From an uncultured Gammaproteobacteria bacterium (lineage in GTDB: Bacteria > Pseudomonadota > Gammaproteobacteria > Xanthomonadales > SZUA-36): a stretch of DNA of 64,000 bases. The notes beneath the pieces are model-generated. The model searched no databases and was not told the DNA's origin. It worked only from the letters and a program-made list of their open reading frames with translations. The position numbers were made by a program, and so were the translations under genes. The stretch lies in contig CAVVLP010000010.1 in the NCBI GenBank assembly GCA_963749115.1, positions 254,366 through 318,365 of the forward strand. The letters are read 5' to 3'. Positions 1 to 64,000 of this stretch are shown in pieces (positions within the stretch are counted from its first letter, which is position 1; the number at the start of each line of letters is the position of its first letter).

Positions 1-1
1 C

Positions 2-478
2 CGGATGCTGGTTGCCCAGGGTATATCCTGTCGCATGGGCCACAGGGTCTACACTCAGTTCAACCCAACTGCCGGAACCGTCTTCATAGGTCCGGCCAAT
101 GCCGGCGTGCCTTACCTCATCGGCCCTGATGTGGTAGTAGTCTCCCATACCCGGCGCGATATCGCGGGACCTGGTATCACTGTCACCGAAGCCGGCGTTA
201 GGGCGTTGGGCGGTGCGCGTTCGGCGTACATAACCACCGCGCTTGCCGAGGCGATCCCATCCATGACAGGATTTGCAACGGACATAGTCCTTGTACGATT
301 CACCCGCAGGCAGACCGCTGCCGCCGCCATCCGTACTGGTCCAGTCATCATAGGCCAGCGCGCCCAGCGCTATGCAGGGGGTCGTATCATCATCCCTGGC
401 CCAACCACTGGCGCTCCATGCCAGGCACCAGAGCGTTGTCATCAGAATTCCGATCGTTGATTTCACCGTATTCTTCAT
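2..478 (-). CDS. c-type cytochrome, N-terminal part (gene runs off the left edge)
   Basis: Not in the ORF track (no stop inside the window). My minus-strand translation from ATG 478-476 gives MKNTVKSTIGILMTTLWCLAWSASGWA (signal peptide) ... YKDYVRCKSCHGWDRLGKRGGY, with one CxxCH haem motif. Confidence 0.7.
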   Translation of the reverse strand, partial: MKNTVKSTIGILMTTLWCLAWSASGWARDDDTTPCIALGALAYDDWTSTDGGGSGLPAGESYKDYVRCKSCHGWDRLGKRGGYVRRTRTAQRPNAGFGDSDTRSRDIAPGMGDYYHIRADEVRHAGIGRTYEDGSGSWVELSVDPVAHATGYTLGNQHP

Positions 479-739
479 GTCTCTGTTCCTGTACAGCTCT
501 CGTGCCGTCGTACCTACCGGGGAGGCGCAGACGTCATCCTAACGATCTACTTTTCGATCCTATCGTGTCCCTGTCTTGCAAATCTCCTCGCTACCAGGGT
601 TTAAGGCCCACGGAAATCCACCTGATCTATCCAGGTGCCCGGTCTTGTTTCCGTCTCTCAAGCAACTTCCGGGTACCTCAAAAAGTTGCTTTTGAAAATT
701 CTGCACTTCAAAATATCACACCAATTCTTACAGCAAGCT

Positions 740-814
740 GAAGAGCTTCTTAAGCTCCCGGTAAGGTTCGCTCAAAATTATCTCTTTCCTTAACACAAGC
801 TTAAGAAGCTCTTC
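740..814. promoter_or_regulatory. 16-bp perfect inverted repeat pair in a divergent intergenic region (possible operator)
   Basis: GAAGAGCTTCTTAAGC (740-755) and its reverse complement GCTTAAGAAGCTCTTC (799-814). Each is followed within 2 nt by TCCCG(G/T)TAA. The pair lies between the divergent cytochrome c and BNR genes. Confidence 0.3.
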
Positions 815-961
815 ATCTCCCGTTAATACAACATTTAATATAGTGATACTGATCCCGTCCAGACACAGCTTTTATAAGTCGACAAGATCAAGCACAGAGT
901 TAATCCGCGAGGGGGTCTCACGTAATCTTTTGATTACGTGGAACTGCGAAGGAGAAAACTT

Positions 962-3900
962 ATGAGACGCAAGGCTTGGTCTGCGCTGTGCGCAGCATTT
1001 CTGACTCTATTCTCAATCTCACTCCTGGCGGATGACTCCACTTTGGGGTGTGAAGGACCATTTGGACCGGTATTCGGCTATCCCGACCCCGGGCCCTACA
1101 CGACCGACTTGATCGAGCGAAAGAAGGGTACGGTCATTGGCATTGTCGATGTGTTCAACACCACCGATACCATGACTTTCAGATTAAGACCTTCTGATAA
1201 AGTCAAACTTAATGAATTCCAACTGTGGACGGGTAACGATCTTTCAACAATACCTGTCGACAAAAAGGGCAAACCGGATTTCAGAAAGTTCCCCTGGAAG
1301 GAATACAAAATAAAGGTCCAAAAGGGTGGGGCGTATTCACTTGTTCTGAATCTCAAAGAGGACTTGGACTTCAAATGGCAGGGAGGCACCAAGCACTGGG
1401 CCTTCATGCTTCATGGCAAAGCCGGTAAATACGAATTTATGGCGGCCGGGCCATGTATTTTCTATGCCGACAGAAAGGGCGAATACACCTATTCACGGAC
1501 CAGGATGACTCATCCGGACCGCGGCAATTTCATAGACGCGACGGTCATCGGGCTTGACTACAAAGGTCCCACGCAGGAAGGCGTGACCGGTTATAACGAG
1601 GACGGCACTTTGAGCGAAAAGGGTGGTTTCGTGTTCTTCCCGGGTGAAGAAATTTCTTTTTCCGTTGGCAAGGTTCCTCTTGGTATCGCCGCGGCAAGTA
1701 AGAAAGTATCACCACTGGACTTTTATGCAGGTGCAGACACCACCGACCCCAGCGTGATCGCAATGGCACAAGTGTTGCAGACGCTGGACTCTGACTCCGG
1801 AGCCGTCGACCGTGACGGCAAGATCGTGTTGCTGCCCGAGGTCGTGAAGTGCTTCGAAAAGACGGCAAAAAGATCAAAGATACCAGTGATTGGGACGATG
1901 CTGATTTGATCAGCAAGGTTCTCGATGAAACGGTGAGCAAGTGTAATGGCGATGGTGACTCCGTGTTGGCAGTGGTCTCAGCCGACGAAGCCCAGGGCAA
2001 CCTGGAAGCCGGTCTGAACGCCAGTGGCATCTTCCGTAAGAACGTCTCCAAGACCGAGGACTGGGGCGAGACCAAGCAGAAGCTTGAGGTCATGCCGGTT
2101 TATTTCCCCGGTATGCGTTCGAACGGTGATCCGTCACTGTGTGTTGACGTCAGACGGTGACAAAGAATACGACGAAGGCGATAGACACGATCGGCGTACC
2201 CTACGAGGAATGGCGCCTGGACGGCGATCCACTGGCCGAAGAATGTGATCCCCGCGATTTCGAGGATCCTGAAGCGTGCCAGGTTACGCTCATCGAGTGC
2301 CGTGACCTTGCCAAGCCGCTTCTCGTCACGTACATGGCCAAGGTCGACATCTATGACGAACAGGTCAAAGAAGAATTCTGGCCCGATCGTTTTTCATGGG
2401 ACCTCTTTACCGCGGTTTCCCGCGACGACGGCACCACCTGGAAGCGCAAGAACATCTCGCGCATGGCGGACATGTCGTCCTTCGATCTGGAGACCGGCGA
2501 GCCCTTCCCGGGCACCGTCGGATCACCCTACCTGAAGGTCAACGACAACAAGATCCTGACGGTCTGGGAGAGCAAGTTCTGCAAGAGCGGCAACCCGCGT
2601 TACTCCATCAATCTCTGTGATGATCCGGCGACCGAGGAGGTCGAGGCGGATGATCCGCTGACGGAAGAGAACGAGTGCGCCGTCTACTGCCGTGGCAACC
2701 CGGACGAGGGTACCGAGGTCTGCGAACCCGACTATCCCGGTGACGATGACTATTATCGTCACCGATATCTGGGGCGTACGCGGCAGCCAGGGTTCGGTCG
2801 ATTACGACGAGGTCGACGACGTGGCCGAGCTGGGTATTGGCGAAATCCCCTACAGCTGCCTGTGGGCAGCGCGTGGTGTGATCGCCAGCCAGAAGGAGCT
2901 CGACGAAGGCACGTTTGCGTCGATGAACATCGAAGACGACCGACTACTGACGTTACTCAATGCACCGCAGAGGGCGAACCGTATGAATGCTGCACCGGTG
3001 TGGGAACAGGCGACTGTGATGAGTCTGCCGCGGTGGAACTCGGCGATATCGTCTGGTTCAAACCCGAGCGCCTGACCTCCGGACGTCGCGATGTTTACAT
3101 CCCGATGCTCGGCTCGGCCCGCGGCGCGGGTTTTGCCATCGCCTGGCAGGAAGACCCCAGCGGTCTGCGGCCCGGCAAGGGCAAGGGCCCCGGCGAGGGC
3201 TGGAGCGGCGCGATCACCAATCACAAGTCCGACATGTGGTACAGCTTCATCTCCTACGATGACTTCAACATCGTCGATGAGGACTTTGAGTCCCGCGGAC
3301 CGGGTGGCGGCGACCGATGCCGATCCGGACGGCGACGAGGGTTACCTCGACAAGCCCGGACTGGGACGACCCAAGGCGCTGGTGCCCTTTCAGCCTGCCG
3401 GTGCGTATTACCGACAACGACATGGTCAATACCCACACGCTCAAGGTGGAACCAAGCACCGACTGCCCGACATTCCCGGACAGCACCGGTGAGAACGATC
3501 CGGTCTGCTTCCCCGAGGTCGTGGATGGCTCGTTCTGTGCCGATCGATCGCTGAGGAGATCGCAGCCGAGTTCTGTGGCCATCCCGATGCCGATCCGGCC
3601 ACCTGCTGTGATCCGGATAACCACGAGGGCGATCCCAACTGCGAAGACCTGAAGGGCCTCTTCGGTAACGCCAACGGCACCAAACGCTACGCCTACCTGG
3701 CACGTTCGATCGATGAGGTCGACAATGCCACGGGTTTGTACCTGGCCGGAGGCGACGGTGTACCGGATTACCAGTACTACGTGGATCGCGGCGGCACACT
3801 GGACCTGTGCGATGTGTCAGGAGCGAATTCCTTCTTCGACATGATGCCGGGTACCTCGGCCCACGAGCGCTGGTTCGGTTTCACCAACACCAACGGTGTC

Positions 3901-6005
3901 GACAAGCTGGTTTGCGTGTCTTCCGACGGCCGTCTGCTGGACGGTGACGTCTATGCCTCGAGGCCGATGCTGCAGTTGCAGCCTACACGAAGTGCCGACG
4001 GCACCAAGAGTGCCTGGGCACTGCTTCGCCTACGAGGAGTCCAAGGGTCTGGGCCACTCACTGGCAGCGGAAGCGCACGATGACACCGACAATCCGGTAG
4101 ACCCGATCGTCGCCCCCGAGGAGGATGACAAGGGCCAGGAGAAACCGATCAAGCAGGACATCGGCAAGAACATGATGTACCACTCGTTCGATTTTGCCCA
4201 GCCTGACCTGGTGGCCCCGGGTCATATCGCCAACCTGCCGGCATTGTGCGGTGGACTTTATCCGACCTACTGCGACGACCGCAAGACACCGGATATCATC
4301 GAAACCAACGAGGAAAACCCGACCTGCACCTGCGAGGCTGGTCAGCCGGTACCGCTGTACTTCGACTACTTGGGTTGAAGGCACGGATCCGGAAACCGAT
4401 CCCGGCGAGTGGATTGCCGGACGACACCAAGTTCCTGCAGTACCGCTACGAGATCGCACGCCGTGCGCGTTTCCTGATGCAGTCACCGGGCAAGATGGGC
4501 GACACCAAGACACTGGGCGCGCTGATCTACAAGCAGGGCCAGGAAGGGCAAGGCCGTCCGGCCGATGCCTATATCCGGCGCTTCGTCAAGTCCGGTACGG
4601 GCAATCCATACAAGTTCGAAAATATGGAATGCACGACCTACCTGGACGAGACCTTTGACCTGCCAGGCCTGCCCGAACGGCGCCGGTGACAAACCCAGCG
4701 CGGTTGGCTACAACTGCAACGTCTGGGGTGAAGCTTCCGGCGACCGGCTGTGTGGCGGGGTCTTCACCGATCCCAATGGCGGCTATCCGACGCCGCGACC
4801 ACATCAACATGACCAGTGCCGATGTCGACCTGGCGGTGGGTGTTGGACCGGAAGACGATACACCGGACGATCCCACGGACGACGTCTATAACAGGAATAA
4901 AGTCCTGTTATGGTCGCAGCACGAACGCAACCTCGGTGACGAGTCCTACGGCCTGGTTCATGAAGACGGGACCGCGTGTGACGTGCTGAATGGCGAAGTC
5001 TGCCCGGGCATGTACTCCAACGTCCGCAGCCACCGTGGCTTTATCCGTGGCGATTTCTTCGCGGTGGCCTACGCCCTGTCACCCAACTGGGCAGCCGGGC
5101 GCAACGGCAACGACCGCTACAACTTCTACGTCAGGAAGTCCTTCGACGGCGGCCAGACCTGGACCACGAATCCTGCATGGTGGCAGGGTGTCTATGTCTG
5201 TCCCGAGTTCCGGACCGATCCATACAGCCCGGATCCGGATGGCTCCGGCAATCTGCCTCCCGCAGTCTTTGACGAGACCTGCGGAACGTATGATCCCGAG
5301 ACTGTTCCCGATGGCGAATTGCCGCCGATGCCGGTTGGAATCGCGATGACGAACTACCTCGATCCCATGGGCACCACGCCCGATGGCGTGCCCGCCCAGT
5401 TCATCGGAGCAGGCGAATTCGAGCCGGCGCGCAACGTGTCCGAGATCAAGAGCAACAAGGAGTCGTCGGGCGATCCGCGGCTGGGCACCACTCCGCCGAC
5501 CTATCCGCTCGACGGCACATCCGACCCTGGCGAACTCTGTCCGAATGCGAGTCTGGTTTACGTCGAGGACAACTACGTCAACAACATGTTCTTCGTCGCC
5601 TGGGGCACCGTGGACAACGACAAGTCCACCGGTTCGTCCGGCGTCAAGGCAGAGTCGGGACCGCTGGATCTCTACTACACCCGGTCCGAGAACTACGGTG
5701 ACACTTTCGTGAAGATCCCGTGGGTTGTCGGCGGCGAGAACAGCAACGAGGGCTATGGCGAGACCGTCTGGCGCTTTGACTACGTGGCCAAGGGCGATCC
5801 CGAGGAGCAGGGCGAATGCCAGCTCCGGGCGACCTCCGATGGCTCCAAAGCCTACGTCATCTGGCACTCGACGATCTCTGACGAGGAAGATCCGGACGAG
5901 GAGTACACGCGTTACTATCCGTGGAAACCCTCGGGATCCACCGAGAACGACCTGTGGTTCCGACGCGTGATCTTCTGGCCGGTCGCTGAAGAGACGACAC
6001 CGTGA
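962..6005 (+). pseudogene. very large (~1,680 codon) secreted BNR/Asp-box beta-propeller protein, reading frame broken about 10 or more times
   Basis: AAGGAG then ATG at 962, with signal peptide MRRKAWSALCAAFLTLFSISLLA. Coding sense continues through ORF-track pieces 938-1909, 1849-2160, 2157-, 2692-, 3091-, 3317-, 3736-, 3896-, 4246- and 4686-6005 in changing frames. Asp-box-like motifs: SRDDGTTW, SFDGGQTW, SADGTKSAW, TSDGSKAY. Confidence 0.6.
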
Positions 6006-6152
6006 CACCATCCCCGGATGGCGCCGGCGAACAGCCGGCTCATCCTTCAACCCAACCGCCGGGGGCATTCATCGCCCCCGGCGACAAGGAGGTCAAAAAT
6101 TAGAAACCGGGGACGAATCCCTCGGCCCCGGGTGGCCGTGAGGAGATGAATC

Positions 6153-7334
6153 ATGAAACCAAGATATTTTGTTAGTTCAAGATTCGGAGCCTTGCTTTCA
6201 GCCTTGTTCGCATTGCCGCTGTCCATGGAGCTGGCGATGGCCCAGGAGGGAGTGGAAGACTCTTATCATGGCCAGATGGGCTATGGCACAGGCATGGGTA
6301 TGCTGGAGAAATGGTGTGCCCTGCCGAATTTCAGTTTTGACCAGCAGGATGGCATCGACGGCTGGACCACGCAGTCCTGCAATAGCTGCCATATCGGCGC
6401 CAGCTGGAACCCGACAAAGGACACAGCCGGACTGCACCCGCTGCCATGTCTCAGCAACCCCGGTTCTCGGTGACGCTGAGGTGGATACCAGCAGGTGCAT
6501 GACCTGTCACAAGAAAGATACGGCCAAACGCGGTGATCTCTTTCAGCCCGAGTTTGACGTGCATATCGAGGCCGGCTTTGTCTGCCAGGACTGCCATGTA
6601 CGGGTGACGGACGGATCCAGCGATCACCAGTTCCTGAAAGGAACCGCCATGGATACGACCGAGCCGACGATGATGGGAACGATGTCATGCACCATGTCGG
6701 TTGCCATGAGGCGCTACCGCATTCCAGGCGACAAACCAAGGGCATGACACTCAACGGCCACATCGACAAAGTGGCCTGTGAGACCTGCCATACCGGTCTG
6801 AGACCGGCTGCGGCCCTGGAAAGCCGCCATGGAACGTGTTTAACGAGGCGGGCAAGCCGTGTGACCACCAAGCGTGACCCCGGATTGGCTGCCGGTACAC
6901 AAGTGGTACGACAATACGGGCCCGGGGCTTCGGGCAATTTCCATCTGCCGATACTGGGTTTCACGGAAAGACGCGAGCTGAAGGCGCCAAGATTTACCCC
7001 TTCAACGCGGTGACTGTTGACTGGTATGTCAAGAACAAGAACTCCGACTTTGACGACGTGATCATCGTGCCCGAGGTCAAAGCGGCAGATGCGGACCAGG
7101 ATGGAACCGTGACCTCGAGGAAATGCGGGCCGTCTATAAGCAAAGCCACAGCTGATCACCGCCGACATGAACTTCAGCATCAACCATTCTGTCGTGCCGG
7201 CATCGGAGGCATTTGTCTGCAACGATTGCCATGGCCGGAAAGGGCTGGGTCCTCGACTGGAACCAACTCGGTTATGCCAAGGACCCACGAAGAACGGTGG
7301 AAAGAAAGGCGGCAAGACTCCAAATAGCCATTAA
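6153..7334 (+). pseudogene. multihaem c-type cytochrome (about 7 haem sites), at least 3 frameshifts
   Basis: Signal peptide MKPRYFVSSRFGALLSALFALPLSMELAMA. Haem motifs CNSCH, CTRCH, CMTCH, CQDCH, CETCH, CNDCH plus a broken xGCH, spread over pieces 6153-6473, 6169-6747, 6687-7013 and 7010-7327 in different frames. The 3' end is uncertain (7327 or 7334). Confidence 0.65.
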
Positions 7335-7440
7335 GCAATTACGGGAAGTACTGGCTATATTTAACCAGCCAAGCGAAGGGCCTGTGGTGTTTTCACAGGC
7401 CCTTTCTCAATACGGACTGGGTCACCTGGATATTCGATTG

Positions 7441-7753
7441 CTACGAGTAATGCACCGCCAACCAGACAGTTTCAATCGTCTCATCAGTCCAGGCAACCCT
7501 GTGCTTTTTATGGGCAGGTATTGCAGCAATCGCCCGGGCCCAATTCAGTCTGCCGGCCATCCCTGAACTCCAGCCTTGCTGCACCCTTTAACAAGACTAC
7601 GAACTCGTTGGTGTCCTGGTCATACCAGTCCATGTCGCGTGTCGTGTGCCCCCTCGAGATAATTCGTTGGATCCGGACCGAGTCTGTATTGACCAGGTCC
7701 TCGAAAAGCTCTTCGGGAAGATCATCGGGGATATCGGTGAACAGGTTCTTCAT
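7441..7753 (-). CDS. small cupin-domain protein (one apparent frameshift)
   Basis: MKNLFTDIPDDLPEELFEDLVNTDSVRIQRII...ELGPGD. After a shift near 7525-7540 (CGCCCGGGCC) it continues IAAIPAHKKHRVAWTDETIETVWLAVHYS*. Confidence 0.6.
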
Positions 7754-7757
7754 TGTT

Positions 7758-8117
7758 TCACCTGACACACCTGATTGCATCCTTCACGCTGGCAGCATTA
7801 ATGACGCAATTTTTCTGCTCCAGCCTCTGGTTTCGCAGTGCGACATTCTCCGATGTGAGCTGATTGTATTGGTTAACCGTTTTTTCATAGTCACTCATAA
7901 TCGCATCGTATTGCGAACCGCAGATATATCCCCTTTCCGATTCGCAGCCCTGCCCGTCTAAACAAACAGCATCTTCAGCTACGCATTTTGCGGAAGCGGG
8001 GCAAACGGTATCACCCTCTTCCAGGCAAGCTGCCCTGGTCGCATCCGGACAGGAAAAATCACCCCGGGCACTGGCCGACAAAAGTGAAAATAACAATAAA
8101 AACATGATGGCCTTCAT
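7758..8117 (-). CDS. secreted Cys-rich hypothetical protein
   Basis: ORF track 119 aa. Signal peptide MKAIMFLLLFSLLSASA, 10 Cys in the mature part, coiled-coil-like C-terminal half. Confidence 0.5.
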   Translation of the reverse strand: MKAIMFLLLFSLLSASARGDFSCPDATRAACLEEGDTVCPASAKCVAEDAVCLDGQGCESERGYICGSQYDAIMSDYEKTVNQYNQLTSENVALRNQRLEQKNCVINAASVKDAIRCVR

Positions 8118-8134
8118 GGTCTGTACCTCGATCC

Positions 8135-9007
8135 CTATTCCTCAATGCCCACCTTCTGAAAAGTGAGCGGCGGAGCTGACCTTATTTCCAGTGCACTGGT
8201 CACATCGGTGCTGAAAGTCATTCCCGCCTCACCAAGAACCCGCCAGCATTGAATCATTACATCATTGGTGATATCCACCAGGCCGCGGCGACTGGTGCTG
8301 ATATCCACCCAGAAGAACACCTCGTAAATGATCCAACCGTCAGCAAACTGTTGGATGCTGACAAACGCCTGTGGCTCAGGCAGCACATCTTCCACCTGGC
8401 GAATCGTGTTTTGCAGAAGTGAAACAACTGCTTCAGGTTCGTCGTGGTAGGCGACCCCAATGCAAAAATTGGGACGGCGAAGTCCATCGCGGGTGTAGTT
8501 ATAAAGTTCTTCTCTGAAGATCTGTGCGCTGGGCACGAAAACGTCACAGGCATCAGCGGTACGTATATGGACAGAACGCACATCGATGGCGCGAACGGTG
8601 CCGGTCAAGCCACCCGACTTGATCAGATCACCCACTTCGAAGGGCCTGCTGAAATTCAGGAAAATTCCAGCCAGCAGGTTTTCACCGATTTCCCGAAATG
8701 CGAAACCCAATACAATCGCGACCACCCCACCGGTGGCCAACATACTGGCAGCCAGGCCTTTGAACCCCATGACACTCAGGGCAAATAACACACCAAGTAT
8801 CCGGATAGCCCACATCACCAGTCGCCGCACATAGCGCTCCTGGGCTTGCAAACGCTCGCTGCGATGCATGATGCGGGCGACCAGGTTGCTGAGTGCGCGG
8901 GCAAACAGGAAAAAGATAATCAATACAATTGCGGCGTAAATCAGTCGTGGTGAGAAACTGAGAAAGGTTTGCCAATCGGCCTGTAAACTTTCAGTGATGA
9001 ATTCCAT
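8135..9007 (-). CDS. mechanosensitive ion channel, MscS family (copy 1)
   Basis: The ORF-track 339-aa ORF is trimmed to the internal Met that matches the copy-2 start (MEFITESLQADWQTF...). TM segments followed by FEVGDLIKSGGLTGTVRAIDVRSVHIRT, a typical MscS beta-domain. Confidence 0.8.
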   Translation of the reverse strand: MEFITESLQADWQTFLSFSPRLIYAAIVLIIFFLFARALSNLVARIMHRSERLQAQERYVRRLVMWAIRILGVLFALSVMGFKGLAASMLATGGVVAIVLGFAFREIGENLLAGIFLNFSRPFEVGDLIKSGGLTGTVRAIDVRSVHIRTADACDVFVPSAQIFREELYNYTRDGLRRPNFCIGVAYHDEPEAVVSLLQNTIRQVEDVLPEPQAFVSIQQFADGWIIYEVFFWVDISTSRRGLVDITNDVMIQCWRVLGEAGMTFSTDVTSALEIRSAPPLTFQKVGIEE

Positions 9008-9110
9008 CCTGTTATTAACTCCGGCTAGTTGGAATAAATGATAGAGAATACTCTTTGTCTCAATTGCTTTTTCAGGCTTATGACCAGGGTTAGTCAACAC
9101 CATTGAAGCG

Positions 9111-9368
9111 GTGTTAATCGAGTTCATACCATGCAGTTGTCCCAATGAACTCACTTCTATCGACGATACTGAAAAAAGAGACCTGAATATACTACTATCA
9201 AACTATCCAGTTTACATTCGTGAAGCACATTACTCTGATCCCGACAATGAAGACAGAATGATTCTGGTGTGGGGTCTACTGGTTGGTGTTGATGGGAACG
9301 AGTGTGAGGGAACTTGTGATGGTGAGTTTGTCCTGCATAGAATCACCAAACACTTCGATTGTAAGTAA
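9111..9368 (+). CDS. hypothetical 85-aa protein inside the duplicated unit (copy 1)
   Basis: ORF conserved in both repeat copies (1 aa difference). GTG start, no recognisable motif. Confidence 0.25.
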   Translation: MLIEFIPCSCPNELTSIDDTEKRDLNILLSNYPVYIREAHYSDPDNEDRMILVWGLLVGVDGNECEGTCDGEFVLHRITKHFDCK

Positions 9369-9923
9369 TGATTACCAGCATTTGCGTAATACGACTGCCA
9401 AAGAATCTGGGCTTGTCAGTGACTCTTCCAATCATGATGTCGCAGGTATGCGAATACGGTGTGCTTTCAGGCAAAACTTGTGTGGATTCTAATTGCTATG
9501 TTCTTCCACATTTATTTTGGACTGGCTTGTCTGAAGCCAGCAACACTGAATTGGCTAGTCGGCACGAGGAAATAAGCGGTCATTTCTGCAATATCCCGCG
9601 AGTTCGGCTCTGGAGCAAACATCAGAAAAAATAGGGTGGATAAGATCAACGTTTGTTTTAGCATACTGTCATCCTGACTGTTAGCAAGTTCGTTACTGGA
9701 ATTTGTCCTTTACTACTACCATGCAATAATCAAGCCAGAAGAGGTATTCAACTGGAAACACGCTAACGCGCAATTAAATACCTTTTAAATACAACGTGAT
9801 ATATTGCGAACAAAGAATTTTGGGAAATTTTGCTTCAGCCAAATCTGATCGCAATTATCCAAAATATGTCAGAAAAACAGACCAAAATTGTCATCCACAA
9901 TGAGCCGACGTCCTCTACGATCC

Positions 9924-10796
9924 CTATTCCTCAATGCCCACCTTCTGAAAAGTGAGCGGCGGAGCTGACCTTATTTCCAGTGCACTGGTCACATCGGTGC
10001 TGAAAGTCATTCCCGCCTCCCTAAGAACCCGCCAGCATTGAATCATTACATCATTGGTGATATCCACCAGGCCGCGGCGACTGGTGCTGATATCCACCCA
10101 GAAGAACACCTCGTAAACGATCCAACCGTCAGCAAACTGTTGGATGCTGACAAACGCCTGTGGCTCAGGCAGCACATCTTCCACCTGGCGAATCGTGTTC
10201 TGCAGAAGTGAAACAACTGCTTCAGGTTCGTCGTGGTAGGCGACTCCAATACAAAAATTGGGTCGGCGGAGTCCATCGCGCGTGTAGTTATAAAGTTCTT
10301 CTCTGAAGATCTGTGCGCTGGGCACGAAAACGTCACAGGCATCAGCGGTACGTATATGGACAGAACGCACATCGATGGCGCGAACGGTGCCGGTCAAACC
10401 ACCCGATTTGATCAGATCACCCACTTCGAAGGGCCTGCTGAAATTCAGGAAAATTCCAGCCAGCAGGTTTTCACCGATTTCCCGAAATGCGAAACCCAAT
10501 ACAATCGCGACCACCCCACCGGTGGCCAACATACTGGCAGCCAGGCCTTTGAACCCCATGACACTCAGGGCAAATAACACACCAAGTATCCGGATAGCCC
10601 ATATCACCAGACGCCGCACATAGCGCTCCTGGGCTTGCAAACGCTCACTGCGATGCATGATGCGGGCGACCAGGTTGCTGAGTGCGCGGGCAACCAGGAA
10701 AAAGATAATCAATACAATTGCGGCGTAAATCAGTCGTGGTGAGAAACTGAGAAAGGTTTGCCAATCGGCCTGTAAACTTTCAGTGATGAATTCCAT
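9924..10796 (-). CDS. mechanosensitive ion channel, MscS family (copy 2)
   Basis: 290 aa. Differs from copy 1 at 4 residues (F/V, M/I, I/V, G/R). Confidence 0.85.
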   Translation of the reverse strand: MEFITESLQADWQTFLSFSPRLIYAAIVLIIFFLVARALSNLVARIMHRSERLQAQERYVRRLVIWAIRILGVLFALSVMGFKGLAASMLATGGVVAIVLGFAFREIGENLLAGIFLNFSRPFEVGDLIKSGGLTGTVRAIDVRSVHIRTADACDVFVPSAQIFREELYNYTRDGLRRPNFCIGVAYHDEPEAVVSLLQNTIRQVEDVLPEPQAFVSIQQFADGWIVYEVFFWVDISTSRRGLVDITNDVMIQCWRVLREAGMTFSTDVTSALEIRSAPPLTFQKVGIEE

Positions 10797-10899
10797 CCTG
10801 TTATTAACTCCGGCTAGTTGGAATAAATGTTAGAGAATACTCTTTGTCTCAATTGCTCTTTCAGGCTTATGACCAGGGTTAGTCAACACCATTGAAGCG

Positions 10900-11157
10900 G
10901 TGTTAATCGAGTTCATACCATGCAGTTGTCCCAATGAACTCACTTCTATCGACGATACTGAAAAAAGAGACCTGAATATACTACTATCAAACTATCCAGT
11001 TTACATTCGTGAAGCACATTACTCTGATCCCGACAATGAAGACAGAATGATTCTGGTGTGGGGTCTATTGGTTGGTGTTGATGGGAACGAGTGTGAGGGA
11101 ACTTGTGATGGTGAGTTTGTCCTGCATAGAATCACCAAACACTTCGATGGTAAGTAA
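10900..11157 (+). CDS. hypothetical 85-aa protein inside the duplicated unit (copy 2)
   Basis: Duplicate of 9111-9368. Confidence 0.25.
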   Translation: MLIEFIPCSCPNELTSIDDTEKRDLNILLSNYPVYIREAHYSDPDNEDRMILVWGLLVGVDGNECEGTCDGEFVLHRITKHFDGK

Positions 11158-12060
11158 TGATTACCAGCATTTGCGTACTACGACCGCCAAAGAACTTGGA
11201 CTTGCCAGTGACTCTTCTAATCATGATGTCGCAGGTATGCGAATACAGTGTGCTTTCAGGCAAAACTTGTGTGGATTCTAATTGCTATGTTCTTCCACAT
11301 TTATTTTGACTGGCTTGTCTGAAGCCAGCAACACTGATTGGCCAGTCGGCACGAGGAAATAAGCGGTCATTTCTGCAATATCACGCGAGTTCGGCTCTGG
11401 AGCCATCATCAGAAAAAAGAGGGTGGATAAGATCAATGTTTGTTTTAGCATACTGTCATCCTGACTGTTAGCAAGTTCGTTACTGGAATTTGTTCTTTAC
11501 TTACTAACATGCAATAATCAAGCCAGAAGAGGTATTCAACTGGAAACACGCTAACGTACAATTAAATCCCTTTTAAATACAACGTGATATATTGCGAACA
11601 AAAAATTGTGGGGAAAATTTTCTTCAGCCAAATCTGATCGCAATTATCCAAAATATGTCAGAAAAACAGACCAAAATTGTCATCCACAATGAGCCGACGT
11701 CCTCTATCCATTGACCCACATCAATACCACTCGCCTGGTTGTGCGTGTGCCTGTGGGCTGGGATGAGTGAAGATTTACCATGAAACGACTTGCAGAACCC
11801 TTTGTTTTAAGTGGCGCGCCCGCCAGGATTACTCGTCCCATACCCCAGGGCACCCTCTCGACCGGTTCCCGGTCTCACCTTGTCCCTGAGACTCGCCCCT
11901 TCGGGTTTGTCGCTGCGCGACTGCATGAAAATTCGCTCATTGTGCAGGGATGCACAGGTGCCGTGAAGCACAGGATGTGCGGGAACGGCCCTGACGTAGT
12001 TTCGAACCTGGCGCGTGCCGCGCGAGAACCCAATCCCGATACCGGGACACACGAAAATAG

Positions 12061-12092
12061 AAAAAGCCACCCAAAGGTGACTTTTTCTATTT
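12061..12092 (-). terminator. rho-independent terminator copy (between units 2 and 1)
   Basis: Minus strand: AAAAAGTCACC-TTTG-GGTGGCTTTTT followed by a T-rich tail. Confidence 0.6.
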
Positions 12093-12248
12093 TGGCGCGC
12101 CCGACAGGATTACTCGTCCCATCCCTGGGACTCGCCCCTTCGGGGTTTGTCGCTTTGCGACTGCATTAAAATTCGTTCCCGACGAATTTTTCGAACCTGG
12201 CGCGTGCCGCGCGAGAACCCAATCCCAAACCGGGACACACGAAAATAG

Positions 12249-12280
12249 AAAAAGCCACCCAAAGGTGACTTTTTCTATTT
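12249..12280 (-). terminator. rho-independent terminator copy (between units 3 and 2)
   Basis: Same hairpin as 12061-12092. Confidence 0.6.
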
Positions 12281-12433
12281 TGGCGCGCCCGACAGGATTA
12301 CTCGTCCCATCCCTGGGACTCGCCCCTTCGGGGCTCTCGCTTTGCGGCGGCACTAAAATTCGCTCCCGGCGAATTTGTCGAACCTGGCGCGTGCCGCGCG
12401 AGAACCCAATCCGATATCGGGACACACGAAAAT

Positions 12434-12467
12434 AAAAAAAGCCACCTATAGGTGACTTTTTCTATTT
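12434..12467 (-). terminator. rho-independent terminator directly after tRNA-Arg
   Basis: Minus strand: AAAAAGTCACC-TATA-GGTGGCTTTTTTT. Same stem as the two copies, different loop. Confidence 0.7.
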
Positions 12468-12544
12468 TGGCGCGCCCGACAGGATTCGAACCTGTGACCC
12501 CTGCCTTCGGAGGGCAGTACTCTATCCAGCTGAGCTACGGGCGC
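12468..12544 (-). tRNA. tRNA-Arg (anticodon CCG)
   Basis: Minus strand GCGCCCGTAGCTCAGCTGGATAGAGTACTGCCCTCCGAAGGCAGGGGTCACAGGTTCGAATCCTGTCGGGCGCGCCA. It folds by hand into a cloverleaf with 7-bp acceptor stem, anticodon loop CTCCGAA, T-loop TTCGAAT and encoded CCA. Confidence 0.95.
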
Positions 12545-12686
12545 TTTTTAATCGCGTTGCGTAGTTTAGCTGCTTTGATGGAATAAGGAAACGTAACTTT
12601 GCTTCCGCCTACCCGATGATACGGCTATACTATTCGCCCTTCAGAGGGCCGGATTTGGCGGAGTCCAAGACGGTAAATTCCAGATT

Positions 12687-13190
12687 TTGAGGTGTAGTGT
12701 GGAAGAACAAACCGATAACGTGTTTATTAAGAATTTCAGTATCGTCCTGGTCTTGCTGATTGTGTTTACGTTCAGCATTGCTTTTCTTGCAAGGGATGTT
12801 GGCTTCAAAGATGACAGTGCCAACAACCCCAGTCGTATGACGACCACTGAAGAGCGTATTAAGCCGGTTGCCGATGTTTTCATGGGTGAAGCGGGTGCTG
12901 CCGCTATTCAGGAAGCTGCATCTTCATCGGTATCGGAAATGAAAGTTGCATTTGACGGTAGTCTTGATGCGCGAAATGATTTATGGCAGCGTGTGCGCGG
13001 TCTGTCATGCACCGGTGCAGCCGGCGCGCCGATACCGGGCTCACCATTAATGGTAGAGCGCGCAGGAAAAGGCGTGGATATGTTGACCCAGAACGCTATC
13101 AACGGCTTGAATGCCATGCCGGCACGCGGCGGGCGTGCCGACCTGTCGGATGAGCAGGTTCGTGTGATAGTCGAATACATGATTCAGTAG
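12687..13190 (+). CDS. membrane-anchored cytochrome c5-like protein; haem motif is out of frame in the ORF as given
   Basis: C-terminal TGAAGAPIPGS...NAINGLNAMPARGGRADLSDEQVRVIVEYM resembles class I c5-type cytochromes. CAVCH is encoded at 12994-13008 in the +1 frame. N-terminal TM anchor present. Confidence 0.65.
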   Translation: MRCSVEEQTDNVFIKNFSIVLVLLIVFTFSIAFLARDVGFKDDSANNPSRMTTTEERIKPVADVFMGEAGAAAIQEAASSSVSEMKVAFDGSLDARNDLWQRVRGLSCTGAAGAPIPGSPLMVERAGKGVDMLTQNAINGLNAMPARGGRADLSDEQVRVIVEYMIQ

Positions 13191-13195
13191 GATCT

Positions 13196-14935
13196 GTGGT
13201 GATCCGCGGAAACCATAAAACGCCGCTATATGCGGTGTTTTTTTGTGCCGTTTTAACTGCCTGCACGGCGACTCAATCACCGCCGGATACCAGTCTGGTG
13301 CAATGTCCCGGGCGGACTTCACCAATCGCCATTGTGCAGGGTGCCGGTAGCCAATCACCGATGCAGGGCCAGCAGGTTACTGTCCAGGGAATAGTTACGC
13401 TGATTCAAAACGATATGGGTCTGTACGTGGAAGAACCCGCTTCCGATGTAGACCGTTACACCTCAAACGCAGTTTTTATTCAAAGTGACAATCCGGCGGG
13501 TGGAATCGAACCCGGCACATTGATCGCTGTAAGCGGAACCGTTACCGAGATAGGTGATGAACGTGATCCTTTAACGGCGTTAACAGACATTACCCAACTG
13601 GTTCAATGTTCATCCGGTCACACCCTGCCTTTAACCGATGTCTCCCTGCCGCTTGACGGAGCGGGCCGTGAATCAATCGAGGGTATGCGCATCCGTATAA
13701 ACGATACCCTGGTGGTCACCGATGTCTATCAATTTCAGCAGGGTAAATTCACACTCAGCGCTAACGGGTTTCAGTACGTACCCACCGAAGTGATGAAACC
13801 GGGTCCCGCTACCGCTGATCTGCTTGCGCGGAACAGGGCTTCTGCCCTACCCGTTTTGTTACCGGAAAGCATGGAGTTTCCCGCGATGCTGGTGGGTGGC
13901 ACATCGGTAGATCATGTACAGGGCGTATTGGCCCATGATGGACGGGGCAAGCGTCTTACACTGCAGTCAATCTCAAGCTTTTCCGAGCCAAATATCGCAA
14001 CACCCGGGAATGCTTCCGCTGGCTCTTTGCGTGTGGTGGGTATGAACCTGCACAATTATTTTAACGGTGACGGCAAAGGGCAGGGTTTCCCCACCCCAAG
14101 AGGTGCTGAGACCTATGATGAATTTCAACAACAGCGTGCTCGCATCGGTGCCGCCATCGGTACCCTCGACCCGCATGTTCTGGCTGTGATGGAACTCGAA
14201 AACGATGGGTTCGGCCCGAATAGTGCCGCACAGGATTTTATCCAACTGGCCAATGAAACAAGCCAACACAGCTGGGCAGCAACCCGGCCCGTTGATGACA
14301 ATACCGGAAGCGACAAGATAGCCGTCGGGTTGTTTTATCGTACGGACCTGCTCAAAGCGATCGGTCCCTCACATACACTGGGTGGTCCGGAGTTCGAACG
14401 GAGTCGTCAACCCCAGGCACAGTTATTTCAGCGCCTTCCGGATGGGGAAACCCTGCTGATCGTTATCAACCACCTCAAGTCCAAGGGTTCCTGCCCCGAG
14501 TCCGGTAAAGATGCCAACCAGCGGGATGGCCAGGGATGCTGGAACGCCATACGGCGGTCATCCGCAGAGAAAATGTCGGCCTGGGCCAAAGAGGTTGCCG
14601 TATCCGCGGGAACCAGCAACATCCTGATCCTGGGTGATATGAACGCCTATCGGAATGAGGACCCGATCGGTGCAATCCGGGACGCCGGGTTCACGGAGTT
14701 AATGGAGAGAGACCGGCAGGCAACCTATAGTTTTGTTTATTCCGGTCAGCGCGGTACGCTGGATTACGCGTTTACCTCTGATGCCTTGCTTGAAAACGTG
14801 CTGCAGGCCTACATCTGGCACGTCAATGCTGCCTTCCCGGCGAAAATGGAATTACCGAAACCGTGGCTGAGATTTTCAGATCATGACCCGGTGGTCGTCG
14901 AATTGCGCATACGCCAATCTAAAACCTCGGATTGA
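13196..14935 (+). CDS. ExeM/NucH-family extracellular endonuclease (lipoprotein; endonuclease/exonuclease/phosphatase fold)
   Basis: 579 aa. Lipobox LTAC. IAIVQGAGSQSPMQGQQVTVQGIVT N-terminal domain, and C-terminal LRVVGMNLHNYF...ILGDMNAY...SDHDPVVVEL EEP motifs. Confidence 0.8.
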   Translation: MVIRGNHKTPLYAVFFCAVLTACTATQSPPDTSLVQCPGRTSPIAIVQGAGSQSPMQGQQVTVQGIVTLIQNDMGLYVEEPASDVDRYTSNAVFIQSDNPAGGIEPGTLIAVSGTVTEIGDERDPLTALTDITQLVQCSSGHTLPLTDVSLPLDGAGRESIEGMRIRINDTLVVTDVYQFQQGKFTLSANGFQYVPTEVMKPGPATADLLARNRASALPVLLPESMEFPAMLVGGTSVDHVQGVLAHDGRGKRLTLQSISSFSEPNIATPGNASAGSLRVVGMNLHNYFNGDGKGQGFPTPRGAETYDEFQQQRARIGAAIGTLDPHVLAVMELENDGFGPNSAAQDFIQLANETSQHSWAATRPVDDNTGSDKIAVGLFYRTDLLKAIGPSHTLGGPEFERSRQPQAQLFQRLPDGETLLIVINHLKSKGSCPESGKDANQRDGQGCWNAIRRSSAEKMSAWAKEVAVSAGTSNILILGDMNAYRNEDPIGAIRDAGFTELMERDRQATYSFVYSGQRGTLDYAFTSDALLENVLQAYIWHVNAAFPAKMELPKPWLRFSDHDPVVVELRIRQSKTSD

Positions 14936-15486
14936 ATCTGCGGAAAGAATTGCCGGAATGACGATTTGAATTCCGGTGCAAGTTCCGGCCATATTTCGGA
15001 TACACGATGTAAAGGGTTGGGCCGCGACAGGCGTTTGCCGATACCGGCCAGGGCATGTAAAACAACATCTAATTCCCGATATGCGCTAAATAGTCCGTGC
15101 CTGTCCGCATATTCCATGAAGCTGGTCAGCTTCTCCGGTACCCATTCGGCATGTTCGCGCAATAAATCACGCGCCTCAAGATCAAATCTCTCCAGGCTGC
15201 CGGGCATATAGCGCCACCAGTTAACAGCCAGTTCATGATCAAATGCAAGGTCAATAATAATACCGGCATAGCGACGGAATTCCCGGGGAAACAATGGTCG
15301 CAACTGTTTTATGACCGGTGATCGATCTGTGCACTTGTCAATATAACGATGTAAAACAATACCTTGCCTGACCGACTCGGGATAAGCGCGTAACGCGCGT
15401 CGACCACGAACAAAATCACCAATCAATCCACCCAGCATCAATCCGGAATCACCATTGGCCAGGCATAAGTGGGCGAGAAAATTCAT
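14881..15486 (-). CDS. acpH: acyl carrier protein phosphodiesterase
   Basis: MNFLAHLCLANGDSGLMLGGLIGDFVRG...HRYIDKCTD matches the AcpH N-terminal signature. Confidence 0.8.
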   Translation of the reverse strand: MNFLAHLCLANGDSGLMLGGLIGDFVRGRRALRAYPESVRQGIVLHRYIDKCTDRSPVIKQLRPLFPREFRRYAGIIIDLAFDHELAVNWWRYMPGSLERFDLEARDLLREHAEWVPEKLTSFMEYADRHGLFSAYRELDVVLHALAGIGKRLSRPNPLHRVSEIWPELAPEFKSSFRQFFPQIQSEVLDWRMRNSTTTGS

Positions 15487-15549
15487 GTATTCAGCCTACC
15501 ATAGAGTCCTTCTTCAGACTGCGGTATGATGCACTAATTCCGACCAAGG

Positions 15550-16251
15550 ATGAAACAGCCCATGGTGGAGTCTCAGGACACCAAAGTAACTGACGAATTC
15601 CCGACTTCGCGGCAAGAGTTTTTTCTGCGTGGGCCGGCAGGCAAGCTGGAATGTGTTGCCGATGTTCCCGATGCGGCCGATGAACGTCCCGCGACCATCG
15701 TCATCTGTCACCCGCACACGCTGCATGGCGGCTCCATGCACAACAAGGTTGTTACTATCATGGAACGCGCCATGCGGGAACTTGGTCTGCGTACCATCCG
15801 CTTCAACTTTCGTGGTGCCGGTGAGAGTGAAGGCGAGCACGATGAAGGTTACGGTGAAACCGATGACCTGTTTGCCGTCACCGAGTGGGTACGCCGGACC
15901 CGGCCGCATGATGAGTTATGGCTGGGCGGGTTTTCCTTCGGCTCTTACATAACGATGCGTGCGGCACAAAACCTGAAACTGGGACAGTTAATTACCATCG
16001 CCCCACCCGTCGACCGCTATGAGTTCTCAACCGTACAACACCCCAACTGCCCGTGGCTGGTTGTCCAGGGAGATGAAGACGAGGTGGTTGCCCTGGAAGA
16101 CGTCAAGTGCTGGATTGAAGACCTCGATCCCCCACCTGATTTCCTGGTGATGGAAATGGCCGGGCATTTCTTCCATCGGCGTTTGATGGACTTGCGTGGC
16201 TTGCTTAAAAACGGCGTGGGTCCGAACCTGCCGGATAAAGTGTCGCCTTAG
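15550..16251 (+). CDS. alpha/beta hydrolase
   Basis: ICHPHTLHGGSMHNKVV, RFNFRGAGESEG, nucleophile elbow GFSFGS. Confidence 0.7.
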   Translation: MKQPMVESQDTKVTDEFPTSRQEFFLRGPAGKLECVADVPDAADERPATIVICHPHTLHGGSMHNKVVTIMERAMRELGLRTIRFNFRGAGESEGEHDEGYGETDDLFAVTEWVRRTRPHDELWLGGFSFGSYITMRAAQNLKLGQLITIAPPVDRYEFSTVQHPNCPWLVVQGDEDEVVALEDVKCWIEDLDPPPDFLVMEMAGHFFHRRLMDLRGLLKNGVGPNLPDKVSP

Positions 16252-16264
16252 CAGCATTTAGAAC

Positions 16265-17347
16265 TTGCACCGCAGACCCCTGGCAATCTATCAAAAACTG
16301 GTCACCGACGGTGGCTACAAGGCCGATCCGGCGCAACGCAAAGCCGTCGAGGAACTGGATCGAATCTGGCTGGAGCTGAACGCCCATCCGGTTTCCGGCT
16401 GGTGGGCAAAATTTCGTGGAAAAAAACGAAAACCGGTCACCGGTCTGTACCTGTGGGGAGGGGTCGGACGCGGTAAAACCTGGCTGATGGACCTGTTCTT
16501 CGATAGCCTGCCCGGAAAGGACAAACTTCGTATCCATTTCCACCGTTTCATGGCACGGGTGCACACTGCCCTCAAGTCCAAGCAGTCCACCCGCGACCCG
16601 CTGGCTGAAATCGCCCGCGAATGGGCAGCACAATACCGCGTGTTGTGTTTTGATGAGTTTTTTGTTTCGGATATTGCCGATGCCATGTTGCTGGGTGGCT
16701 TACTGCAAGCCCTGTTTGCGGAGGGCGTGACCCTGGTCGCGACCTCGAATGTCGCGCCCGATGACCTCTACCGGGACGGCCTGCAGCGGGCCAAGTTTCT
16801 ACCGGCGATCGAAGCCTTGAAAAACCACAGCCTCAGCGTGCATGTCGATGGCCCACGGGATTTCCGTCTGCGTTTACTGCAACGGTCTGAAATATTCCTG
16901 CAACCGCTGAATGAACATGCTGAAACCAGTCTTGGCAAGGCATTTGCAGACATGTCAGCAGGCTGCTCGCTGGATGCACATCTTGAAATCAACGGTCGAG
17001 TATTGAATGCCCGGCAGCGAAGTGACGGTATCATCTGGTTTGATTTCAGGGAACTTTGCGAGCAGCCCACAAGCACCGCCGACTACATCGAAATAGCACG
17101 CGCCTTCAATACCGTGTTGTTATCCGGCGTACCCTCGATGGGTGAACACAATGCCGATGCCACGCGACGGTTTATCAATCTTATCGACGAATTCTACGAC
17201 CGCAATGTGAAGATGCTGATCTCGGCCGCGACACCCATCGACGATCTCTATAGTGGAAAACGACTGCAATTCGAGTTCCAACGCACCGCCAGCCGCCTGA
17301 CCGAAATGCAAAGCAACGAATACCTGGCGACACCACACCTGCCTTGA
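16265..17347 (+). CDS. zapE: cell division protein ZapE (AFG1-like ATPase)
   Basis: Walker A in LYLWGGVGRGKTWLMDLFF, then VLCFDEFFVSDIADAM. Confidence 0.85.
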   Translation: MHRRPLAIYQKLVTDGGYKADPAQRKAVEELDRIWLELNAHPVSGWWAKFRGKKRKPVTGLYLWGGVGRGKTWLMDLFFDSLPGKDKLRIHFHRFMARVHTALKSKQSTRDPLAEIAREWAAQYRVLCFDEFFVSDIADAMLLGGLLQALFAEGVTLVATSNVAPDDLYRDGLQRAKFLPAIEALKNHSLSVHVDGPRDFRLRLLQRSEIFLQPLNEHAETSLGKAFADMSAGCSLDAHLEINGRVLNARQRSDGIIWFDFRELCEQPTSTADYIEIARAFNTVLLSGVPSMGEHNADATRRFINLIDEFYDRNVKMLISAATPIDDLYSGKRLQFEFQRTASRLTEMQSNEYLATPHLP

Positions 17348-17414
17348 TCACGATTTCAGGATTTATCTGTCAAAACTGGCCAACAAGACTGTAAAGATCA
17401 GAAATTAACGTGTG

Positions 17415-19228
17415 CTAATTACACTCATAATCACCATCGTCCAGAACACGGCATTGCGGTGGATGACCGTATTCCTGCCAGTAGTCTCTCAGATGGGTGT
17501 TCACATATTCCTTAAATGCCGGTGTTTTGCGGAAATACGCCGCATCAGGGTGCCACATCAATCCTGCATTTTGACGGTTAAAAAACACTCATCCTGTCTC
17601 AATGCAATTGCAATATTGTCCATATCACACACGTCAATATTATATGTCGCGGCCCATTGATTGAATCGCTCTACACGCGCCGCATGGTCTTCAAGTGGAT
17701 TTTCAATCGCATCAATCCAGTCCTTTACCGGGCCATACTTATAGTCCGCCAGGTCAAGGGCGGCCAATCAGCAAAGCCATATTGCGCTGCCCGGTATGTA
17801 CGTAGTAGGAAACGAATTGATCTTCAAGCGCGTGAAAATTAAATTGAAATGTTCTTTCAAACTGCGTGATGGCCTGCCTCAATCTGACCTTGATACAACA
17901 GGCTTGAGGCCAGGTACTGGCTACAAAGCAGGTACCCGGGATCGAGCTTAAGACACTGTTCGAAATCTGCTAACGACTGTTCGATGTAGCCCATCTCCTT
18001 GAATAGTAATTCCACGCCAAAGCCAGGCTGTTGCATTCTTGGGGTTGTTCTTTATCGCAATATCAAGGTTTTTGATCGCACCGATATAACCTTCACCGGT
18101 GACTTGATGCTTCATACCTATGACGGCATATGCCATAGACAGATCAGGATCTATCTCCAGTGCCCGACGTGCTGCAGCAAGTGCAAGTGAATCGTGGTCA
18201 ACGCCATCGCCACGGTTCCATGAAGTTGCTACCGAGCGAACTGCGGCAAGCGCTTCCCAGGCGCGTGCAAACTGCGGATCCATGCTGGTAGCCTTTTCCA
18301 GCAACTGCCAACTGGTGGGAAGATTCTCACGGGCAATAAACAATTCCCTGGCTTTAAGGTAAAGGTCGTAGGCATCCAGGTTGCTGGTGGCGCTATCGAC
18401 ACTGACCGCTTCAAGCCCAATACCCAGCTCGGTGGTCAAGGCCGAAACGATCGCATTGGCGATCTCATCCTGTATCTGGAAAATATCGTCCATATCCCGG
18501 TCGTAGGAGTCTGCCCACAATTGGCGGTCGTTGCTGGTATCAACCAACTGGGCGGTGATACGCAAACGATCACCCACTTTGCGCACACTGCCTTCGAGGA
18601 TATTGGCGACCCGCAGTGCCCTGGCTATTTGACGGATATTCCTGCTATCGTTTTTGTAGGCAAACGATGAGGTACGCGAAGCGACAACCAGACCATCAAC
18701 ATGGGTCAGCACGTTGAGTAACTCTTCCGACAGGCCATCCGAGAAATAATCCTGGTTGGCCTCCGCGCTCATGTTGGTGAAAGGCAGCACCGCGATGGAG
18801 TTTTCAACGATAACCACCGGTTCTTCCACTTCGGGTTCAGCTACAGCCTGGGTTGCTTTCACGGCGGTTTCCGAGCCTTCCGGCACGGGCATATACCGAT
18901 TCAGCGCCACCATGCCCACAACGACCGCCAGCAGCGCCATCGTGATGTAATCCAACCTGTCGCCACTGGTGCGGGTCAGGGTTGGAACTTTCAGCAGATC
19001 GGACTCCTTCCTGAGCCCGTCCGTTGTCCATGCGAAGGTCCAGGTAAGGAAAAGCACGATGGGCAAACCCGAAATCACAAAGGTGATCACAACCCCCATC
19101 ACCCAGGGTGGTGCACCGTAGTTCGTTGCGATGATGTCTCCAATCTGGATAAGCACCCAGGAAGCAACAATGTAGGCCATTCCGATACGGAATACATTGC
19201 GGCGCTTCATCTCTCCTAGAAATTTCAT
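17415..19228 (-). pseudogene. membrane-anchored TolB-N-like/TPR protein, paralogue of 19260-21344, at least 4 frameshifts in the last ~600 bp
   Basis: The 426-aa ORF 17948-19228 (MKFLGEMKRRNVFRIGMAYIVASWVLIQ...). My translation continues in other frames: ...GYIEQSLADFEQCLKLDPGYLL..., ...ITQFERTFQFNFHALEDQFVSYY..., ORF 17558-17767, then ...WHPDAAYFRKTPAFKEYVNTHLRDYWQEYGHPPQCRVLDDGDYECN*. Confidence 0.6.
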
Positions 19229-19259
19229 TGGAACCTCACTGCTTTTTTCAAGCGGATAC

Positions 19260-21344
19260 CTATCGGTTTCGCTCTATCATAGCGATAAACTCAGGATCAT
19301 CGCGAATGGCATCAAAGGCCGGATCCAGATCGACCGTGTATACCGAGGTGGCACTTGGCGGTTTCAGAACCGGTTCAAGCATATCAATCGCCTCGGGCGC
19401 CATGCCGGCAATCGCATATATCTGTGCATGGGTGAACCTGGTTTCAAACGCTGCAACTTCGTCCGCGGGGACCGATGCTATCGATTTCTGCACCAGGGCC
19501 CTGACCTCGTCCCCATCGGCACCCTGGAGGGCGCGGACCCTTGCCTCGGCAAGATCAACTCGATGGTCCTCACCCAGTTCCGTACGCAAACCTTTTAACC
19601 GAAACAAGGCCGCCCCGGCTGCTTGCCTGGCCTCATCTGCATTACCCATAAAATGCAGGTTCTGCGCTGCCCAGTCCTCCCTGAGAGTGATCAGACCGTA
19701 CTGAATTTCCAGATCATTGGGAAGGTTTCGTGCGGCCGCCAATGCATCCTCAAATCGTCGCGCCAAAATGCTTACCAGCATGTATGTTTCAAAATAATCA
19801 TAGTCATCACCATGCTGTGCGCCGATCGTCAATTTCACGGCAGTATCTGTATCACCCCTTTCCTGCAGCGCAATTCGCGCTTCGGTCGTTTTACCCCAAA
19901 AGCTGTCGGGATCAATCACACGCGCCTGTTTAACCGCACTTTTCGCTTCTTCATAACGGTGCAGGTACATGAGTGTGATTGCATATTCGTGCCAGTTGAA
20001 GTGGACACGCGGGTTCAATTTGAGTGCCTGTTGCATGGATTTCACGGCCTGGTCCCACAGACCTGCCCGGCGTGAAACCCAGCCGCGCCACATATAGGCC
20101 TCATCGTTACCGGGCATCATCTCGATCGCCTTGTCGAGCTTGTATAAAGCACGCTCATAATCCAGCGCACCCCAATACCAGTAAAACCCTTCGGCCATAT
20201 AGAGCTCGGCAAAGTCCGGATCGATAGCGCGGGCTTTTTCAATCGCCTCAAAGGCCAGGTCACGGTCAGCCGGGTTGCCGCCGTAGACCCAATAGTTGGT
20301 CATATGTGCCCGCGCCAGTCCTATCCAGGCGTACTTGAAGTTGGGGTCTAGTGCCAGTGATTCCTTGAACAGGTCAATGGCCGTCCGGTAATCCCCCATG
20401 GTTTCATTCTGGGCAAAGCGTCGGGCCTGCAGGTATAAATCATAGGCTGCAACATTTTCCGTGGGTACATCGGCCACATCGGCCAGTTCGGAGTCTGTAA
20501 GTGTTGCCTTTAATGCGCCCGCAATCGCCTTTGCAATCTCGGACTGGATATCAAACAGGTTGTTGGTGGTCAGCTCCCTATCGTAAATCTCGGCCCACAG
20601 GTGTTCGTCGGTATAAGCGTCGATTAGCTGCACGTTGATACGTACCCGGTCCCCGGCACGTTGCACGGAGCCTTCCATCACGTTGGCAACACTCAGTTCC
20701 TGCGCGATCTGGCGCAGGTTCTTGGTGGTATCGCGATACTCCATGACCGAGGTGCGTGAGATCACGCTGAAGGCATCGATCCTGGACAACTGGGTCAGCA
20801 GGTCATCGTGGATGCCATCGGTGAAGTAGATATCCTCGGCATCGGCACTGCGGTTGGCAAAAGGCAGTACTGCGATGGAGTTTTTATCGATATCCAGAGC
20901 TTCAAGATCGATTACCGGTTCAATAACCTCAACCACCGGTTCCTCGATTAAATCTGATTCCCTGGCCGCTTCCTTTGCCGATTCGACTTCCGCGGTTTTC
21001 TGCTCAAACCGCGACTCCCAGATAAAATAGCCCAGCGACAAACCTAGCGACACGATAATGACATAGTTCAGCTTACGACCGGTTTTGGGTGTAATGGACT
21101 CTGTTCGTGCGACCTCACTTTCAAGCTTGATACCTTCCGGTGTCAACTCAAATGCCCAGGCAATTATCAGCGCCGGTACAAAACCAACGACCAGCATCAA
21201 CAGGATCAGTTTCGGTGCCCAATCTGGCAAGCCCAGTATCTGTGTAAGCACATCGGCGAGTTGTAATAGAACCCAGGTCGATACCGCGTAAGCGATAGCC
21301 ACCTTGAAGACATTTCGACGTTTCAGTTCTTTGAGTAATGACAA
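19260..21344 (-). CDS. membrane-anchored TolB-N-like/TPR repeat protein (intact paralogue)
   Basis: 694 aa. N-terminal LKRRNVFKVAIAYAVSTWVLLQ plus 2 TM, NSIAVLPFANRS...GSVQRAGDRVRINVQLID module, then TPR-like repeats. Confidence 0.75.
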   Translation of the reverse strand: MSLLKELKRRNVFKVAIAYAVSTWVLLQLADVLTQILGLPDWAPKLILLMLVVGFVPALIIAWAFELTPEGIKLESEVARTESITPKTGRKLNYVIIVSLGLSLGYFIWESRFEQKTAEVESAKEAARESDLIEEPVVEVIEPVIDLEALDIDKNSIAVLPFANRSADAEDIYFTDGIHDDLLTQLSRIDAFSVISRTSVMEYRDTTKNLRQIAQELSVANVMEGSVQRAGDRVRINVQLIDAYTDEHLWAEIYDRELTTNNLFDIQSEIAKAIAGALKATLTDSELADVADVPTENVAAYDLYLQARRFAQNETMGDYRTAIDLFKESLALDPNFKYAWIGLARAHMTNYWVYGGNPADRDLAFEAIEKARAIDPDFAELYMAEGFYWYWGALDYERALYKLDKAIEMMPGNDEAYMWRGWVSRRAGLWDQAVKSMQQALKLNPRVHFNWHEYAITLMYLHRYEEAKSAVKQARVIDPDSFWGKTTEARIALQERGDTDTAVKLTIGAQHGDDYDYFETYMLVSILARRFEDALAAARNLPNDLEIQYGLITLREDWAAQNLHFMGNADEARQAAGAALFRLKGLRTELGEDHRVDLAEARVRALQGADGDEVRALVQKSIASVPADEVAAFETRFTHAQIYAIAGMAPEAIDMLEPVLKPPSATSVYTVDLDPAFDAIRDDPEFIAMIERNR

Positions 21345-21467
21345 ATGCTGGTTTCTTTTTTTGTGTAATTCTTATTAAGCATAGTTGCTTCGCCGACAAA
21401 TACCAAAACTTCTTTACCCAACGAGCTTATCAGATAGTACAAAGACCAGCTTATCAAGGCCGTATTT

Positions 21468-22577
21468 TCAGTCGGCGCCCAAACGGGAAACAACCTCATT
21501 TGCGATCGCGAGACAGGCAGTAAGACCCGGACTCTCAATACCAAAGAGCTGTACAAGACCCTTCATACCATGGCTTTCGGGGCCTTCTATTTTGAAATCC
21601 TCTACAGGATCACCAGGACCCGAAATCCTGGGACGGACACCCACATAACCCGGTTGCATACGGTTCATTTCCAGTCCGGGATAGTAATCACGAATACTGC
21701 TTTCAAAATGATGCCTGCGGGATTCTTCCAAGCCAAAGGTGTAATCAAGATGATCGCGCCACTCTACATCCGGCCCGAATTTCAATTGCCCACCCAGGTC
21801 CAGGGTGCCATGCACACCCAGGCTGCCGGCACCTGCGACCGGGTAAATCAAATGCCTGAACGGGGAATTTCCCTGGTAGCTGAAGTAATGGCCCGCCGGA
21901 TAATAACTGACCGGCAGATGATCCATTCCCGAGCTCTTCGCGAGCCCGATGGCGCCGTGACCGGCCGCATTGATCAATATCCGCGATTGCAGTTTCATCG
22001 AAGTCCCGCCGGTCTCGATATCAATATCAAAACCATTGGAAACGGGGTGGAACTCCCGTACTGTACTTCTAAGGGCAAGTGTTCCACCTGCACTCTCAAA
22101 ATCGCCCAGCAAACTCAGCATCAAACCGTGAGAATCCACAATTCCCGTTGAGGGTGACCACAGCGCTGCCACGCCCCGGACATCGGGTTCCAGGTATCTG
22201 AGCCTGTCTTGTGAAATCAACTCGAGGTCATCAACGCCATTGACCCGGCCTTGCGCAAGGTAAGTATCTAGCAAGCCAAGCTGCTCGCTATTCGTTGCAA
22301 CAATCAGTTTGCCGAGCTTTTGAAAATTAACACCACGTTGACGGCAATAGTCATAGAGCAGCGCATTTCCGTTTACGCAGGTTCGCGCCTTGAGGCTGTT
22401 GGTTGGATAATAAATCCCCGCGTGTATAACCTCGGAATTTCTGCTCGAGGTATGCGTGCCAAAGGCGTTCTCCGCTTCAAGGACAACAACCTCGTAGCCT
22501 TCAAGCGCCAATGCCCGTGCGATGGCAAGCCCGATGACACCAGCACCCACCACCACACATTCGACATTGTCGGTCAT
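21468..22577 (-). CDS. FAD-dependent oxidoreductase (L-2-hydroxyglutarate oxidase/dehydrogenase-like)
   Basis: VVVGAGVIGLAIARALA dinucleotide-binding motif; SSRNSEVIHAGIYYP. Confidence 0.75.
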   Translation of the reverse strand: MTDNVECVVVGAGVIGLAIARALALEGYEVVVLEAENAFGTHTSSRNSEVIHAGIYYPTNSLKARTCVNGNALLYDYCRQRGVNFQKLGKLIVATNSEQLGLLDTYLAQGRVNGVDDLELISQDRLRYLEPDVRGVAALWSPSTGIVDSHGLMLSLLGDFESAGGTLALRSTVREFHPVSNGFDIDIETGGTSMKLQSRILINAAGHGAIGLAKSSGMDHLPVSYYPAGHYFSYQGNSPFRHLIYPVAGAGSLGVHGTLDLGGQLKFGPDVEWRDHLDYTFGLEESRRHHFESSIRDYYPGLEMNRMQPGYVGVRPRISGPGDPVEDFKIEGPESHGMKGLVQLFGIESPGLTACLAIANEVVSRLGAD

Positions 22578-22580
22578 GTT

Positions 22581-23974
22581 TTAGTCGCCGGCTAATTTCC
22601 TGAGGATGATGCTCCAGTGATCCAATGCACCGTAGAATGCTTTGACCGGCACCCTTTCGTTGAGGCCGTGGGCATACATCTCATCCGGATTCATAAAAAC
22701 ACCGCTCACTGCCAGGGTTGGAATACCGGCCTTGCGGAAATGCATACCATCGGTACCACCGGATTCCATGTAACCCATCACTTTCAAACCCGGGTAGCGT
22801 GTGTGTACCGCCTTTTTAACCGCATCAACAATATCCGGACGTAACGGGGAGATGGGGCTCTCAGTGGGCTCCTCAAGCGGTCTGAATTCAATCGCGTCAT
22901 TGTCGACGACATGTTTGAGTGCATTTTCAATTGCAGCCGCCGGTACACCCGGGAAGATGCGGCAATTAACCGTGGCTGTGGCGGACTGTGGCAGGGCATT
23001 TTCCGCATGTCCCGCCTGAGCATGGTCACCACGCAGGTTGTACGTGTGGTGCCGACATAGGAGGATTCGATGGCCAGCCGGTCGGAAGCCGCCTCGTCAC
23101 GCGGGTTATTGGCAAACTGGATCATCGCTGCGCCCAATTCACCACCCAGTTGCTCGCCCGTCTCTTCAAAAAAAGCCAGGGTCATCTCGCTCCAGCGCAC
23201 GGGGAACCTGTAGTTCTGTATTTTGGTAATGGCAGCCGCCAGGTCGTAAATCGCGTTATCCGGTCTTGGACGTGAGCTATGACCACCGGGATTGCGTACC
23301 GTCATATCCCAGGTTGCGTAGGTTTTTTCAGCCGCCTGGACCAGGTAAACGACCGGCTCTCCGTCGGCATTGAGATCGCCACCACCGGCATCGGAGTTCA
23401 GGGCGAACTCGGCCTTGGCGAGATCCTCACGCTCATAGGCGAGCTGACGGGTTGTCAACATGCCGCTTTCCTCGTCACCCGAAAAGGCGATGATCAAATC
23501 CCGGTTGGGTACAAAGCCCTCTTTTTTCAAGCGGATAAAAGTGGATGTAAGCTGTGCTACCCCGAATTTGTTGTCGATTGTGCCGCGGCCGTAAAAATAG
23601 ACATCATCAGTGGTCAACTCAAATGGCGGTCGTACCCAGTCTTTGGCGAGGGCCTCAACAACATCCATATGACCCAGCAAAAGAATGGGCGCTTTTCCCG
23701 AAGAGCCATCACCGCGGTATTTTGCAATCAGTGAAGCCGTTTCACCCAGCGGCACGACTTCCACATCTTCCTCGGGAAAACCGGCAGCAACAAGTTCGCT
23801 GGCGAGATATTTGGCTATCTCCGGCACATTACCCAGGTTCTTTGAAGATTCCACGCCGATAATACGGGTGTAAATTTCAAGCGTTTTTTGTGCATGCTCA
23901 GACTGGATCTGTTCGTCTGCTATCGCCCAGGAAGACAAAAAGCCGGTGGCCATAAGTACAACAAATTTTTTCAT
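22581..23974 (-). CDS. secreted M20-family metallopeptidase (one apparent frameshift near 23020)
   Basis: Signal peptide MKKFVVLMATGFLSSWAIA; LLLGHMDVV, GRGTIDNKFG. After TTCVVTML the sense continues in another frame (QAGHAENALPQSATATVNCRIFPG...) and joins ORF 22581-22787. Confidence 0.7.
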
Positions 23975-24154
23975 AATTTTCTCATTTTGAACAATCACCC
24001 CAAGTCTATGGGGAAAGCACCCGTACGTCATGAACTTTTTGAGTTAGCCAGACCCGTGTAACCAAGCCCGCTAGTGCCCCTGCTTTTAGCCAAAGCTTTG
24101 CGCAGGATTGAATTACAGGTATTCTTTGCCGACTTTTAACAACTCAAACTAACT

Positions 24155-24613
24155 TTGCAGAGGATGCGCGTGGATTCAAAAGATATAAACCCGGGTACCA
24201 ACAATGGCTGGATGCTGCTTTTCACAGTCTGGGTCCTGGTAACTGTTGCGACACTTGGCAGTCTATTCTTCAGTGAGGTCATGGGTGTTCCGATATGTAC
24301 CTTGTGCTGGTATCAACGCGTCGCCATGTACCCGCTGGTGCTGATCCTGGGTATTGGCCTGCTTCCGTATGACCCCAAAGTGCTGCGCTATGCTACCGGG
24401 TTTGCAGGCGTGGGATGGCTGATCGCTTTATTCCATGTACTTCTGGTTGCCGGTATCATCCCCAAAAATGTCCAACCCTGTGTGCAGGGTATCCCTTGTA
24501 CGGAAACCCATATTTCCCTGCTCGGTTTTTTGAACATACCAATGCTCTCTCTTCTGACTTTTACAGTGATTGGCGTTTTGCTGTTTTATACACATAGAAT
24601 GGAACCATCATGA
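24155..24613 (+). CDS. disulfide bond formation protein, DsbB/BdbC family
   Basis: Four TM segments, CTLCWYQRVAMYP motif, second Cys pair in VQPCVQGIPC. Confidence 0.75.
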   Translation: MQRMRVDSKDINPGTNNGWMLLFTVWVLVTVATLGSLFFSEVMGVPICTLCWYQRVAMYPLVLILGIGLLPYDPKVLRYATGFAGVGWLIALFHVLLVAGIIPKNVQPCVQGIPCTETHISLLGFLNIPMLSLLTFTVIGVLLFYTHRMEPS

Positions 24614-25257
24614 ACAAAAAATCAATTTTCATCTCGGTCGCAGGTATTCTTCTACTGGCCTTCGCCCTGGCCACGGTCATTTACAAGAATCACCAGTCAG
24701 CGCAAGGTACTTCCGGAGGCCGGAATCAAAGTGTGACCGAACGGCAAGGTGCTCCGGTGAAAGGACCGGCCGACGCCAGGGTCACCATAGTTGAGTTTTT
24801 CGACCCGGCCTGTGGGACCTGTGCTGACTTTTATCCACTGGTGAAGAAGCTGATAGATCAGTACCCGGGAAAAGTGCGTGTCATGATGCGTTACGCACCG
24901 CTTCATACCGGCTCGGATGAAGTGGTAAAAATGCTGGAGGCCGCTCATCTTCAGGGTAAATTTTTCCCGGCACTGGAATTGCTGTTCAACAACCAGCAGC
25001 GCTGGATCGTCAATCATGTGTCTCAACCCATGCGCGCCCGTGGTATTTTGAACGGTATGTCCCTGGATCATGAAAAGCTGGATACGGATATGAATAGCCC
25101 CGGGGTAAGCGAGGCCATTCAGCAGGATGTACAGGATGGCCAGGCACTCAATGTCAGGGCAACACCGGAATTTTTCGTCAATGGCCGGCCGTTGCCCAGT
25201 TTTGGTTACAAACAGTTGAGCCAACTGGTGAAAGAGGCAGTGGACGAAGCTTATTAA
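24610..25257 (+). CDS. DsbA-family thiol:disulfide oxidoreductase (thioredoxin fold)
   Basis: Membrane anchor. Active site FFDPACGTCADF (CxxC). Overlaps the upstream dsbB-like gene by 4 nt. Confidence 0.8.
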   Translation: MNKKSIFISVAGILLLAFALATVIYKNHQSAQGTSGGRNQSVTERQGAPVKGPADARVTIVEFFDPACGTCADFYPLVKKLIDQYPGKVRVMMRYAPLHTGSDEVVKMLEAAHLQGKFFPALELLFNNQQRWIVNHVSQPMRARGILNGMSLDHEKLDTDMNSPGVSEAIQQDVQDGQALNVRATPEFFVNGRPLPSFGYKQLSQLVKEAVDEAY

Positions 25258-25288
25258 GTCAAACCACGCCGATTTGAAACCGTGAATC

Positions 25289-25437
25289 ATGGCAAGTGAT
25301 GTCATGCATGTTGACCATATCAACAGGCATCGAATACAAATTGAGTTATTTACCGGAAATTAATTTGAGCCAGATATTTTTTAAAGATCCGTCCGGTACC
25401 GGTGTAGAAGTCAACTTTATCAACGAATCTGCTTAAG
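25289..25437 (+). pseudogene. remnant of a VOC/glyoxalase-family gene (internally deleted and frameshifted)
   Basis: MASDVMHVDHIN... then in another frame GIEYKLSYLPEINLSQIFFKDPSGTGVEVNFINESA*. Only about 50 codons remain in total. Confidence 0.35.
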
Positions 25438-25459
25438 ACCGGGTGGACATCCGCCTTCT

Positions 25460-25705
25460 TCAGCTTTTCTTGGCGCGGATGTAACTGACCGGTACACCAA
25501 TATCCGTGTTACCGGTACGTACCATCACCAGCCCAGCGGGAAAGTTGTTGCTTTTGGGTTGAACCTCAAAGGCAACACCATCGTATGTAACACCGTTATC
25601 CAATATAACCTGTACCGGGATAGGTTCATCAAATGTACTGGGTGCATCTTCTTCTATCGCGCGGAGCAGTTCTGTTTGAGCCTCATCATAGTCAGTCTTG
25701 GCCAT
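25460..25705 (-). CDS. hypothetical 81-aa protein
   Basis: GAGGA then ATG at 25705 (MAKTDYDEAQTELLRAIEED...). The upstream part of the ORF-track ORF was discarded. Confidence 0.4.
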   Translation of the reverse strand: MAKTDYDEAQTELLRAIEEDAPSTFDEPIPVQVILDNGVTYDGVAFEVQPKSNNFPAGLVMVRTGNTDIGVPVSYIRAKKS

Positions 25706-26006
25706 ATGTTTTTCCTCGAGATTTTTACGGTTCAGACACCATCCTAGCTCATTCAGGCTTAATGTATGTAATAATTCGATTTTTTGTGCGAGCTGTTTAT
25801 TCCACCCAAAAGAAAGGGCCGGCAAGGGGTCAGCCGACCCTTTCATCGAAACTCAACGCAAGGGGAAGCGTTAAGCTTCAATACGAAAATGGCATAAGGG
25901 GGAACACCATTTTCGATTGTGTAGACCCTTTTGGGTCAATTCAGTAATCCTGTAGGGTGTATAAAATATCATCAATTGTCTAAGTTTACTGCAACTTTAG
26001 TCGTTT

Positions 26007-26673
26007 TTATATATGTATGTAGATGGCATTGTCAACTCCGGGTTTTGTCCGGTATGCACTACTCCACGGCAAAATACCCAGTAATGGGCAGGGCATAAGC
26101 GCTTGAAGGGTAGCAAGATTTTCTGATTGCGCAAGCATATCCGGGTCAACATGATTGGCAATCCAGCCTTTTAGCGGCAAACCATCTCTTTCAATCTGTG
26201 CCGCGGTCAACAAGGCGTGATTAATACAACCGAGACGCATTCCTACGACAACTATGACCTCGTCTGCCGTTGCTATTGCCAGTTCGGCGAGCATACTGGT
26301 CTCACCAAGCGGCACGCACCAACCCCCGACACCTTCGATGACCAGGTAGTCCGCTTCAATGCTTTGCGCCAGCTTGCCTGATCCTTTCAATATCAATCAC
26401 TTGCCCGGCTTCCCGCGCCGCTATATGTGGTGCAATCGCGGGTTCAAAGCAAAAGGGATTCACAACCTCGTAAGGCAGTTTCACATTGCTCGCTGCAATC
26501 AGGCGCAAAGCATCATCATTACGCAGACCTGATTCTGTTTTTTCACAACCGGACGCGACCGGCTTCATACCCGCCACGCGATAACCTTCAGCAACCAGGT
26601 GGCTGATCAATGCGCTCGCAACATAGGTCTTTCCGATCTCGGTATCGGTACCGGTAATAAACCAACGCTTCAT
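26007..26673 (-). CDS. bioD: dethiobiotin synthetase (one apparent frameshift near 26370-26396)
   Basis: MKRWFITGTDTEIGKTYVASAL (P-loop) in the frame of ORF 26356-27573. The C-terminal half YLVIEGVGGWCVPL...GWIANHV lies in ORF 26007-26396. Confidence 0.75.
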
Positions 26674-27573
26674 GATGGTTTCTCTTTCTGTTGAGCGTGA
26701 ACGCAACGCGTCAATAGAGAATGTCGCAACATCACCTTCCGCGGTTTTAACCGGTTGACCCTCAGCCGGGGCAAACGCGGTGCCATAGACAATTTCATAG
26801 CTGGCCGGGTAGCGGTTTCCACGACGGAACGGTTCATAGGCCTGCAACATTTTTTTCAGACGATCTTTGCCGGTTAGTCCCTGTGATCTCTGGCTGGCAA
26901 CATTGTGTGCACCCAGACCCTTCAGTTCGCGCATCAACGACATGACATCCGGGTACTCCAGGGTCAGTCGCTCGGTGTCCATTACCGGTTCACGAAAGCC
27001 TGCAGCCAGGAGTTCATCGCCAATATCGTGCATATCCGGGTAGTCGTTCACATGTGGAAGATCGTCCACGGCCCGCCACGCCTGTTTGAGCTCATGCAGC
27101 GTATCCGGTCCAAAACAGGTAAAAACCAGCATGGCGTCCGCTTTCATAATGCGTCGGAACTCACGAAAGACCGCGGGTATGTCGTAGCTCCACTGTAAGG
27201 CCAGGTTGGAAAATATCAGGTCTGCGCTACGTGCCGCCAGGGGTAACGAGTGCATATCAGCACATAAACGTCTTAAACCACCCGGGACCTGTTGGTCTGA
27301 GCCTGAAACGCGCCCTGCGTGCGCCAACATGGCGGGCGCCCAGTCCAGGGCGATGACAGCGGCTTGCGGAAACTGAATGGCCAGTGACCGGCTGGCTGAG
27401 CCGGTACCACAACCAAGGTCCAGGATCATGGCGGGTTCATGACGTTGAAACTCAATTCGTTCGAGCAACCGTGATTCAATCTCCCGCTGTAAAACAGCAT
27501 GCTGATCATAGCTGGATGCTGCACGATCGAAAGACGACCTGATAGCATTTTTATCCAGTGGTGTCAGGCTCAT
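26670..27573 (-). CDS. bioC: malonyl-ACP O-methyltransferase
   Basis: FDRAASSYDQHAVLQREI, SAM motif ILDLGCGTG. As given the frame runs into bioD without a stop. An alternative frame ends ...KEKPS* with TGA overlapping the bioD ATG. Confidence 0.8.
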
Positions 27574-27575
27574 AA

Positions 27576-28349
27576 CTATTGATCTCCCCTGAGATACCCG
27601 TGGATGATATCCAAAAACTGGTCCTGGTGACTGATGAATGGCGCATGGCCTGCTGCGCGGATCAAACAGGAGCTGGCTGCCGGCAGCATCGCTGCGGCCT
27701 GTTCAAAGGATTCCGCCCTGATGGTGCGGTCACGTGTGCCGCCTAAAAACAGCATCGGCACGTTACAGGTGCTCAAGTCGGCCAAAAGATTATTGCTGTA
27801 TAGCAGGTGCAGGCCTGTGTGCATAACATGCTTGGCCGGTACATTGTCCCGCGCCGTTGCTCTGCCCAAACGACGCAGCGACTCAGCTACCCAGGCTGCG
27901 CCAAAGCACTGAAGACAGAATTGATTGAGCGTCTCTTCGAAATCATTCTCAAGCCCATCGACAAATGCCTGCTGTGCCGCAACACTTACACCAAGGTCCC
28001 AATCTGCCTGTTTTGAAAAACAAGGCGTTGCCGCTACCAGTATGGCTTTGTGTACTTTGTGCGGTTGCCTCAGCGCAGCTGCCAGCGTTACCAGGCCACC
28101 CAGCGACCAGCCGATCCATACGGCAGGCGGCAATTCGGACAGGATCAGCTCAGCAACTTCATCCAGGTCCCGGGACAGTGGCACATTGCGATTGACACCA
28201 TGACCGGGCAAGTCCACAAGGTTGACACGGAATTCAGAAGCCAGCACGTCAACCACCCCGCCCCAGATTCCACTGTGCATGGCCCAACCGTGCAACAACA
28301 CCAACTCGGGACCCTGCCCTCGTGTGCTGATTTTCAGGCTTTCAGACAT
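27576..28349 (-). CDS. bioH: pimeloyl-ACP methyl ester carboxylesterase
   Basis: LVLLHGWAMHSGIW, nucleophile elbow GWSLGG, located between bioF and bioC. Confidence 0.8.
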   Translation of the reverse strand: MSESLKISTRGQGPELVLLHGWAMHSGIWGGVVDVLASEFRVNLVDLPGHGVNRNVPLSRDLDEVAELILSELPPAVWIGWSLGGLVTLAAALRQPHKVHKAILVAATPCFSKQADWDLGVSVAAQQAFVDGLENDFEETLNQFCLQCFGAAWVAESLRRLGRATARDNVPAKHVMHTGLHLLYSNNLLADLSTCNVPMLFLGGTRDRTIRAESFEQAAAMLPAASSCLIRAAGHAPFISHQDQFLDIIHGYLRGDQ

Positions 28350-29535
28350 GAGTCGTGGCGGCCACTATTGCATCGAGCAGTGCATCAAGCTGAACAAACT
28401 GGTGCGCCGCAGTCAGCGTAATTCTTAATCGGGAGGTGCCCTTGCGTACGGTAGGCGGACGCATGGCAACAACCAGGAAACCCTTTTGTTGTAAACGTGC
28501 AGCCAGCTCCAGTGTCGCCTGGCTATCGCCGATTATCATCGGCTGAATGGGTGAATCTGAAGCCATCAAAGCCAGTCCACGACTCGCTGCGCCTTGTCTG
28601 AAGTGCCTGATCAGTAACTGCAAATGTTCACGCCGCCAGTCATCTTCAATAACACGGCGCAGAGCGGCGCGTGCCGAGGCCGCCAGTGCCGGTGGCATGG
28701 CCGTCGTATAAATGTAACTACGGGCCTCGTTGACCAGGTGATTGACAAGGCTTTCAGAACCGGCGATGAACGCTCCAAAACAACCAAAAGCCTTACCCAG
28801 CGTACCGGTCAGGATGGGTACCTCTAGCTGGTCAAGCCCGGCCGTAGCGACGCTGCCTCGCCCCCCGGGCCCACAAACACCTATCCCGTGTGCATCATCC
28901 ACCGCCAGCCACGCTCGATGCTGCAGGCACAGGGACGACATCGCCTTTAAAGGCGCAGTGTCACCATCCATTGAAAAAATACCGTCGCTGACCACCAGCG
29001 TATTGCCTTCACCGGCATCGCTTAATCGCTTTTGCAGGGCGGCCATATCGACATGTGGATAACGTGATAAACGTGCTTCGCTCAGCCTGGCGGCGTCGAT
29101 CAATGAGGCATGGCAAAGCTTGTCCTGGATGATGGTATCACCCTTACCCGTCAGGCTTGTGGCGACCGCCAGGTTGGCAAGGTAGCCCGATGAACACAGC
29201 AGGACTTTTTCACGCTGGAGAAACTCTGCAAGCTCCTGTTCCAGCAACTTGTGTTCTGTACGAAAACCGGTAACCAATGCGGATGCCCCGCTGCCCACAC
29301 CATGGCCGTCAGCCGCATTTTTGAGTGCCGCGACCAGATCAGGATGGGACGCCAGGCCCAGGTAGTCATTACTGCTGAAATTCAGCAACGGTGTACCATC
29401 CGCTTGAACCTCGACCGGATGATTACCGCTCAACACCCGTCTGTGACGCTCGAGGTATTGTGCCTGCCTGCGATCCGCACGGGTATCCAGCCAGTGGTCC
29501 AGGGAACCTGCTTTGCAATCAGACGAATCAACCAT
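28342..29535 (-). CDS. bioF: 8-amino-7-oxononanoate synthase
   Basis: 397 aa. FSSNDYLGLA, PLP lysine context GTLGKAFG. Confidence 0.9.
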   Translation of the reverse strand: MVDSSDCKAGSLDHWLDTRADRRQAQYLERHRRVLSGNHPVEVQADGTPLLNFSSNDYLGLASHPDLVAALKNAADGHGVGSGASALVTGFRTEHKLLEQELAEFLQREKVLLCSSGYLANLAVATSLTGKGDTIIQDKLCHASLIDAARLSEARLSRYPHVDMAALQKRLSDAGEGNTLVVSDGIFSMDGDTAPLKAMSSLCLQHRAWLAVDDAHGIGVCGPGGRGSVATAGLDQLEVPILTGTLGKAFGCFGAFIAGSESLVNHLVNEARSYIYTTAMPPALAASARAALRRVIEDDWRREHLQLLIRHFRQGAASRGLALMASDSPIQPMIIGDSQATLELAARLQQKGFLVVAMRPPTVRKGTSRLRITLTAAHQFVQLDALLDAIVAATTHV

Positions 29536-29538
29536 TCT

Positions 29539-30519
29539 TTAGCCCGCGGCAGTTTGCCGTGGTTCGGTGGTTTGCATGCCAAGCCGTTTAAGCAAGGCCA
29601 TATCCCGGGCTGCCTCGGGATTGTCAGTGGTCAATAGCTTGTCACCGTAAAAAATTGAGTTGGCGCCGGCGAAAAAACACAGTGCCTGCATTTCATCGTT
29701 CATTTCTGTGCGGCCGGCAGATAAGCGCACCACCGATTTCGGCATAACAATACGGGCGATGGCGATGGTACGCACAAATTCCAGCGGGTCGATCGACTCC
29801 ACACCCTCCAGCGGCGTGCCGGGAACCTGTACCAGGTTATTCACCGGCACACTTTGTGGATGGGTGGGCAGGTTGGCCAGTTGCACGATCAATTCCGCCC
29901 TGTCCTCACGTGTCTCACCCATGCCGACAATACCGCCACAGCAAACATTCAGACCGGCAGAACGGACATTCTCAAGCGTTTCGAGGCGATGCTCGTAGGT
30001 TCGTGTCTGGATGACTTTCTTATAATAGTCGGGTGATGTATCCAGGTTATGGTTGTAATAGTCCAGCCCGGCTCCTTTGAGCCGTTGTGCCTGCTGGGCA
30101 TTGAGCATACCGAGGGTCACGCAGGTTTCCATACCCAGCGCCTTGACGCCCTTGACCATTTCAATGACCTTGTCCAGATCCCGGTCCTTGGGGCTTCGCC
30201 AGGCTGCGCCCATGCAAAAACGTGAGGCACCACCGTTCTTCGCCGCCTGCGCCGCTTCCAGCACGGCTTCGACATCCATAACCGTTTCAGGCTCCAGGCC
30301 GGTGTCATAGCGGATGCTTTGCGGACAATACTTACAGTCTTCAGGGCAAGCCCCTGTCTTGATACTGAGCAAAGTGCTGATTTGAACTTCCCGCGGATTG
30401 AAGTACAAACGATGTACCTGATGGGCACGAAACAACAATTCATTAAACGGCAGCTCAAAAAGATCGAGCACTTCGGACTGCAACCAGTCATGTCGGACTT
30501 CAGATTTTTGGGTACTCAT
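29539..30519 (-). CDS. bioB: biotin synthase (radical SAM)
   Basis: 326 aa. [10 protein letters not shown] cluster motif, YNHNLDTS. Confidence 0.95.
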
Positions 30520-30578
30520 GCTTTCCAGGCTCCAGTCTTGAGGGTGCTATCAGGCGCCGTTACAGGCCCGACCGGGGC

Positions 30579-31373
30579 ATGAAGTATGAAAAGCACATGA
30601 AGGCCTGTCAACCTGAAAACACAATCAAGGTTGACAGCCGTTGGTGGTATTCGGTACTGGACTTCATATTACCGCCCCATTGTGTGCTTTGTGGCCAGCC
30701 TTCGGGGCCCATCTGCATCTGTGCACGATGCAAAACAGACCTGCCCTGGCACGGCCCGCACTGTCTCAGGTGCGGCCTGCCACTGGGCTCACCCAGGGAC
30801 AAAATTTGCGGTGCATGCATTTCTAAAAAGCCACCGTTCTTTCGCACGGTTTACCCGTTGCAGTATGAGTTTCCAGTGAACCGCCTGGTGCAGGTGTTCA
30901 AATTCAAACGCCAACTGGCAGCCGGCAGGATTCTGAGTCACTTGATCTGTGAACATGTCACCCAACAGGAGTCGAGTCTTCCGGATATGCTCGTACCGGT
31001 ACCATTGCACAATCATCGCTTACTGAGCCGGGGGTTTAACCAGGCTTATGAACTGGCAGCTTACGCCGGCAGGGTACTCGACATCCCATTACTCACAGGC
31101 GGATTGAGGCGTCGGCGAAACACCCGGGCACAATCCGGTCTGAGCCGTAAACAACGGCGCAAAAACGTACGGGGGGCTTTTTACTGGCATGGCACCGGCA
31201 AACCGGGCCGCCATGTTGCGTTGATCGATGACGTGATGACCACCGGAACAACGGTCACCGAGTGCGCCAGGGTATTGAAAAAAGCCGGCTCTAAACGTGT
31301 TGATATATGGGTTGCAGCGCGGGCTATTCCAGTCAATCAGTCAGAATCAGCGAGCACGACCCAACGTTCATGA
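30579..31373 (+). CDS. ComF-family protein (phosphoribosyltransferase domain)
   Basis: Zn-ribbon Cys pairs (CVLCG...CARC, CLRCG...CGAC) and PRTase loop VALIDDVMTTGTT. The true start may be downstream. Confidence 0.7.
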   Translation: MKYEKHMKACQPENTIKVDSRWWYSVLDFILPPHCVLCGQPSGPICICARCKTDLPWHGPHCLRCGLPLGSPRDKICGACISKKPPFFRTVYPLQYEFPVNRLVQVFKFKRQLAAGRILSHLICEHVTQQESSLPDMLVPVPLHNHRLLSRGFNQAYELAAYAGRVLDIPLLTGGLRRRRNTRAQSGLSRKQRRKNVRGAFYWHGTGKPGRHVALIDDVMTTGTTVTECARVLKKAGSKRVDIWVAARAIPVNQSESASTTQRS

Positions 31374-31861
31374 TCACACCACTCACCGTTGATCTTTAAG
31401 AAGCGCGGCGAATAGCCTTCATATTGAAAACCTACACTGCGGGCCAATCCAATTGAAGCCAGGTTGCCCGGCTGAATATTGGCCTCAAGCCGATGCAAAC
31501 CGAGTTCGTCGAAAGCATGCTGAATAACCTGCAGCAGACCTTCTTTCATATAGCCACTATCAGTCTGGTTAACCACACCGTAGTAGCTGACATACGCACT
31601 GCACAAGGCCTCGTAAGTGATGACATTGAGGTTGATTACGCCGCAGATAACCCCGTCATGTATGCGTTTCACCAGGAACCCGGTTTCATTGACCCGTTCC
31701 AGACGCTTCATGTAACGTTCCCAGCCTGCGTGGTCCTTGGGAGCAGTCACCCACGGGTGATGTAAGCCAACACTGTCCCGCATTGCGCTCAGAAACGCTT
31801 CTTCATCCGCAGCTTCCGGCGGCTGAATACGGGTTCTGAATCCTTGTATTGAGAGCATCAT
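31337..31861 (-). CDS. GNAT-family N-acetyltransferase (RimJ/RimL-like)
   Basis: FDELGLHRLEANIQPGNLASIGLARSVGFQYEG. Confidence 0.75.
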   Translation of the reverse strand: MMLSIQGFRTRIQPPEAADEEAFLSAMRDSVGLHHPWVTAPKDHAGWERYMKRLERVNETGFLVKRIHDGVICGVINLNVITYEALCSAYVSYYGVVNQTDSGYMKEGLLQVIQHAFDELGLHRLEANIQPGNLASIGLARSVGFQYEGYSPRFLKINGEWCDHERWVVLADSD

Positions 31862-31864
31862 GGT

Positions 31865-32722
31865 TCAGTTGATCGTGTAGTGGATCAGCAGGCCGATCCA
31901 GATGGCCACACCGACCCAGTTATTATTCAGAAAGGCTTTGAAACAGGCATCACGATCCCGGTTTCTGACCTGGTACTGCTGCCAGGCAAACAGGACAGCG
32001 GCAAATGCCACACCGGCGTACCAGGGCCAGCTAAATTGCAGTCTCAAACCCAGCCATATGAGCAAGGCAATCATCAATAATTTCAACAGACGCAGGATCA
32101 GCAGGTCAAAACGGCCAAACAGGATGGCGGTAGACTTCAGGCCGATCGAAATATCATCATCGCGGTCTACCATCGCGTACAGGGTATCGTAGATGACTGA
32201 CCAGATGACATTGATAAGTAAAATCAGCCATGCAGCAGATGCCAGATGCCCTGTTTCTGCGGCAAAAGCCATCGGTATACCCCAGCCAAAAGCCACTCCC
32301 AGCACGACCTGGGGGAAATGTGTCCAGCGCTTGAAGAAGGGATAGGTCGAGGCCAGCACGGCACCGGCAAACGCCAGCTTGATGGTCAGTGCATTGGTCA
32401 TCAGCACCAGCCCGAAAGCCAATAGCATCAGCACAAAAAAAGTCAGTATGGCCTGGCGTACGGTCAATTCCCCGGAGGCCAGCGGTCGGCCACGCGTACG
32501 CTCAACGTGAGGATCGAAATCCCGGTCGGCGACATCGTTCATGATACAACCCGCCGCGCGCATCAGGACCACACCGGTGCAGAAAATCAGTATGTTTTTG
32601 AGCGATGGATGACCCTCACCCGCTATCCACAGGGCCCACAGCGTCGGCCACAACAACAATAATATGCCAATCGGCCGGTCAAACCGCATCAATCGCCACA
32701 AGGCGTTCCATTTCACTTGCAT
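31865..32722 (-). CDS. ubiA: 4-hydroxybenzoate polyprenyltransferase
   Basis: Trimmed to MQVKWNALWRLMRFDRPIGILLLLWPTLWAL. NDVADRDFD prenyltransferase motif. Confidence 0.85.
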   Translation of the reverse strand: MQVKWNALWRLMRFDRPIGILLLLWPTLWALWIAGEGHPSLKNILIFCTGVVLMRAAGCIMNDVADRDFDPHVERTRGRPLASGELTVRQAILTFFVLMLLAFGLVLMTNALTIKLAFAGAVLASTYPFFKRWTHFPQVVLGVAFGWGIPMAFAAETGHLASAAWLILLINVIWSVIYDTLYAMVDRDDDISIGLKSTAILFGRFDLLILRLLKLLMIALLIWLGLRLQFSWPWYAGVAFAAVLFAWQQYQVRNRDRDACFKAFLNNNWVGVAIWIGLLIHYTIN

Positions 32723-32783
32723 CTGCGGGATTGTATGGCAACGGAAGTCTTGTGCAAGCATCTGTGATAAAAAAAATATTACA

Positions 32784-33581
32784 ATGCGCGCCATGGAACT
32801 CATCGACATTGGCTGTAATCTCACACACGACTCATTCGATGTCGACCGCGAGCAGGTCATAGAGGCGGCGTTTCAAGCCGGTGTAAGCCAGATGATCGTT
32901 ACCGGTGCCAGCGCCGAGGGCAGCCAGCAAGCCCTGCAACTGGCTACCGAGTGGCCGCAAAAACTATTTGCAACCGCAGGTGTGCATCCGCACCGGGCTT
33001 CAACTTACGATAGCGAGACCGATAGCTTGTTACGCGAGTTGGCCGGCCAGCCTGCTGTTGTCGCCATCGGTGAAACCGGTCTGGATTATTTTCGGGATTT
33101 CTCACCGCGTAAAGCGCAACGATCCGCATTCGAACAACAGATTCAGATCGCCATTGAGACCGGTTTGCCTTTTTTCCTGCACCAGCGTGATGCACACGAG
33201 GATTTTGTCGCCATTCTCAAAGAATACCGTGACCAGCTGAATGATGTGGTCGTCCATTGTTTTACCGGTAGCCAGACCGAACTGCATGAGTGTCTCGACC
33301 TGAATTTCCATATCGGAATCACCGGTTGGATTTGCGATGAGCGGCGCGGTACGCACATGAAGGAGTATATGAAAGATATTCCATCAGACCGCCTGATGAT
33401 CGAAACCGACGCACCCTATCTGAAACCCCGCAATCTGCGCCCGAAAATCAAGAGCCATCGCAATGAACCCCGTTACTGCCATGGATACTCGGCACCCTCG
33501 CCGCCTGCCGGAATCAACACCCGGAGGAACTGGCGGAAGCCACCACCCGTAACGCAAGGGCATTTTTTCGTCTAAGCTAAG
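32784..33581 (+). CDS. tatD: TatD-family DNase/hydrolase (apparent frameshift ~100 nt before the 3' end)
   Basis: MRAMELIDIGCNLTHDSF, GETGLDY, VVHCFTG, ETDAPYL. After NEPRY the sense continues in another frame (LPWILGTLAACRNQHPEELAEATTRNARAFFRLS*). Confidence 0.75.
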
Positions 33582-33604
33582 AATAAACGGAGGAGATCAA
33601 TACC

Positions 33605-34022
33605 ATGGCCCATAACAAGACAAAACCGACAACAGCAGAAGGTTTCAGAGTTCATCGCCGGTATCGAAGACAAGGTCAAACGTGCTGACTGCCGTGAATT
33701 GATGAAACTGATGTCAGAAATTACCGGCAATCGCGCAAAAATGTGGGGGCCGAGCATCGTTGGTTACGGCAAGTATCACTACAAATACGAAAGCGGGCGC
33801 GAAGGTGATTTTTTCCTGACAGGCTTCTCACCACGAAAACAGGCCCTGACGATTTATATTATTTCCGGGTTCAGCATCAATCCGAAACTGATGGAAAAAC
33901 TGGGTAAATACAAAACGGGCAAATCCTGTCTCTACGTGAAGAAACTCGATGACCTGGACCGTTCGGTGCTGGCGCAACTGGTTAAGGAATCTGTGGCGTA
34001 TATACGTAAAAAGTACCCTTGA
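33605..34022 (+). CDS. DUF1801 (YdhG-like) domain protein (one apparent frameshift near 33640)
   Basis: MAHNKTKPTTA... then the ORF 33699-34022 frame extended upstream (VSEFIAGIEDKVKRADCRELMKLMSEITGNRAKMWGPSIVGYGKYHYKYESGREGD). Confidence 0.6.
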
Positions 34023-34090
34023 CGCTGCGGTTCTAACACTTCATCTAAACCCCCAACGCTTTAGCAATTGATTGGTGACTATTGGCCATG

Positions 34091-34215
34091 CCTGGACTAC
34101 AGGGCTATGCAGTGCGCCAGCGTCGGGACACGCCTGAGGCCTCAGAGAGGCTTCGCGTCGCACATCCATGTGCTCAGTCGCGAAGTACCGTTCATCCTGA
34201 CACGTAAAGGTCCTG
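34091..34215 (-). repeat. REP-like imperfect palindromic element (long variant)
   Basis: The reverse complement starts CAGGACCTTTACGTGTCAGGATG...ACATGGATGTGCGACGCG... and ends ...TAGTCCAGG. Same family as 34305-34396. Confidence 0.45.
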
Positions 34216-34304
34216 AAACAAGACACCACACCCCCTCGGCTTTGTGCGAAAGCATGTGGTCATGGTTTCTGATAGATGCACATCGTTTGATACTGAGCTG
34301 GGGT

Positions 34305-34396
34305 GGGTATTAACTTATCAGGACCTTGAGCGACAGGGATGTCGCGCCAGAGCGTACATGGATGTATTCACAGCGAGTCCTGGTAAGTTAATACCC
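34305..34396 (+). repeat. REP-like element inside a 20-bp inverted repeat
   Basis: GGGTATTAACTTATCAGGAC (34305-34324) against GTCCTGGTAAGTTAATACCC (34377-34396), 1 mismatch. Core is CAGGGATGTCGCGCCAGAGCGTACATGGATGT. Confidence 0.5.
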
Positions 34397-34488
34397 ATCA
34401 CAGCGCCCCCACCTTACAAATGATGAAGGACACTTTCATAAAGCAACCAGAGGGATGATGAACCCATTCGTTGGCTTTTGATTCTGCA

Positions 34489-34700
34489 AAAAAAAAGGAG
34501 CCAGTCGGCTCCTTTTACAATCAAATCGATGCTTTACCCGACAAACTGAGCGGTAAGCATGGTCATGCGTTTACGTTGCATTTTCAGCTCTCTTTCCAAC
34601 TCCCGGTAACGTGCAGTCAATGCATTTTGATCGATGGCATCAGCCAGTTTCTGCTTGCCCTGTTGCATACGTTCCATTTGCAGCTGTTGCGAAGCACCAG
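34489..34700 (-). repeat. truncated second copy of the desaturase 3' end plus its terminator
   Basis: 34545-34700 aligns with 34788-34940 (minus-strand sense ...QQLQMERMQQGKQKLADAIDQNALTARYRELERELKMQRKRMTMLTAQFVG*). Hairpin AAAAAGGAGCCAGTCGGCTCCTTTT at 34489-34516. Confidence 0.7.
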
Positions 34701-34731
34701 TGAGTTCCAATCCTTAATATTTCTTCAAAGA

Positions 34732-34760
34732 TAAAAAAAGGAGCCAATTGGCTCCTTTTC
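34732..34760 (-). terminator. rho-independent terminator of the desaturase gene
   Basis: GGAGCCAATTGGCTCC hairpin flanked by an A-run and a T-run. Confidence 0.7.
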
Positions 34761-34779
34761 CATACTATGTCACAGCAAA

Positions 34780-35917
34780 TCAGCCAACAAACTGGGCCGT
34801 CAACATGATGACACGTTTACGCTGCATTCTGAGCTCTCTTTCCAACTCCCGGTAACGTGCGGTCAGGGCGCTCTGGTCGATGGCATCAGCCAGTTTCTGG
34901 CGGCCTTGCTGCACGCGTTCCATTTGCAGTTGCTGCCATTGGTTAACCGTTTCCTTGAACTGGGCATATTCCTTTTCAAGCATTTCACGCCAGCGCGGGT
35001 TTACTGAAGACCGGTCAATTTTTGCCTGCGCGCGCTTAAATATCATCGCAAGGCGGGCACGCTGGATCTTGAAGTCCGGTGTACGTTTCAGGTTCTTGGC
35101 CATACCCAACCATGCGCAGCCAGCAATAAACCACTTGTTGATATCGTACTGCCACCAGCGAATACCGTTACGGTAATCGCTTTGAAACAGGTGGTGGAAG
35201 TTATGGTAGCCCTCACCATAGGTAACGATGGCAAGAAACCAGTTATCCCTTGCAGTGTTCTCATCAGTGTACGGACGGCTACCCCACATATGGGCCAGCG
35301 AATTGATGAAAAATGTGAGGTGGTGACTGATCACCAGGCGCAAAACGCCAGCCAACAGGATTACACCCCAGATATCACCAACCATCCAACCCAGCAGCAA
35401 GGGCAAGCCGACATTGGTCACCAGCTACCAGTGGCCAGTAATACTTGTGCTGCCAGGCAACGATCGGGTCACGCTCCAGGTCAGGAACGACACTCCAGTC
35501 CAGCCTGCCGCTCTTGTAATCTCTCAGCATCCAGCCAATGTGCGCAAACCAGAAACCACGGCCAATTGAATACGGGTCCTTGTCGTTATCATCGACATCA
35601 CGATGGTGGAAACGGTGGCGGATACACCAGACCAGGATGCTGTTTTGAAGCGCCATGCCACCCACAATTGCGAGGTACAGACGCATCAGCCAATTGGCTT
35701 CATAGGCACGGTGCGACCACAGGCGGTGATAGCCACTGCCGATACCGATACCGCTTGTGACCAGGAAAATCGCGAAAAAGGCCCAGGCCCATCCGCTGAA
35801 CCCATACACAAAGCCATACCAGGGTACGATGGTCACAGCGGCCAGAAAGGTCAGGCCCAGAACCAGCGTTACAGGCCAGTTTATCTCGGCCTTTTCAGTT
35901 TTATATTCATTCGTCAT
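34780..35917 (-). CDS. acyl-CoA (delta-9-type) fatty acid desaturase (one apparent frameshift near 35400)
   Basis: His boxes HRLWSH, HRFHH and HNFHH split between ORFs 35375-35917 and 34780-35421. Confidence 0.8.
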
Positions 35918-36001
35918 TAAAAAATACTCAATAATTTTGCGTAACAGAACTTTCTATTATATCGCAGTGCGTTTGATCAAGCGTTAAGATTTCAATAAGC
36001 A

Positions 36002-36776
36002 TCAACTTCGCAAACCGGTTCCCCGGTGTAAAAGCCACAGACAGAGGCCCGCCAGACGCCACGACAAAGACACCCATAATGATATAGGCATAAGTTATTT
36101 CGACATCTGACACACCCAGTATTCCGTAGCGAAAACCATTGACCATGTACAGGATCGGGTTGAAGGCTGAAAGTCTTTGCCAGAATTCCGGCAACAGGCT
36201 GATCGAATAGAAAACCCCGCCCAGGTAGGTCAGCGGTGTGAGGATAAATGTCGGAATAATGGCTATATCATCAAACTTGTTGGCAAATATGGCATTCACC
36301 ATCCCGGCCATGGCAAACACGATGGATGTCAACAACAGCACGGAGACCATGATCAGCGGATGCTGCACTTCGACACGTGTAAAAAACAGCGAAATGACCA
36401 TGACTACCGAACCGACCATCAATCCCCGCACCAGCGCGCCGGTGACATAACCGGCCAGGATGACCCAGTTGGGGAGTGGTGAAATCAGAAGTTCTTCGAT
36501 ATGCCGTCCGAACTTGGCACCAAAAAAAGATGAAACCATGTTGCCGTAGGAACTGGTGATAACGGACATCATGATCAGCCCGGGAACGATGAACTGCATA
36601 TAGTCAAAACCACCCATATCACCGATGCGGCGGCCAATCAGGTTGCCGAAAATAATAAAATAAAGCGTCATCGTGATGGCCGGGGGCACCACCGTCTGCG
36701 CCCAGATACGCAAAATACGCGTGACTTCCTTGTGCACGATGGTTTTGTAACCCACCCAGTTCACACGTGCATTCAT
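36002..36776 (-). CDS. ABC-2 type transporter permease (YadH-like; apparent frameshift ~45 nt before the stop)
   Basis: Six TM segments. In another frame the tail reads LCLWLLHRGTGLRS*, which looks like the native end. Confidence 0.75.
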
Positions 36777-37693
36777 ACCGTTGTACCCTTTTCGACCAAA
36801 CGCATAAACAATTCTTCGAGGCGGTTGGCCTTGTTCCTCATACTCATCACCTTCACACCGGCATCATCCAGAGCAGAGAACAGCGCGTTAAGCGACTTCT
36901 GCTTTGGCAATGAAGCCTCCAGTGTGAATTCATCACGAATCTTGAATTCAATGCCATCCACCTGCGGCACCTTCGTCACCGGCTCCCGAATATCGAGTAC
37001 AAATGTCTCTATATCCAACGTGCTCAATAAAGACTTCATATCCGTGTTCTTGACAATTTCGCCGTGATCGATGATGGCGATATTGCGGCACAACTCCTCG
37101 GCCTCTTCGAGATAGTGGGTGGTCAGGATCACCGTCGTTCCACTTTCATTGATCTCGCGGATAAACTCCCACATCGACCGCCTGATCTCGATATCCACAC
37201 CGGCAGTCGGTTCGTCCAGGATCAGCAACCTTGGCTCGTTGACCATCGCGCGGGCAATCATCAAACGTCGCTTCATACCACCGGAAAGAAGCCGGGATAT
37301 CTTGTCATGCTTGTCCCACAACTGTAGTTGCCTGAGATATTTTTCAGCCCTTTCATGCGCAACTTTCCGGCCGATGCCGTAATACCCCGCCTGGTTAACG
37401 ATGATCTCCAGGGGCTTTTCAAACTGGTTGAAATTCAGCTCCTGCGGCACCAGTCCGATATACGACATGGCCTTTGACCGTTGTTGCTGAACGCTGGTGC
37501 CAAAAACATTGACCTCACCCGAGCTTGCGTTAACCAGCGAGCTGATGATACCAATCAGGGTGGATTTACCGGCGCCATTGGGCCCCAGCAAGGCAAAAAA
37601 ATCCCCTTCTTCGACATTCAGGGAAATACCTTTCAATGCTTCAACGCCATTGGCGTATGTCTTGGTCAGGTTGTTGACTTGTAATGCGTGCAT
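36773..37693 (-). CDS. ABC transporter ATP-binding protein (YadG-like)
   Basis: Trimmed to MHALQVNNLTKTY. Walker A GPNGAGKST, signature LSGGMKRR, Walker B LLILDEPT. Confidence 0.85.
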   Translation of the reverse strand: MHALQVNNLTKTYANGVEALKGISLNVEEGDFFALLGPNGAGKSTLIGIISSLVNASSGEVNVFGTSVQQQRSKAMSYIGLVPQELNFNQFEKPLEIIVNQAGYYGIGRKVAHERAEKYLRQLQLWDKHDKISRLLSGGMKRRLMIARAMVNEPRLLILDEPTAGVDIEIRRSMWEFIREINESGTTVILTTHYLEEAEELCRNIAIIDHGEIVKNTDMKSLLSTLDIETFVLDIREPVTKVPQVDGIEFKIRDEFTLEASLPKQKSLNALFSALDDAGVKVMSMRNKANRLEELFMRLVEKGTTV

Positions 37694-37900
37694 ACGGCGG
37701 CTGATTCGGAATAAGTGAGCGCACATTATACGGGTGAAAAATACCGTTGTGGGGATGAACAGAGCTGTTAATAAAATTTACCTGTGAACTTTCAAATTGG
37801 CAAAATTATGAATTAAATTATTACGACACATGACATATAACCTATAGACGGAGACGGCTTAGCTGTTTAACCTGAGCACCGGTCAGATGATGTTGTTTAA

Positions 37901-39369
37901 ATGAACAAACTATTTCTTTATCGTAGTGCTGGTATTCATGGCGCTGCCAACCACTGTTTTGGCTTTACCGGATTCGAATCAAATCGAGTTCAGCAATTGT
38001 ATGCTCGCACTACCCGGCACCAACCTGACCGCCAATGCCCGTTGCGGCTCACTCGAGGTTGCCGAGAACCCCGCTGATCCGGCCGGAAAGAGAATCAAGC
38101 TGAACATCGCCATGGCCCCCGCAACCGGAAAGACCACGGAACCAGACCCGGTTTTCTTTTTTGCGGGTGGCCCGGGGCAGGCCGCCAGTGAAACCTGGGT
38201 CATGATTCGGTCTACCCTGAACAAAATACGCAAGACCCGCGATATCGTGATGATCGATCAACGCGGTACCGGCGGTTCCAACAAACTGGCCTGTGAATCC
38301 GAAGTTGAAGAAGACCTTAACCAGGAGATCGACCTCGATTTGATCCGTACCGAAACCGAGAAGTGCCTGGCAGAGCTTGGATGGCGATCCACGTTTTTAC
38401 ACCACCACCATTGCCATGGGTGATTACAACCTGGTCCGGCAGGCCATGGGTTATGACAAGATCAATATCATGGGTGTCTCCTACGGTACCCGCGCGGCGC
38501 AGGTGTACCTGCGATTATTTCCTGAAACGGTGCGCAGCGTAACCCTCGACAGTGTCGTACCGATGCAACTGGCCCTGGGTCAGGAACATGCACAGATGCT
38601 GGATCGCAGCGTGCAGACCGTGTTCGAGGACTGCTCTGAGAATGAAAGCTGTAATTCGCTATTCCCACACCAGGCGGAAGAGTTGAATACCCTTTTCGCG
38701 CAATTGCGCAATGAACCACAGCAGATCACGATTATCAACCCGGTAAGCGGCGAGCCCCAGGAGATGCGTCTGACAGCCGACACGCTGGGGGTTGCGATCC
38801 GCTTCCTTAGCTATGCCAGCGAGACCCAGGCCATGATCCCCTTGTTGGTACACGAGGCTTTGACCACCGGTGACCTGACGCGCCTGGCCACGCCAGGCAC
38901 TGCTGGTCATGACCGGCTTGAACGAAATGCTCAGCAAGGGTATGGAACTGTCGGTCATGTGCAGTGAAGACTATCCGTTCATGGATTTGTCTGCAGATTA
39001 CAGTGCACACGCTCATGGGTAACCTGTTGCTGGAAATCGTTGGTTTGCAGTGCGGGATCTGGCCACGTGGCGAGGTCGCTGAAGACTTCCACCAGCCCGT
39101 GGTTTCAGATATGCCGGTTTTATTGATGTCCGGTGAGCGTGACCCGGTAACACCGCCCCGCTATGCCGCCCAGGTTGCAGAAGACATTTTCCAACAGCCT
39201 CAACCTGGTGGCCCGTGGCCAGGCGCATTCGGTCATGAAGAATGTTTGCCTGCGCGATATCACCACGGAGTTTATTGAAAAGGGCAGCGTTGAGAACCTG
39301 GATACATCCTGCGTGGAGAATATCCTGCCAGCGCCATTTTTTACCAGCCTGCTCGGACCGGATCCATAG
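37901..39369 (+). pseudogene. secreted alpha/beta hydrolase (tripeptidyl-aminopeptidase-like), at least 4 frameshifts
   Basis: MNKLFL then LSLIVVLVFMALPTTVLA (frame shift inside the signal peptide). Pieces 37926-38423, 38377-38967, 38964-39278 and 39163-39369. FFAGGPGQA and GVSYGT nucleophile elbow. Confidence 0.65.
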
Positions 39370-39381
39370 GGACTTTCTGAA

Positions 39382-40116
39382 ATGATTAAAGTAAGCAACC
39401 TGCATAAATCATTTGGCAAGGTCAAAGCCGTCAGGGGTATTTCATTTGAAGTCCGCGATGGTGAGATCACCGGTTTGCTTGGGCCCAATGGCGCCGGCAA
39501 AACCACGACCTTAAGAATGTTGTATTCATTGTTGCCACCCGATGAGGGCGAAATCCGCATTGACGGTCTCGACCCCACGAAGGATGCGATGGCGATCAAG
39601 CGTACCCTGGGTGTTGTACCGGACAGTCGCGGTTTGTACACACGCATGAGTGCACGAGAAAATATTGCCTACTACGGCAAGCTTCATGGCATGTCGGCTG
39701 AAGATATTCACACACGGGTGGAGGAACTCGTGGAGACACTGGACATGGCTGATTTTATCGAGCGGCGCACCGAAGGTTTTTCCCAGGGGCAACGTGTCAA
39801 GGTCGCCATTGCCCGCGCGATGGTGCACAAACCGCAGACGGTATTGCTGGACGAACCCAGTAACGGGCTTGATGTCATGAGCACCCGGGCGTTGAGACGC
39901 TATATTCTCAGCTTGAAGGAAGCGGGTCACTCGGTGATTTTGTCTACCCATATCATGCAGGAGGTTGCGGCTTTGTGTGACCGTATCATCATCATCGCTG
40001 ATGGCCGGATTGCGGCGGACGGCAGTGCACATGAGTTGCTCGAGAAAAGTGGTTGCGACAGCCTGGAGGATGCCTTTGTCCGCCTGATCGGTAGCGAAGA
40101 GGGTTTGCTGGCATGA
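39382..40116 (+). CDS. ABC transporter ATP-binding protein (NatA-like)
   Basis: GPNGAGKTT, FSQGQRVK, VLLDEPSNGLD. Confidence 0.8.
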   Translation: MIKVSNLHKSFGKVKAVRGISFEVRDGEITGLLGPNGAGKTTTLRMLYSLLPPDEGEIRIDGLDPTKDAMAIKRTLGVVPDSRGLYTRMSARENIAYYGKLHGMSAEDIHTRVEELVETLDMADFIERRTEGFSQGQRVKVAIARAMVHKPQTVLLDEPSNGLDVMSTRALRRYILSLKEAGHSVILSTHIMQEVAALCDRIIIIADGRIAADGSAHELLEKSGCDSLEDAFVRLIGSEEGLLA

Positions 40117-41290
40117 GTGGTCTTGGTCACGGTTTACAAGAAGGAAGTCCGCGAAAACCTGCGCGACCGGCGTTCGCTGTTCAACTCGGTCCTGCTTGGT
40201 CCCATCCTGTTTCCGATCCTGTTTATCGGCCTGGCTTACTTCGCCAGCAGCAAGCAGCAGGAGAGTGTTGAGAAAGTGCTGGAAGTACCGGTGGTGGGAG
40301 CGGAGCACGCACCCAACCTGGTCAGTTTTCTGGAACAACAGGGTGTCATCATCCAGACAGCACCCGAAGACCCGGAGGCCATCGGTCAGGAGCCAGGAAG
40401 CACAGGTCATCATTCGTATCCCCGAAACATTCACCGAGCAGTGGAACACCGGAAAACCGGCGGTGATTGAATTGATCGCTGATCCGTCACGCCGGGAATC
40501 CAATATTCCAATGCAACGCGTCAAGGGCTTACTCAATGCCTATGGGGCGCAGATCGGTCAACTGCGACTGCAACTGCGTGGGGTTTCACCCACCATACGC
40601 ACCCCCATCATGGTCAAGGATATCGATTTATCCACCCCGCAAAGCCGCGGTATGCTGGTCATGATCATGTTGCCCTATGTGTTGATGATCACTGCCTTTA
40701 CCGGTGGTATGCACCTGGCCATTGATTCAACCGCAGGTGAAAAGGAACGCAAGTCGCTGGAGCCATTATTGATCAACCCGGTGCCGCGCTGGCAGATCAT
40801 GCTGGGTAAGATGTGCGCAACGGCGACCTATGCCTTTGCCTCGCTGGTTTTAACACTGATTGCTTTCCGTTTTGCGTTTCCATTGTTGCCGACAGGAGCA
40901 CTGGGGGTTGACCTGAACCTGAGCGGCGCGGCGATTGGCGGAATATTGCTGGCCATCGCACCCGTGGTCATACTTGCTGCAGCCATGTTGACCACGCTCG
41001 CTGCACTTGCGAAAAGCCTGCGCGAAGCACAGTCTTACATGGGTCTGGTTTTCATGATTCCGATGATTCCCAGCTTGATTTTCATGGTTAACCCGATGAA
41101 ACCTGAAACATGGATGATGGCCATCCCGATGTTTTCCCAGAACCTGTTGATCGGTGAGTTTGTCCGTGGTGAGTCGGTTTCAACACTTTGGCTGGGCCTG
41201 TCGATGGGTAGTACACTACTACTTGGCCTCGGTTTTGCCGCTATTGCGGCCACCTTGTTTAACCGGCCGAGAGTCGTGTTCTCAAATTAG
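40117..41290 (+). CDS. ABC-2 permease (NatB-like; one apparent frameshift near 40390)
   Basis: VYKKEVRENLRDRRSL N-terminus in ORF 40117-40470. The rest lies in ORF 40196-41290, with AGEKERKSLEPLL and 5 TM segments. Confidence 0.7.
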
Positions 41291-41301
41291 GAAGTATTGA
41301 A

Positions 41302-41838
41302 ATGAAGAAAATCCTGCTTGCTCTGATGTTTATGGTCTTATCCGGTCCACTATTTGCCGGCGAACAACCCACGGTGGGCTCCGATGCACCATCATTTAAC
41401 TTGCAGGATCAAAATGGCGATTGGCACACCCTCGAGAGTTACCGGGGTCAGTGGCTGGCCATTTATTTTTATCCAAAGGACGACACACCGGGGTGTACAA
41501 AGGAAGCCTGTAATTTCCGTGACAACATCTACGCCTTCAAGGCCATTGACGCTGCCGTGGTGGGTATCAGTGTCGATGATGTCGAGTCGCACAAGGCATT
41601 TTCTGATAAATACAAACTGCCGTTTACCCTTCTTGCAGATTCAGACAGTACTACCGCGAGTGCCTATGGTGTTCTGAAGGATTATAAACTGTTCAAACTG
41701 GCAAGCCGCCAGTCATTCCTGGTTGATCCCGAAGGCAAGATTGCCAAACACTACGCCGATGTGGATCCGGACACGCACACTGGTGAGGTACTCGCAGACA
41801 TCAAGAACTTATCCGAGGTCTGGAGCAGCACGCTCTAA
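41302..41838 (+). CDS. bcp: secreted peroxiredoxin (Bcp/thiol peroxidase type)
   Basis: Signal peptide. YFYPKDDTPGCTKEAC peroxidatic Cys motif. Confidence 0.8.
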   Translation: MKKILLALMFMVLSGPLFAGEQPTVGSDAPSFNLQDQNGDWHTLESYRGQWLAIYFYPKDDTPGCTKEACNFRDNIYAFKAIDAAVVGISVDDVESHKAFSDKYKLPFTLLADSDSTTASAYGVLKDYKLFKLASRQSFLVDPEGKIAKHYADVDPDTHTGEVLADIKNLSEVWSSTL

Positions 41839-41947
41839 CCCCAATTAATGCCCCGTTGGGTGGGTAGATTTTACCCACCCGACGCGCGGTGGGAACTACA
41901 TTACGCGCCCTCTGGATTCGCAACGCAGCTTTGGCATCAATCGCGCC

Positions 41948-43483
41948 CTACCTGGATTCACGGACGATCTTGCGCACATCCGCCAATAGTTCTTTCGCAT
42001 CAAACACAATGCCGTCCTTGATGGTGTATTTCACACCACCAACACGCTCGGGTTTATTGTCGGCACCCAGTTTGAAATGACCGGTGCCGTAGAGCACTTT
42101 GAAATTGGCAATCGGGTTCTCTTCGGTTATCACCAGGTCGGCAAGCTTTCCTACACGCACTGAACCGATCTGTTCATCCATGTTCAGCACCTGTGCTCCC
42201 TGGTAGGTTGCCGAACGCAATACTTCCAGGGGGTGGAAGCCAGCCTCCTGTAATAACTCCATTTCACGGATATAGGCGAAACCATAGAGCTTCCAGATAT
42301 AGCCGGCATCGGAGCCCAATGTGACCCGGCCGCCATGATTCTTATAGTCGTTCAGAAACTGCATCCAGATTCTAAAATTATTCTTCCATGCGACCTCATC
42401 GGACGTGGTCCAGTCGAACCAGTAGGAACCATGAGACTTCAGGGATGGCTGAAAAAACTCCCACAAGGCGGGTGGTGTGTAGTCCTTCTGCCAGTCAGCA
42501 TTCATCTCACGCATCAGGTCACGGCTGGCTTCATAAATGGTTAAAGTCGGGTTGATGGTGAAATCCAGGGCGATCAGTTCGTCACGTACCTGGTTCCATT
42601 TTTCAGAACCCGGTTTGGCTGTCTGTGCCCACAGACGTCCGGCCTCGCCAAAACGGTCCTGCTCGTTGGTGTAGTTGTAATCCAGCGGATAATCCTGGAT
42701 CACCTGGTTCTCAAACATGGCCTCCGGCAGACCGTACCAATGCTCCATCGACGTCAGGCCGGCTCGAGCCGAGTCCAGAACGTTCCAGTTCACGACATCC
42801 AGTTGGGCGTGGTGCATGGCTGAACCCAGGCCTTGTTTGCCAGCCTCGTCCAACGCTGCTTGCATGATATTGGGCGGCGCACCGAAAAATTTAATACCGG
42901 CGGCACCTTGCTTCGCAATTTTTTTAACCCAGCTACGGGTCGCGTCTTGGGTCAGGAATGGCCCTGATTCACCTTGTCCGAAACCCACGTACGGGAAAAT
43001 TCTCGGGGCCGCTATCTCATTCTTTGCGCTGCGTGCCTGGTGCTCCAGAACCCAATCCAGCCCATTAAAACTACCCGGCTCACGAATAGTCGTAATACCG
43101 TGACCCAGCCATAGCTTGGCCACGTACTCAGCCGGCACACCCTGCGCATCGCCGCCAAAGTGCGCGTGCAGGTCAATGAAGCCCGGCAGCAGGTAGTGGC
43201 CCTCCAGTTCCATGACACGGTCACCCTCCAGGATCGGGATACGATCGGCTTCGGGCACTGGTTTGTATAAGCCCAGGTTGCGTATCTGTGTAATCCTGTT
43301 GCCCTCTATCAGAACATCCATGGGGCCAACAGGGGGGGCGCCCTCGCCATTCACGATAATTACACCACGCAGAACAAGACGCTCGAACGGCCCCTCACCA
43401 CGCTGTCGATCTGGAACAGAAAGCGGTGCTGCGAATACGTTAAGCGAAAATATGATGAAGAGTAATGTTAGTAATTTTTTCAT
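41948..43483 (-). CDS. secreted amidohydrolase-family protein
   Basis: 511 aa. Signal peptide MKKLLTLLFIIFSLNVFA. GFIDLHAHFGG metal-binding motif. Confidence 0.8.
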   Translation of the reverse strand: MKKLLTLLFIIFSLNVFAAPLSVPDRQRGEGPFERLVLRGVIIVNGEGAPPVGPMDVLIEGNRITQIRNLGLYKPVPEADRIPILEGDRVMELEGHYLLPGFIDLHAHFGGDAQGVPAEYVAKLWLGHGITTIREPGSFNGLDWVLEHQARSAKNEIAAPRIFPYVGFGQGESGPFLTQDATRSWVKKIAKQGAAGIKFFGAPPNIMQAALDEAGKQGLGSAMHHAQLDVVNWNVLDSARAGLTSMEHWYGLPEAMFENQVIQDYPLDYNYTNEQDRFGEAGRLWAQTAKPGSEKWNQVRDELIALDFTINPTLTIYEASRDLMREMNADWQKDYTPPALWEFFQPSLKSHGSYWFDWTTSDEVAWKNNFRIWMQFLNDYKNHGGRVTLGSDAGYIWKLYGFAYIREMELLQEAGFHPLEVLRSATYQGAQVLNMDEQIGSVRVGKLADLVITEENPIANFKVLYGTGHFKLGADNKPERVGGVKYTIKDGIVFDAKELLADVRKIVRESR

Positions 43484-43541
43484 TAAGACCTTGAATTTAT
43501 TTGCAGAAGGCGTATTCTAATATTTCAAGTATATAAGGGAA

Positions 43542-44168
43542 ATGGAATTCCTGGAGACTTTTGTCATGGATGACGCGAGCACGGCACACGCCAAAAAAAT
43601 CAATTGGTCTGAAATTGATAAGTATTCTTTCAACCCCAAACCAGGCCCAAGTCCGGACGCTCCCGCCGAGCCTGTTCCGGCGCCAAAAACCCGCGAAACT
43701 ACCACTAAAAAGGCTTTAGACAGCTGGTTCCGTGAGCAACGCGGAAGCAAGCGAGTACCAAAACGCCTGAATATAGCCAATGAGTTACTCGTGAGCAGTG
43801 GCGGTCCGCTGAGGATGACTGGCAACATAACACTCATCGATGAAGATGGTGAAGTGACACACTCAAACAAACTCAACCTTTGTCGCTGCGGGTCATCAAT
43901 AAACAAACCCATTTGCGATGACCAGCATCTGGATATCGAGTTTTTTGATGCTGGCGCTATTGGCCAACTTTCAGATTGGATGACGGTTAAGAGGCCCCAG
44001 ACAATAACGGTGACATGTGTAAAGAACGGCCCGCTAAAATTCCGCGGTTACCTGCGTGTTTACAATAAGCGAGGACAGGAGTGTATCACCATGAATGGTG
44101 CGCTGTGCCGCTGCGGCAAGTCCAGCAGAAAGCCGTTTTGCGACACTAAGCACGGCTGTGGCTGCTGA
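43542..44168 (+). CDS. CDGSH-type iron-sulfur domain protein (two CDGSH-like modules)
   Basis: CRCGSSINKPICDDQH and CRCGKSSRKPFCDTKH. Confidence 0.7.
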   Translation: MEFLETFVMDDASTAHAKKINWSEIDKYSFNPKPGPSPDAPAEPVPAPKTRETTTKKALDSWFREQRGSKRVPKRLNIANELLVSSGGPLRMTGNITLIDEDGEVTHSNKLNLCRCGSSINKPICDDQHLDIEFFDAGAIGQLSDWMTVKRPQTITVTCVKNGPLKFRGYLRVYNKRGQECITMNGALCRCGKSSRKPFCDTKHGCGC

Positions 44169-44196
44169 GTCCCTTTAAAGCGACTTAGCCCTCGGC

Positions 44197-44559
44197 TCAG
44201 TCGCCGTAATAAATGCAACCGGCGTTGCAGGTTTCCTGAACAATGATTTTGCTCAACCCCGCAAGGCCGGGTTTCAGTTGATGCCATATCCAGCGAGCCA
44301 GGTTTTCACTGGTCGGGTTGTCAAGTCCATCGATCTCGTTTAAGTAATGGTGGTCGAGTTGATCAAACACAGGTTGGAAAATACGCCGCAATTCCGCGAA
44401 ATCCATTACCCAGCCTTCCCGCTCACCGACCGGACCGGACACGTGCACTTCAATGCGAAATGAGTGACCGTGCAGACGTGCACATTTGTGACCTTCGGGT
44501 ACGTTTGGCAACCGATGAGCCGCTTCAATTTGAAAAACTCTGAAAATATCCATTATCAA
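44197..44559 (-). CDS. queD: 6-carboxy-5,6,7,8-tetrahydropterin synthase
   Basis: 120 aa. FQIEAAHRLPNVPEGHKCARLHGHSF, DHHYLNEI. Confidence 0.85.
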   Translation of the reverse strand: MIMDIFRVFQIEAAHRLPNVPEGHKCARLHGHSFRIEVHVSGPVGEREGWVMDFAELRRIFQPVFDQLDHHYLNEIDGLDNPTSENLARWIWHQLKPGLAGLSKIIVQETCNAGCIYYGD

Positions 44560-44918
44560 ATTGTGACCGCAGCCGATGTTTCGCGCAATCCCCAGGGGAG
44601 AAGATTCCTGGTTCTCAGTTGATGAAAATGATAAATATGTTTGTGGTCAAAAAACGACATCAACCCGTGATCTGTCAGTTTCCGTAAGGTGTTCCGGTCC
44701 ATTACTGTTAGTCATTTCTGCAAGAAACCCAAGCATCATTGGCATTCAACTTTGATCTCAACTAAACAATCGGGATAGCAACTCCATAATAGTTTGTTGT
44801 TATTTTGCAACAGCCGCTCAATGAACTCTCAAAAACATACATAAGGCTTTGTAATTGTTATTTTTTCTGATAGCATGATGTTCCAGTTGCTTATGCAACA
44901 AGGCTGGACGCTGCGTGA

Positions 44919-45872
44919 ATGAGTAATTTAAATCGCTTTGCCTTATTTATAGTTATTTCGCTATTCGCCATCAGTGCGAAGGCGGAGCCTATGGCATATA
45001 GCGTAAATTCTGATAGCAATGGTGGGGATAGCCTGTATTTGATTGATCTCGCCACCGGCACTGATCAATTAAGAGGCAAACTTTTTACTGGAATTGAAGA
45101 TCGTACTGATACGGAAGGCCTGGCGTTCTCGTCAGACCCGGGTAGTCTTCTTTGGGGTATAGATGACGCTTCCGGGACATTGTTTCCAATCAGTCCAGCT
45201 AACGGTTCAATAAATTACGAGGAAGAAATTCAACTCCCTTTCGAATTCCAGTCCGGCGGCGGCAATGATTTTGGCATGACATTCGCCTGTGACAACAGCT
45301 TGTATTTTACCTCCGTAAGGTCCAAAACTTTATATCGTCGTGATCAGGGTGGTAGTTTCACGACCGTGGGTACTCAAGGGGCCCTTGGTGTAAACATCAG
45401 TGCCATCGCGGCCTTTGGCAACCCGGTAAGGCTTTACGGTTTGGGTAATGGACAATTGGAGAATGGCGATACGGATTCTCCTAACCTATACAGCATCGAC
45501 CTGACCACCGGGATTGCATCAATGGTAGGGCCACTGAGTGATACAAGTGAATTTACATACAATGAAGCCGGATTGGCTTTCGATAGTAATGGCGGTTTAT
45601 GGGCCATTACTGACCGCAGCCAGATTAGCAACCAGAAAAGTCAAATACTGAGTATCGATGTGGCTACCGGCGCGGCGACCCTGGTCGCCACCACCCTCAA
45701 TGAAGTCGGCTATGAAAGTCTCGCAATCAGCCCACCGTCCAATTGCGATACTTCGGTAGGATCTGCAGATGGCCTGCCAAGGATTCCAACGCTAAACGTG
45801 GCTGGACGTCTTTCCGCAATACTGGTTTTGATGCTGGCCGGGATGCTCATCCTGCGCAGGCGTTATACCTGA
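44919..45872 (+). CDS. secreted protein with IPTL-CTERM-like sorting tail
   Basis: Signal peptide. C-terminus LPRIPTLNVAGRLSAILVLMLAGMLILRRRYT (IPTL, TM helix, Arg cluster). Confidence 0.55.
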   Translation: MSNLNRFALFIVISLFAISAKAEPMAYSVNSDSNGGDSLYLIDLATGTDQLRGKLFTGIEDRTDTEGLAFSSDPGSLLWGIDDASGTLFPISPANGSINYEEEIQLPFEFQSGGGNDFGMTFACDNSLYFTSVRSKTLYRRDQGGSFTTVGTQGALGVNISAIAAFGNPVRLYGLGNGQLENGDTDSPNLYSIDLTTGIASMVGPLSDTSEFTYNEAGLAFDSNGGLWAITDRSQISNQKSQILSIDVATGAATLVATTLNEVGYESLAISPPSNCDTSVGSADGLPRIPTLNVAGRLSAILVLMLAGMLILRRRYT

Positions 45873-45958
45873 AGCAATTTCTATAACCCGTTTTTTTGCA
45901 GCCAAACCCTCCCGTTTGGATTAAACTGCATTAATTGAAACAACACCGGAGTTAAAAC

Positions 45959-46216
45959 ATGATTGGTGGAATAAGCGTCACACAGCTAGTAATCCTGCTG
46001 GTGATAGTCATGCTGGTTTTTGGCACCAAGCGTCTACGTAACATCGGGTCCGATCTCGGCAGTGCCGTTAAAGGATTCCGTAAAGGCATCGAAGACGAAC
46101 CCGCAGACGCAGACAAGGAACCTGAAAAATTAACAGCTGCAGAAAAAACTTCCGCTGCGACGCAAAAAACAGAGGAAAAAGCCACGGCCAAACACCCGTC
46201 CGACACAGATGTTTGA
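45959..46216 (+). CDS. tatA: twin-arginine translocase subunit TatA
   Basis: [43 protein letters not shown]. Confidence 0.9.
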
Positions 46217-46598
46217 TGTTGGTTTTGCCGAGATTTTTCTTCTCGCCCTTATCGGCCTGTTAGTGCTCGGACCAGAACGCTTACCCGGTGTAGCGCGCAC
46301 CGTGGGTGGGTTCGTGCGTAAGGCCAGGATGAGCTGGGTCAGCCTGCGCAACACCATCGAATCCGAACTGGCGGAAGCCGATCTCTCGGCGCCGATAAAG
46401 AAGACCAGCGAAGAACTAAAACAGATCGGCAGGAAATTGGCCGAAGAGCCAGTTTTCAAATCGGAAACCCAAAAAACAGATCACCTTAAAACGGATAAGG
46501 ACACATCCGGGTCGGCCAGTCCGGATCCCTTATCTGCCGGGGCATCGAAACCAGAACCGCTACCGGAACCCGACAGTAAAAAGCCTGAAAATGTCTGA
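46209..46598 (+). CDS. tatB: twin-arginine translocase subunit TatB
   Basis: [26 protein letters not shown]. Confidence 0.85.
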
Positions 46599-47367
46599 AA
46601 ACGCCCAAGAAGAAGACCGCGAGTTAAGCTTTCTCGAACACCTGGTTGAACTTCGTGGCCGCTTGCTCAAGGCCTGCCTGTCCATCGTTGTCGTTCTGAT
46701 AGCACTGCTGCCATTCTCACGCCGCCTGTACGAGGCTTTGGCACAACCGATGATGGCGCAAATGCCGGAAGGCAGCAGCATGATTGCCATCGATGTGGCA
46801 TCACCATTCCTGACACCGTTCAAGCTAACACTGTGGGTCTCCATCATGATTTCGATCCCGGTGATTTTGTATCAATTATGGGCCTTTGTTGCACCGGCAT
46901 TGTTCAAGCACGAAAAAAGACTGGCCCGGCCCTTGTTGTTTTCTTCGGTATTTCTTTTTTATGCCGGTTGCGCTTTCGCCTATTTCGTTGTTTTTCCACT
47001 GGCATTCGGCTTTTTAACCAGCTATGCGCCAGACGGTGTGGCCGTGATGACCGACATCAGTAAATACCTGGATTTCGTCATGACGCTGTTTCTTGCGTTC
47101 GGGATTACCTTTGAAGTACCGATTGCGACCATCATCCTGGTGGCCACCGGCATCACGACGCCCGCCAAGCTGGCAAGCTGGCGACCTTATATTATTGTCG
47201 GTGCCTTTGCCCTCGGAATGATCCTGACGCCCCCTGATGTCATTTCACAGACCTTGTTGGCGCTGCCAATGTGGTTGCTGTTTGAAGCAGGAATAATTTT
47301 TGCCCGCATCCTGGTTCCGGAAAAGGAAACGGAAGAAGAAAGCGAAGCCGATCAGGCGACTAACTGA
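46591..47367 (+). CDS. tatC: twin-arginine translocase subunit TatC
   Basis: 258 aa, six TM segments, SFLEHLVELRGRL. Confidence 0.9.
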   Translation: MSENAQEEDRELSFLEHLVELRGRLLKACLSIVVVLIALLPFSRRLYEALAQPMMAQMPEGSSMIAIDVASPFLTPFKLTLWVSIMISIPVILYQLWAFVAPALFKHEKRLARPLLFSSVFLFYAGCAFAYFVVFPLAFGFLTSYAPDGVAVMTDISKYLDFVMTLFLAFGITFEVPIATIILVATGITTPAKLASWRPYIIVGAFALGMILTPPDVISQTLLALPMWLLFEAGIIFARILVPEKETEEESEADQATN

Positions 47368-48194
47368 TCATTTGTCTTATTGGCAGGAACGATCGTTTCA
47401 TCCAGGCCAAAAATATCCCTGAATGCCAGGTATTGGGTACCAAACAGCAGTAATTGGAACATCGGACCTAGCAACAGTAACAGGAAGCCCAACAAGGTAG
47501 ATGCAGTTCCTTCACTGAGTGCTGAAAGATAGAAAGAGCCGAACAGCAAGACAATCGGCACCGCCAATATACCGAGGAATAAACCGATCACCAGCAGTGG
47601 TTTCCAGTTTCGGCCAAGGCCCTTTAATCCCATCAACAGGGCACTTCCCATTTTAAGTTTCCGGAACCAGATCAACGGCACCGAGAAATAGGTGATCGTG
47701 CCACTGATAGCGGCACCTAAGGCCATCGCTAGAACCGCATTTTCCATAACTTGCGGGTCTATGAGCCGCAATGCATCGAGATCACCCTGCTCTATGCGGA
47801 CAATAATATCCGGGTCAATATCGACTATTTGTCCCGCCAATACGAGTGTAACAATCAACAGTGCCAGTGCCATTGCGACCCCGCCCAGTAACAACAACGA
47901 CCCGATACTCCTTTTTGCCATAAAAGGCATGAACAAGACCGCCAACATGGGTTTATCACCGTGATCAACAAGGAAGAAAGCGTGCAATAACCCGGCACTC
48001 AATACGGGCAGACAGAGAATAACCACCAAGCCCAGGGCGCCTGTCTGTGAAAAACTCACAAGAAACTGGAAAAACAGGCTGATCAGCAATAAACGTAAGG
48101 GTTGTCTTTTGACCAGTCCCCAGCTACCCGAAACCCAGGCCAATCCACGCGCTGCCGGCATTTTTCGAATGACCGGTGGGACTTGATCACTCAT
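47352..48194 (-). CDS. multi-pass membrane protein of unknown function
   Basis: 280 aa, about 6 TM segments. My family guess (BPSS1780/DUF2189-like) is from memory only. Confidence 0.5.
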   Translation of the reverse strand: MSDQVPPVIRKMPAARGLAWVSGSWGLVKRQPLRLLLISLFFQFLVSFSQTGALGLVVILCLPVLSAGLLHAFFLVDHGDKPMLAVLFMPFMAKRSIGSLLLLGGVAMALALLIVTLVLAGQIVDIDPDIIVRIEQGDLDALRLIDPQVMENAVLAMALGAAISGTITYFSVPLIWFRKLKMGSALLMGLKGLGRNWKPLLVIGLFLGILAVPIVLLFGSFYLSALSEGTASTLLGFLLLLLGPMFQLLLFGTQYLAFRDIFGLDETIVPANKTNDQLVA

Positions 48195-48817
48195 GCGTTA
48201 GCAGACGTCACATTGGCGTACTGGAGCGCATCGCTATGCCAGGCATGGGCGTTTTCTATGGCCTCGAGAACCTGTTCCGGTTCATCCACGACGGACCACA
48301 TGTTCAAATGATTTCGACCCATAAAACATTCATCGACACTGTGCCTGAGAAACTCCAGCAAACCATCGTAAAAACCGATCGTATTAACGATGACAACGGG
48401 TTTGACCCACTGCCCCAGACGTTTCATTGTCAACGCCTCGAATAGTTCCTCATAGGTACCTGATCCGCCGGGCAAGGCCACCACGGCATCTGAATCCTGC
48501 AACATCCGGTGCTTACGCTCACGCATATCCCCGACCACCTTCAATTCGGTCAAACCACGATGGGTCAGTTCAAGATCCTGCAGAAAACCAGGCACTACAC
48601 CATATACCTCGCCACCTCTACCGAGTGCGCCATCGGCCATAGCTCCCATCAGGCCACCGCCCCCGGCCCCATAGATGATAGACTTTCCGGCGAGTGCTAA
48701 AATTTCGCCCAAACGCCTGGCCGCGTCGTAGTAAACGGGCCTGAGTGCTGCGCTGGAAGATGCGTATATCGTCACCATTTTTACATGATGTGAGTCAAGG
48801 ATGTTTTTTTTAGTCAT
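48191..48817 (-). CDS. LOG-family (TIGR00730) nucleotide phosphoribohydrolase
   Basis: GGGGLMGA and LPGGSGTYEELFE motifs. Confidence 0.8.
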   Translation of the reverse strand: MTKKNILDSHHVKMVTIYASSSAALRPVYYDAARRLGEILALAGKSIIYGAGGGGLMGAMADGALGRGGEVYGVVPGFLQDLELTHRGLTELKVVGDMRERKHRMLQDSDAVVALPGGSGTYEELFEALTMKRLGQWVKPVVIVNTIGFYDGLLEFLRHSVDECFMGRNHLNMWSVVDEPEQVLEAIENAHAWHSDALQYANVTSANA

Positions 48818-48860
48818 TGTAATATTGTAGCCCAGCGTTAGGTCTCACTGGAGAGTATAT

Positions 48861-49523
48861 TTGAATCAGCAGTTAAAACTGCAGCAGGTGACACAACCAC
48901 CGATAGCCATCGGTATTATAGCTGTCTGCGTCGTCATTTTTTTGCTGCAGAGCGTTTCGCCACAATCTTCATTTGGGCAAACGATACTGAGCACACTCAA
49001 TCACATGGCCTTGTGGCCGGTTAATAGCGCCAACCCCCAACCCTGGCAGTTGAGTTTCCAACCCTGGCAATTGATCAGTTATGGTTTTTTACATGGTGGT
49101 TTCAACCACCTGTTTTTTAATATGTTTGCGCTGTGGATGTTTGGTCTGCCCATTGAAAGGATGTGGGGTAGCCGAAGATTTGCCGAATATTATTTCACCT
49201 GTATCCTGGGCGCCGGATTGGTTCAACTGCTGGTTCAATACATCAGTGGCGGTAACTACCCGACCATCGGCGCGTCCGGTGCGGTTTTCGGACTCCTGCT
49301 GGCTTACGGGGTGACGTGGCCAAACAATAAATTACTCCTTATTTTTTTCCCGGTACCCATCAAGGCAAAGTGGTTTGTGCTAATTTATGGTGCCGCCGAA
49401 TTGATTTTCGGCGTTACCGGAGCAATGCCTCAAGTGGCTCATTACGCCCACCTTGGAGGTTTGTTTTTCGGTGCCGGTTTATTATGGCGATGGGGCTGGC
49501 GACCAGGCATGACCTGGACTTAA
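48861..49523 (+). CDS. rhomboid-family intramembrane serine protease
   Basis: [16 protein letters not shown] (catalytic Ser), HLGG (catalytic His). Confidence 0.8.
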
Positions 49524-49566
49524 AAGCCTGTCGGATTTGACAACCCAAGAAAGTAGAGAAAGGACT

Positions 49567-51510
49567 ATGAGCAAAACTTATCCCGTTATCCCTGCAGCCA
49601 GGGAGCGCACCCACGTTGACCAACAACGATACCAAGAAATGTACAGCCAGTCGGTTGAGGACAATACCGGCTTCTGGTCTGAACAAGCACGTCGAATCAA
49701 CTGGATAAAACCATTCAGCAAGGTTAAAGATGTTTCCTGGGATCGAAAGGATGTATATATCCGCTGGTTTGAAGACGGCACACTCAATGCCTGTTACAAC
49801 TGCATAGATCGCCATCTTGAAAAACGTGCTGACCAGACCGCCATCATCTGGGAAGGTGATGACCCGGCCCGTGACTTGCATATCAGTTACCGCGAATTGC
49901 ATCAACGTGTCTGCCGCATGGCCAATGTACTCAAGGAACTCGGGACCAAACGCGGGGATCGTGTCACTCTCTACATGCCAATGATTCCAGAGGCTGCCGT
50001 AGCAATGCTGGCATGCGCTCGTATCGGTGCTGTCCATTCTGTCGTGTTTGGTGGTTTTTCACCGGACGCACTGGCCGGTCGTATTGTTGATTGCCAGTCC
50101 AACATTCTCATCACCGCAGACGAAGGTCTACGCGGTGGCAGGGCCATCCCCCTCAAGAAAAACGTCGATGCCGCCTGTGAACGTGACGGGGTCATGGATA
50201 TTCTCGAATCGATACTGGTGGTTCGTAACACCGGGAATGACGTATCCATGGATGCTGGCCGTGACCATTGGCTGCATGAAGCGGAAGCCGATGTTTCGGA
50301 TGATTGCCCCTGTGAAGAGATGGGTGCAGAAGATCCTTTATTCATTCTCTACACCTCGGGCTCAACAGGAAAACCTAAAGGCGTTCTGCATACCACCGGT
50401 GGTTACATGGTGTATGCCTCATTTACCCATGAAATGGTTTTTGACTACCAGGATGGCGATATCTACTGGTGCACAGCGGATGTTGGCTGGGTAACAGGTC
50501 ATAGTTATATCGTTTATGGTCCACTGGCCAATGGTGCGACCACAATTATGTTTGAGGGCGTGCCCAACTATCCCGATACCAGCCGTTTCTGGCAGGTTTG
50601 TGACAAGCACGAAGTCAATATCTGCTATACCGCACCTACCGCGATACGCGCATTGATGCGTGATGGCGATGATCCCGTTAAACGCACATCGAGGAAATCC
50701 TTGCGCCTGCTGGGCAGTGTCGGCGAACCGATCAATCCGGAAGCATGGGAATGGTACTACCACGTGGTTGGCGACGGCCGTTGCCCGATCGTTGATACCT
50801 GGTGGCAAACAGAGACCGGCGGCATCATGATCAGTCCGTTACCGGGTGCAACGCCATTGAAGCCCGGATCCGCTACCTTCCCGTTACCCGGCATCATGCT
50901 GGATATCGTAGATAACGAAGGCAACGTTCTTGACGGAGCAGTCGAAGGCCAATTGGTTATCACCGATAGCTGGCCAGGACAAATGCGCAGCGTCTATGGC
51001 GATCACCAGCGTTTCATTGACACTTATTTCTCAACGTTTGAAGGCATGTACTTTACAGGTGATGGTTGCAGACGTGATGAAGATGGCTACTACTGGATTA
51101 CCGGCCGTGTTGATGACGTACTCAACATATCCGGACACCGCATGGGAACGGCGGAGGTCGAAAGTGCATTGGTATCCCACCCCCTGGTCGCAGAATCAGC
51201 GGTCGTCGGTTACCCACACGATATCAAGGGACAGGGCATCTATGTCTACGTCACCCTGGTCGCCGATGCAGAACCCAGCGAAGAATTGCGTGCAGAATTA
51301 CGCAACTGGGTACGCAAAGAAATCGGCCCGATCGCCACACCCGACCTGATCCAATGGGCACCCGGCCTGCCGAAAACCCGTTCCGGTAAAATCATGCGCC
51401 GTATCCTGCGCAAAATCGCCGAAAACGACTATTCCAACCTGGGCGACACCTCAACCCTGGCCGAACCGGAAGTAGTCCAAAACCTGGTCGAGGGCAGAAT
51501 GAACCGCTAA
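49567..51510 (+). CDS. acs: acetyl-CoA synthetase
   Basis: Trimmed to [25 protein letters not shown]-binding motif, C-terminal [16 protein letters not shown]. Confidence 0.95.
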
Positions 51511-51539
51511 CCAGCCCACCACGTTCTACTAAAGCAAGA

Positions 51540-51568
51540 AAATCCCCGCGAAAGCGGGGATTTTTTTA
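51540..51568 (+). terminator. rho-independent terminator of acs
   Basis: ATCCCCGC-GAAA-GCGGGGAT followed by TTTTTT. Confidence 0.8.
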
Positions 51569-51683
51569 GTTGAACTGAAATAGTAATCTGACAAACGGTG
51601 TTCAATAAAGTCAGACTCATTCGTCCGCTATTCACCACATAACAGCTATACGCCGTACCTGAGTTTCAGCAGCATGACCTGCT

Positions 51684-51873
51684 GGATTCGGCCGAGCCTG
51701 TGTGAAAACTATTTAGCCTTCACCGATATTGGGATAGCACCCAATAAATGACTCGGCGTACCGTTTAACCAGACCCATAAACTCCACCTTTTTAACCGGC
51801 AATCCGTGAATCGGCCTTGATTTCCCACTTTGGATTTTCGAATTTGGGTTTTCACACAGCCTCGGCCAATTCC
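51684..51873. repeat. 190-bp segment bounded by 26-bp imperfect inverted repeats, abutting the last attC
   Basis: GGATTCGGCCGAGCCTGTGTGAAAAC (51684-51709) against GTTTTCACACAGCCTCGGCCAATTCC (51848-51873). I count about 22 of 26 positions complementary. Confidence 0.4.
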
Positions 51874-51876
51874 GGA

Positions 51877-51939
51877 CATTAACGTCTGAATTTACCGGCG
51901 CCAGCATCGCTGGCGTCCGCGTTTAATGATTTGTTAAGT
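51877..51939 (-). other. attC site (63 bp, short class)
   Basis: CATTAAC GTCTGAATTTACCGGCG CCAGC-ATC-GCTGG CGTCCGCGTTTAATGATTT GTTAAGT. Confidence 0.75.
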
Positions 51940-52160
51940 GCCGTATGCTCCAATCTTTCAGCCAACCAGACTTTTATGATGGACTGTCGGGTTACGCCTA
52001 CACGTTTAGCTTCCCTATCCAGTCGTTCAACCATCCAGGCAGGAAAATCTACATTGACCCTTTTTTGTTCTTGTAGGGGTCGCCGCGCCTTGGTCAGGTC
52101 CAACGATTCTGTAATGTCTTTACCTTCATCAAATTTTCGTTCAAAAGTTTTAGCTTTCAT
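51879..52160 (-). CDS. ribbon-helix-helix (CopG/BrnA-like) antitoxin
   Basis: VNVDFPAWMVERLDREAKRVGVTRQSIIKVWLAERLE. Overlaps the upstream BrnT gene. Its 3' end runs into the attC. Confidence 0.7.
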   Translation of the reverse strand: MKAKTFERKFDEGKDITESLDLTKARRPLQEQKRVNVDFPAWMVERLDREAKRVGVTRQSIIKVWLAERLEHTALNKSLNADASDAGAGKFRR

Positions 52161-52407
52161 ACAATGTCACCTCTTCGTCTCGCGACCGCCGAACAGAGAT
52201 CAACCGGATTTTTCCGTTTCTGTAAGTGATTACAGCGGACCAGTGTTTCTGGTCAATAATGCCGATTTCGAGAAACCGTGGCTCATCCAGAGTTTTCGCA
52301 GGAACCTCTAGTAAGCTCGAATCATCCCAAAGAGCTTGGGCCGCAGTGAAATCTATACCGTGTTTTTGAAGATTGGACTGACTCTTTGATTCATCAAATT
52401 CGAGCAT
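52150..52407 (-). CDS. brnT: BrnT-family (DUF497) toxin
   Basis: MLEFDESKSQSNLQKHGIDFTAAQALWDD...IRLISVRRSRDEEVTLYES. Confidence 0.8.
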   Translation of the reverse strand: MLEFDESKSQSNLQKHGIDFTAAQALWDDSSLLEVPAKTLDEPRFLEIGIIDQKHWSAVITYRNGKIRLISVRRSRDEEVTLYES

Positions 52408-52550
52408 GGTATAGTTATTATACCTTTATTAAGCTTGGCGCTAAAGATTCCGAGGCATTTAACGCCGAGCTCTGCGGTAAATTTGGAGCGCAGCGCAAAA
52501 TTTAACCGACAGCAGCGCCTTGCTTGCTGCCTCTGTGCAGACGGAAAGAT

Positions 52551-52958
52551 CTAGTTTTCACTACTTGCCCCGGGCTTATGAAACTCAAGCACATTTCCAT
52601 CAGGGTCGCGGACAAAAAAGTAATGAGCTCCACCAAATTTTACACTTTCGGTAATCTCAATCCCAAGTTCTTCAAGTTGATGCTCTACATTTTCAGGATT
52701 ATTAATTTCAAGAGCGACGTGTGTGTAACCAGCGTGTTTGATAGCGTCGTCCATTAACACATTCTTGGGTGAGGCATCGTCTGATACATTGATAATCAGA
52801 TTAATGTTCACACCTGAAGGGTGTTCCATTATTGCTACCGGCTCGGGTCCAACAGGACCAATAATGAACTTAAATCCGAGTTTTTCATAAAATTCTCGAG
52901 AAACGTTCAGATCTCTGATGCGTAAACCAATATGGTTAATTCGAATTATTTCTTTCAT
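52551..52958 (-). CDS. VOC/glyoxalase-family protein
   Basis: Trimmed to MKEIIRINHIGLRIRDLNVSREFYEKLGF. C-terminal YFFVRDPDGNVLEF. Confidence 0.8.
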   Translation of the reverse strand: MKEIIRINHIGLRIRDLNVSREFYEKLGFKFIIGPVGPEPVAIMEHPSGVNINLIINVSDDASPKNVLMDDAIKHAGYTHVALEINNPENVEHQLEELGIEITESVKFGGAHYFFVRDPDGNVLEFHKPGASSEN

Positions 52959-53021
52959 ATTTACTCCACTTTCAAGTCTAACTGTTGTCGACACTTGGCC
53001 CGACTATTACTTACGTTAATT

Positions 53022-53270
53022 TCAATTGACCAATTTATCGGTAATTCGATTAACGATAGGAGTCATCACAAGTACTGCCGGATAAGCTACAATAAATCTC
53101 ACAACCCAAGCAGATAACCAGCGTTTTGCAAAGCTTTTTTCAATACCGGTATTCATAACGGTCATTACCAGTGAAATAACAAAGCTCATTCCAAGTACCA
53201 TTAAGATACTGAATACTCTGTTCTTGTGTCTCCGGCTGACCTTCACTTTGACAGTTTCACCTTTAACCAC
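53022..53270 (-). CDS. DUF2798-like small membrane protein
   Basis: FSILMVLGMSFVISLVMTVMNTGIEKSFAKRWLSAWVVRFIVAYPAVLVMTPIV. Confidence 0.6.
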   Translation of the reverse strand: MVKGETVKVKVSRRHKNRVFSILMVLGMSFVISLVMTVMNTGIEKSFAKRWLSAWVVRFIVAYPAVLVMTPIVNRITDKLVN

Positions 53271-54127
53271 TCATCGAATGGTGTAAATGGAGTTGATATT
53301 ATTTCACTGCCTGCATCAAGGCTTTCACTGGAGCCAGGCCCCATATAGGTATGATCTTCGAAATAACCAAGCATCTGGCCAATTTCTGCTGCTCCTGGGA
53401 AAAAGCTGGTAAAGGTCTCTTGCGGTACCTGTACCGCAAAATACTCTTCCCCTGCTTGGTTAAACGCATTAACTATATCTAAGAAGCTGTATAAGCCTGC
53501 AGCCATTGAAAGTGTTTTTCCATTACTCTTATCTGGGTTTGAAAAAACACTGTCTACCAGATTTCCAATCTCTTCAATGGCTCCCATGTGAATCACCTTA
53601 GCATTTGGATCTATGGGGATTGCCCATCCCTTAGCACCGTTGCCCAGATCTGATGGGGCCATGTTGCCAATCAGATTTTCGAAATAAAAAGAAGGTTGGA
53701 CTATGGTATGTAACGGGAACTCTGCTGAACGAACAATTGGGTCAATCCGCGCTTTATTGGTAAAGTGTGGCACCTTCCATTTCCCTTTTGAGATCGCCTC
53801 TACATCTGGTAATGATGACCATACGAAATGCTCCACTCCAGCACTCTGAGCAGCATCTATAGCTGCTTTGGCTTGAGCCATTTCGTCAGTTCCTTCCTGC
53901 CAGAAATTGGTTACGACAAAGACACCATATACGCCTTTAAGTGCCTCCAATAAAGACTGCTCATCATCGAGGTTTGCTGCTACGACCTCATCAGCTGGGC
54001 CTTCATATTTGGCGGGGTTCCGTGTTAATGCTCTTACTCGATATTTCCCATTATTTTTAAGATAACGTACTACGGATCCACCCTGTGAACCTGTTGCACC
54101 AAAAACAGCAATTGTTTTAATAGACAT
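53243..54127 (-). CDS. NmrA-family NAD(P)-binding protein
   Basis: Trimmed to MSIKTIAVFGATGSQGGSVVRYL. Divergent from the LysR gene. Confidence 0.8.
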   Translation of the reverse strand: MSIKTIAVFGATGSQGGSVVRYLKNNGKYRVRALTRNPAKYEGPADEVVAANLDDEQSLLEALKGVYGVFVVTNFWQEGTDEMAQAKAAIDAAQSAGVEHFVWSSLPDVEAISKGKWKVPHFTNKARIDPIVRSAEFPLHTIVQPSFYFENLIGNMAPSDLGNGAKGWAIPIDPNAKVIHMGAIEEIGNLVDSVFSNPDKSNGKTLSMAAGLYSFLDIVNAFNQAGEEYFAVQVPQETFTSFFPGAAEIGQMLGYFEDHTYMGPGSSESLDAGSEIISTPFTPFDEWLKVKLSK

Positions 54128-54228
54128 ACTCTCCTCCTCTAAGTTTGTATAGCCTTCACTATAGCAACACTCCTCTGATTTGCGTAGAATGAAATAGAAC
54201 AAATCTGTTTTGCGAAATTAGCAAAGGC

Positions 54229-55083
54229 ATGAGCATGAATATAATTTCAATTCGTACTGTGCTGTTGGCAATTGAATTGGGAAGCCTTTCAGCTGCTGGG
54301 GTACAGTTAGGTGTGCCGGCTTCGACCATCAGTCGGCGAGTGAAAGAGCTTGAAACTGAATTGGGTAGAAGACTCATTGTGCGCAGTGGTCGTGGTGTTC
54401 GTCCGGCGGAAGAAGCAAAAGACACATTGTTGAAATTGAGAAATGTCATATTGGTTGTTGATGACTGTTACGCGCCAGAATCATCCATAACAAGGCTTCG
54501 GGTCACCGCTCCACTTGAAATGACCGTTTCACTCCTTCCTAAAGCCATTCCAAAGTTTCTGAAAAATTTCCCCGACGTTGTCATTGAGCTGTTAGGGGAT
54601 GACCGGATCACAGGGTTAATTGAAGCAGACTTTGATCTTGCTATCCGAACTGGAACGCTTAATGATCCTAACCTTATTGGCAAAAGGCTACGCACAAGCA
54701 GTTTCGTATTGGTAGCATCTCCCTCATTGGCCAAAAAGATCACAAGTGTTCAAGTGCTGGCTTCAACACCCATTTTGGAAATTTCTGGGCCGCCATCTGG
54801 TATTTCTGGTCACTGGAAAGGAGAGCCTTTTAATGCGCACCCACCCGTTCTTGCCAAACTAAATACTTTTACTGCTGCATTGCCATGCTTATTCGCAGGT
54901 TTGGCGTATGCACAGATGCCACCCCATCTCGTTCAAGAATTTCTAGATTCAGGTCGCCTTACAGAGGTCTCTCAGGCAAAACTCGACGACATCCCCATAC
55001 ACGCGCTTTACCCGAAACGCCATCGCAATCAGGAAATTATCAGTGCATTTATTATGGAGATTGAAGCCTTATTTGAAACTTAA
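54229..55083 (+). CDS. LysR-family transcriptional regulator
   Basis: HTH LGSLSAAGVQLGVPASTISRRVKELE. 284 aa. The only plus-strand gene in the array. Confidence 0.85.
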   Translation: MSMNIISIRTVLLAIELGSLSAAGVQLGVPASTISRRVKELETELGRRLIVRSGRGVRPAEEAKDTLLKLRNVILVVDDCYAPESSITRLRVTAPLEMTVSLLPKAIPKFLKNFPDVVIELLGDDRITGLIEADFDLAIRTGTLNDPNLIGKRLRTSSFVLVASPSLAKKITSVQVLASTPILEISGPPSGISGHWKGEPFNAHPPVLAKLNTFTAALPCLFAGLAYAQMPPHLVQEFLDSGRLTEVSQAKLDDIPIHALYPKRHRNQEIISAFIMEIEALFET

Positions 55084-55118
55084 CTCTTGAGCGGATCTTA
55101 TTTTTGAGCACGTTCTGC

Positions 55119-55181
55119 AGCTAACGTTTGAGTTAAGCGGCGCCTGCGCAGCAGGCGTCCGTGTTTAATGATTTGTTATGT
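55119..55181 (-). other. attC site (63 bp, short class)
   Basis: AGCTAAC GTTTGAGTTAAGCGGCG CCTGC-GCA-GCAGG CGTCCGTGTTTAATGATTT GTTATGT. Confidence 0.8.
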
Positions 55182-55185
55182 GATA

Positions 55186-55407
55186 CTACGAAGCCCACTT
55201 TAACTCCAGCTTCTTTTCGGAAATTGCGCAGTCCCTAAGATAAAGGTTGATTAGACTCTGGTAGGGTACACCTACTTCTTCAGACAATTTTTTGAAGTAT
55301 TCAATTGTTGGTTTATCAAGCCTAATCGTTACCTGGCTTTTTAAGGCCTTTGCATAAGGATTGGGTTTAGCATCTGAAAAATCGTATTCGTCTCGCATAA
55401 TTATCAC
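55186..55407 (-). CDS. brnA: BrnA-family antitoxin
   Basis: DEYDFSDAKPNPYAKALKSQVTIRLDKPTIEYFKKLSEEVGVPYQSLINLYLRDC. Confidence 0.8.
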   Translation of the reverse strand: MIIMRDEYDFSDAKPNPYAKALKSQVTIRLDKPTIEYFKKLSEEVGVPYQSLINLYLRDCAISEKKLELKWAS

Positions 55408-55688
55408 CGTCTATACAGGGACATTTCTCTCCGGTTAGCTTTGCGGCAAGAAATGACACGAACCAGGCCATGATCGGCCTCAAAACAATGACAAACTAGC
55501 AATAGTCTGAGTTTGGCACTGAGTCCCAGGAGCACAAATCGGTCTTCGGTTTCCGAATGATCAGGGTCTGCGATTAATAGCGCATATTCATCGAAAAAGA
55601 CTGACCTCGCCTCTTCGAAGGATATTCCATGTTTCCGAACGTTGGCCTTATTCTTTGCCTCGTTCCATTCAAACTGGATCACCTTCAT
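55404..55688 (-). CDS. brnT: BrnT-family toxin
   Basis: FEWNEAKNKANVRKHGISFEEARSVFFDE...RVISCRKANRREMSLY. Confidence 0.85.
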   Translation of the reverse strand: MKVIQFEWNEAKNKANVRKHGISFEEARSVFFDEYALLIADPDHSETEDRFVLLGLSAKLRLLLVCHCFEADHGLVRVISCRKANRREMSLYRR

Positions 55689-55728
55689 AGACTACATTGT
55701 AATTACAATGTACGCACGACGCAAATTC

Positions 55729-55791
55729 ACATAACGTCTGAATTAACCGGCGCCTGCGTAGCAGGTGTCCGCGTTTAATGATTTGTTATGC
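55729..55791 (-). other. attC site (63 bp, short class)
   Basis: ACATAAC GTCTGAATTAACCGGCG CCTGC-GTA-GCAGG TGTCCGCGTTTAATGATTT GTTATGC. Confidence 0.8.
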
Positions 55792-56046
55792 CGCGTTGGC
55801 ACTTTCAACTTCCCAGCCTGGAAAGACCAGAACTGCGGGATGACACTCAAGCACTTTTGCCAGAGTTTTGGCACGCTCAACACCCAGATTGATTCGATCA
55901 TTCTCAATAGCAGAAATTGTTGATTGAGGAATCCCTGAGTTTTTTGCCAATTCATTCTGACTCATCCCTTGCAGTTCACGAATGATCCTTACAGACTCAC
56001 CAACGGATACATCAACTCTCTTTCTTGCAGGTTCAAAGTTTCTCAT
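55786..56046 (-). CDS. XRE-family HTH antitoxin (HigA-like)
   Basis: IRELQGMSQNELAKNSGIPQSTISAIENDRINLGVERAKTLAKVL. Confidence 0.75.
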   Translation of the reverse strand: MRNFEPARKRVDVSVGESVRIIRELQGMSQNELAKNSGIPQSTISAIENDRINLGVERAKTLAKVLECHPAVLVFPGWEVESANAA

Positions 56047-56047
56047 G

Positions 56048-56329
56048 TCATTTCTTCCGATAATCATGCGGTGTTAGATCGACAACCTTTATTAGGATTT
56101 CCAAAGCCTCAATTTTATAAATAACTCGATATTTGTGCCCCAGTCTGGATGACCTGAACCCCTTCCACTGTCCACCAAGAGGTTCATCCCGAAATCCGCG
56201 AATTAGTCCGAGGCCTTCTGGGCCGCTAATAGCAACGATGTCTTTCCATTTCTCATATCGCTTCAATATCGCTACGGGTAATTTCTTAAAACGTTTGTTA
56301 AGACTCTTGTGTTCGAGGATTCTCCACAT
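56048..56329 (-). CDS. RelE/ParE-superfamily (HigB-like) toxin
   Basis: FRDEPLGGQWKGFRSSRLGHKYRVIYKIEALEILIKVVDLTPHDY. Immediately upstream of the XRE antitoxin. Confidence 0.75.
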   Translation of the reverse strand: MWRILEHKSLNKRFKKLPVAILKRYEKWKDIVAISGPEGLGLIRGFRDEPLGGQWKGFRSSRLGHKYRVIYKIEALEILIKVVDLTPHDYRKK

Positions 56330-56381
56330 ACTAAATATAGTATATATACCAATTATAGTATTGGCAAGAATTCGGTCAGCA

Positions 56382-56442
56382 ACATAACGTCTAAATTAAC
56401 CGGCGTGGCTTTGCCACTTCCGCGTTTAGTGCCTTGTTATGC
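56382..56442 (-). other. attC site (61 bp, short class)
   Basis: ACATAAC GTCTAAATTAACCGGCG TGGC-TTT-GCCA CTTCCGCGTTTAGTGCCTT GTTATGC. Confidence 0.8.
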
Positions 56443-56444
56443 AT

Positions 56445-57029
56445 TTATTTGCATCCATTGTGTTTTTTCCACATTTCTGCATTATGTCCTTCTGGGATAC
56501 TCTGGCAGGGGTCCTTGGAGTAACCTCTTAATTCGTTGTACAAGATGATTTGTTCATTTGTAAGTATGTTTGGGGTTTGCAGGTGTGTTGATAAATGAAC
56601 CACCCTCAAATTTGCCCGAACATTTTCAATTTTTTGAACAGACTTTTCTAATATTGGTTGGTTTATTGTTCTGTTAGCAAAATTGTTGTTTAACTCCATT
56701 TCAAGACGAATTAATTGCTCTCCAAGATTAACAGCTTCAGCTTTCATGTCATTGTAGATTTTCTGAATTTCTTTTTCCTGCTCATCGGTAAGATGTATTT
56801 CATCTTTCATTTCTAAGATGTGTGCCGGTCCTGGAAAACCATTCAGCTCGGCTGCTTTTGCCAACCCCCATCCGCCTCCTTTTTTTAGCTCATCAATATC
56901 ATCAGGTGATAGACTCCTGATTTTTCTATGCTCTTGACCCACATATTTAGATTTATAGTCCACCTCGGCAGATGTTGATGATGAAAGTATAATTACAATA
57001 AAAACGACTACGCTAAACCAATATTTCAT
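56445..57029 (-). CDS. secreted Spy/CpxP-like (LTxxQ motif) protein
   Basis: Trimmed to MKYWFSVVVFIVIILSSSTSA (signal peptide). HLTDEQEKEIQ and ILTNEQIILYNEL motifs. Confidence 0.55.
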   Translation of the reverse strand: MKYWFSVVVFIVIILSSSTSAEVDYKSKYVGQEHRKIRSLSPDDIDELKKGGGWGLAKAAELNGFPGPAHILEMKDEIHLTDEQEKEIQKIYNDMKAEAVNLGEQLIRLEMELNNNFANRTINQPILEKSVQKIENVRANLRVVHLSTHLQTPNILTNEQIILYNELRGYSKDPCQSIPEGHNAEMWKKHNGCK

Positions 57030-57058
57030 ATTCGCTTTCAATTCCCAATTTGTCTGAT

Positions 57059-57154
57059 GCATAACGTTTGAGTTAAGCGGCGCAGAAAGGCGCAGCATTT
57101 TTGCGTCCGGTGGAGGGCCGTAGCGCCGGAACGAACTTGAACGTTTTGTTATGC
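57059..57154 (-). other. attC site (96 bp, long class)
   Basis: GCATAACGTTTGAGTTAAGCGGCG...GTCCGGTGGAG...CGCCGGAACGAACTTGAACGTTTTGTTATGC. Confidence 0.8.
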
Positions 57155-57424
57155 ATTTTTCTCCGCAAAACGGCCCGTTACATACTTGTGCAAAACACTA
57201 GACATAAGTGTTTGGTACGGCAATCCCTCAATAAGAGCTCTCTCTTGCAGTAACACTAAATCCAATTCTGATATGCGAATATTTACGCGTTTGTCTTTCT
57301 TAAAGGTGGCCTTGGCTGCCGCCTTATATTTTGCAATATTTGCTGGTTTTGAGACGGAAACCCATTCGTCTTTTTCATAAGACTCAAGGATTTCCTTCTC
57401 TTCTTTATTTAACTTCTTACTCAT
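57149..57424 (-). CDS. antitoxin partner of the BrnT-family toxin (RHH/BrnA-like)
   Basis: KRVNIRISELDLVLLQERALIEGLPYQTLMSSVLHKYVTG. Lies 5 nt downstream of the toxin gene. Confidence 0.7.
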   Translation of the reverse strand: MSKKLNKEEKEILESYEKDEWVSVSKPANIAKYKAAAKATFKKDKRVNIRISELDLVLLQERALIEGLPYQTLMSSVLHKYVTGRFAEKNA

Positions 57425-57429
57425 TACAT

Positions 57430-57702
57430 TTACACCTCGAGATATTTTCTAGTGGCCTTGCGGCTCGGAATAATAGTCTTTAGAAATATCTCAGTTTCAG
57501 TCTCAACAAATGGAACCAGGTACGCATAGTTACCTATGTCCAATATGAACATACGCTGGTTTGGATATTTAGATGAATTCGGGTGTTTGACAACATCCAG
57601 GATTTCATCTCGTTCAATATGAAAAATCACACGCTCAAATGATATCCCTCGTTCCCGGATCAACTGGGCATTCTTTTCAGAATTCCATACAAAATAGCGC
57701 AT
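57430..57702 (-). CDS. BrnT-family (DUF497) toxin
   Basis: MRYFVWNSEKNAQLIRERGISFERVIFHI...LKTIIPSRKATRKY. Confidence 0.75.
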   Translation of the reverse strand: MRYFVWNSEKNAQLIRERGISFERVIFHIERDEILDVVKHPNSSKYPNQRMFILDIGNYAYLVPFVETETEIFLKTIIPSRKATRKYLEV

Positions 57703-57746
57703 GCATATAATTTATCACATTGTGTGCCTTTTGTAATCACTAGTAT

Positions 57747-57834
57747 GCATAAAGTCTGCCTTCAACCGCCTATTTGGAGCGAAAGACCGAAGCGAAGTAG
57801 CGGAAAATGGGTCGGCTGGAAGGCATTGTTATGC
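57747..57834 (-). other. attC site (88 bp, divergent)
   Basis: GCATAAAGTCTGCCTTCAACCGCC...GGGTCGGCTGGAAGGCATTGTTATGC. Confidence 0.7.
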
Positions 57835-58308
57835 CTCAGCTTTACGGAGTTTAAGCACCCTGCGTAGTAAAAAAATGCAGAGGACTATTGAGAATATAAA
57901 GTACAGATGGACAATGACGGACGGTTGACTCGCGAGCAAATCAGACACGTCTGTGCCTTCCCGCCAGAACCCACCTTGGTAGTTGTATGCCAAATCAACC
58001 AGGGGTGAGACTAATCCGACGAATACTGCGGGTAGCCACAAACGGCGGTGGACGCTCATATTCATCAAAATGAGATAGGCGGCGGTTGCCCAAACAAGCG
58101 CAGAAAAAAATGGGGCGGCATCTATTAGCCATGTCCCGCCATCGCCCCGGATCACATAACCAAAATAGAAGCCAACGTCCTCTCGGATGCCAGGAAACAA
58201 GCGGACCTCCCTGAGTTCCACGCCTTGAAGTAAAGCGGTTAATGCATGCGAACCCTCGTGACGAAAGGTAGTCACCAAAATTAGTAATGCTGCGAGAATT
58301 AGGGGCAT
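57829..58308 (-). CDS. polytopic membrane protein with HExxH motif (putative M50B-like metalloprotease)
   Basis: Trimmed to MPLILAALLILVTTFRHEGSHALTALLQG. About 4 TM segments. Confidence 0.5.
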   Translation of the reverse strand: MPLILAALLILVTTFRHEGSHALTALLQGVELREVRLFPGIREDVGFYFGYVIRGDGGTWLIDAAPFFSALVWATAAYLILMNMSVHRRLWLPAVFVGLVSPLVDLAYNYQGGFWREGTDVSDLLASQPSVIVHLYFIFSIVLCIFLLRRVLKLRKAEA

Positions 58309-58329
58309 TATTTGTCCTTCGCAATTGAG

Positions 58330-58421
58330 GCATAACGTCTTAGTTAAGCGGCGTAAAACTGCGCAGCAGTGTCCGGTGGAGCCGCGTTGCTGCCGGAACG
58401 TACTTGAACGTTTTGTTATGC
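58330..58421 (-). other. attC site (92 bp, long class)
   Basis: GCATAACGTCTTAGTTAAGCGGCG...GTCCGGTGGAG...GCCGGAACGTACTTGAACGTTTTGTTATGC. Confidence 0.8.
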
Positions 58422-58640
58422 CTGCTTTGCCCAAGTAAGGTTGATTTTTCGATGATTGGAGACACAGTCTTTCAAGTACAAATTAATTAGGCTCTGGTAC
58501 GGGATGCCAGTATCTTCTGACATTGTTTTGAAGTAGCTAATTACATCCTGGCCCATACGAATGGTAACCTGCTTCTTGAGTTTTGAAGCATATGGATTCT
58601 TTCGGCTTTTCATTTTTGAAAAATCATATTCAGCTTTCAT
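58416..58640 (-). CDS. brnA: BrnA-family antitoxin
   Basis: YDFSKMKSRKNPYASKLKKQVTIRMGQDVISYFKTMSEDTGIPYQSLINLYLKDC. Confidence 0.8.
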   Translation of the reverse strand: MKAEYDFSKMKSRKNPYASKLKKQVTIRMGQDVISYFKTMSEDTGIPYQSLINLYLKDCVSNHRKINLTWAKQA

Positions 58641-58644
58641 ATTC

Positions 58645-58923
58645 TCACCTACGATAAAATTTACGCTCAGCTGCAGTGGCTTTCCGTGCTGATATGAGTC
58701 GAATTACAGAACCTGATTTTCGTTCGCAATGACAAACGACAAGAACTTGAGGCTTAATACTCATACCAAGCAAAATAAATCGTTCTTCCTGACCTGAGTG
58801 TTCTTCATCATCGTACTGTGTTGCATAATCATCGAAGAACACTGATTGGGCTTCTTCAAATGAAACGCCGTGTTTCTTTTGATTTGCTTTGTCCTTCCTT
58901 GGATCCCAATCAAACTTAAGCAT
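58645..58923 (-). CDS. brnT: BrnT-family toxin
   Basis: FDWDPRKDKANQKKHGVSFEEAQSVFFDD...IRLISARKATAAERKFY. Confidence 0.85.
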   Translation of the reverse strand: MLKFDWDPRKDKANQKKHGVSFEEAQSVFFDDYATQYDDEEHSGQEERFILLGMSIKPQVLVVCHCERKSGSVIRLISARKATAAERKFYRR

Positions 58924-58964
58924 ACATATATTGTATTTACATTATATGTATACGTCAACTAAAG

Positions 58965-59057
58965 GTATAACGTTTGAATTAACCGGCGCGCCACTGGACG
59001 TTTCCGCGGAAACGCGCCACCGCACTTTCACGCGTCCGGTTGAATGGCTTGTTATAT
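58965..59057 (-). other. attC site (93 bp); identical to 61462-61554 from the ATAAC core onward
   Basis: GTATAACGTTTGAATTAACCGGCGCGCC...GCGTCCGGTTGAATGGCTTGTTATAT. Confidence 0.8.
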
Positions 59058-59075
59058 GACGTGCCCATAATGAGG

Positions 59076-59324
59076 TTACTTTCCAAAATGCTTCTCCAGG
59101 AACTTGTCGGCCAACTCCGTTCCTTCTTCTGTGAAAACGACTGACTTTTGCTTTCCAACAGGATCAAATATCCAGCCTTTCTGGTACAGAATATCCAACA
59201 GATCCCAATCCATTCCTTTCCAGGCGCGAGCGGTTCCCATTTTATTCTGAGTTGCGGTGAGTGACAGAATAGCCAGTGCGGCTTCAGCCAATTTTTCTTC
59301 ATCAAGGGTATTGGAAAATGTCAT
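59076..59324 (-). CDS. small cassette protein (DUF6429-like by memory), copy A
   Basis: GAGGA then MTFSNTLDEEKLAEAALAILSLT...RAWKGMDWDLLDILYQKGWIFDPVGKQKSVVFTEEG. Confidence 0.55.
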   Translation of the reverse strand: MTFSNTLDEEKLAEAALAILSLTATQNKMGTARAWKGMDWDLLDILYQKGWIFDPVGKQKSVVFTEEGTELADKFLEKHFGK

Positions 59325-59358
59325 TGTAAGAATCCTCGTGTCTGAGTTTCCCGTGTTC

Positions 59359-59445
59359 ATATAACGTCTTAGTTAAGCGGCGCAGCGGAGCTGCGTCCGG
59401 TGGAGCCAGCTCGCTGGCGGAACGTACTTGAACGATTTGTTATGC
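59359..59445 (-). other. attC site (87 bp, long class)
   Basis: ATATAACGTCTTAGTTAAGCGGCG...GTCCGGTGGAG...GGCGGAACGTACTTGAACGATTTGTTATGC. Confidence 0.8.
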
Positions 59446-59847
59446 AACTGCCCGCTTACCTGAAATAGACCATAATAAAAACAGTCCAAATGCCACGCCA
59501 AGAGCAGATGGTAGCCGCACCCCCCAAAGTGGCCAGGAACTAAACCAGTCGATGATCTGAATCAGACCCTCAGAGCCGATGACCACAAGAAACACCGCAC
59601 TCGTTAACGCCAGTATGGCAAGGACCCTGAACGTGATTGGTGTGCGAGAAGCCACGGCAGAGAACCACAACAAAACAGCCAGTAGCACACGAGTAGATGC
59701 AGCCCACCATATACCTGAACCGACCATTACCTCGAGGACATAGTTCAAGAGTTCAGACGGGAATACTACGGCGATGGCAGACGCCACCACGATAATTACT
59801 GCAAATATCGCTAGGGCAATTGGCATGTATTTTCTACTTTGATGCAT
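59440..59847 (-). CDS. hypothetical 4-TM membrane protein
   Basis: 135 aa, hydrophobic throughout, occupies the whole cassette. Confidence 0.5.
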   Translation of the reverse strand: MHQSRKYMPIALAIFAVIIVVASAIAVVFPSELLNYVLEVMVGSGIWWAASTRVLLAVLLWFSAVASRTPITFRVLAILALTSAVFLVVIGSEGLIQIIDWFSSWPLWGVRLPSALGVAFGLFLLWSISGKRAVA

Positions 59848-59939
59848 AACGTCTGAATTAACCGGCCGCCGGAGCGCGAAGCGCGGAGGGCACCCGCAAG
59901 CGTAGCTTGCGGGCGGTCCAGTTGACCGAAGGGTTATGC
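59844..59939 (-). other. attC site (96 bp, divergent GC-rich centre)
   Basis: GCATAACGTCTGAATTAACCGGCCGCC...GGTCCAGTTGACCGAAGGGTTATGC. Confidence 0.75.
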
Positions 59940-59948
59940 TCGGCGCAT

Positions 59949-60320
59949 CTACGCCTCAACGATGTCTGCCTTCGTACTTTGCATTAGTGCCACTACTTCC
60001 TTACGTTCAGGCTGAGGGACTTGAAGAGTGTCCAACGTGTCATTGAGGTATCCCAGGAATGCAGACCAATCGCTTTCATTGATTTTCATCCCTTTGTGGG
60101 TGACTTTCATATCTCGACCGGTGTAGTACAGTGGACCGCCTGCACTCGAGCATAGAAAATCAATCAGGATCTGCCGTGAGCGCCTTAGACCATCTTCACC
60201 CCGATGCTGGTAGAAGCGTCCAAGTTGCGCATCCGCTTGCATGCGAGGCAAAAGGTCATTGGCTACTGCAGCGATGGCGTCATACCCGCCGAGTCGTTCA
60301 TAGAGAGTCTTGTTATTCAT
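59949..60320 (-). CDS. group 1 truncated haemoglobin (trHb)
   Basis: LYERLGGYDAIAAVANDLLPRM...FLCSSAGGPLYYTGRDMKVTHKGMKI. Confidence 0.8.
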   Translation of the reverse strand: MNNKTLYERLGGYDAIAAVANDLLPRMQADAQLGRFYQHRGEDGLRRSRQILIDFLCSSAGGPLYYTGRDMKVTHKGMKINESDWSAFLGYLNDTLDTLQVPQPERKEVVALMQSTKADIVEA

Positions 60321-60348
60321 AATTACTCCTCCTGTTGGTTAGGAAAGG

Positions 60349-60444
60349 GCATAACGTTTGAGTTAAGCGGCATAAAAATGCGCAGCATTTTTATGTCCGG
60401 TGGAGGGCCGCAGGCCCGGAACGAACTTGAACGATTTGTTAGGC
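60349..60444 (-). other. attC site (96 bp, long class)
   Basis: GCATAACGTTTGAGTTAAGCGGC...GTCCGGTGGAG...CCCGGAACGAACTTGAACGATTTGTTAGGC. Confidence 0.8.
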
Positions 60445-60489
60445 ATTTACTCCCCCTAACTATCATATCTTTCTCTGTCTGAAACACAT

Positions 60490-60922
60490 TTACAATCTCT
60501 CACCGTACTTTTCCATCCATTCCCCAAGACCCTTCAAAGAATCCAATGTCACTTCTTCTTCAATTTCTTTTATAAGCCCATTCTCGAAGCAATATCTAGC
60601 TTCTCCTTCTACTACCAGGTCTGGTGTATTTGCAAGTGAATAGGTGCAACGCCACTGCCGGGCAAGGCGCTCTCCCTCAGTTACTGGAGAAGTTAGCGCC
60701 ACTAAATTCCTATTTTCGAACCGCCTGTCAGTATTGGCCACATCTGCTTTCAAAAAAGCTATTACAGCAGCGCTACCTTCAGACTTCAGGATCTGGACCG
60801 CCAACATTAAAATATGTCACATCCTCTGCTAGATATTGTTCCAGCCTAGACCAATCATCATCTTCTACCGCATCTTCAAAAGCGGCTGCAAATTTGTTAA
60901 ATGTGTCGATGTTATCCATATG
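60490..60922 (-). CDS. NTF2/SnoaL-like protein (one apparent frameshift near 60785)
   Basis: MDNIDTFNKFAAAFEDAVEDDDWSRLEQYLAEDVTYFNVGGPDPEV (my translation), then ORF 60490-60807. Confidence 0.5.
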
Positions 60923-60925
60923 AAT

Positions 60926-61021
60926 GCCTAACGTCTTAGTTAAGCGGCCCTAAAGGGCGCAGCCTTTTTGGGTCCGGTGGAGGCGCGCAGCGCCGGAACG
61001 AACTTGAACGATTTGTTATGT
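60926..61021 (-). other. attC site (96 bp, long class)
   Basis: GCCTAACGTCTTAGTTAAGCGGCC...GTCCGGTGGAG...CGCCGGAACGAACTTGAACGATTTGTTATGT. Confidence 0.8.
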
Positions 61022-61045
61022 GACCGGCTGAATGGAAATGGAAAA

Positions 61046-61402
61046 CTAAAGTTCAACAATTGTATTAAATCCGCCAAATATCATTCGCTTTCCATCAAAG
61101 GGCATCTTACTTAAATCCCAACCCTGCAATCGAGGATCTTTCATTGCAGCTTTGTTTCCAACATCCCGGGCTTCTCGAGATGGCCAAATAATCCACGAGA
61201 AAACAACGTCCTCTCCTTCCTCACACTTAACAGCCATGGGCAGAGATGTAATCTCACCGTCAGGCACATCATCTGCCCAATTTTCTACGACTGACAAAGC
61301 ACCATGGGCTTTGAATACAACGGCTGACTCTTCCGCAAGCTGTATGTACTCCGGCTTGTTCTTCCTCGGAACAGCCAGCACGTATCCATCGACATATGGC
61401 AT
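61046..61402 (-). CDS. DUF1428-family protein
   Basis: Trimmed to MPYVDGYVLAVPRKNKPEYIQLAEESAVVFKAHGAL...FDGKRMIFGGF. Confidence 0.7.
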   Translation of the reverse strand: MPYVDGYVLAVPRKNKPEYIQLAEESAVVFKAHGALSVVENWADDVPDGEITSLPMAVKCEEGEDVVFSWIIWPSREARDVGNKAAMKDPRLQGWDLSKMPFDGKRMIFGGFNTIVEL

Positions 61403-61461
61403 AGGTTTGTCTCCTTCATTCTGTTTCATGGTGGCACAAATGCGTCAATTTATTGATTGGC

Positions 61462-61554
61462 ACATAACGTTTGAATTAACCGGCGCGCCACTGGACGTTT
61501 CCGCGGAAACGCGCCACCGCACTTTCACGCGTCCGGTTGAATGGCTTGTTATAT
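61462..61554 (-). other. attC site (93 bp); duplicate of 58965-59057
   Basis: ACATAACGTTTGAATTAACCGGCGCGCC...GTTATAT. Confidence 0.8.
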
Positions 61555-61572
61555 GACGTGCCCATAATGAGG

Positions 61573-61821
61573 TTACTTTCCAAAATGCTTCTCCAGGAAC
61601 TTGTCGGCCAACTCCGTTCCTTCTTCTGTGAAAACGACTGACTTTTGCTTTCCAACAGGATCAAATATCCAGCCTTTCTGGTACAGAATATCCAACAGAT
61701 CCCAATCCATTCCTTTCCAGGCGCGAGCGGTTCCCATTTTATTCTGAGTTGCGGTGAGTGACAGAATAGCCAGTGCGGCTTCAGCCAATTTTTCTTCATC
61801 AAGGGTATTGGAAAATGTCAT
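61573..61821 (-). CDS. small cassette protein (DUF6429-like), copy B
   Basis: Identical to 59076-59324. Confidence 0.55.
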   Translation of the reverse strand: MTFSNTLDEEKLAEAALAILSLTATQNKMGTARAWKGMDWDLLDILYQKGWIFDPVGKQKSVVFTEEGTELADKFLEKHFGK

Positions 61822-61855
61822 TGTAAGAATCCTCGTGTCTGAGTTTCCCGTGTTC

Positions 61856-61951
61856 ATATAACGTTTGAGTTAAGCGGCGTAAAACTGCGCAGCAGTTTTA
61901 TGTCCGGTGGAGGCGCGCAGCGCCGGAACGAACTTAAACGATTTGTTATGT
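61856..61951 (-). other. attC site (96 bp, long class)
   Basis: ATATAACGTTTGAGTTAAGCGGCG...GTCCGGTGGAG...CGCCGGAACGAACTTAAACGATTTGTTATGT. Confidence 0.8.
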
Positions 61952-61953
61952 TT

Positions 61954-62247
61954 CTACCTGCCACCATGACCACTACTTTTCCGCGCCAAACTTGCTGCGT
62001 AAGTGTCACTTATGGTGGGGTGATTGCCCACTTGCCGCATCTTCTTTTGTGCGAAATAGTCCTCTCGATTTAAGTAAATAGCCATTGAAGCGCCGACCAC
62101 TGGAACCAACCAAATAAAAAGTGTTTGATAAAGACGACGCTGTTTCACTTTAAAATAAGTGTGAAAGACAACGTAAGTTGCAACCAAGTTGAGAAGAACT
62201 ACGAATACTGAAATCCCAACAATAAGGTACAGAGCTAAGTTTTGCAT
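61954..62247 (-). CDS. hypothetical 2-TM membrane protein
   Basis: 97 aa, MQNLALYLIVGISVFVVLLNLVATYVVF. Confidence 0.45.
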   Translation of the reverse strand: MQNLALYLIVGISVFVVLLNLVATYVVFHTYFKVKQRRLYQTLFIWLVPVVGASMAIYLNREDYFAQKKMRQVGNHPTISDTYAASLARKSSGHGGR

Positions 62248-62264
62248 TCAGGACTCTCTTGTAA

Positions 62265-62360
62265 ACATAACGTTTGAGTTAAGCGGCGTAAAAATGCGCA
62301 GCATTTTTACGTCCGGTGGAGGCGCGCAGCGCCGGAACGAACTTGAACGATTTGTTATGC
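62265..62360 (-). other. attC site (96 bp, long class)
   Basis: ACATAACGTTTGAGTTAAGCGGCG...GTCCGGTGGAG...CGCCGGAACGAACTTGAACGATTTGTTATGC. Confidence 0.8.
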
Positions 62361-62741
62361 ATATCCTAATAGCCCCACTTGGCTTGCTGTGAACAGAATC
62401 CACAAGAAGCCAATCAAACTAGCAAAACCCAGAGGCAGGTTGAGTATATGGTTACCAAACCGCCTTTTGTTTATATATACCAGTAACAAGGACATAACCA
62501 TCATAGCTGCACATATTATGAAAACACCCAAAACCCCGCGTTCCATGGTTATGCCATAGCCAGAAAAGTAAGAACGACCAACAAAGCCTGAATCTAGTTG
62601 AACACCAGAAGTTATTTTGGAAACCGTTTGTGCGTAGTGCAAATCGTCATTGCGTATACTTTGATGAGAATAAAATGTGTGAATAAAAAGAAAAAAACCA
62701 CTCAGTATCAAAGTCAGGCTAAGTGTTTGTATTTTAGTCAT
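62355..62741 (-). CDS. hypothetical 4-TM membrane protein (attI-proximal cassette)
   Basis: 128 aa, first cassette after the attI-like junction. Confidence 0.45.
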   Translation of the reverse strand: MTKIQTLSLTLILSGFFLFIHTFYSHQSIRNDDLHYAQTVSKITSGVQLDSGFVGRSYFSGYGITMERGVLGVFIICAAMMVMSLLLVYINKRRFGNHILNLPLGFASLIGFLWILFTASQVGLLGYA

Positions 62742-62751
62742 GGTGCAATAT

Positions 62752-62758
62752 GCATAAC
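62752..62758 (-). other. attI-cassette junction core (GTTATGC on the minus strand)
   Basis: A lone GCATAAC with no palindromic partner arm to its right, located between the first cassette and the intI remnant. Confidence 0.5.
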
Positions 62759-63004
62759 GTCATTTAGGTGGCAATTCAGGCATATCAGGCTCTTTGTCCA
62801 GATATGCCCACTCTGAAATCTCATTCTGTCTAGAAACTTTCTGTTTTGCAAAAGGTATATTGATTGTCTGATCTTGAAAGGTTCTTGTTATCAGTCATTT
62901 CTGCCTGCTATGACGTGTGCTTTGCCAACAAAACTGGATGTAAATCACTGATATTTTCGCTTGAACGGGAGTTACAAGCTGGTTTCCTCTTTAAAAGGCC
63001 GCCT

Positions 63005-63109
63005 ATGTCAAAACTGCTGGATAACGTCAGAATTGGTCTTTGCGTTCATCACTGTACGATCCAAAGCAAGAAGTCCTGCGTGCTATGGATTAGGAGTTTA
63101 GTTCTTTGA
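63005..63109 (+). pseudogene. intI: integron integrase remnant (N-terminal ~34 codons only)
   Basis: MSKLLDNVRIGLCVHHCTIQSKKSCVLWIRSLVL*. By eye it aligns to the IntI N-terminal pattern LLDxVR..(I)RV(R)HYS(I)RTE.AY..WI(K/R)RFI.FH. It is divergent from the cassettes, as expected for intI. Confidence 0.45.
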
Positions 63110-63211
63110 AGGACTGCTCATGGCCGTTTTCTTCCATGGGTGTCCGTATTGGGTTCTTTGTGCAAGCAAAGAAAAGTCACTCGCGCATAAGGCGCGAAAT
63201 CCCCTTAAAAA

Positions 63212-63994
63212 CTAACCCGCCAACCCGCTATGCTCCAAAGGCCTCTCCCGATGCATCAACAACCACTCAGCGCCTTCCTCTAACGCAGCATTACCCAGGG
63301 CCCTTAGCACCGCACGGCGAAACGTTACATCATCTGAACTATCCAGCAGACGTCGTGCATTGGCCAAAATCCCACGCATGAAGCGGTATTGCTTAATCAA
63401 CTCTTTCTCTGCCTTTTTGTGCGAATACGCATCACGAACACCGGCAATCAAGGGAAAAACACCCATCAAAACCAACAAATAAGTCCGATGAGTATCCGCC
63501 ATATCTGTACCTGCGATTGCCAATACAACAGCAATCAGCATACCCACCCATAAGGCGGTTTTGCCAAGAAAAGTAGTACGTTTGAATCTAACCGCTTTTT
63601 CCTGCTCCTTGCTCTGATAGTAGGATAGCTGACCGGTCTGTCCGGCTTCATCACCAACCCATTGCTCAATGACCCAGTCCACCCATGCTTCCGGCGGCAC
63701 CTGGTCACGACTACGTGAAAGACTGACATTACGCATGACGTGACGTATCCAACCCAGGTCAACATCCTGTTTTTGCAGAAAGTTGTCATAGGCGAATTCA
63801 GCCGACTGCACATCAATTACACCTGCCAGGCTCCAGTAAAACTGTACCCGTAAACCCTCCGCCAGGGCCCGGTAGTCGAGGTGTTTGCGGTGCCATTGCC
63901 GTCGCTCTCCAATTTTGTAAAGCAAAAAACCGGCAAGAAAAGCGAACAAAAAGATATTGACCAGGAAGTCGAGCCCCTCAAGTTCCGAGTACAT
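63212..63994 (-). CDS. multi-TM membrane protein with a SLATT/DUF4231-like region (N-terminus may lie beyond the window)
   Basis: QLSYYQSKEQEKAVRFKRTTFLGKTALWVGMLIAVVLAI...TYLLVLMGVFPLIAGV...YSHKKAEKELIKQYRFM. This is the helix / TM / TM / helix layout I associate with SLATT/DUF4231. A further hydrophobic segment lies at the N-terminus (LDFLVNIFLFAFLAGFLLY). Confidence 0.45.
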   Translation of the reverse strand: MYSELEGLDFLVNIFLFAFLAGFLLYKIGERRQWHRKHLDYRALAEGLRVQFYWSLAGVIDVQSAEFAYDNFLQKQDVDLGWIRHVMRNVSLSRSRDQVPPEAWVDWVIEQWVGDEAGQTGQLSYYQSKEQEKAVRFKRTTFLGKTALWVGMLIAVVLAIAGTDMADTHRTYLLVLMGVFPLIAGVRDAYSHKKAEKELIKQYRFMRGILANARRLLDSSDDVTFRRAVLRALGNAALEEGAEWLLMHRERPLEHSGLAG

Positions 63995-64000
63995 GATGAA

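What the first reader, a model, noticed from the sequence alone, without database searches (positions are those of the whole stretch)
1..7334. GC-rich cytochrome c / giant BNR beta-propeller / multihaem cytochrome cluster that is almost entirely shattered by frameshifts
The cluster has three parts:
- a monohaem cytochrome c (CKSCH)
- divergent from it, a ~1,680-codon secreted protein with Asp-box motifs (SRDDGTTW, SFDGGQTW)
- immediately downstream, a ~390-codon cytochrome with six intact CxxCH motifs plus one broken one

A secreted beta-propeller flanked by c-type cytochromes suggests an extracytoplasmic redox enzyme system, by analogy with propeller-plus-haem enzymes such as cd1 nitrite reductase, hydrazine synthase and quinohaemoprotein dehydrogenases. 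I do not recognise this particular combination.

The two large genes need roughly 10 and 3 or more frame changes, about one per 300-500 bp, which is far denser than elsewhere in the window. Hand counts of sample 60-nt lines give 58% G+C (line 1) and 72% (line 3301). Later lines give 53% (line 8161) and 35% (line 56581). The block is compositionally foreign, or it is a region where the sequencing chemistry failed.
Basis: partly seen in the sequence, partly recalled or inferred. Interest (0 to 1): 0.6.

Follow-up and report, generated by a model that had tools for sequence, protein, structure and literature searches.

The report
Intact genes shattered by assembly errors
The three genes are real, but the roughly 26 frameshifts that break two of them are almost certainly consensus errors of a long-read metagenome assembly, so the locus is an ordinary set of secreted-protein and cytochrome genes, not a decaying or exotic system.

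Summary

**The three genes**
- A cytochrome c gene (CKSCH) on the minus strand. It is really the first 159 codons of a 432-aa dihaem protein cut by the window edge.
- A ~1,680-codon secreted gene at 962-6005 with two Asp-boxes.
- A ~390-codon cytochrome at 6153-7334.

**What they are**
- The big gene is a member of NCBIfam NF040591, "choice-of-anchor O protein". It models weakly as a sialidase-type beta-propeller.
- The downstream gene belongs to a common ~390-aa heptahaem family. The "broken" seventh haem motif is a conserved CX4CH site hit by one frame change.

**Why the frameshifts are artefacts**
- After frame correction, both genes read end to end with no in-frame stop.
- dN/dS against intact same-genus orthologues is 0.083, against 0.084 between those orthologues.
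- About a quarter of this genome's genes carry the same lesion type: 24 single-base insertions against 4 deletions in ~80 kb.
- Orthologues are shattered in 5 of 9 long-read assemblies from three phyla and in 0 of 10 short-read assemblies.
- The density here is 8-25 times the genome background. The cause of that excess is only inferred.

**The "redox system" reading**
It is not supported by conservation. Only 8 of 79 related loci have a multihaem gene nearby, and congeners have independently lost either partner.

Interest is low.

The parts
1..478 (-). First 159 codons of a 432-aa dihaem c-type cytochrome family protein (CKSCH at 263-277). The gene continues about 820 bp to the left of the window.
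   Evidence: It is 96% identical to an intact 432-aa ORF in the sister MAG locus L060, which has two CxxCH motifs. Two further +1 frame changes lie outside the window, at about -173 and -303. Pfam Cytochrom_C matches the second haem domain of the L060 protein.
479..961 (.). Divergent intergenic region. The ribosome-binding site GAAGGAG lies just upstream of the ATG at 962.
   Evidence: Sequence shown. The region is collinear with L121, L060 and L021. No sigma-70-like promoter was found by the simple scan.
962..6005 (+). One gene of about 1,680 codons for a secreted choice-of-anchor O protein (NCBIfam NF040591). It has a signal peptide, a variable N-terminal ~380 aa, and a sialidase-like propeller core with two Asp-boxes (2418-2441, 5139-5162). 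As assembled it is split by about 14-15 frame changes, near 1863, 2152, 2183, 2757, 2945, 3312, 3385, 3536, 3549, 4024, 4373, 4416, 4666, 4790 and possibly 5989. Twelve of them are single extra bases.
   Evidence: NF040591 pieces score 173 and 140 bits (cut-off 125) and are collinear over model positions 3-669. There are no in-frame stops, and identity to the G004 orthologue is 82.5%. dN/dS is 0.083.
6006..6152 (.). Spacer with G+C-rich inverted repeats, followed by the RBS GAGGAG of the cytochrome gene.
   Evidence: It is conserved in L121, which lacks the big gene. No T-tailed terminator was found by the simple scan.
6153..7334 (+). Gene of about 390 codons for a heptahaem c-type cytochrome with a signal peptide. 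It has six CxxCH motifs (6378, 6433, 6496, 6583, 6777, 7218) and one CX4CH near 6688-6709. As assembled it is split by 11 frame changes, near 6426, 6698, 6829, 6860, 6876, 6929, 6976, 7116, 7142, 7236 and 7295.
   Evidence: A search returned 206 homologues. The best are intact proteins of 389-395 aa at 79-83% identity. The frameshift-aware alignment gives 84% identity and no in-frame stop. Pfam Cytochrome_C7 and c3_2 match.

Best explanation
The locus holds three functional genes:
- a dihaem cytochrome c on the minus strand;
- a ~1,680-aa secreted choice-of-anchor O protein (NF040591), modelled as a sialidase-type beta-propeller with large Cys-rich and acidic insertions;
- a periplasmic heptahaem cytochrome.

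The roughly 26 frame changes in the two + strand genes are not mutations. They are uncorrected single-base indels, mostly spurious extra bases, in the consensus of a long-read metagenome assembly.

Shown here:
- The frame-corrected genes are intact and under the same purifying selection as their intact orthologues.
- The same error signature runs through the whole genome.
- The same gene is broken in other long-read MAGs.

Inferred:
- This stretch is an error hot spot because consensus quality collapses locally. The locus is structurally polymorphic among close relatives.
- All three affected genes here, including a paralogue on another contig, have many 75-85% identical homologues in co-occurring taxa. 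Long reads from those taxa can be mis-recruited during polishing.

Function, inferred only:
- The big protein is an exported binding or hydrolytic propeller. In other genomes it sits next to two-component or sigma-54 regulator genes.
- The two cytochromes are ordinary periplasmic electron carriers.
- Their adjacency to the big gene is a lineage-specific arrangement, not a conserved enzyme system.
For: 1. Read in the frame of the intact G004 orthologue, the big gene translates over about 1,690 codons with only the terminal stop. The frameshift-aware alignment gives 15 frame changes, 0 in-frame stops and 82.5% identity. The cytochrome gives 11 frame changes, 0 stops and 84% identity to an intact 393-aa homologue.
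2. dN/dS is 0.083 for window-G004, 0.083 for window-G009 and 0.084 for G004-G009. The window lineage has the fewest private amino-acid changes: 33, against 67 and 89.
3. Genome-wide, 21 of 84 orthologues of a short-read congener are split over two or more frames in this genome. In about 80 kb of aligned coding DNA outside the locus there are 24 single-base insertions against 4 single-base deletions, mostly not in homopolymers. The big gene shows the same signature: 12 insertions against 2 deletions.
4. Orthologues in other long-read assemblies are equally shattered, at different positions and with 0-1 stops: L059 (Chloroflexia) 11, L060 (Gammaproteobacteria) 4, L062 (Actinomycetota) 22, L125 11. 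Their flanks hold normal long ORFs. All 10 short-read orthologues are intact, against 5 of 9 long-read ones broken (Fisher P = 0.011).
5. The MFD-named relatives come from Nanopore-only assemblies polished with one round of Medaka (PMC12313526).
6. The error-dense zone is bounded. Against L121, the flanks at -7100..-1667 have 6 gaps in 5.4 kb and those at 7760-10586 have none.
7. A paralogue on contig C2 shows the same pattern: 21 frame changes and 1 stop in 4 kb.
Against: - No individual site is therefore verified directly.
- The 8-25-fold local excess over the genome's own error rate is explained only by inference.
- In the cytochrome, single-base deletions (6) are as common as insertions (5). 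This differs from the insertion-dominated profile elsewhere.
- The cytochrome really is being lost in close relatives: L060 has a 793-bp deletion and G004 lacks the gene. Some of its lesions here could therefore be real.
- The provenance of the window's own assembly is withheld.
Confidence: 0.9

Rival explanations
1. The genes are real, recently inactivated pseudogenes. A dispensable, horizontally acquired locus is decaying by accumulating small indels.
For: - The locus is variably present among congeners. L121 has deleted the big gene and left a 12-codon scar. L060 has lost 793 bp of the cytochrome and G004 all of it.
- The indel density is far above the genome's own background.
Against: - About 26 frame changes in the two window genes occur without a single nonsense codon in about 2,070 codons.
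- dN/dS equals that of the intact orthologues, and the window lineage has the fewest private substitutions.
- The 12:2 excess of single-base insertions outside homopolymers matches the genome-wide artefact signature. It runs against the deletion bias expected of bacterial gene decay (established knowledge).
- The same gene is shattered at different sites in unrelated phyla, but only in long-read assemblies.
Confidence: 0.05
2. Mixed case. The big gene's frameshifts are artefacts, but the heptahaem cytochrome is truly decaying in this lineage and some of its 11 lesions are real.
For: - The cytochrome has the highest lesion density, 9.3 per kb.
- Its indel spectrum is different: 6 deletions and 5 insertions.
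- Two close relatives have lost part or all of it.
Against: - There is no in-frame stop, and all seven haem motifs and the signal peptide are retained.
- Identity to an intact homologue is 84%.
- Relatives that keep the dihaem-heptahaem pair have it intact.
Confidence: 0.08
3. Programmed recoding. The frame changes are decoded by +1 ribosomal frameshifting, quadruplet decoding or transcript editing, so the gene is expressed as assembled.
For: Most changes in the big gene are +1, and the corrected product is conserved.
Against: - No shared sequence motif is seen at the sites.
- The sites are not conserved between assemblies.
- Short-read orthologues at 84% DNA identity lack all of them.
- A quarter of all genes in the genome would need the same mechanism.
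Confidence: 0.01

Closest known systems
NCBIfam NF040591, "choice-of-anchor O protein"
   Same: Two separate pieces each pass the curated cut-off: 173 and 140 bits against 125. All pieces are collinear with model positions 3-669 of 670. Full-length orthologues match positions 3-669 of the model in two segments, 3-244 and 266-669.
   Different: - This orthologue group is about 1,680 aa, far longer than the 670-position model. It has an extra ~480-aa N-terminal region and about 500 aa of insertions.
- No C-terminal sorting signal is evident.
- The family has no tested function, and no paper in the library mentions it.
Sialidase-type six-bladed beta-propellers (GH33 sialidases, GH93 arabinanases, BT_0996)
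   Same: Two canonical Asp-boxes (S-x-D-x-G-x-T-W) are present. For the AlphaFold model of the orthologue core, the best PDB fold matches are all of this class.
   Different: - The matches are weak: E from 6e-3 to 0.1, none at or below 1e-3, and TM normalised to the target 0.2-0.36.
- Pfam BNR is below its threshold.
- A PDB sequence-profile search found nothing.
- Catalytic residues were not assessed, so no hydrolase activity can be claimed.
A family of ~390-aa heptahaem c-type cytochromes common in sediment metagenomes, which JGI labels "methanogenesis multiheme c-type cytochrome"
   Same: The search returned 206 homologues; the 120 listed reach 47-83% identity, mostly over 86-99% of the length. 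The six intact homologues retrieved share the layout of six CxxCH plus one CX4CH. Pfam Cytochrome_C7, c3_2 and Cytochrome_cB match.
   Different: It does not meet TIGR04314 itself: 15 bits against a cut-off of 250. The JGI label is therefore not a membership. The physiological partner is unknown.
Frameshift-fragmented genes in long-read-only assemblies (a known artefact; from my own knowledge, e.g. Watson & Warr 2019)
   Same: Single-base indels break about a quarter of genes genome-wide. The corrected genes are intact and conserved. The lesions are absent from short-read assemblies of relatives.
   Different: - The errors here are mostly insertions outside homopolymers, not the classic homopolymer deletions.
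- They pile up 8-25-fold at particular genes.
- Those genes are the same ones hit in unrelated MAGs.
   Same: A secreted beta-propeller lies next to c-type cytochromes. In addition, 14 of 77 family members carry two CxxCH motifs inside the propeller protein itself.
   Different: - No sequence match to any of those families was found.
- The propeller class is sialidase-like, not the 8-bladed d1 or PQQ type.
- The window's orthologue group has no haem motif.
- Adjacency to cytochromes is not conserved.

Membership tests
NCBIfam NF040591 choice-of-anchor O | HMM score at or above the curated cut-off (125 bits) over the length of the model | tested here: met
   Pieces 2148-3551 (173.3 bits) and 4659-6002 (140 bits) each pass. 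Five pieces are collinear over positions 122-669. The genome search places pieces at positions 3-206 through 501-669.
NCBIfam NF040591 choice-of-anchor O | Secreted protein with an N-terminal signal peptide and one of several alternative C-terminal anchors | tested here: inconclusive
   The N-terminus MRRKAWSALCAAFLTLFSISLLADD looks like a Sec signal by eye. The C-terminus ...FRRVIFWP... shows no recognisable sorting signal. No signal-peptide predictor was available.
Sialidase/BNR six-bladed beta-propeller superfamily | Asp-box repeats (S-x-D-x-G-x-T-W) | tested here: met
   SRDDGTTW lies at 2418-2441 and SFDGGQTW at 5139-5162. Family members carry one or two such motifs. Pfam BNR reaches only 16.9 bits, below its cut-off of 27.
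Sialidase/BNR six-bladed beta-propeller superfamily | Six-bladed propeller fold matching solved sialidase-type structures | tested here: inconclusive
   The AlphaFold2 model of orthologue residues 473-1672 has pLDDT 66 and pTM 0.77. The top Foldseek PDB hits are GH33, GH93 and BT_0996 propellers, but E is only 6e-3 to 0.1 and none reaches 1e-3.
Sialidase/BNR six-bladed beta-propeller superfamily | Catalytic Arg triad and Tyr/Glu nucleophile pair | not tested
   The model confidence and the weak structural alignments do not allow residue mapping.
Multihaem cytochrome c (Pfam Cytochrome_C7 / c3_2) | Several CxxCH haem-binding motifs and an HMM score above threshold | tested here: met
   Six CxxCH plus a conserved CX4CH are present. 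PF14522 scores 30.9 bits for one window piece and 42.2 bits for the intact homologue P0002, against a cut-off of 24.8.
TIGR04314 methanogenesis multiheme c-type cytochrome | Equivalog HMM score at or above 250 bits | tested here: not met
   The best piece scores 15.3 bits. The JGI label on homologues is not a membership.
cd1 nitrite reductase / hydrazine synthase / PQQ quinohaemoprotein dehydrogenases | Sequence match to the d1 or PQQ eight-bladed propeller domains | tested here: not met
   No such Pfam or NCBIfam hit was found for any window piece or for the intact 1,672-aa orthologue.
Genuine bacterial pseudogene (gene decay) | Relaxed selection (dN/dS rising towards 1), nonsense codons alongside indels, lesions reproducible across sequencing technologies | tested here: not met
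   dN/dS is 0.083, the same as between the intact orthologues. There are 0 in-frame stops in the big gene and the heptahaem gene, and 0 in the upstream dihaem gene. The breakage is seen only in long-read assemblies, 5 of 9 against 0 of 10. Read-level confirmation was not possible.

The most novel reading that the evidence does not exclude
Once the artefactual frameshifts are set aside, the dihaem cytochrome, choice-of-anchor O propeller and heptahaem cytochrome could still form a genuine extracytoplasmic redox module in this gammaproteobacterial genus.

Supporting observations:
- The three-gene arrangement appears ancestral in the clade. L121 keeps a deletion scar of the big gene between the two cytochrome genes.
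- 14 of 77 family members, including this genome's second copy, carry two c-type haem-binding motifs inside the propeller protein.
- The family has spread by horizontal transfer among sediment anaerobes, including Desulfuromonas, Geobacteraceae, Thermincola and Desulfobulbaceae MAGs.

On this reading, NF040591 would be a new class of haem-linked extracellular propeller enzymes.
Probability: 0.1. Interest if true: 0.55.

Novelty: new member of a known kind. Interest (0 to 1): 0.15.

Why it matters
- **Biologically, little.** The genes are ordinary members of named families: NF040591 and a common heptahaem cytochrome family. The feature that made them look odd, the shattering by frameshifts, is not a real property of the organism.
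- **Practically, the case is a warning.**
  - About a quarter of this genome's genes carry spurious single-base insertions.
  - Particular genes are hit 8-25 times harder. These are genes with close homologues in many co-occurring taxa and at structurally polymorphic loci.
  - The same gene is hit in long-read MAGs of three phyla.
  - Pseudogene calls, "genome decay" claims and protein catalogues built from such MAGs will be biased at exactly these horizontally shared genes.
- **A minor open point.** NF040591 is a large, strongly conserved, widely transferred secreted protein with no known function. A subset of its members carries haem motifs.

Tried and rejected
- **Read-level check.** This was the decisive test.
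- **Pfam on the raw pieces.** It gave nothing for the big gene. NCBIfam was needed.
- **PDB sequence-profile search with the family alignment.** No hit.
- **Literature.** Thirty-three papers mention "choice-of-anchor", but none mentions "choice-of-anchor O".
- **Local G+C as the driver of errors.**
  - Rejected within the normal range. Frameshifted and intact orthologues have the same mean G+C of about 0.53.
  - It cannot be excluded for the ~58-61% genes.
- **Homopolymer slippage.** Rejected, because most extra bases are not in runs.
- **Intrinsic codon-usage frame-switch scan of the whole genome.** It puts this locus and the C2 paralogue near the top of all 4-kb windows (~1%). It is confounded by operons of short genes, so it was used only as a rough rank.
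- **Search for a same-species independent assembly.** The best hit, P0127, is 97% identical over a conserved stretch. Its contig L125 is only 85.6% identical in DNA and is itself a frameshifted long-read contig. It gives another example of the artefact, not a direct validation.
- **First hypothesis that the big gene is an insertion between a native cytochrome pair.** Rejected. L121 retains the big gene's RBS, its first ~12 codons and its 3' flank, so L121 carries a deletion.
- **Quadruplet or +1 recoding.** Rejected, because there is no shared motif and the sites are not conserved.


Full report
**What is in the sequence**

- The window is contig C10:254366-318365 of a 3.57-Mb, 17-contig genome that is 93% complete and 51.7% G+C.
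- Stop-to-stop translation of 1-8200 shows a + strand coding region from about 926 to 6002 that hops between all three frames. A second such region runs from 6150 to 7334. A minus-strand ORF runs off the left edge.
- The block is G+C-rich. The big gene is 58.8% G+C and its core 60.9%, the cytochrome 56.8%, and the rest of the window 50.1%.

**One gene, and which family**

- Pfam finds nothing in the big-gene pieces.
- NCBIfam places five consecutive pieces on one model, NF040591 "choice-of-anchor O protein". They fall at collinear model positions 122-206, 266-304, 305-347, 376-447 and 500-669. Two pieces individually pass the 125-bit cut-off.
- Same-genus genomes hold intact orthologues:
  - G009 has an ORF of 1,683 aa stop to stop, 1,672 aa from the first Met.
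  - G004 has an ORF of 1,763 aa stop to stop, 1,691 aa from the first Met.
  - Both are 84% identical in DNA to window 1700-5990.

**The frameshifts are not evolutionary decay**

- A three-way DNA alignment shows about 12 single extra bases in the window relative to both intact orthologues, and few deletions. A third relative, L060, confirms the same sites.
- Read in the orthologue's frame, the window gene translates through about 1,690 codons with only its terminal stop.
- A frameshift-aware protein-to-DNA alignment gives 15 frame changes, 0 in-frame stops and 82.5% identity.
- dN/dS over codons 380-1690:

| Pair | dN/dS |
|---|---|
| window vs G004 | 0.083 |
| window vs G009 | 0.083 |
| G004 vs G009 (both intact) | 0.084 |

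- The window lineage has the fewest private amino-acid changes: 33, against 67 and 89.
- The cytochrome behaves the same way:
  - A stitched translation finds 206 homologues, the best being intact 389-395-aa proteins at 79-83% identity.
  - The aligned window DNA needs 11 frame changes, has no in-frame stop, and keeps all haem sites.
  - The intact homologues show that the "broken" seventh site is a conserved CX4CH (CTMSGCH).
- Together the two genes carry about 26 frame-breaking lesions in about 2,070 codons, with no nonsense codon and no relaxation of selection. This is not what gene decay looks like.

**The same lesion type is genome-wide**

- I took 84 ORFs of 200 aa or more from 21 contigs of the short-read congener G009. 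Of these, 21 are split over two or more frames in this genome.
- At DNA level, about 80 kb of orthologous coding sequence outside the locus holds 24 single-base insertions and 4 single-base deletions in this assembly. Most are outside homopolymers.
- Earlier notes on this window had flagged frameshifts in a cytochrome c5 gene, in bioC/bioD and in a TolB-like gene. That fits.
- A free-living 3.6-Mb bacterium cannot have a quarter of its genes broken. This is an assembly error profile.

**The same gene is shattered in other long-read MAGs**

Seventy-nine related loci were fetched. The table gives the state of the close orthologues.

| Assembly group | Locus | Taxon | Frame changes | In-frame stops |
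|---|---|---|---|---|
| Long-read, broken | L059 | Chloroflexia | 11 | 0 |
| Long-read, broken | L060 | Gammaproteobacteria | 4 | 0 |
| Long-read, broken | L062 | Actinomycetota | 22 | 1 |
| Long-read, broken | L125 | not identified | 11 | 0 |
| Long-read, intact | L048, L054, L055, L056 | Chloroflexia (3), Geopsychrobacteraceae (L055) | 0 (L055: 4 calls, all in the divergent N-terminus or at the C-terminal end, taken as alignment noise) | 0-1 |
| Short-read (k127/k141/NODE/scaffold contigs) | 10 loci | various | intact ORFs of 1,578-1,739 aa | not applicable |

- In the broken orthologues the changes are mostly +1 or +2 and lie at different positions. In L059, L060 and L062 the flanks hold normal ORFs of 400-800 aa (L125 was not checked).
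- Counting this window, 5 of 9 long-read assemblies are broken, against 0 of 10 short-read ones (Fisher P = 0.011).
- The MFD-named MAGs are Nanopore-only, Flye-assembled and polished with one round of Medaka (PMC12313526).
- The window's own provenance is withheld. Its contig sizes and error signature match that class, so this is an inference.

**Why here**

- Against the genome's background of about 0.37 frame-breaking indels per kb:

| Gene | Indels per kb | Poisson P |
|---|---|---|
| Big gene | 3.0 | 2e-9 |
| Heptahaem cytochrome | 9.3 | 2e-12 |
| NF040591 paralogue, contig C2:800989-804970 | 5.3 | 2e-17 |

- The zone is bounded. Against the collinear short-read contig L121, the flanks at -7100..-1667 and 7760-10586 are almost gap-free.
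- G+C within the normal range does not predict breakage.
- Two features mark the affected genes:
  - The locus is structurally polymorphic among close relatives (see below).
  - These genes have many 75-85% identical homologues in other taxa of the same habitats, and in MFD03551 and MFD09779 in the same samples.
- I infer that mixed or cross-recruited long reads degrade the consensus here.

**Is it a redox system?**

- The upstream gene is really a 432-aa dihaem protein. It is 96% identical to L060's, and two more +1 errors lie left of the window.
- L121, L122 and L123 carry dihaem(-) / heptahaem(+) / 122-aa / MscS without the big gene.
- The junction alignment shows that L121 retains the big gene's RBS, its first ~12 codons and its 3' flank. 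L121 is therefore a deletion derivative, and the three-gene order is ancestral in this small clade.
- The partners are lost independently:
  - G004 has the dihaem gene and the big gene but no heptahaem gene.
  - L060 lacks 793 bp of the heptahaem gene.
  - G009 has the big gene in another context.
- Across 79 loci from at least six phyla, only 8 have an ORF with 2 or more haem motifs within 6 kb.
- The recurrent neighbours are histidine kinases, sigma-54 and LuxR-type response regulators, and ECF sigma factors, found in 52 loci.
- No d1 or PQQ propeller signature exists.
- The proposed enzyme system is therefore not supported.
- One observation keeps a small door open. Fourteen of 77 family members, including this genome's C2 paralogue, carry two CxxCH motifs inside the propeller protein.

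**Fold**

- An AlphaFold2 model of orthologue residues 473-1672, built from 50 sequences, reached pLDDT 66 and pTM 0.77. It has a beta-rich core and many disordered insertions.
- Its best PDB matches are all sialidase-type six-bladed propellers (GH33, GH93, BT_0996), but only at E of 6e-3 to 0.1.
- With two canonical Asp-boxes, "sialidase-like propeller with large insertions" is a reasonable description. An enzymatic activity is not established.

**Horizontal transfer**

- Orthologues at 57-85% identity (best tblastn segment) occur in Thermoanaerobaculia, Actinomycetota, Chloroflexota and Desulfobacterota.
- The gene is usually at or above its host's G+C: 0.58 against 0.46 in L063, and 0.59 against 0.50 here.

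**Verdict**

- The frameshift "shattering" is an assembly artefact (confidence about 0.9).
- The genes are ordinary members of named families.
- The redox-system idea is not supported by conservation.
- Interest is low. The main value is as a quality-control example.

Noticed in passing
own genome contig C2:800989-804970 (minus strand); loci L001, L004-L006, L008: A second NF040591 gene belongs to a different subfamily whose members carry two CxxCH motifs inside the protein (here CSECH and CYSCH). It is 57.9% G+C and is broken by about 21 frame changes plus one stop, relative to an intact 1,395-aa congeneric orthologue (L012).
   Followed up: partly
L121:7812-7900 versus window 930-992 and 6049-6152: A relative that lacks the big gene still carries its ribosome-binding site, its first ~12 codons and its 3' flank. 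This is a clean ~5-kb deletion scar between the two cytochrome genes.
   Followed up: yes
L060:15153-15164 versus window 6134-6927: The sister MAG has a 793-bp deletion that removes the start, the signal peptide and five haem sites of the heptahaem cytochrome. An open 143-codon remnant is left. G004 (L021/L043) lacks the gene entirely.
   Followed up: partly
whole genome (contigs C1-C17): About 25% of genes compared with a short-read congener are split by frame changes. Single-base insertions outnumber single-base deletions 24:4, mostly outside homopolymers. Any pseudogene or recoding claim in this genome needs read support.
   Followed up: yes
L059, L062, L125 (other phyla): The orthologous gene is broken by 11, 22 and 11 frame changes in these long-read contigs, while in L059 and L062 neighbouring genes look normal (L125 was not checked). 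The error hot spot is gene-specific and recurs across unrelated MAGs.
   Followed up: partly
window 6688-6709; proteins P0001-P0012: In all six homologues retrieved, the heptahaem family has a CX4CH site (CTMSGCH, CTMAGCH or similar) between the fourth and fifth CxxCH motifs.
   Followed up: partly
window 7760-9089 and 9924-10878 versus L123:1313-2642: Both copies of the MscS-locus duplication noted by another reader match a single copy in the relative. The duplication is therefore specific to this genome or to this assembly.
   Followed up: no
L042-L063: Best-segment identity for a ~1,680-aa secreted protein is 57-85% between Gammaproteobacteria, Acidobacteriota, Actinomycetota, Chloroflexota and Desulfobacterota. 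That is unusually high conservation for a cross-phylum transferred gene of unknown function.
   Followed up: partly
own genome C4:28000-35000, C3:92000-99000, C5:101000-107000, C17:1-4000: These are other windows with very many same-strand frame switches in the intrinsic scan. They could be further error hot spots or simply operons of short genes.
   Followed up: no

Follow-up and report, generated by a model that had tools for sequence, protein, structure and literature searches.

The tRNA-Arg(CCG) gene found in the window that we analyzed (the whole 64-kb stretch of DNA) is followed by three tandem units that are probably three copies of an RtT-family element. In this reading, the copies, attached to the tRNA gene, would be transcribed by read-through from it and cut out as RNAs; the array would have grown by unequal crossing-over or slippage, and its third unit would be decaying. 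Judged from their sequence, the units are divergent homologues, and not mere analogues, of the 178-bp repeat of the Escherichia coli tyrT locus (RtT RNA, Rfam family RF00391). The locus does not represent a new phenomenon; it adds a divergent member to a known family that was already broader than tyrT. The main rival explanation is that the units are silent relics. An origin as integration scars, a role at the DNA level and an artefact of assembly are all much less likely.

Organization of the array

The tRNA-Arg(CCG) gene, located on the minus strand, is the sole tRNA called by ARAGORN in the window, and units 1 to 3 are placed head-to-tail on the same strand. A previous reading of this DNA, made from the sequence only, had described three tandem units of 187, 188 and 281 nt after this gene. 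This description was confirmed by Tandem Repeats Finder, a repeat search and a MAFFT alignment, which agree on the unit registers. Tandem Repeats Finder reported a period of 187 with 2.6 copies and 94% matches over positions 12000-12486. The features, given by their positions in the window, are the following:

12468..12544, minus strand: tRNA-Arg(CCG) gene with encoded CCA (ARAGORN; Rfam tRNA model, 67.6 bits)
12281..12467, minus strand: RtT-like unit 1, 187 nt (inverted and direct repeat search and MAFFT; HMM 50.7 bits, E = 6.8e-15)
12430..12467, minus strand: terminator-like hairpin of unit 1, A tract-GUCACC/GGUGGC stem-U tract (inverted repeats; RNAfold dG -18.4 and -21.9 kcal/mol)
12408-12427, minus strand: anti-tail strand of unit 1
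12385-12407, minus strand: variant 5′ domain of unit 1, with GC hairpin
12295-12384, minus strand: core of unit 1, from GGTTCGA to GAGTAATCC
12281-12299, minus strand: tail of unit 1, AATCC...CCA
12093..12280, minus strand: RtT-like unit 2, 188 nt (repeat search and MAFFT; HMM 44.3 bits, E = 6.2e-13)
12243-12280, minus strand: hairpin of unit 2
12221-12240, minus strand: anti-tail of unit 2
12107-12197, minus strand: core of unit 2
12093-12111, minus strand: tail of unit 2
11812..12092, minus strand: RtT-like unit 3, 281 nt, degenerate (alignment and sequence)
12055-12092, minus strand: hairpin copy at the head of unit 3
11939-11999: insertion or replacement of about 61 nt in unit 3, with the 5′ strand of hairpin H1 destroyed
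11842-11883: insertion of 42 nt in unit 3, within the loop of H3
11812-11830, minus strand: tail of unit 3, with one mismatch

Unit 1 begins 1 base past the CCA of the tRNA, and its core begins 83 nt after the CCA. The tail that closes each unit is a copy of the last 17-19 nt of the tRNA, beginning in the 3′ half of the T loop and including the CCA; units 1 and 2 match it over 19 nt without a difference. The window contains four copies of the 17-mer TCCTGTCGGGCGCGCCA, against a chance expectation of 0.19: one is part of the tRNA, units 1 and 2 have a perfect copy each, and the copy of unit 3 deviates at one base. This count bears out the earlier statement that a copy of the tRNA 3′ end terminates every unit. 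The donor of this repeated 3′ end is the tRNA-Arg(CCG) gene at 12468-12544. The sequence CAGGTTCGA is also present in every unit, and units 1 and 2 share 89% identity. The one tail mismatch and the two insertions that had been ascribed to the last unit were recognized as well, the latter at 11939-11999 and 11842-11883. An array of tRNA pseudogenes was considered and rejected: resemblance to a tRNA is confined to the T-loop halves and the 3′ strand, and ARAGORN calls nothing in the units.

The genes that neighbor the array code for an MscS-type channel, a cytochrome c, a nuclease and AcpH. Neither inside nor beside the array was there a gene for an integrase or of an island. Sequence and HMM searches found no further copy of the unit elsewhere in the 64-kb window.

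Counting the A and U tracts, the stem of the hairpin located directly 3′ of the tRNA is 17 bp long, and its dG is -18 to -22 kcal/mol; the hairpin is copied again at the heads of units 2 (12243-12280) and 3 (12055-12092). A comparison of the tRNA trailer with the head of unit 2 showed that the identity extends 18 nt beyond the CCA. The sequence-only reading had considered that a terminator is recopied in each unit. The copies of the hairpin are real, but the identification as a terminator rests on its shape, and a promoter and terminator scan of positions 11500-12900 detected no promoter and did not call the hairpins as terminators by its own rules. We therefore treat the hairpin as a putative terminator. 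Because every unit is preceded by one of these strong terminator-like hairpins, read-through into the units may be slight.

Relationship to the RtT RNA family

The landmarks that the window units and E. coli have in common are, in this order, GGTTCGA, two hairpins, CCC(C)GAA(G)GGGCGA, a hairpin, GAGTAATCC and the tRNA 3′ end. When the E. coli repeat and a window unit are set side by side, they read AGGTTCGA, two small hairpins, CCCGAAGGGCGA, a hairpin, GAGTAATCC and the 3′ end of the neighboring tRNA. Units 1 and 2 contain all three motifs of the conserved core, in the order GGTTCGA ... CCCGAAGGGCGA ... GAGTAATCC. Since the window and E. coli served as templates for the motif pattern, the anchors themselves are no independent evidence, and the remaining sequence was tested separately. 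A profile HMM was built with 134 family units, leaving out the window subtype (the window and loci L022, L034 and L075). The search of the 64-kb window with this HMM identified unit 1 (50.7 bits, E = 6.8e-15) and unit 2 (44.3 bits, E = 6.2e-13), matched unit 3 as two fragments only (E = 0.08 and 0.14), and found nothing else. Decoys in which the three anchors were preserved and the sequence between them was shuffled (n = 1000) scored 12.9 ± 5.0 bits with a maximum of 33.7.

The core of window unit 2 shares 60% identity with the E. coli RtT, 68% with that of L033, about 70% with units at tRNA-Gln or tRNA-Arg in other metagenome-assembled genomes (MAGs) and 94.5% with L022. Locus L033, from an Ectothiorhodospiraceae MAG, is located after a tRNA-Arg(CCG) whose 3′ end does not differ from that of the window tRNA, and is an Rfam-positive RtT (54.8 bits). 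Its sequence makes it a bridge between the window subtype and the RtT elements recognized by Rfam. The tyrT 178-bp repeat, which had been put forward as a precedent, is thus, by shared motifs, HMM scores compared with those of decoys and core identity, a true homologue. It is not the only close precedent, as had been believed: in bacteria other than enterobacteria, Rfam already recognizes such elements at tRNAs for Ser, Tyr and Arg.

The RtT RNA of E. coli (the 178-bp repeats of tyrT-tyrV, rttR/tpr region) is, like the window units, found 3′ of a tRNA and on its strand, frequently as a tandem array. Its core motifs and hairpins come in the same order, its end is a copy of the last ~19 nt of the cognate tRNA with the CCA, and a 5′ strand forms base pairs with the T-stem/acceptor portion of the tail. 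The differences are in the tail, which is that of tRNA-Arg(CCG) in the window and that of tRNA-Tyr in E. coli; in the outer helix, which has 17 bp in the window and about 10 bp in E. coli; and in the 5′ domain. The latter consists in the window subtype of GGATT-GGGTTC plus a GCGCG-GCA-CGCGC hairpin instead of the GGAT-GA-GAACC arrangement (GGAT-GA-GAAGC/GAACC in the E. coli RtT). In addition, the window units each carry a copy of the intrinsic-terminator-like hairpin, unlike the E. coli RtT, and they escape the Rfam model that detects RtT copies. The Rfam-positive RtT elements from outside the Enterobacterales, such as L033 and L036 (three tandem units at a tRNA-Ser of Amphritea), show the association with a tRNA and the tandem arrays as in the window. 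However, copies of the L033/L036 type have the canonical GGATGAGAACC 5′ motif, and their cores are no more than about 59-68% identical to that of the window.

The E. coli K-12 tyrT-tyrV locus includes four RF00391 copies, with scores of 133-137 bits. An Rfam scan had been suggested as a check on the nature of the array, and it gave no RF00391 match, neither in positions 11000-13500 at E <= 1 nor in 11780-12480 at E <= 10. Apart from the tRNA, the Rfam scans of the window produced only weak chance matches, e.g., SpF41 and microRNA families. The window units consequently fall short of the gathering threshold of RF00391 (45 bits with the curated covariance model), which is an operational and not a biological criterion. 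Rfam missed them probably because of the variant 5′ domain. The model also misses L112 and L122, two loci with canonical-looking units, and when it was applied to 18 non-enterobacterial loci with the core, eight were recognized (at Ser, Tyr and Arg tRNAs) and ten were missed. The curated Rfam model under-detects the RtT family. A blastn comparison of the array with all complete E. coli genomes found no match.

Predicted structure of the unit RNA

RNAalifold recovered only two helices from a MAFFT alignment of 115 units. Since this alignment was gappy, alignment-free tests were used. Among the matches listed, the segment from GGTTCGA to CCGAAGGG formed two hairpins in 121 of 140 units (131 distinct sequences, mean z -2.6), and the segment from CCGAAGGG to GAGTAATCC formed one hairpin in 133 of 140 (105 distinct sequences). 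The pairs of hairpin H3 showed double compensatory changes in 20-41 sequences of the MAFFT alignment. The lengths of the C run and the G run located around GAA covary, being (3,3) in 106 units, (4,4) in 31 and unbalanced in 3. This covariation favors a local CCC(C)-GAA-(G)GGG hairpin over the UUCG:CGAA pairing of the Rfam consensus.

Upstream of the core there is a strand, the anti-tail, that is complementary to the tail of its own unit. Among the matches listed, the mean energy of the anti-tail duplex was -16.3 kcal/mol with the cognate tail and -13.1 kcal/mol with non-cognate tails, and of 86 units, 78% had the cognate tail as the better partner (Wilcoxon p = 1e-9). For the 58 units that carry GGAT-NN-GAACC, the six positions that follow ATCC were paired in 64-81% of the cases versus 46-66% with the tails permuted; no more than 1 permutation in 500 attained the observed pairing. 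The anti-tail of the window units, GUGUG-U-CCCGAUA-UC-GGAUU, forms with AAUCC-UGUCGGG-CGCGC a helix of 17 bp, five of them G:U, that leaves only CA unpaired. This outer anti-tail:tail helix is present in the minimum-energy folds of units 1 (z = -3.25) and 2 (z = -2.1) together with H1, H2, the CCCC-GAA-GGGG hairpin and H3, and a compensatory C-G to U-A change distinguishes H1 of unit 1 from that of unit 2. Each unit is thus predicted to form a long helix, similar to an acceptor/T-stem stack, that closes a multi-hairpin junction.

Pairs of the G:U type hold in an RNA helix and not in duplex DNA. This consideration bears on the main rival, which accepts the same homology and proposes that the units are silent DNA, i.e., a selfish or neutral RtT-derived repeat that was expanded by unequal crossing-over and is decaying, with no RNA made past the tRNA terminator. 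We consider this proposal rather unlikely. The anti-tail helix is kept by means of G:U pairs, relevant only in RNA; every helix is kept in units 1 and 2, including the compensatory change in H1; and the subtype is conserved at about 80-90% identity in several species. Silent DNA would nonetheless account for the strong U-tract hairpin before each unit, for a unit 3 that is broken by two insertions and a tail mismatch, for the existence of a relative without units (L005), and for the variation in copy number among related contigs and Erwinia strains (PMC7542023).

Distribution of the family and the cognate-tail rule

One genome per species was scanned using the pattern GGTTCGA-N30-60-CCGAAGGG-N10-40-GAGTAATCC, which imposes nothing on the tRNAs. 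The scan identified at least 120 loci, nearly all of them, among the matches listed, from Gammaproteobacteria. The taxa among the matches listed are Enterobacterales, Marinobacter, Thioalkalivibrio, Amphritea, Endozoicomonas, Kangiella, Salinisphaera, Steroidobacteraceae and many MAGs. In this same set of listed matches, 89 first units are located 25-90 nt 3′ of a tRNA on the same strand, and the element is always in the same orientation as the tRNA. At least 10 tRNA isotypes were found upstream of first units, namely Tyr, Lys, Gln, Ser, Arg (several isoacceptors), Val, Thr, Pro, Glu and Met. About 20 other loci among the matches listed have 2-5 units in tandem. A few Rfam-positive copies without a nearby tRNA were seen in Ewingella, and some units with truncated tails lie upstream of tRNA-Ser.

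Among the matches listed, the tail is cognate in 65 of the 89 first units, that is, the sequence after GAGTA equals the tRNA over the whole stretch between the T-loop ATCC and the CCA, both included. At single-unit loci, the identity with the tRNA usually ends 0-5 nt past the CCA. On the other side, the match to the tRNA extends no more than 0-2 bases to the left of GGTTCGA, which indicates that GGTTCGA belongs to the constant core and that the tail is the host-specific part. The sequence-only reading saw each unit as the T-arm/acceptor end of the tRNA split by an insert. The anatomy agrees with this description, but GGTTCGA is constant in the family whatever the tRNA, and no more than those 0-2 T-stem bases track it. 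A statement of the cognate-tail rule across isotypes was not found in the searchable literature, where older work is thinly covered.

The positions of the units with respect to tRNA genes could also be taken as signs of an action at the DNA level, in which the units would work as extruded hairpins, as a recombination hot spot for tRNA gene duplication or loss, or as decoy copies of attB. CGAAG-type mini-hairpins are very stable in single-stranded DNA, and units are found between duplicated tRNA genes in tyrT-tyrV and in the Lys/Val tRNA cluster of Serratia. With helices maintained through G:U pairs and an orientation relative to the tRNA that is constant, we regard such an action as very unlikely.

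Another proposal of the sequence-only reading, scars of serial integration and excision at a tRNA-Arg attB, in which the tRNA-end copies would be leftover attR/attL, did not survive. Tyrosine integrases use T loop-to-CCA-type blocks in tRNA genes. The repeat of the tRNA end, running from the T loop to 0-5 nt past the CCA, fits these blocks, and the attL/attR repeats at tRNA genes are, as in the window, direct repeats of the tRNA 3′ segment from T loop to CCA. However, the body of the units is a conserved structured module found at at least 120 loci beside many different tRNAs, with the same core at many isotypes; integrase, cargo or island genes are absent between or beside the copies; and the core is inside a split T loop, which is not a product of an att crossover. 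Integration scars are accordingly highly improbable.

The window subtype and its relatives

A scan of metagenomes with the subtype motif GCGCGGNACGCGCCAGGTTCGA identified 17 contigs with one or two copies each. All 11 tRNA-bearing contigs have tRNA-Arg(CCG) or tRNA-Arg(CCT), about 68 nt upstream. To the question whether a unit always follows tRNA-Arg(CCG), these contigs give a positive answer with respect to tRNA-Arg, but the anticodon can be CCG or CCT. Many of the metagenome contigs with the subtype terminate within a unit.

The window comes from an uncultured gammaproteobacterium of Lysobacterales/Xanthomonadales type, as judged from a Lysobacterales bacterium MAG in which a protein is 97% identical to the neighboring nuclease and the contig DNA is 98% identical to the window. 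A relative at 76% protein identity includes the same tRNA, hairpin and unit start, followed by the end of the contig. In L005 (72% identity), the tRNA is accompanied by an IS481-type insertion in the hairpin and there is no unit, while L022 has two units. The identity of the subtype across several species is about 80-90%. The element is dispensable, as unit 3 is broken and L005 lacks a unit. In close relatives, short-read contigs end at the array region or within it. That the three-copy array is an assembly artefact is hardly credible: the breaks in the contigs of relatives would agree with it, but the units differ (89% identity between 1 and 2, and insertions unique to unit 3), and independent contigs include two copies of the subtype motif, as L022 includes two units.

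The window units resemble REP/BIME/ERIC elements and MITEs in being short, structured, multicopy and variable in copy number. They differ in that they are not dispersed, are tied to a tRNA, have one orientation and end in copies of the host tRNA rather than in fixed terminal repeats. A dispersed REP/MITE element, which the sequence-only reading had named as the case that would speak against a link with tRNA genes, was discarded: there is no other copy in 64 kb, and the subtype follows tRNA-Arg in 11 of 11 tRNA-bearing metagenome contigs.

Proposed expression and origin of the units

The release of RtT RNA in E. coli and its link to starvation are reportedly described by Bosl and Kersten in 1991. 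The E. coli RtT RNA is described as being released from the transcripts of tyrT and other tRNA operons during tRNA processing and as being linked to the amino-acid starvation response (PMC4986893, PMC7542023). This E. coli picture corresponds to a further proposal of the sequence-only reading, small RNAs that mimic a tRNA 3′ end and are set free by tRNA processing. Modulation of the stringent response is the only role known to have been proposed for RtT RNAs. An RNA scan in Xanthomonas detected RtT among the conserved RNAs, the majority of which showed strong expression in dRNA-seq (PMC3300014). The number of RtT copies differs between Erwinia strains (PMC7542023).

In the RtT reading that we favor, read-through from the tRNA promoter would transcribe the window units. 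By analogy with the E. coli RtT RNA, the tRNA-like 3′ end could then allow the tRNA 3′-maturation enzymes to define the end of a discrete RNA of about 150-190 nt. The hairpin copied at each unit head may attenuate expression along the array. The array could have started as one unit that was multiplied by unequal crossing-over or replication slippage; the partners would have been the tRNA 3′ end with its trailer and the copy at the unit end, which have an identical stretch of 36 nt. The distal unit 3 would be in decay. Growth by unequal crossing-over between the repeated tail-plus-terminator segments is most likely; repeated unequal recombination, which had been listed among the possible explanations, was judged the most economical route to the array.

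The relationships between cores at different loci suggest a further possibility. Among the matches listed, the most similar core at another locus was found at a tRNA of the same isotype for 45 of 83 units, when 16 ± 4 were expected, and at a different isotype for the other 38, with similarity scores up to 0.7. The tail is cognate in about three quarters of the first units listed. The split between same-isotype and different-isotype nearest cores points to cores that were mostly inherited with the tRNA and repeatedly moved to other tRNA genes, where they came to carry the tail of the new tRNA. It is possible, though doubtful, that RtT cores are modules that relocate between tRNA genes and acquire each time a new tRNA 3′ end and the matching anti-tail. 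As a speculation, the constant T-loop halves GGTTCGA and AATCC that flank the core could be the substrate for such exchanges.

Implications

The odd array at tRNA-Arg(CCG) is settled as one of RtT-type elements, neither integration scars nor an unknown class, and RtT-type arrays explain the short-read assembly breaks at such tRNA genes. The regularities that apply to the whole family, a tail and part of a 5′ strand that track the host tRNA, are of broader interest than the locus itself. The RtT family spans most gammaproteobacterial orders and at least 10 tRNA isotypes, and of 18 non-enterobacterial loci the Rfam model matched 8, while no member of the window subtype was matched. The tail/anti-tail rule, the evidence for the local CCC-GAA-GGG hairpin and natural variants such as that of the window could guide experiments and a better covariance model. 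If the relocation of cores between tRNA genes is true, RtT would be a previously unformulated tRNA-gene-tracking element that spreads through recombination in the universally conserved T-loop sequence, and the variant in the window, with its 17-bp acceptor/T-stem mimic and its own terminator, would represent a sublineage specialized on tRNA-Arg(CCG/CCT).

The tRNA-Arg(CCG) locus and its neighborhood

In the relative at 72% protein identity (L005), an IS481-type insertion sequence lies within the terminator-like hairpin directly 3′ of tRNA-Arg(CCG) (4200-5290), and no RtT-like unit follows the tRNA gene there. Short-read contigs of close relatives (L002, L003 and L004) end at or inside the tRNA/unit region, which is consistent with disruption of the assembly by the RtT-like repeats. 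In the window, a tandem duplication that carries an MscS-type mechanosensitive channel gene starts 105 nt past the last RtT-like unit (window 8129-11706). Its copies, about 1789 bp each, share 94-99% identity:

8129-9917, tandem duplicate
9918-11706, tandem duplicate

The second copy is split into two ORFs (10830-10943 and 9924-10796), suggesting either that a frameshift has turned it into a pseudogene or that the sequence contains an error.

A probable hairpin around GAA

In the family alignment (A2, units among the matches listed), the lengths of the C run and the G run that flank GAA covary. They are (3,3) in 106 units and (4,4) in 31, while only 3 are unbalanced. This covariation argues for a local CCC(C)-GAA-(G)GGG hairpin. 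It is at odds with the UUCG:CGAA pairing drawn in Rfam's consensus structure for RtT. The window includes the following instances:

12141-12151, C run-GAA-G run
12328-12338, C run-GAA-G run

RtT copies in other settings

One Ewingella genome has three Rfam-positive RtT copies (51-55 bits):

L013, 6630-6758, RtT copy
L026, 2684-2799, RtT copy
L087, 1275-1404, RtT copy

None of the three has a tRNA close by, and their tails show no likeness to a tRNA 3′ end. At four other loci (L081, L082, L083 and L101), tRNA-Ser genes are located about 50 nt downstream of RtT-like cores that have truncated, non-cognate tails and were not matched by Rfam. In an IMG/VR contig classed as viral (L006, 12216-12508), two RtT-like units stand in tandem, and their tail is that of tRNA-Lys.

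Among the matches listed, six loci (L051, L084, L075, L048, L040 and L079) are on contigs labeled Paenibacillus, Halobacteria, Desulfobacula, Gemmatimonadales, Auribacterota and Zetaproteobacteria. The Paenibacillus-labeled contig is 426 bp long and has an E. coli-like tRNA-Tyr tail. These labels are likely due to contamination or mis-binned gammaproteobacterial contigs.

The RtT subtype of the window also follows tRNA-Arg(CCT) genes, in L022, L034, L075, L128, L133, L137, L140 and L143. The 3′ half of these genes is identical to that of the window tRNA-Arg(CCG); therefore, the tail and the element are common to both isoacceptors.

Follow-up and report, generated by a model that had tools for sequence, protein, structure and literature searches.

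A CALIN-type integron remnant of fifteen cassettes between two conserved genes of a gammaproteobacterial chromosome

CALINs consist of at least two attC sites at spacings below 4 kb, lack an adjoining integrase, carry cassettes mostly of unknown function and comprise more than 10 sites in 6.6% of cases (PMC4889954). They have been proposed to arise, among other ways, from complete integrons that lost intI, and integrase pseudogenes were reported near 15 of 279 CALINs by Cury et al. 2016, based on a search with the C-terminal IntI profile only (PMC4889954). Inactivated intI genes were also described for Xanthomonas integrons (Gillings et al. 2005, via PMC12444791); these are chromosomal, lie downstream of ilvD and retain their array after a large deletion has destroyed intI. 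Sedentary Vibrio integrons, such as the V. cholerae superintegron with IntIA, possess a working intI and tens to hundreds of cassettes with similar attC sites. Many of their ORFs are small and have no known function, and several cassettes encode toxin-antitoxin systems, which stabilise the array (PMC13108822). In the class 1 platform (intI1, attI1, cassettes), intI diverges from the cassettes.

In the window analysed here (the whole stretch of 64,000 nucleotides), an 11-kb integron gene-cassette array sits between two conserved chromosomal genes. The locus is a CALIN-type integron remnant; such remnants are already known, and it represents a clear, fairly ordinary example. Its 15 sites, a larger number than in most CALINs, lie at most 3.2 kb apart, and no intI occurs in the surrounding 4 kb; this absence covers 51 kb to the left and 1.6 kb to the right within the window and, by synteny, 10 kb past the flank gene in relatives. 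Unlike described CALINs, the locus still has attI and the 5' relic of intI attached to it, a sign that it arose by intI loss. Since the search by Cury et al. addressed the C-terminus only, the present N-terminal stub would count as 'no recognisable pseudogene'. A complete integron holds an intI with the IntI-specific extra domain and the catalytic C-terminus; here, only residues 1–34 are left. Sedentary chromosomal integrons were delimited by occurrence in all genomes of a species or by more than 19 attC sites (Cury 2016); this locus has 15 sites, occurs in one strain with 99.2% identity and is absent from 80 related species. Very probably, the locus is what is left of a chromosomal integron that entered the lineage between acs and a SLATT/DUF4231-like gene, with array and attI junction kept and intI mostly lost. 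The retained parts are the 15-cassette array, the attI junction, approximately 250 nt of attI–intI intergenic DNA and the first 34 intI codons.

The array is flanked by the following features:
49567–51510, plus strand: acs (acetyl-CoA synthetase), conserved left flank; ORF with Pfam ACAS_N/AMP-binding recorded on the identical product
51532–51568, plus strand: acs terminator hairpin in ancestral intergenic DNA; stem and T-run, 92% match right after acs of relative L003
51569–51876, no strand: 308-nt spacer from terminator to last attC, with a 26-nt inverted repeat (51684–51709 / 51848–51873)
63154–63204, minus strand: ancestral hairpin/terminator downstream of the flank gene, terminator-like by scan, 3' arm truncated at 63153/63154
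63212–64000, minus strand: conserved right-flank gene, SLATT/DUF4231-like; C-terminal 260+ codons, running off the window

Related genomes, labelled Lysobacterales/Xanthomonadales, were compared at this locus. The two flank genes are 20–120 nt apart in L003, L004, L014, L022, L061 and others, and because they adjoin in many related genomes, 51.5–63.2 kb is, as judged from gene order, a lineage-specific insertion. A search of the 80 relatives' loci revealed neither attC sites nor IntI; none of the 80 related species representatives carries the element, which is therefore not ancestral to the group. In this respect it differs from the Xanthomonas integrons, with which it shares the chromosomal location and the broad gammaproteobacterial group, and also in its position between acs and the SLATT-like gene instead of downstream of ilvD. 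The 308-nt spacer has no match among the 80 relatives' loci and is also present in contig L085 of a second strain. The hairpin at 63154–63204 has 90–98% matches in L001, L002, L006, L010 and L013, its truncation is seen against L086, and the loss of intI also cut this ancestral element at 63153/63154. An unrelated minus-strand gene had been proposed to occupy the space where the rest of intI should lie; it corresponds to the conserved gene ending at 63212, which is unrelated to IntI and located next to acs in relatives.

Fifteen imperfect palindromes of 61–96 nt, all on the plus strand and confined to 51877–62360 of the 64 kb, were found between minus-strand ORFs, exactly where the first-pass annotation had placed them. 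The plus strand is the attC bottom strand, and cassettes are encoded on the window's minus strand. A covariance model (CM) built from 14 of the window's own 15 sites accepted all 15 (52–93 bits, E 1e-11 to 1e-22), and in a scan of the whole 64 kb no 16th site appeared, the next-best match reaching 10.9 bits (E 2.7). The sites are as follows, all on the plus (folding bottom) strand:
51877–51939, plus strand: attC of cassette 15, short type, 63 nt; CM 57.4 bits, fold z −3.5
55119–55181, plus strand: attC of cassette 14, short type; CM 57.1 bits
55729–55791, plus strand: attC of cassette 13, short type; CM 67.2 bits
56382–56442, plus strand: attC of cassette 12, short type, 61 nt; CM 52.4 bits
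57059–57154, plus strand: attC of cassette 11, long type, 96 nt; CM 88 bits
57747–57834, plus strand: attC of cassette 10, R' box degenerate; CM 58.5 bits
58330–58421, plus strand: attC of cassette 9; CM 88.5 bits
58965–59057, plus strand: attC of cassette 8; CM 65.3 bits
59359–59445, plus strand: attC of cassette 7; CM 73.6 bits
59844–59939, plus strand: attC of cassette 6; CM 52.5 bits
60349–60444, plus strand: attC of cassette 5; CM 82.6 bits
60926–61021, plus strand: attC of cassette 4; CM 84.4 bits
61462–61554, plus strand: attC of cassette 3; CM 61.2 bits
61856–61951, plus strand: attC of cassette 2; CM 87.7 bits
62265–62360, plus strand: attC of cassette 1; CM 93.2 bits

The box consensus proposed previously held for 14 of the 15 left boxes (RYYYAAC-like), with a small deviation at site 57747, which reads GCATAAA; right boxes read GTTATGC/T, GTTAGGC, GTTAAGT or GTTATAT. 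Pairing between R and L boxes reaches 93.8% of cells, compared with 32–44% after sliding the partner, and five R/L box pairs show compensatory (both-sided) changes. Moreover, the 3' L arm holds one unpaired base, G in long and T in short sites. The window-derived CM also detected the class 1 attC sites of aac(6')-IIc (E 2e-5) and arr-3 (E 0.011), which have the same orientation relative to intI1 as the sites here have relative to intI. The 15 sites are attC-like by structure, and the model made from them finds genuine class 1 attC.

These sites delimit 15 minus-strand cassettes, mostly short ORFs of a single orientation:
51883–55124, minus strand: cassette 15, 3.2 kb, six genes: BrnA/BrnT, glyoxalase, DUF2798, NmrA-like, divergent LysR (Pfam)
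55125–55734, minus strand: cassette 14, BrnT/BrnA toxin-antitoxin pair (Pfam)
55735–56387, minus strand: cassette 13, HTH_3 antitoxin-like ORF (Pfam) and 93-aa partner without family match (Pfam); HigBA-like by arrangement
56388–57064, minus strand: cassette 12, LTXXQ-motif protein (Pfam)
57065–57752, minus strand: cassette 11, BrnT/BrnA-like pair (Pfam)
57753–58335, minus strand: cassette 10, M50B-like membrane protein; weak Pfam match (E 2e-5, under the curated cut-off)
58336–58970, minus strand: cassette 9, BrnT/BrnA pair (Pfam)
58971–59364, minus strand: cassette 8, DUF6429 protein (Pfam); duplicate of cassette 3
59365–59849, minus strand: cassette 7, membrane-like protein of 135 aa without family match (Pfam)
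59850–60354, minus strand: cassette 6, bacterial-like globin (Pfam)
60355–60931, minus strand: cassette 5, SnoaL-like gene, frameshift-split (60779–60919 and 60490–60807; Pfam on both pieces)
60932–61467, minus strand: cassette 4, DUF1428 protein; 96.6–97% identical copies in other arrays (L087, L088)
61468–61861, minus strand: cassette 3, DUF6429; duplicate of cassette 8
61862–62270, minus strand: cassette 2, membrane-like protein of 97 aa; a 94.7% copy lies in a different context (L090)
62271–62757, minus strand: cassette 1, attI-proximal, 128-aa membrane-like protein; 99.6–99.8% copies in L081 and L082

With similar attC sites, many small ORFs of unknown function and five toxin-antitoxin pairs (four BrnT/BrnA and one HigBA-like, Pfam), the array resembles those of Vibrio, from which it differs in its size of 15 cassettes and in having no working integrase. 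None of the cassettes was identified as a resistance gene. Of the 15–16 cassettes suggested earlier, 15 are supported by site count, and cassette 15 is probably composite and may be a fusion; it contains an R'-like half site without partner (ATTTAAC, 52449–52455), and a CM scan found no internal attC in it. Cassettes act as separate mobile units with borders at G↓TT (↓, crossover or homology break): copies of cassettes 1, 2 and 4 recur elsewhere with 94.7–99.8% identity, and their homology ends at core sites.

The array ends at a junction followed by the remains of the integrase side:
62752–62758, plus strand: attI x cassette junction, GCATAA↓C; homology break to L081/L082 and L089
62758–63004, no strand: attI and intI–attI intergenic region; together with stub nt 1–40, a module approximately 90% identical in L089
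63005–63109, plus strand: decayed intI 5' relic, 34 codons and stop; assigned by IntI N-terminus tests
63110–63153, no strand: 44 nt of stub-to-hairpin DNA; no IntI signal in any frame, no match in relatives

The lone GCATAAC at 62752–62758 has no partner arm, and the CM finds no site there. Its earlier interpretation as an attI x cassette junction is borne out by two independent comparisons. In two metagenome contigs (L081, L082), cassette 1 is preceded by an attC in place of attI, and cassette-side homology begins at AC↓GTTATGC; in a more distant relative (L089), the same attI and 13 stub codons (90% identical) lie beside tRNA-Arg, attI-side homology begins at AAC↓GTC and the first cassette differs. 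Because homology breaks there from both sides, 62758 is a true cassette boundary at an attI, a predicted IntI-binding site, beside the intI relic.

As also proposed, a divergent ORF follows on the other strand, its ATG (63005) being 247 nt from the junction base C62758. It reads MSKLLDNVRIGLCVHHCTIQSKKSCVLWIRSLVL before its stop codon. The suspected match to the IntI N-terminus is backed by several tests: when an HMM made from 148 diverse IntI N-termini was run on 1539 six-frame segments, the stub ranked first, its alignment beginning at IntI residue 3 and its E-value (0.37) being weak by itself; it was the top match for 38 of the 148 single N-termini (best E 1.8e-4); its Smith-Waterman maximum was 69 compared with at most 48 in 1500 shuffles; and its mean score was 32.3 compared with 16.9 +/- 1.2 for shuffles. 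On these scores, the stub is a statistically significant IntI N-terminus relic. Scans with Pfam (PF13495) and NCBIfam integron-integrase profiles did not report the stub, so that support rests on the purpose-built HMM and single-sequence tests. Furthermore, no member of a 5.8-billion-protein collection has three 5-mers in common with the stub, and no intact close relative of its parent gene was found. The stub carries the changes R13C, Y17C, T21S, E22K, Y25C, R31S and F32L, at positions where IntI proteins have R (81%), Y (72%), T (99%), E (80%), Y (100%), R (72%) and F/Y (96%); the near-invariant T21 and Y25 are lost. Apart from the stub, a full-length IntI HMM revealed no IntI signal and no catalytic domain in any frame of the 64 kb, and tblastn with IntI1 and VchIntIA gave no match. 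This agrees with the first-pass proposal of a truncated or replaced integrase in a CALIN-like array, since neither a full-length nor a frameshifted intI exists in any window frame. Xanthomonas integrons likewise lost intI while keeping the array, the truncation here being more extreme.

The remaining approximately 290 codons would have been removed by deletion or rearrangement, the far end falling within the ancestral hairpin downstream of the neighbouring gene, and the stub would then have decayed at positions near-invariant in working IntI. The locus alone is unable to recombine cassettes. Any later gain, loss, duplication or reshuffling would need an IntI from elsewhere in the genome or transiently supplied, acting on attI and the folded bottom-strand attC sites; such servicing in trans is plausible. 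We infer both this order of events and the persistence of exchange after intI loss. Cassette exchange in the population is itself shown.

That the array is frozen is a tentative alternative, according to which traffic stopped with intI, and the differences between strains and metagenomes represent pre-loss events, other integrons with the same cassettes, or homologous recombination or deletion between similar attC sites. The heavily decayed stub and the frameshifted cassette gene would suit an old unserviced array, no IntI is visible in 64 kb, and Xanthomonas strains that share an intI lesion have identical arrays in most cases (PMC12444791). In contrast to the latter, near-identical strains differ in content here: the second strain, with 99.2% identity in the flank, carries a different last cassette and attC at exactly the same distal R' boundary. 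Moreover, the attI-proximal cassette is 99.6–99.8% identical to copies elsewhere, the duplication in cassettes 3 and 8 (repeat D2; identical 94-aa ORFs, 300 nt at 100%) is exactly one cassette long, and break points are site-specific (AAC↓G), not scattered along homologous attC. Strain and metagenome comparisons thus lean towards continued cassette turnover.

Very unlikely is a history in which intI was never present, a trans-acting IntI placed cassettes at a secondary GTT site of the attG type and the likeness of the 34-codon ORF to IntI is due to chance. Integration outside att sites is documented (10.1101/2022.09.11.507474; PMC4889954), and curated profiles miss the stub. However, its IntI similarity exceeds all 1500 shuffles and all other window segments, it begins at IntI residue 3, its strand and side are those that an intI would have, and a second genome carries the attI-plus-stub module (90% identical) joined at the same base to a different cassette. 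At a secondary site, ordinary DNA would lie on both sides, contiguous in empty-site relatives; by indirect comparison with relatives, the attI side instead carries the IntI relic, and its flanking 395 nt have no counterpart in their intergenic DNA. A full-length intI masked by sequencing or assembly frameshifts, for which the open 34 codons could speak, has practically no chance of being correct and is refuted for the sequence in hand by HMM, tblastn and the gap of just 102 nt between the stub stop and the stop of the conserved convergent gene, 51 nt of which are an element common to relatives.

With the integron-remnant reading, the attI side can be compared with the class 1 platform. The divergent intI, the crossover RYYYAA↓C on the strand shown and the attC orientation relative to intI are equal; the crossover-to-ATG distance is 247 nt compared with 136 nt, and there is no transposon backbone. 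A scan of the array start identified no cassette promoter; the one weak sigma-70-like candidate Pc (62774–62747), with a −10 made of cassette bases, is at chance level and not conserved in L089. TTTAGG occurs 3–4 nt past the crossover, as in attI1, which is a resemblance only.

The locus between acs and the SLATT/DUF4231-like gene is most probably the remnant of an integron whose intI was lost to a deletion. Following insertion of the integron, a deletion would have taken the rest of intI, so that the locus would be unable to recombine in cis, with its attC and attI sites still potentially usable by an IntI provided in trans. The relevant features are as follows:

49567-51510, plus strand: acs, left flank
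51569-51876: unassigned DNA (308 nt), including a single-copy 26-nt inverted repeat
51883-55124, coding on the minus strand: cassette 15, the distal 3.2-kb unit
62271-62757, coding on the minus strand: cassette 1, attI-proximal
62758: start of the attI side
63005-63109, plus strand: 34-codon ORF, 5' relic of intI (the stub)
63110-63153: unassigned DNA (44 nt)
63154-63204: match to a hairpin element of relatives
63212-64000, minus strand: SLATT/DUF4231-like gene, right flank

Between 51.9 and 62.4 kb, 15 imperfect palindromes of 61–96 nt were found, each located just 3' of a single short minus-strand ORF or a small group of them. A covariance model based on an alignment of 14 of these sites (the fifteenth, an identical duplicate, was left out) was run on the whole window with filters off and returned exactly 15 sites scoring 52–93 bits, all on the plus strand; the best remaining match in the window reached 10.9 bits (E 2.7). 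The 7-nt end boxes and inner L boxes were paired in 93.8% of alignment cells, a value dropping to 32–44% when the 3' partner was slid by 1–3 columns as a control, and changes on both sides were seen in five of the pairs. Known attC sites follow the layout R''-spacer-L''...L'-spacer-R', which a long site of the window matches in its minus-strand reading, GCATAAC-AAATC-GTTCAAG...CTTAACTC-AAAC-GTTATG. The unpaired base in the 3' L arm is a G where the site is long and a T in each of the four short sites. Since it lies in the 3' arm of the plus strand, this strand is the folding bottom strand and the minus strand the coding strand of the cassettes, in agreement with the observed orientation of the cassette genes. 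No Rfam family matched the sites, either at the gathering score or with the E limit raised to 10, and Rfam was therefore of no use as an outside attC test. As a non-circular control, two class 1 integrons from plasmids were scanned with the window-derived model. It detected the attC sites of aac(6')-IIc (E 2e-5) and arr-3 (E 0.011), both oriented to intI1 as the window sites are to the stub. These results confirm the first-pass annotation, which had read the palindromes as an attC array. A candidate sixteenth attC near 52447 was rejected, as it folded no better than shuffles (z +0.3) and was not found by the covariance model.

The 15 sites delimit 15 cassettes of 394–688 nt, except one of 3.2 kb, and the cassette content is typical for chromosomal arrays. 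Toxin-antitoxin systems are represented by BrnT/BrnA (four pairs) and by one HigBA-like pair; further products are a globin, DUF1428, an LTXXQ protein and DUF6429 (two copies), and several cassette ORFs had no family match. Exact-product look-ups of the DUF6429 protein and the globin returned no record. The distal unit harbors BrnTA, glyoxalase, DUF2798 and NmrA-like genes as well as a divergent LysR regulator. It may be a fusion of cassettes, as suspected from the R'-like half site ATTTAAC (52449-52455) between the BrnT and glyoxalase genes, which is devoid of a partner arm and may itself be a relic attC. A SnoaL-like cassette gene (60490-60919) is split by a frameshift into two overlapping ORFs and represents either a pseudogene or a sequencing error. 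Furthermore, cassettes 3 and 8 are duplicates of exactly one cassette in length, with identical 94-aa ORFs and 300 nt at 100% identity as determined by the repeat finder.

Several cassettes were also found elsewhere. Two short metagenome contigs from ENA encode the cassette 1 product, both showing 99.6–99.8% identity over 62265 to 62760/62761; there, a different cassette follows, and another attC precedes the cassette in place of the window's right-hand sequence. Copies of cassette 4 (96.6–97% identity) and a copy of cassette 2 (94.7%) occur in other cassette orders. Because copies of cassettes 1, 2 and 4 occur in other orders, the cassettes are discrete units that are mobile now or were so recently. 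The cassette 2 copy is preceded (positions 1-52 of contig L090) by ...CCCAATAATTGTCA|GTTATGT, which is neither an attC nor the window's attI and may be another attI or a secondary site.

GCATAA|C at 62752-62758 is a genuine boundary between a cassette and DNA that is not attC, which fits attI. The earlier reading of this lone motif as an attI x cassette junction is supported by the end of cassette 1 homology in the ENA contigs. The distance from crossover to stub start is 247 nt, compared to 136 nt from crossover to the intI1 start in class 1 integrons.

Curated profiles (Pfam, NCBIfam) matched neither the stub nor the surrounding 81-aa ORF nor the following 91-aa ORF, and tblastn with IntI1 and VchIntIA returned nothing at the stub, even at E 100; a purpose-built IntI N-terminal HMM and Smith-Waterman comparison were positive. 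For the HMM, 150 diverse IntI representatives (50% clustering) were aligned with IntI1, and the first 70 residues of the 148 sequences covering that region were used. The six frames of the window contain 1539 stop-to-stop segments of 25 aa or more, and of these the stub segment scored best (7.5 bits, E 0.37), the alignment beginning at the stub's own start codon, corresponding to IntI position 3. When the 148 N-termini were used singly, the stub segment ranked top for 38, with a best E of 1.8e-4 (IntI-like representative P0142, 14/32 identities), and the runner-up segment for 10. The best Smith-Waterman score was 69 vs a maximum of 48 among 1500 composition-preserving shuffles, and the mean over all IntIs was 32.3 vs 16.9 +/- 1.2 in shuffles. 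Because of these scores, the expected strand and the distance to the crossover, the ORF is accepted as an IntI N-terminus, as proposed previously. It is a relic and not a working fragment, since C, C, S, K, C, S and L replace the common IntI residues R (81%), Y (72%), T (99%), E (80%), Y (100%), R (72%) and F/Y (96%).

The remainder of intI, reported as missing in the first-pass annotation, was likewise not recovered: a full-length IntI HMM detected no further IntI piece in any frame of the 64 kb. The peptide 'FFHG' after the stub was rejected as a continuation, being in another frame, 25 nt off the IntI FH register and without HMM support. Weak IntI1 C-terminal-like matches at 8.5 and 10.3 kb represent a tandem-duplicated MscS channel gene and not recombinases; the 1.79-kb tandem duplication (8129-11706, 94–99% identical, in a stretch of lower G+C, 0.47) carries two MscS-type mechanosensitive channel genes at 8135-9154 and 9924-10796. 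Exact-product look-ups of the 81-aa and 34-aa ORFs gave no record, and an intact parent intI was found neither by a metagenome scan with an attI 22-mer nor by a homologue search with the 81-aa ORF, which returned no candidate.

The right-hand gene, described earlier as unrelated to intI, is indeed a conserved SLATT/DUF4231-like gene extending past the window end. Scanning 185,579 species representatives with it yielded 80 loci from Lysobacterales/Wenzhouxiangellaceae-type MAGs (52–88% protein identity). In most of these, acs is convergent with and near this gene, separated by only 20–120 nt in several (e.g., L003, L004, L014, L022, L061), and neither attC nor IntI was detected in any of the 80. 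The region 51.5–63.2 kb thus represents a lineage-specific insertion. Larger gaps at the site in loci L007, L017, L027, L047 and L055 contain ORFs that look ordinary when listed by length; neither attC nor IntI was detected there. Moreover, 63154-63204 matches a hairpin element just 3' of the flank gene in relatives L001, L002, L006, L010, L013 and L086, and the match breaks off at 63153/63154, within the 3' arm. The event removing intI thus also cut ancestral DNA, which argues for deletion after insertion. On the left side, the 26-nt inverted repeat (51684-51873; 88% complementary, bracketing 138 nt) ends 3 nt short of the last attC, is absent from the 80 relatives' loci and is present in the second strain's contig (L085). 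Being single-copy in the window and without a partner at the other end, it was rejected as a MITE or transposon end.

A frozen array is conceivable, if somewhat doubtful. The decayed stub and the frameshifted cassette gene point to age. Against freezing, near-identical strains differ in a site-specific manner, the attI-proximal cassette has nearly identical copies elsewhere, and one duplicate is exactly cassette-sized; from these three observations we lean towards continued cassette turnover. The strain difference was seen in a contig of GCA_049684235.1, which encodes an identical acs product and shares 99.2% identity with the window as far as CATTAAC at 51883. Beyond this position it carries a different attC and a HigBA-like terminal cassette, only 75% similar to any window cassette. 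The distal boundary is therefore fixed, and content varies between very close strains.

A rather improbable further reading is that 62758-63044 represents a maintained integrase-less docking platform, mobile between genomes and loci and serviced by an IntI encoded elsewhere. This idea arises from a JGI contig (L089) found with a 21-mer from the stub; it has one mismatch to the attI 22-mer of the earlier scan. Over 62758-63044, which spans attI, the intergenic DNA and the first 13 codons of the stub, the contig is 89.6% identical to the window. Its first cassette is a different one; the homology begins behind it, precisely at AAC|GTC, and stops after codon 13. From there, 43 nt lead into 187-nt repeats and a tRNA-Arg locus, the counterpart of window 11.8–15.4 kb (80% identity over genes, 91% over repeats), where three to four repeat units (11883-12544) abut tRNA-Arg(CCG) at 12468-12544 on the minus strand. 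In L089, the tRNA 3' end has a match in the short stretch CCCGACAGGATT, suggesting that integrative elements have left att-site relics. If L089 is not chimeric, the same platform would be present in another species at another locus, with a stub shorter still. In support of such a platform, identity over the module reaches about 90%, compared to about 80% to the window for the neighboring genes of that genome; its setting there is next to tRNA-Arg repeats and not in the acs/SLATT-like interval; the stub is shorter; the cassette joined at the identical base is another one; and arrays differ between the two close strains. Both stubs share C at the usually-R position 13, compatible with inactivation before the copies diverged, which is no proof. 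If truncation predates the cassette differences, cassette capture by an orphan attI would be a normal lifestyle and not decay. An origin at a secondary site, with intI never present here, is very improbable, since the stub statistics and the reappearance of the attI and stub module contradict it, and a hidden full-length intI is excluded.

By IntegronFinder's definitions, the integron remnant is a CALIN, i.e., an attC cluster without integron integrase. Integrase loss was proposed as one CALIN origin by Cury et al. (PMC4889954), who, with a C-terminal profile, detected intI pseudogenes close to just 15 of 279 CALINs. Such a test would miss the N-terminal relic of this locus, and the share of CALINs arising from integrase loss may therefore be underestimated by surveys of this type. 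Those Xanthomonas integrons in which intI is truncated or deleted are a close precedent (PMC12444791). Such remnants being already known, the added value is modest and lies in the unusually clear anatomy of attI, 5' relic and deletion endpoint in ancestral DNA, a clean example of how a CALIN may arise when a complete integron loses intI, with attI and a short 5' relic staying attached. Persistence and possible continued use of the orphan attI platform is a testable hint, and the strain and metagenome comparisons provide a concrete place to ask whether orphan attI and array continue to exchange cassettes by means of an integrase acting in trans. For the host, an uncultured gammaproteobacterium of marine or sediment origin with relatives among Lysobacterales/Wenzhouxiangellaceae MAGs, the locus represents a recent 11.7-kb gain of accessory genes.

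Within the stub, TAACGTCAGAATTGG at 63022-63036 (codons DNVRIG) resembles the attC R'-L' arm TAACGTCTGAATTAACCGG; the likeness is probably due to chance, and the segment belongs to a 40-nt stretch with 100% conservation in L089. Among the best IntI-like representatives, many (P0128-P0136 and numerous others) are 420–580 aa long, with N-terminal extensions of about 110–280 residues (about 150 in most) ahead of the IntI-like part. Furthermore, about a dozen TTGAACGGC/GTGAACGGC 9-mers form an irregular array 3' of the flank gene in the 88.5%-identical relative (L086, 1440-1621).
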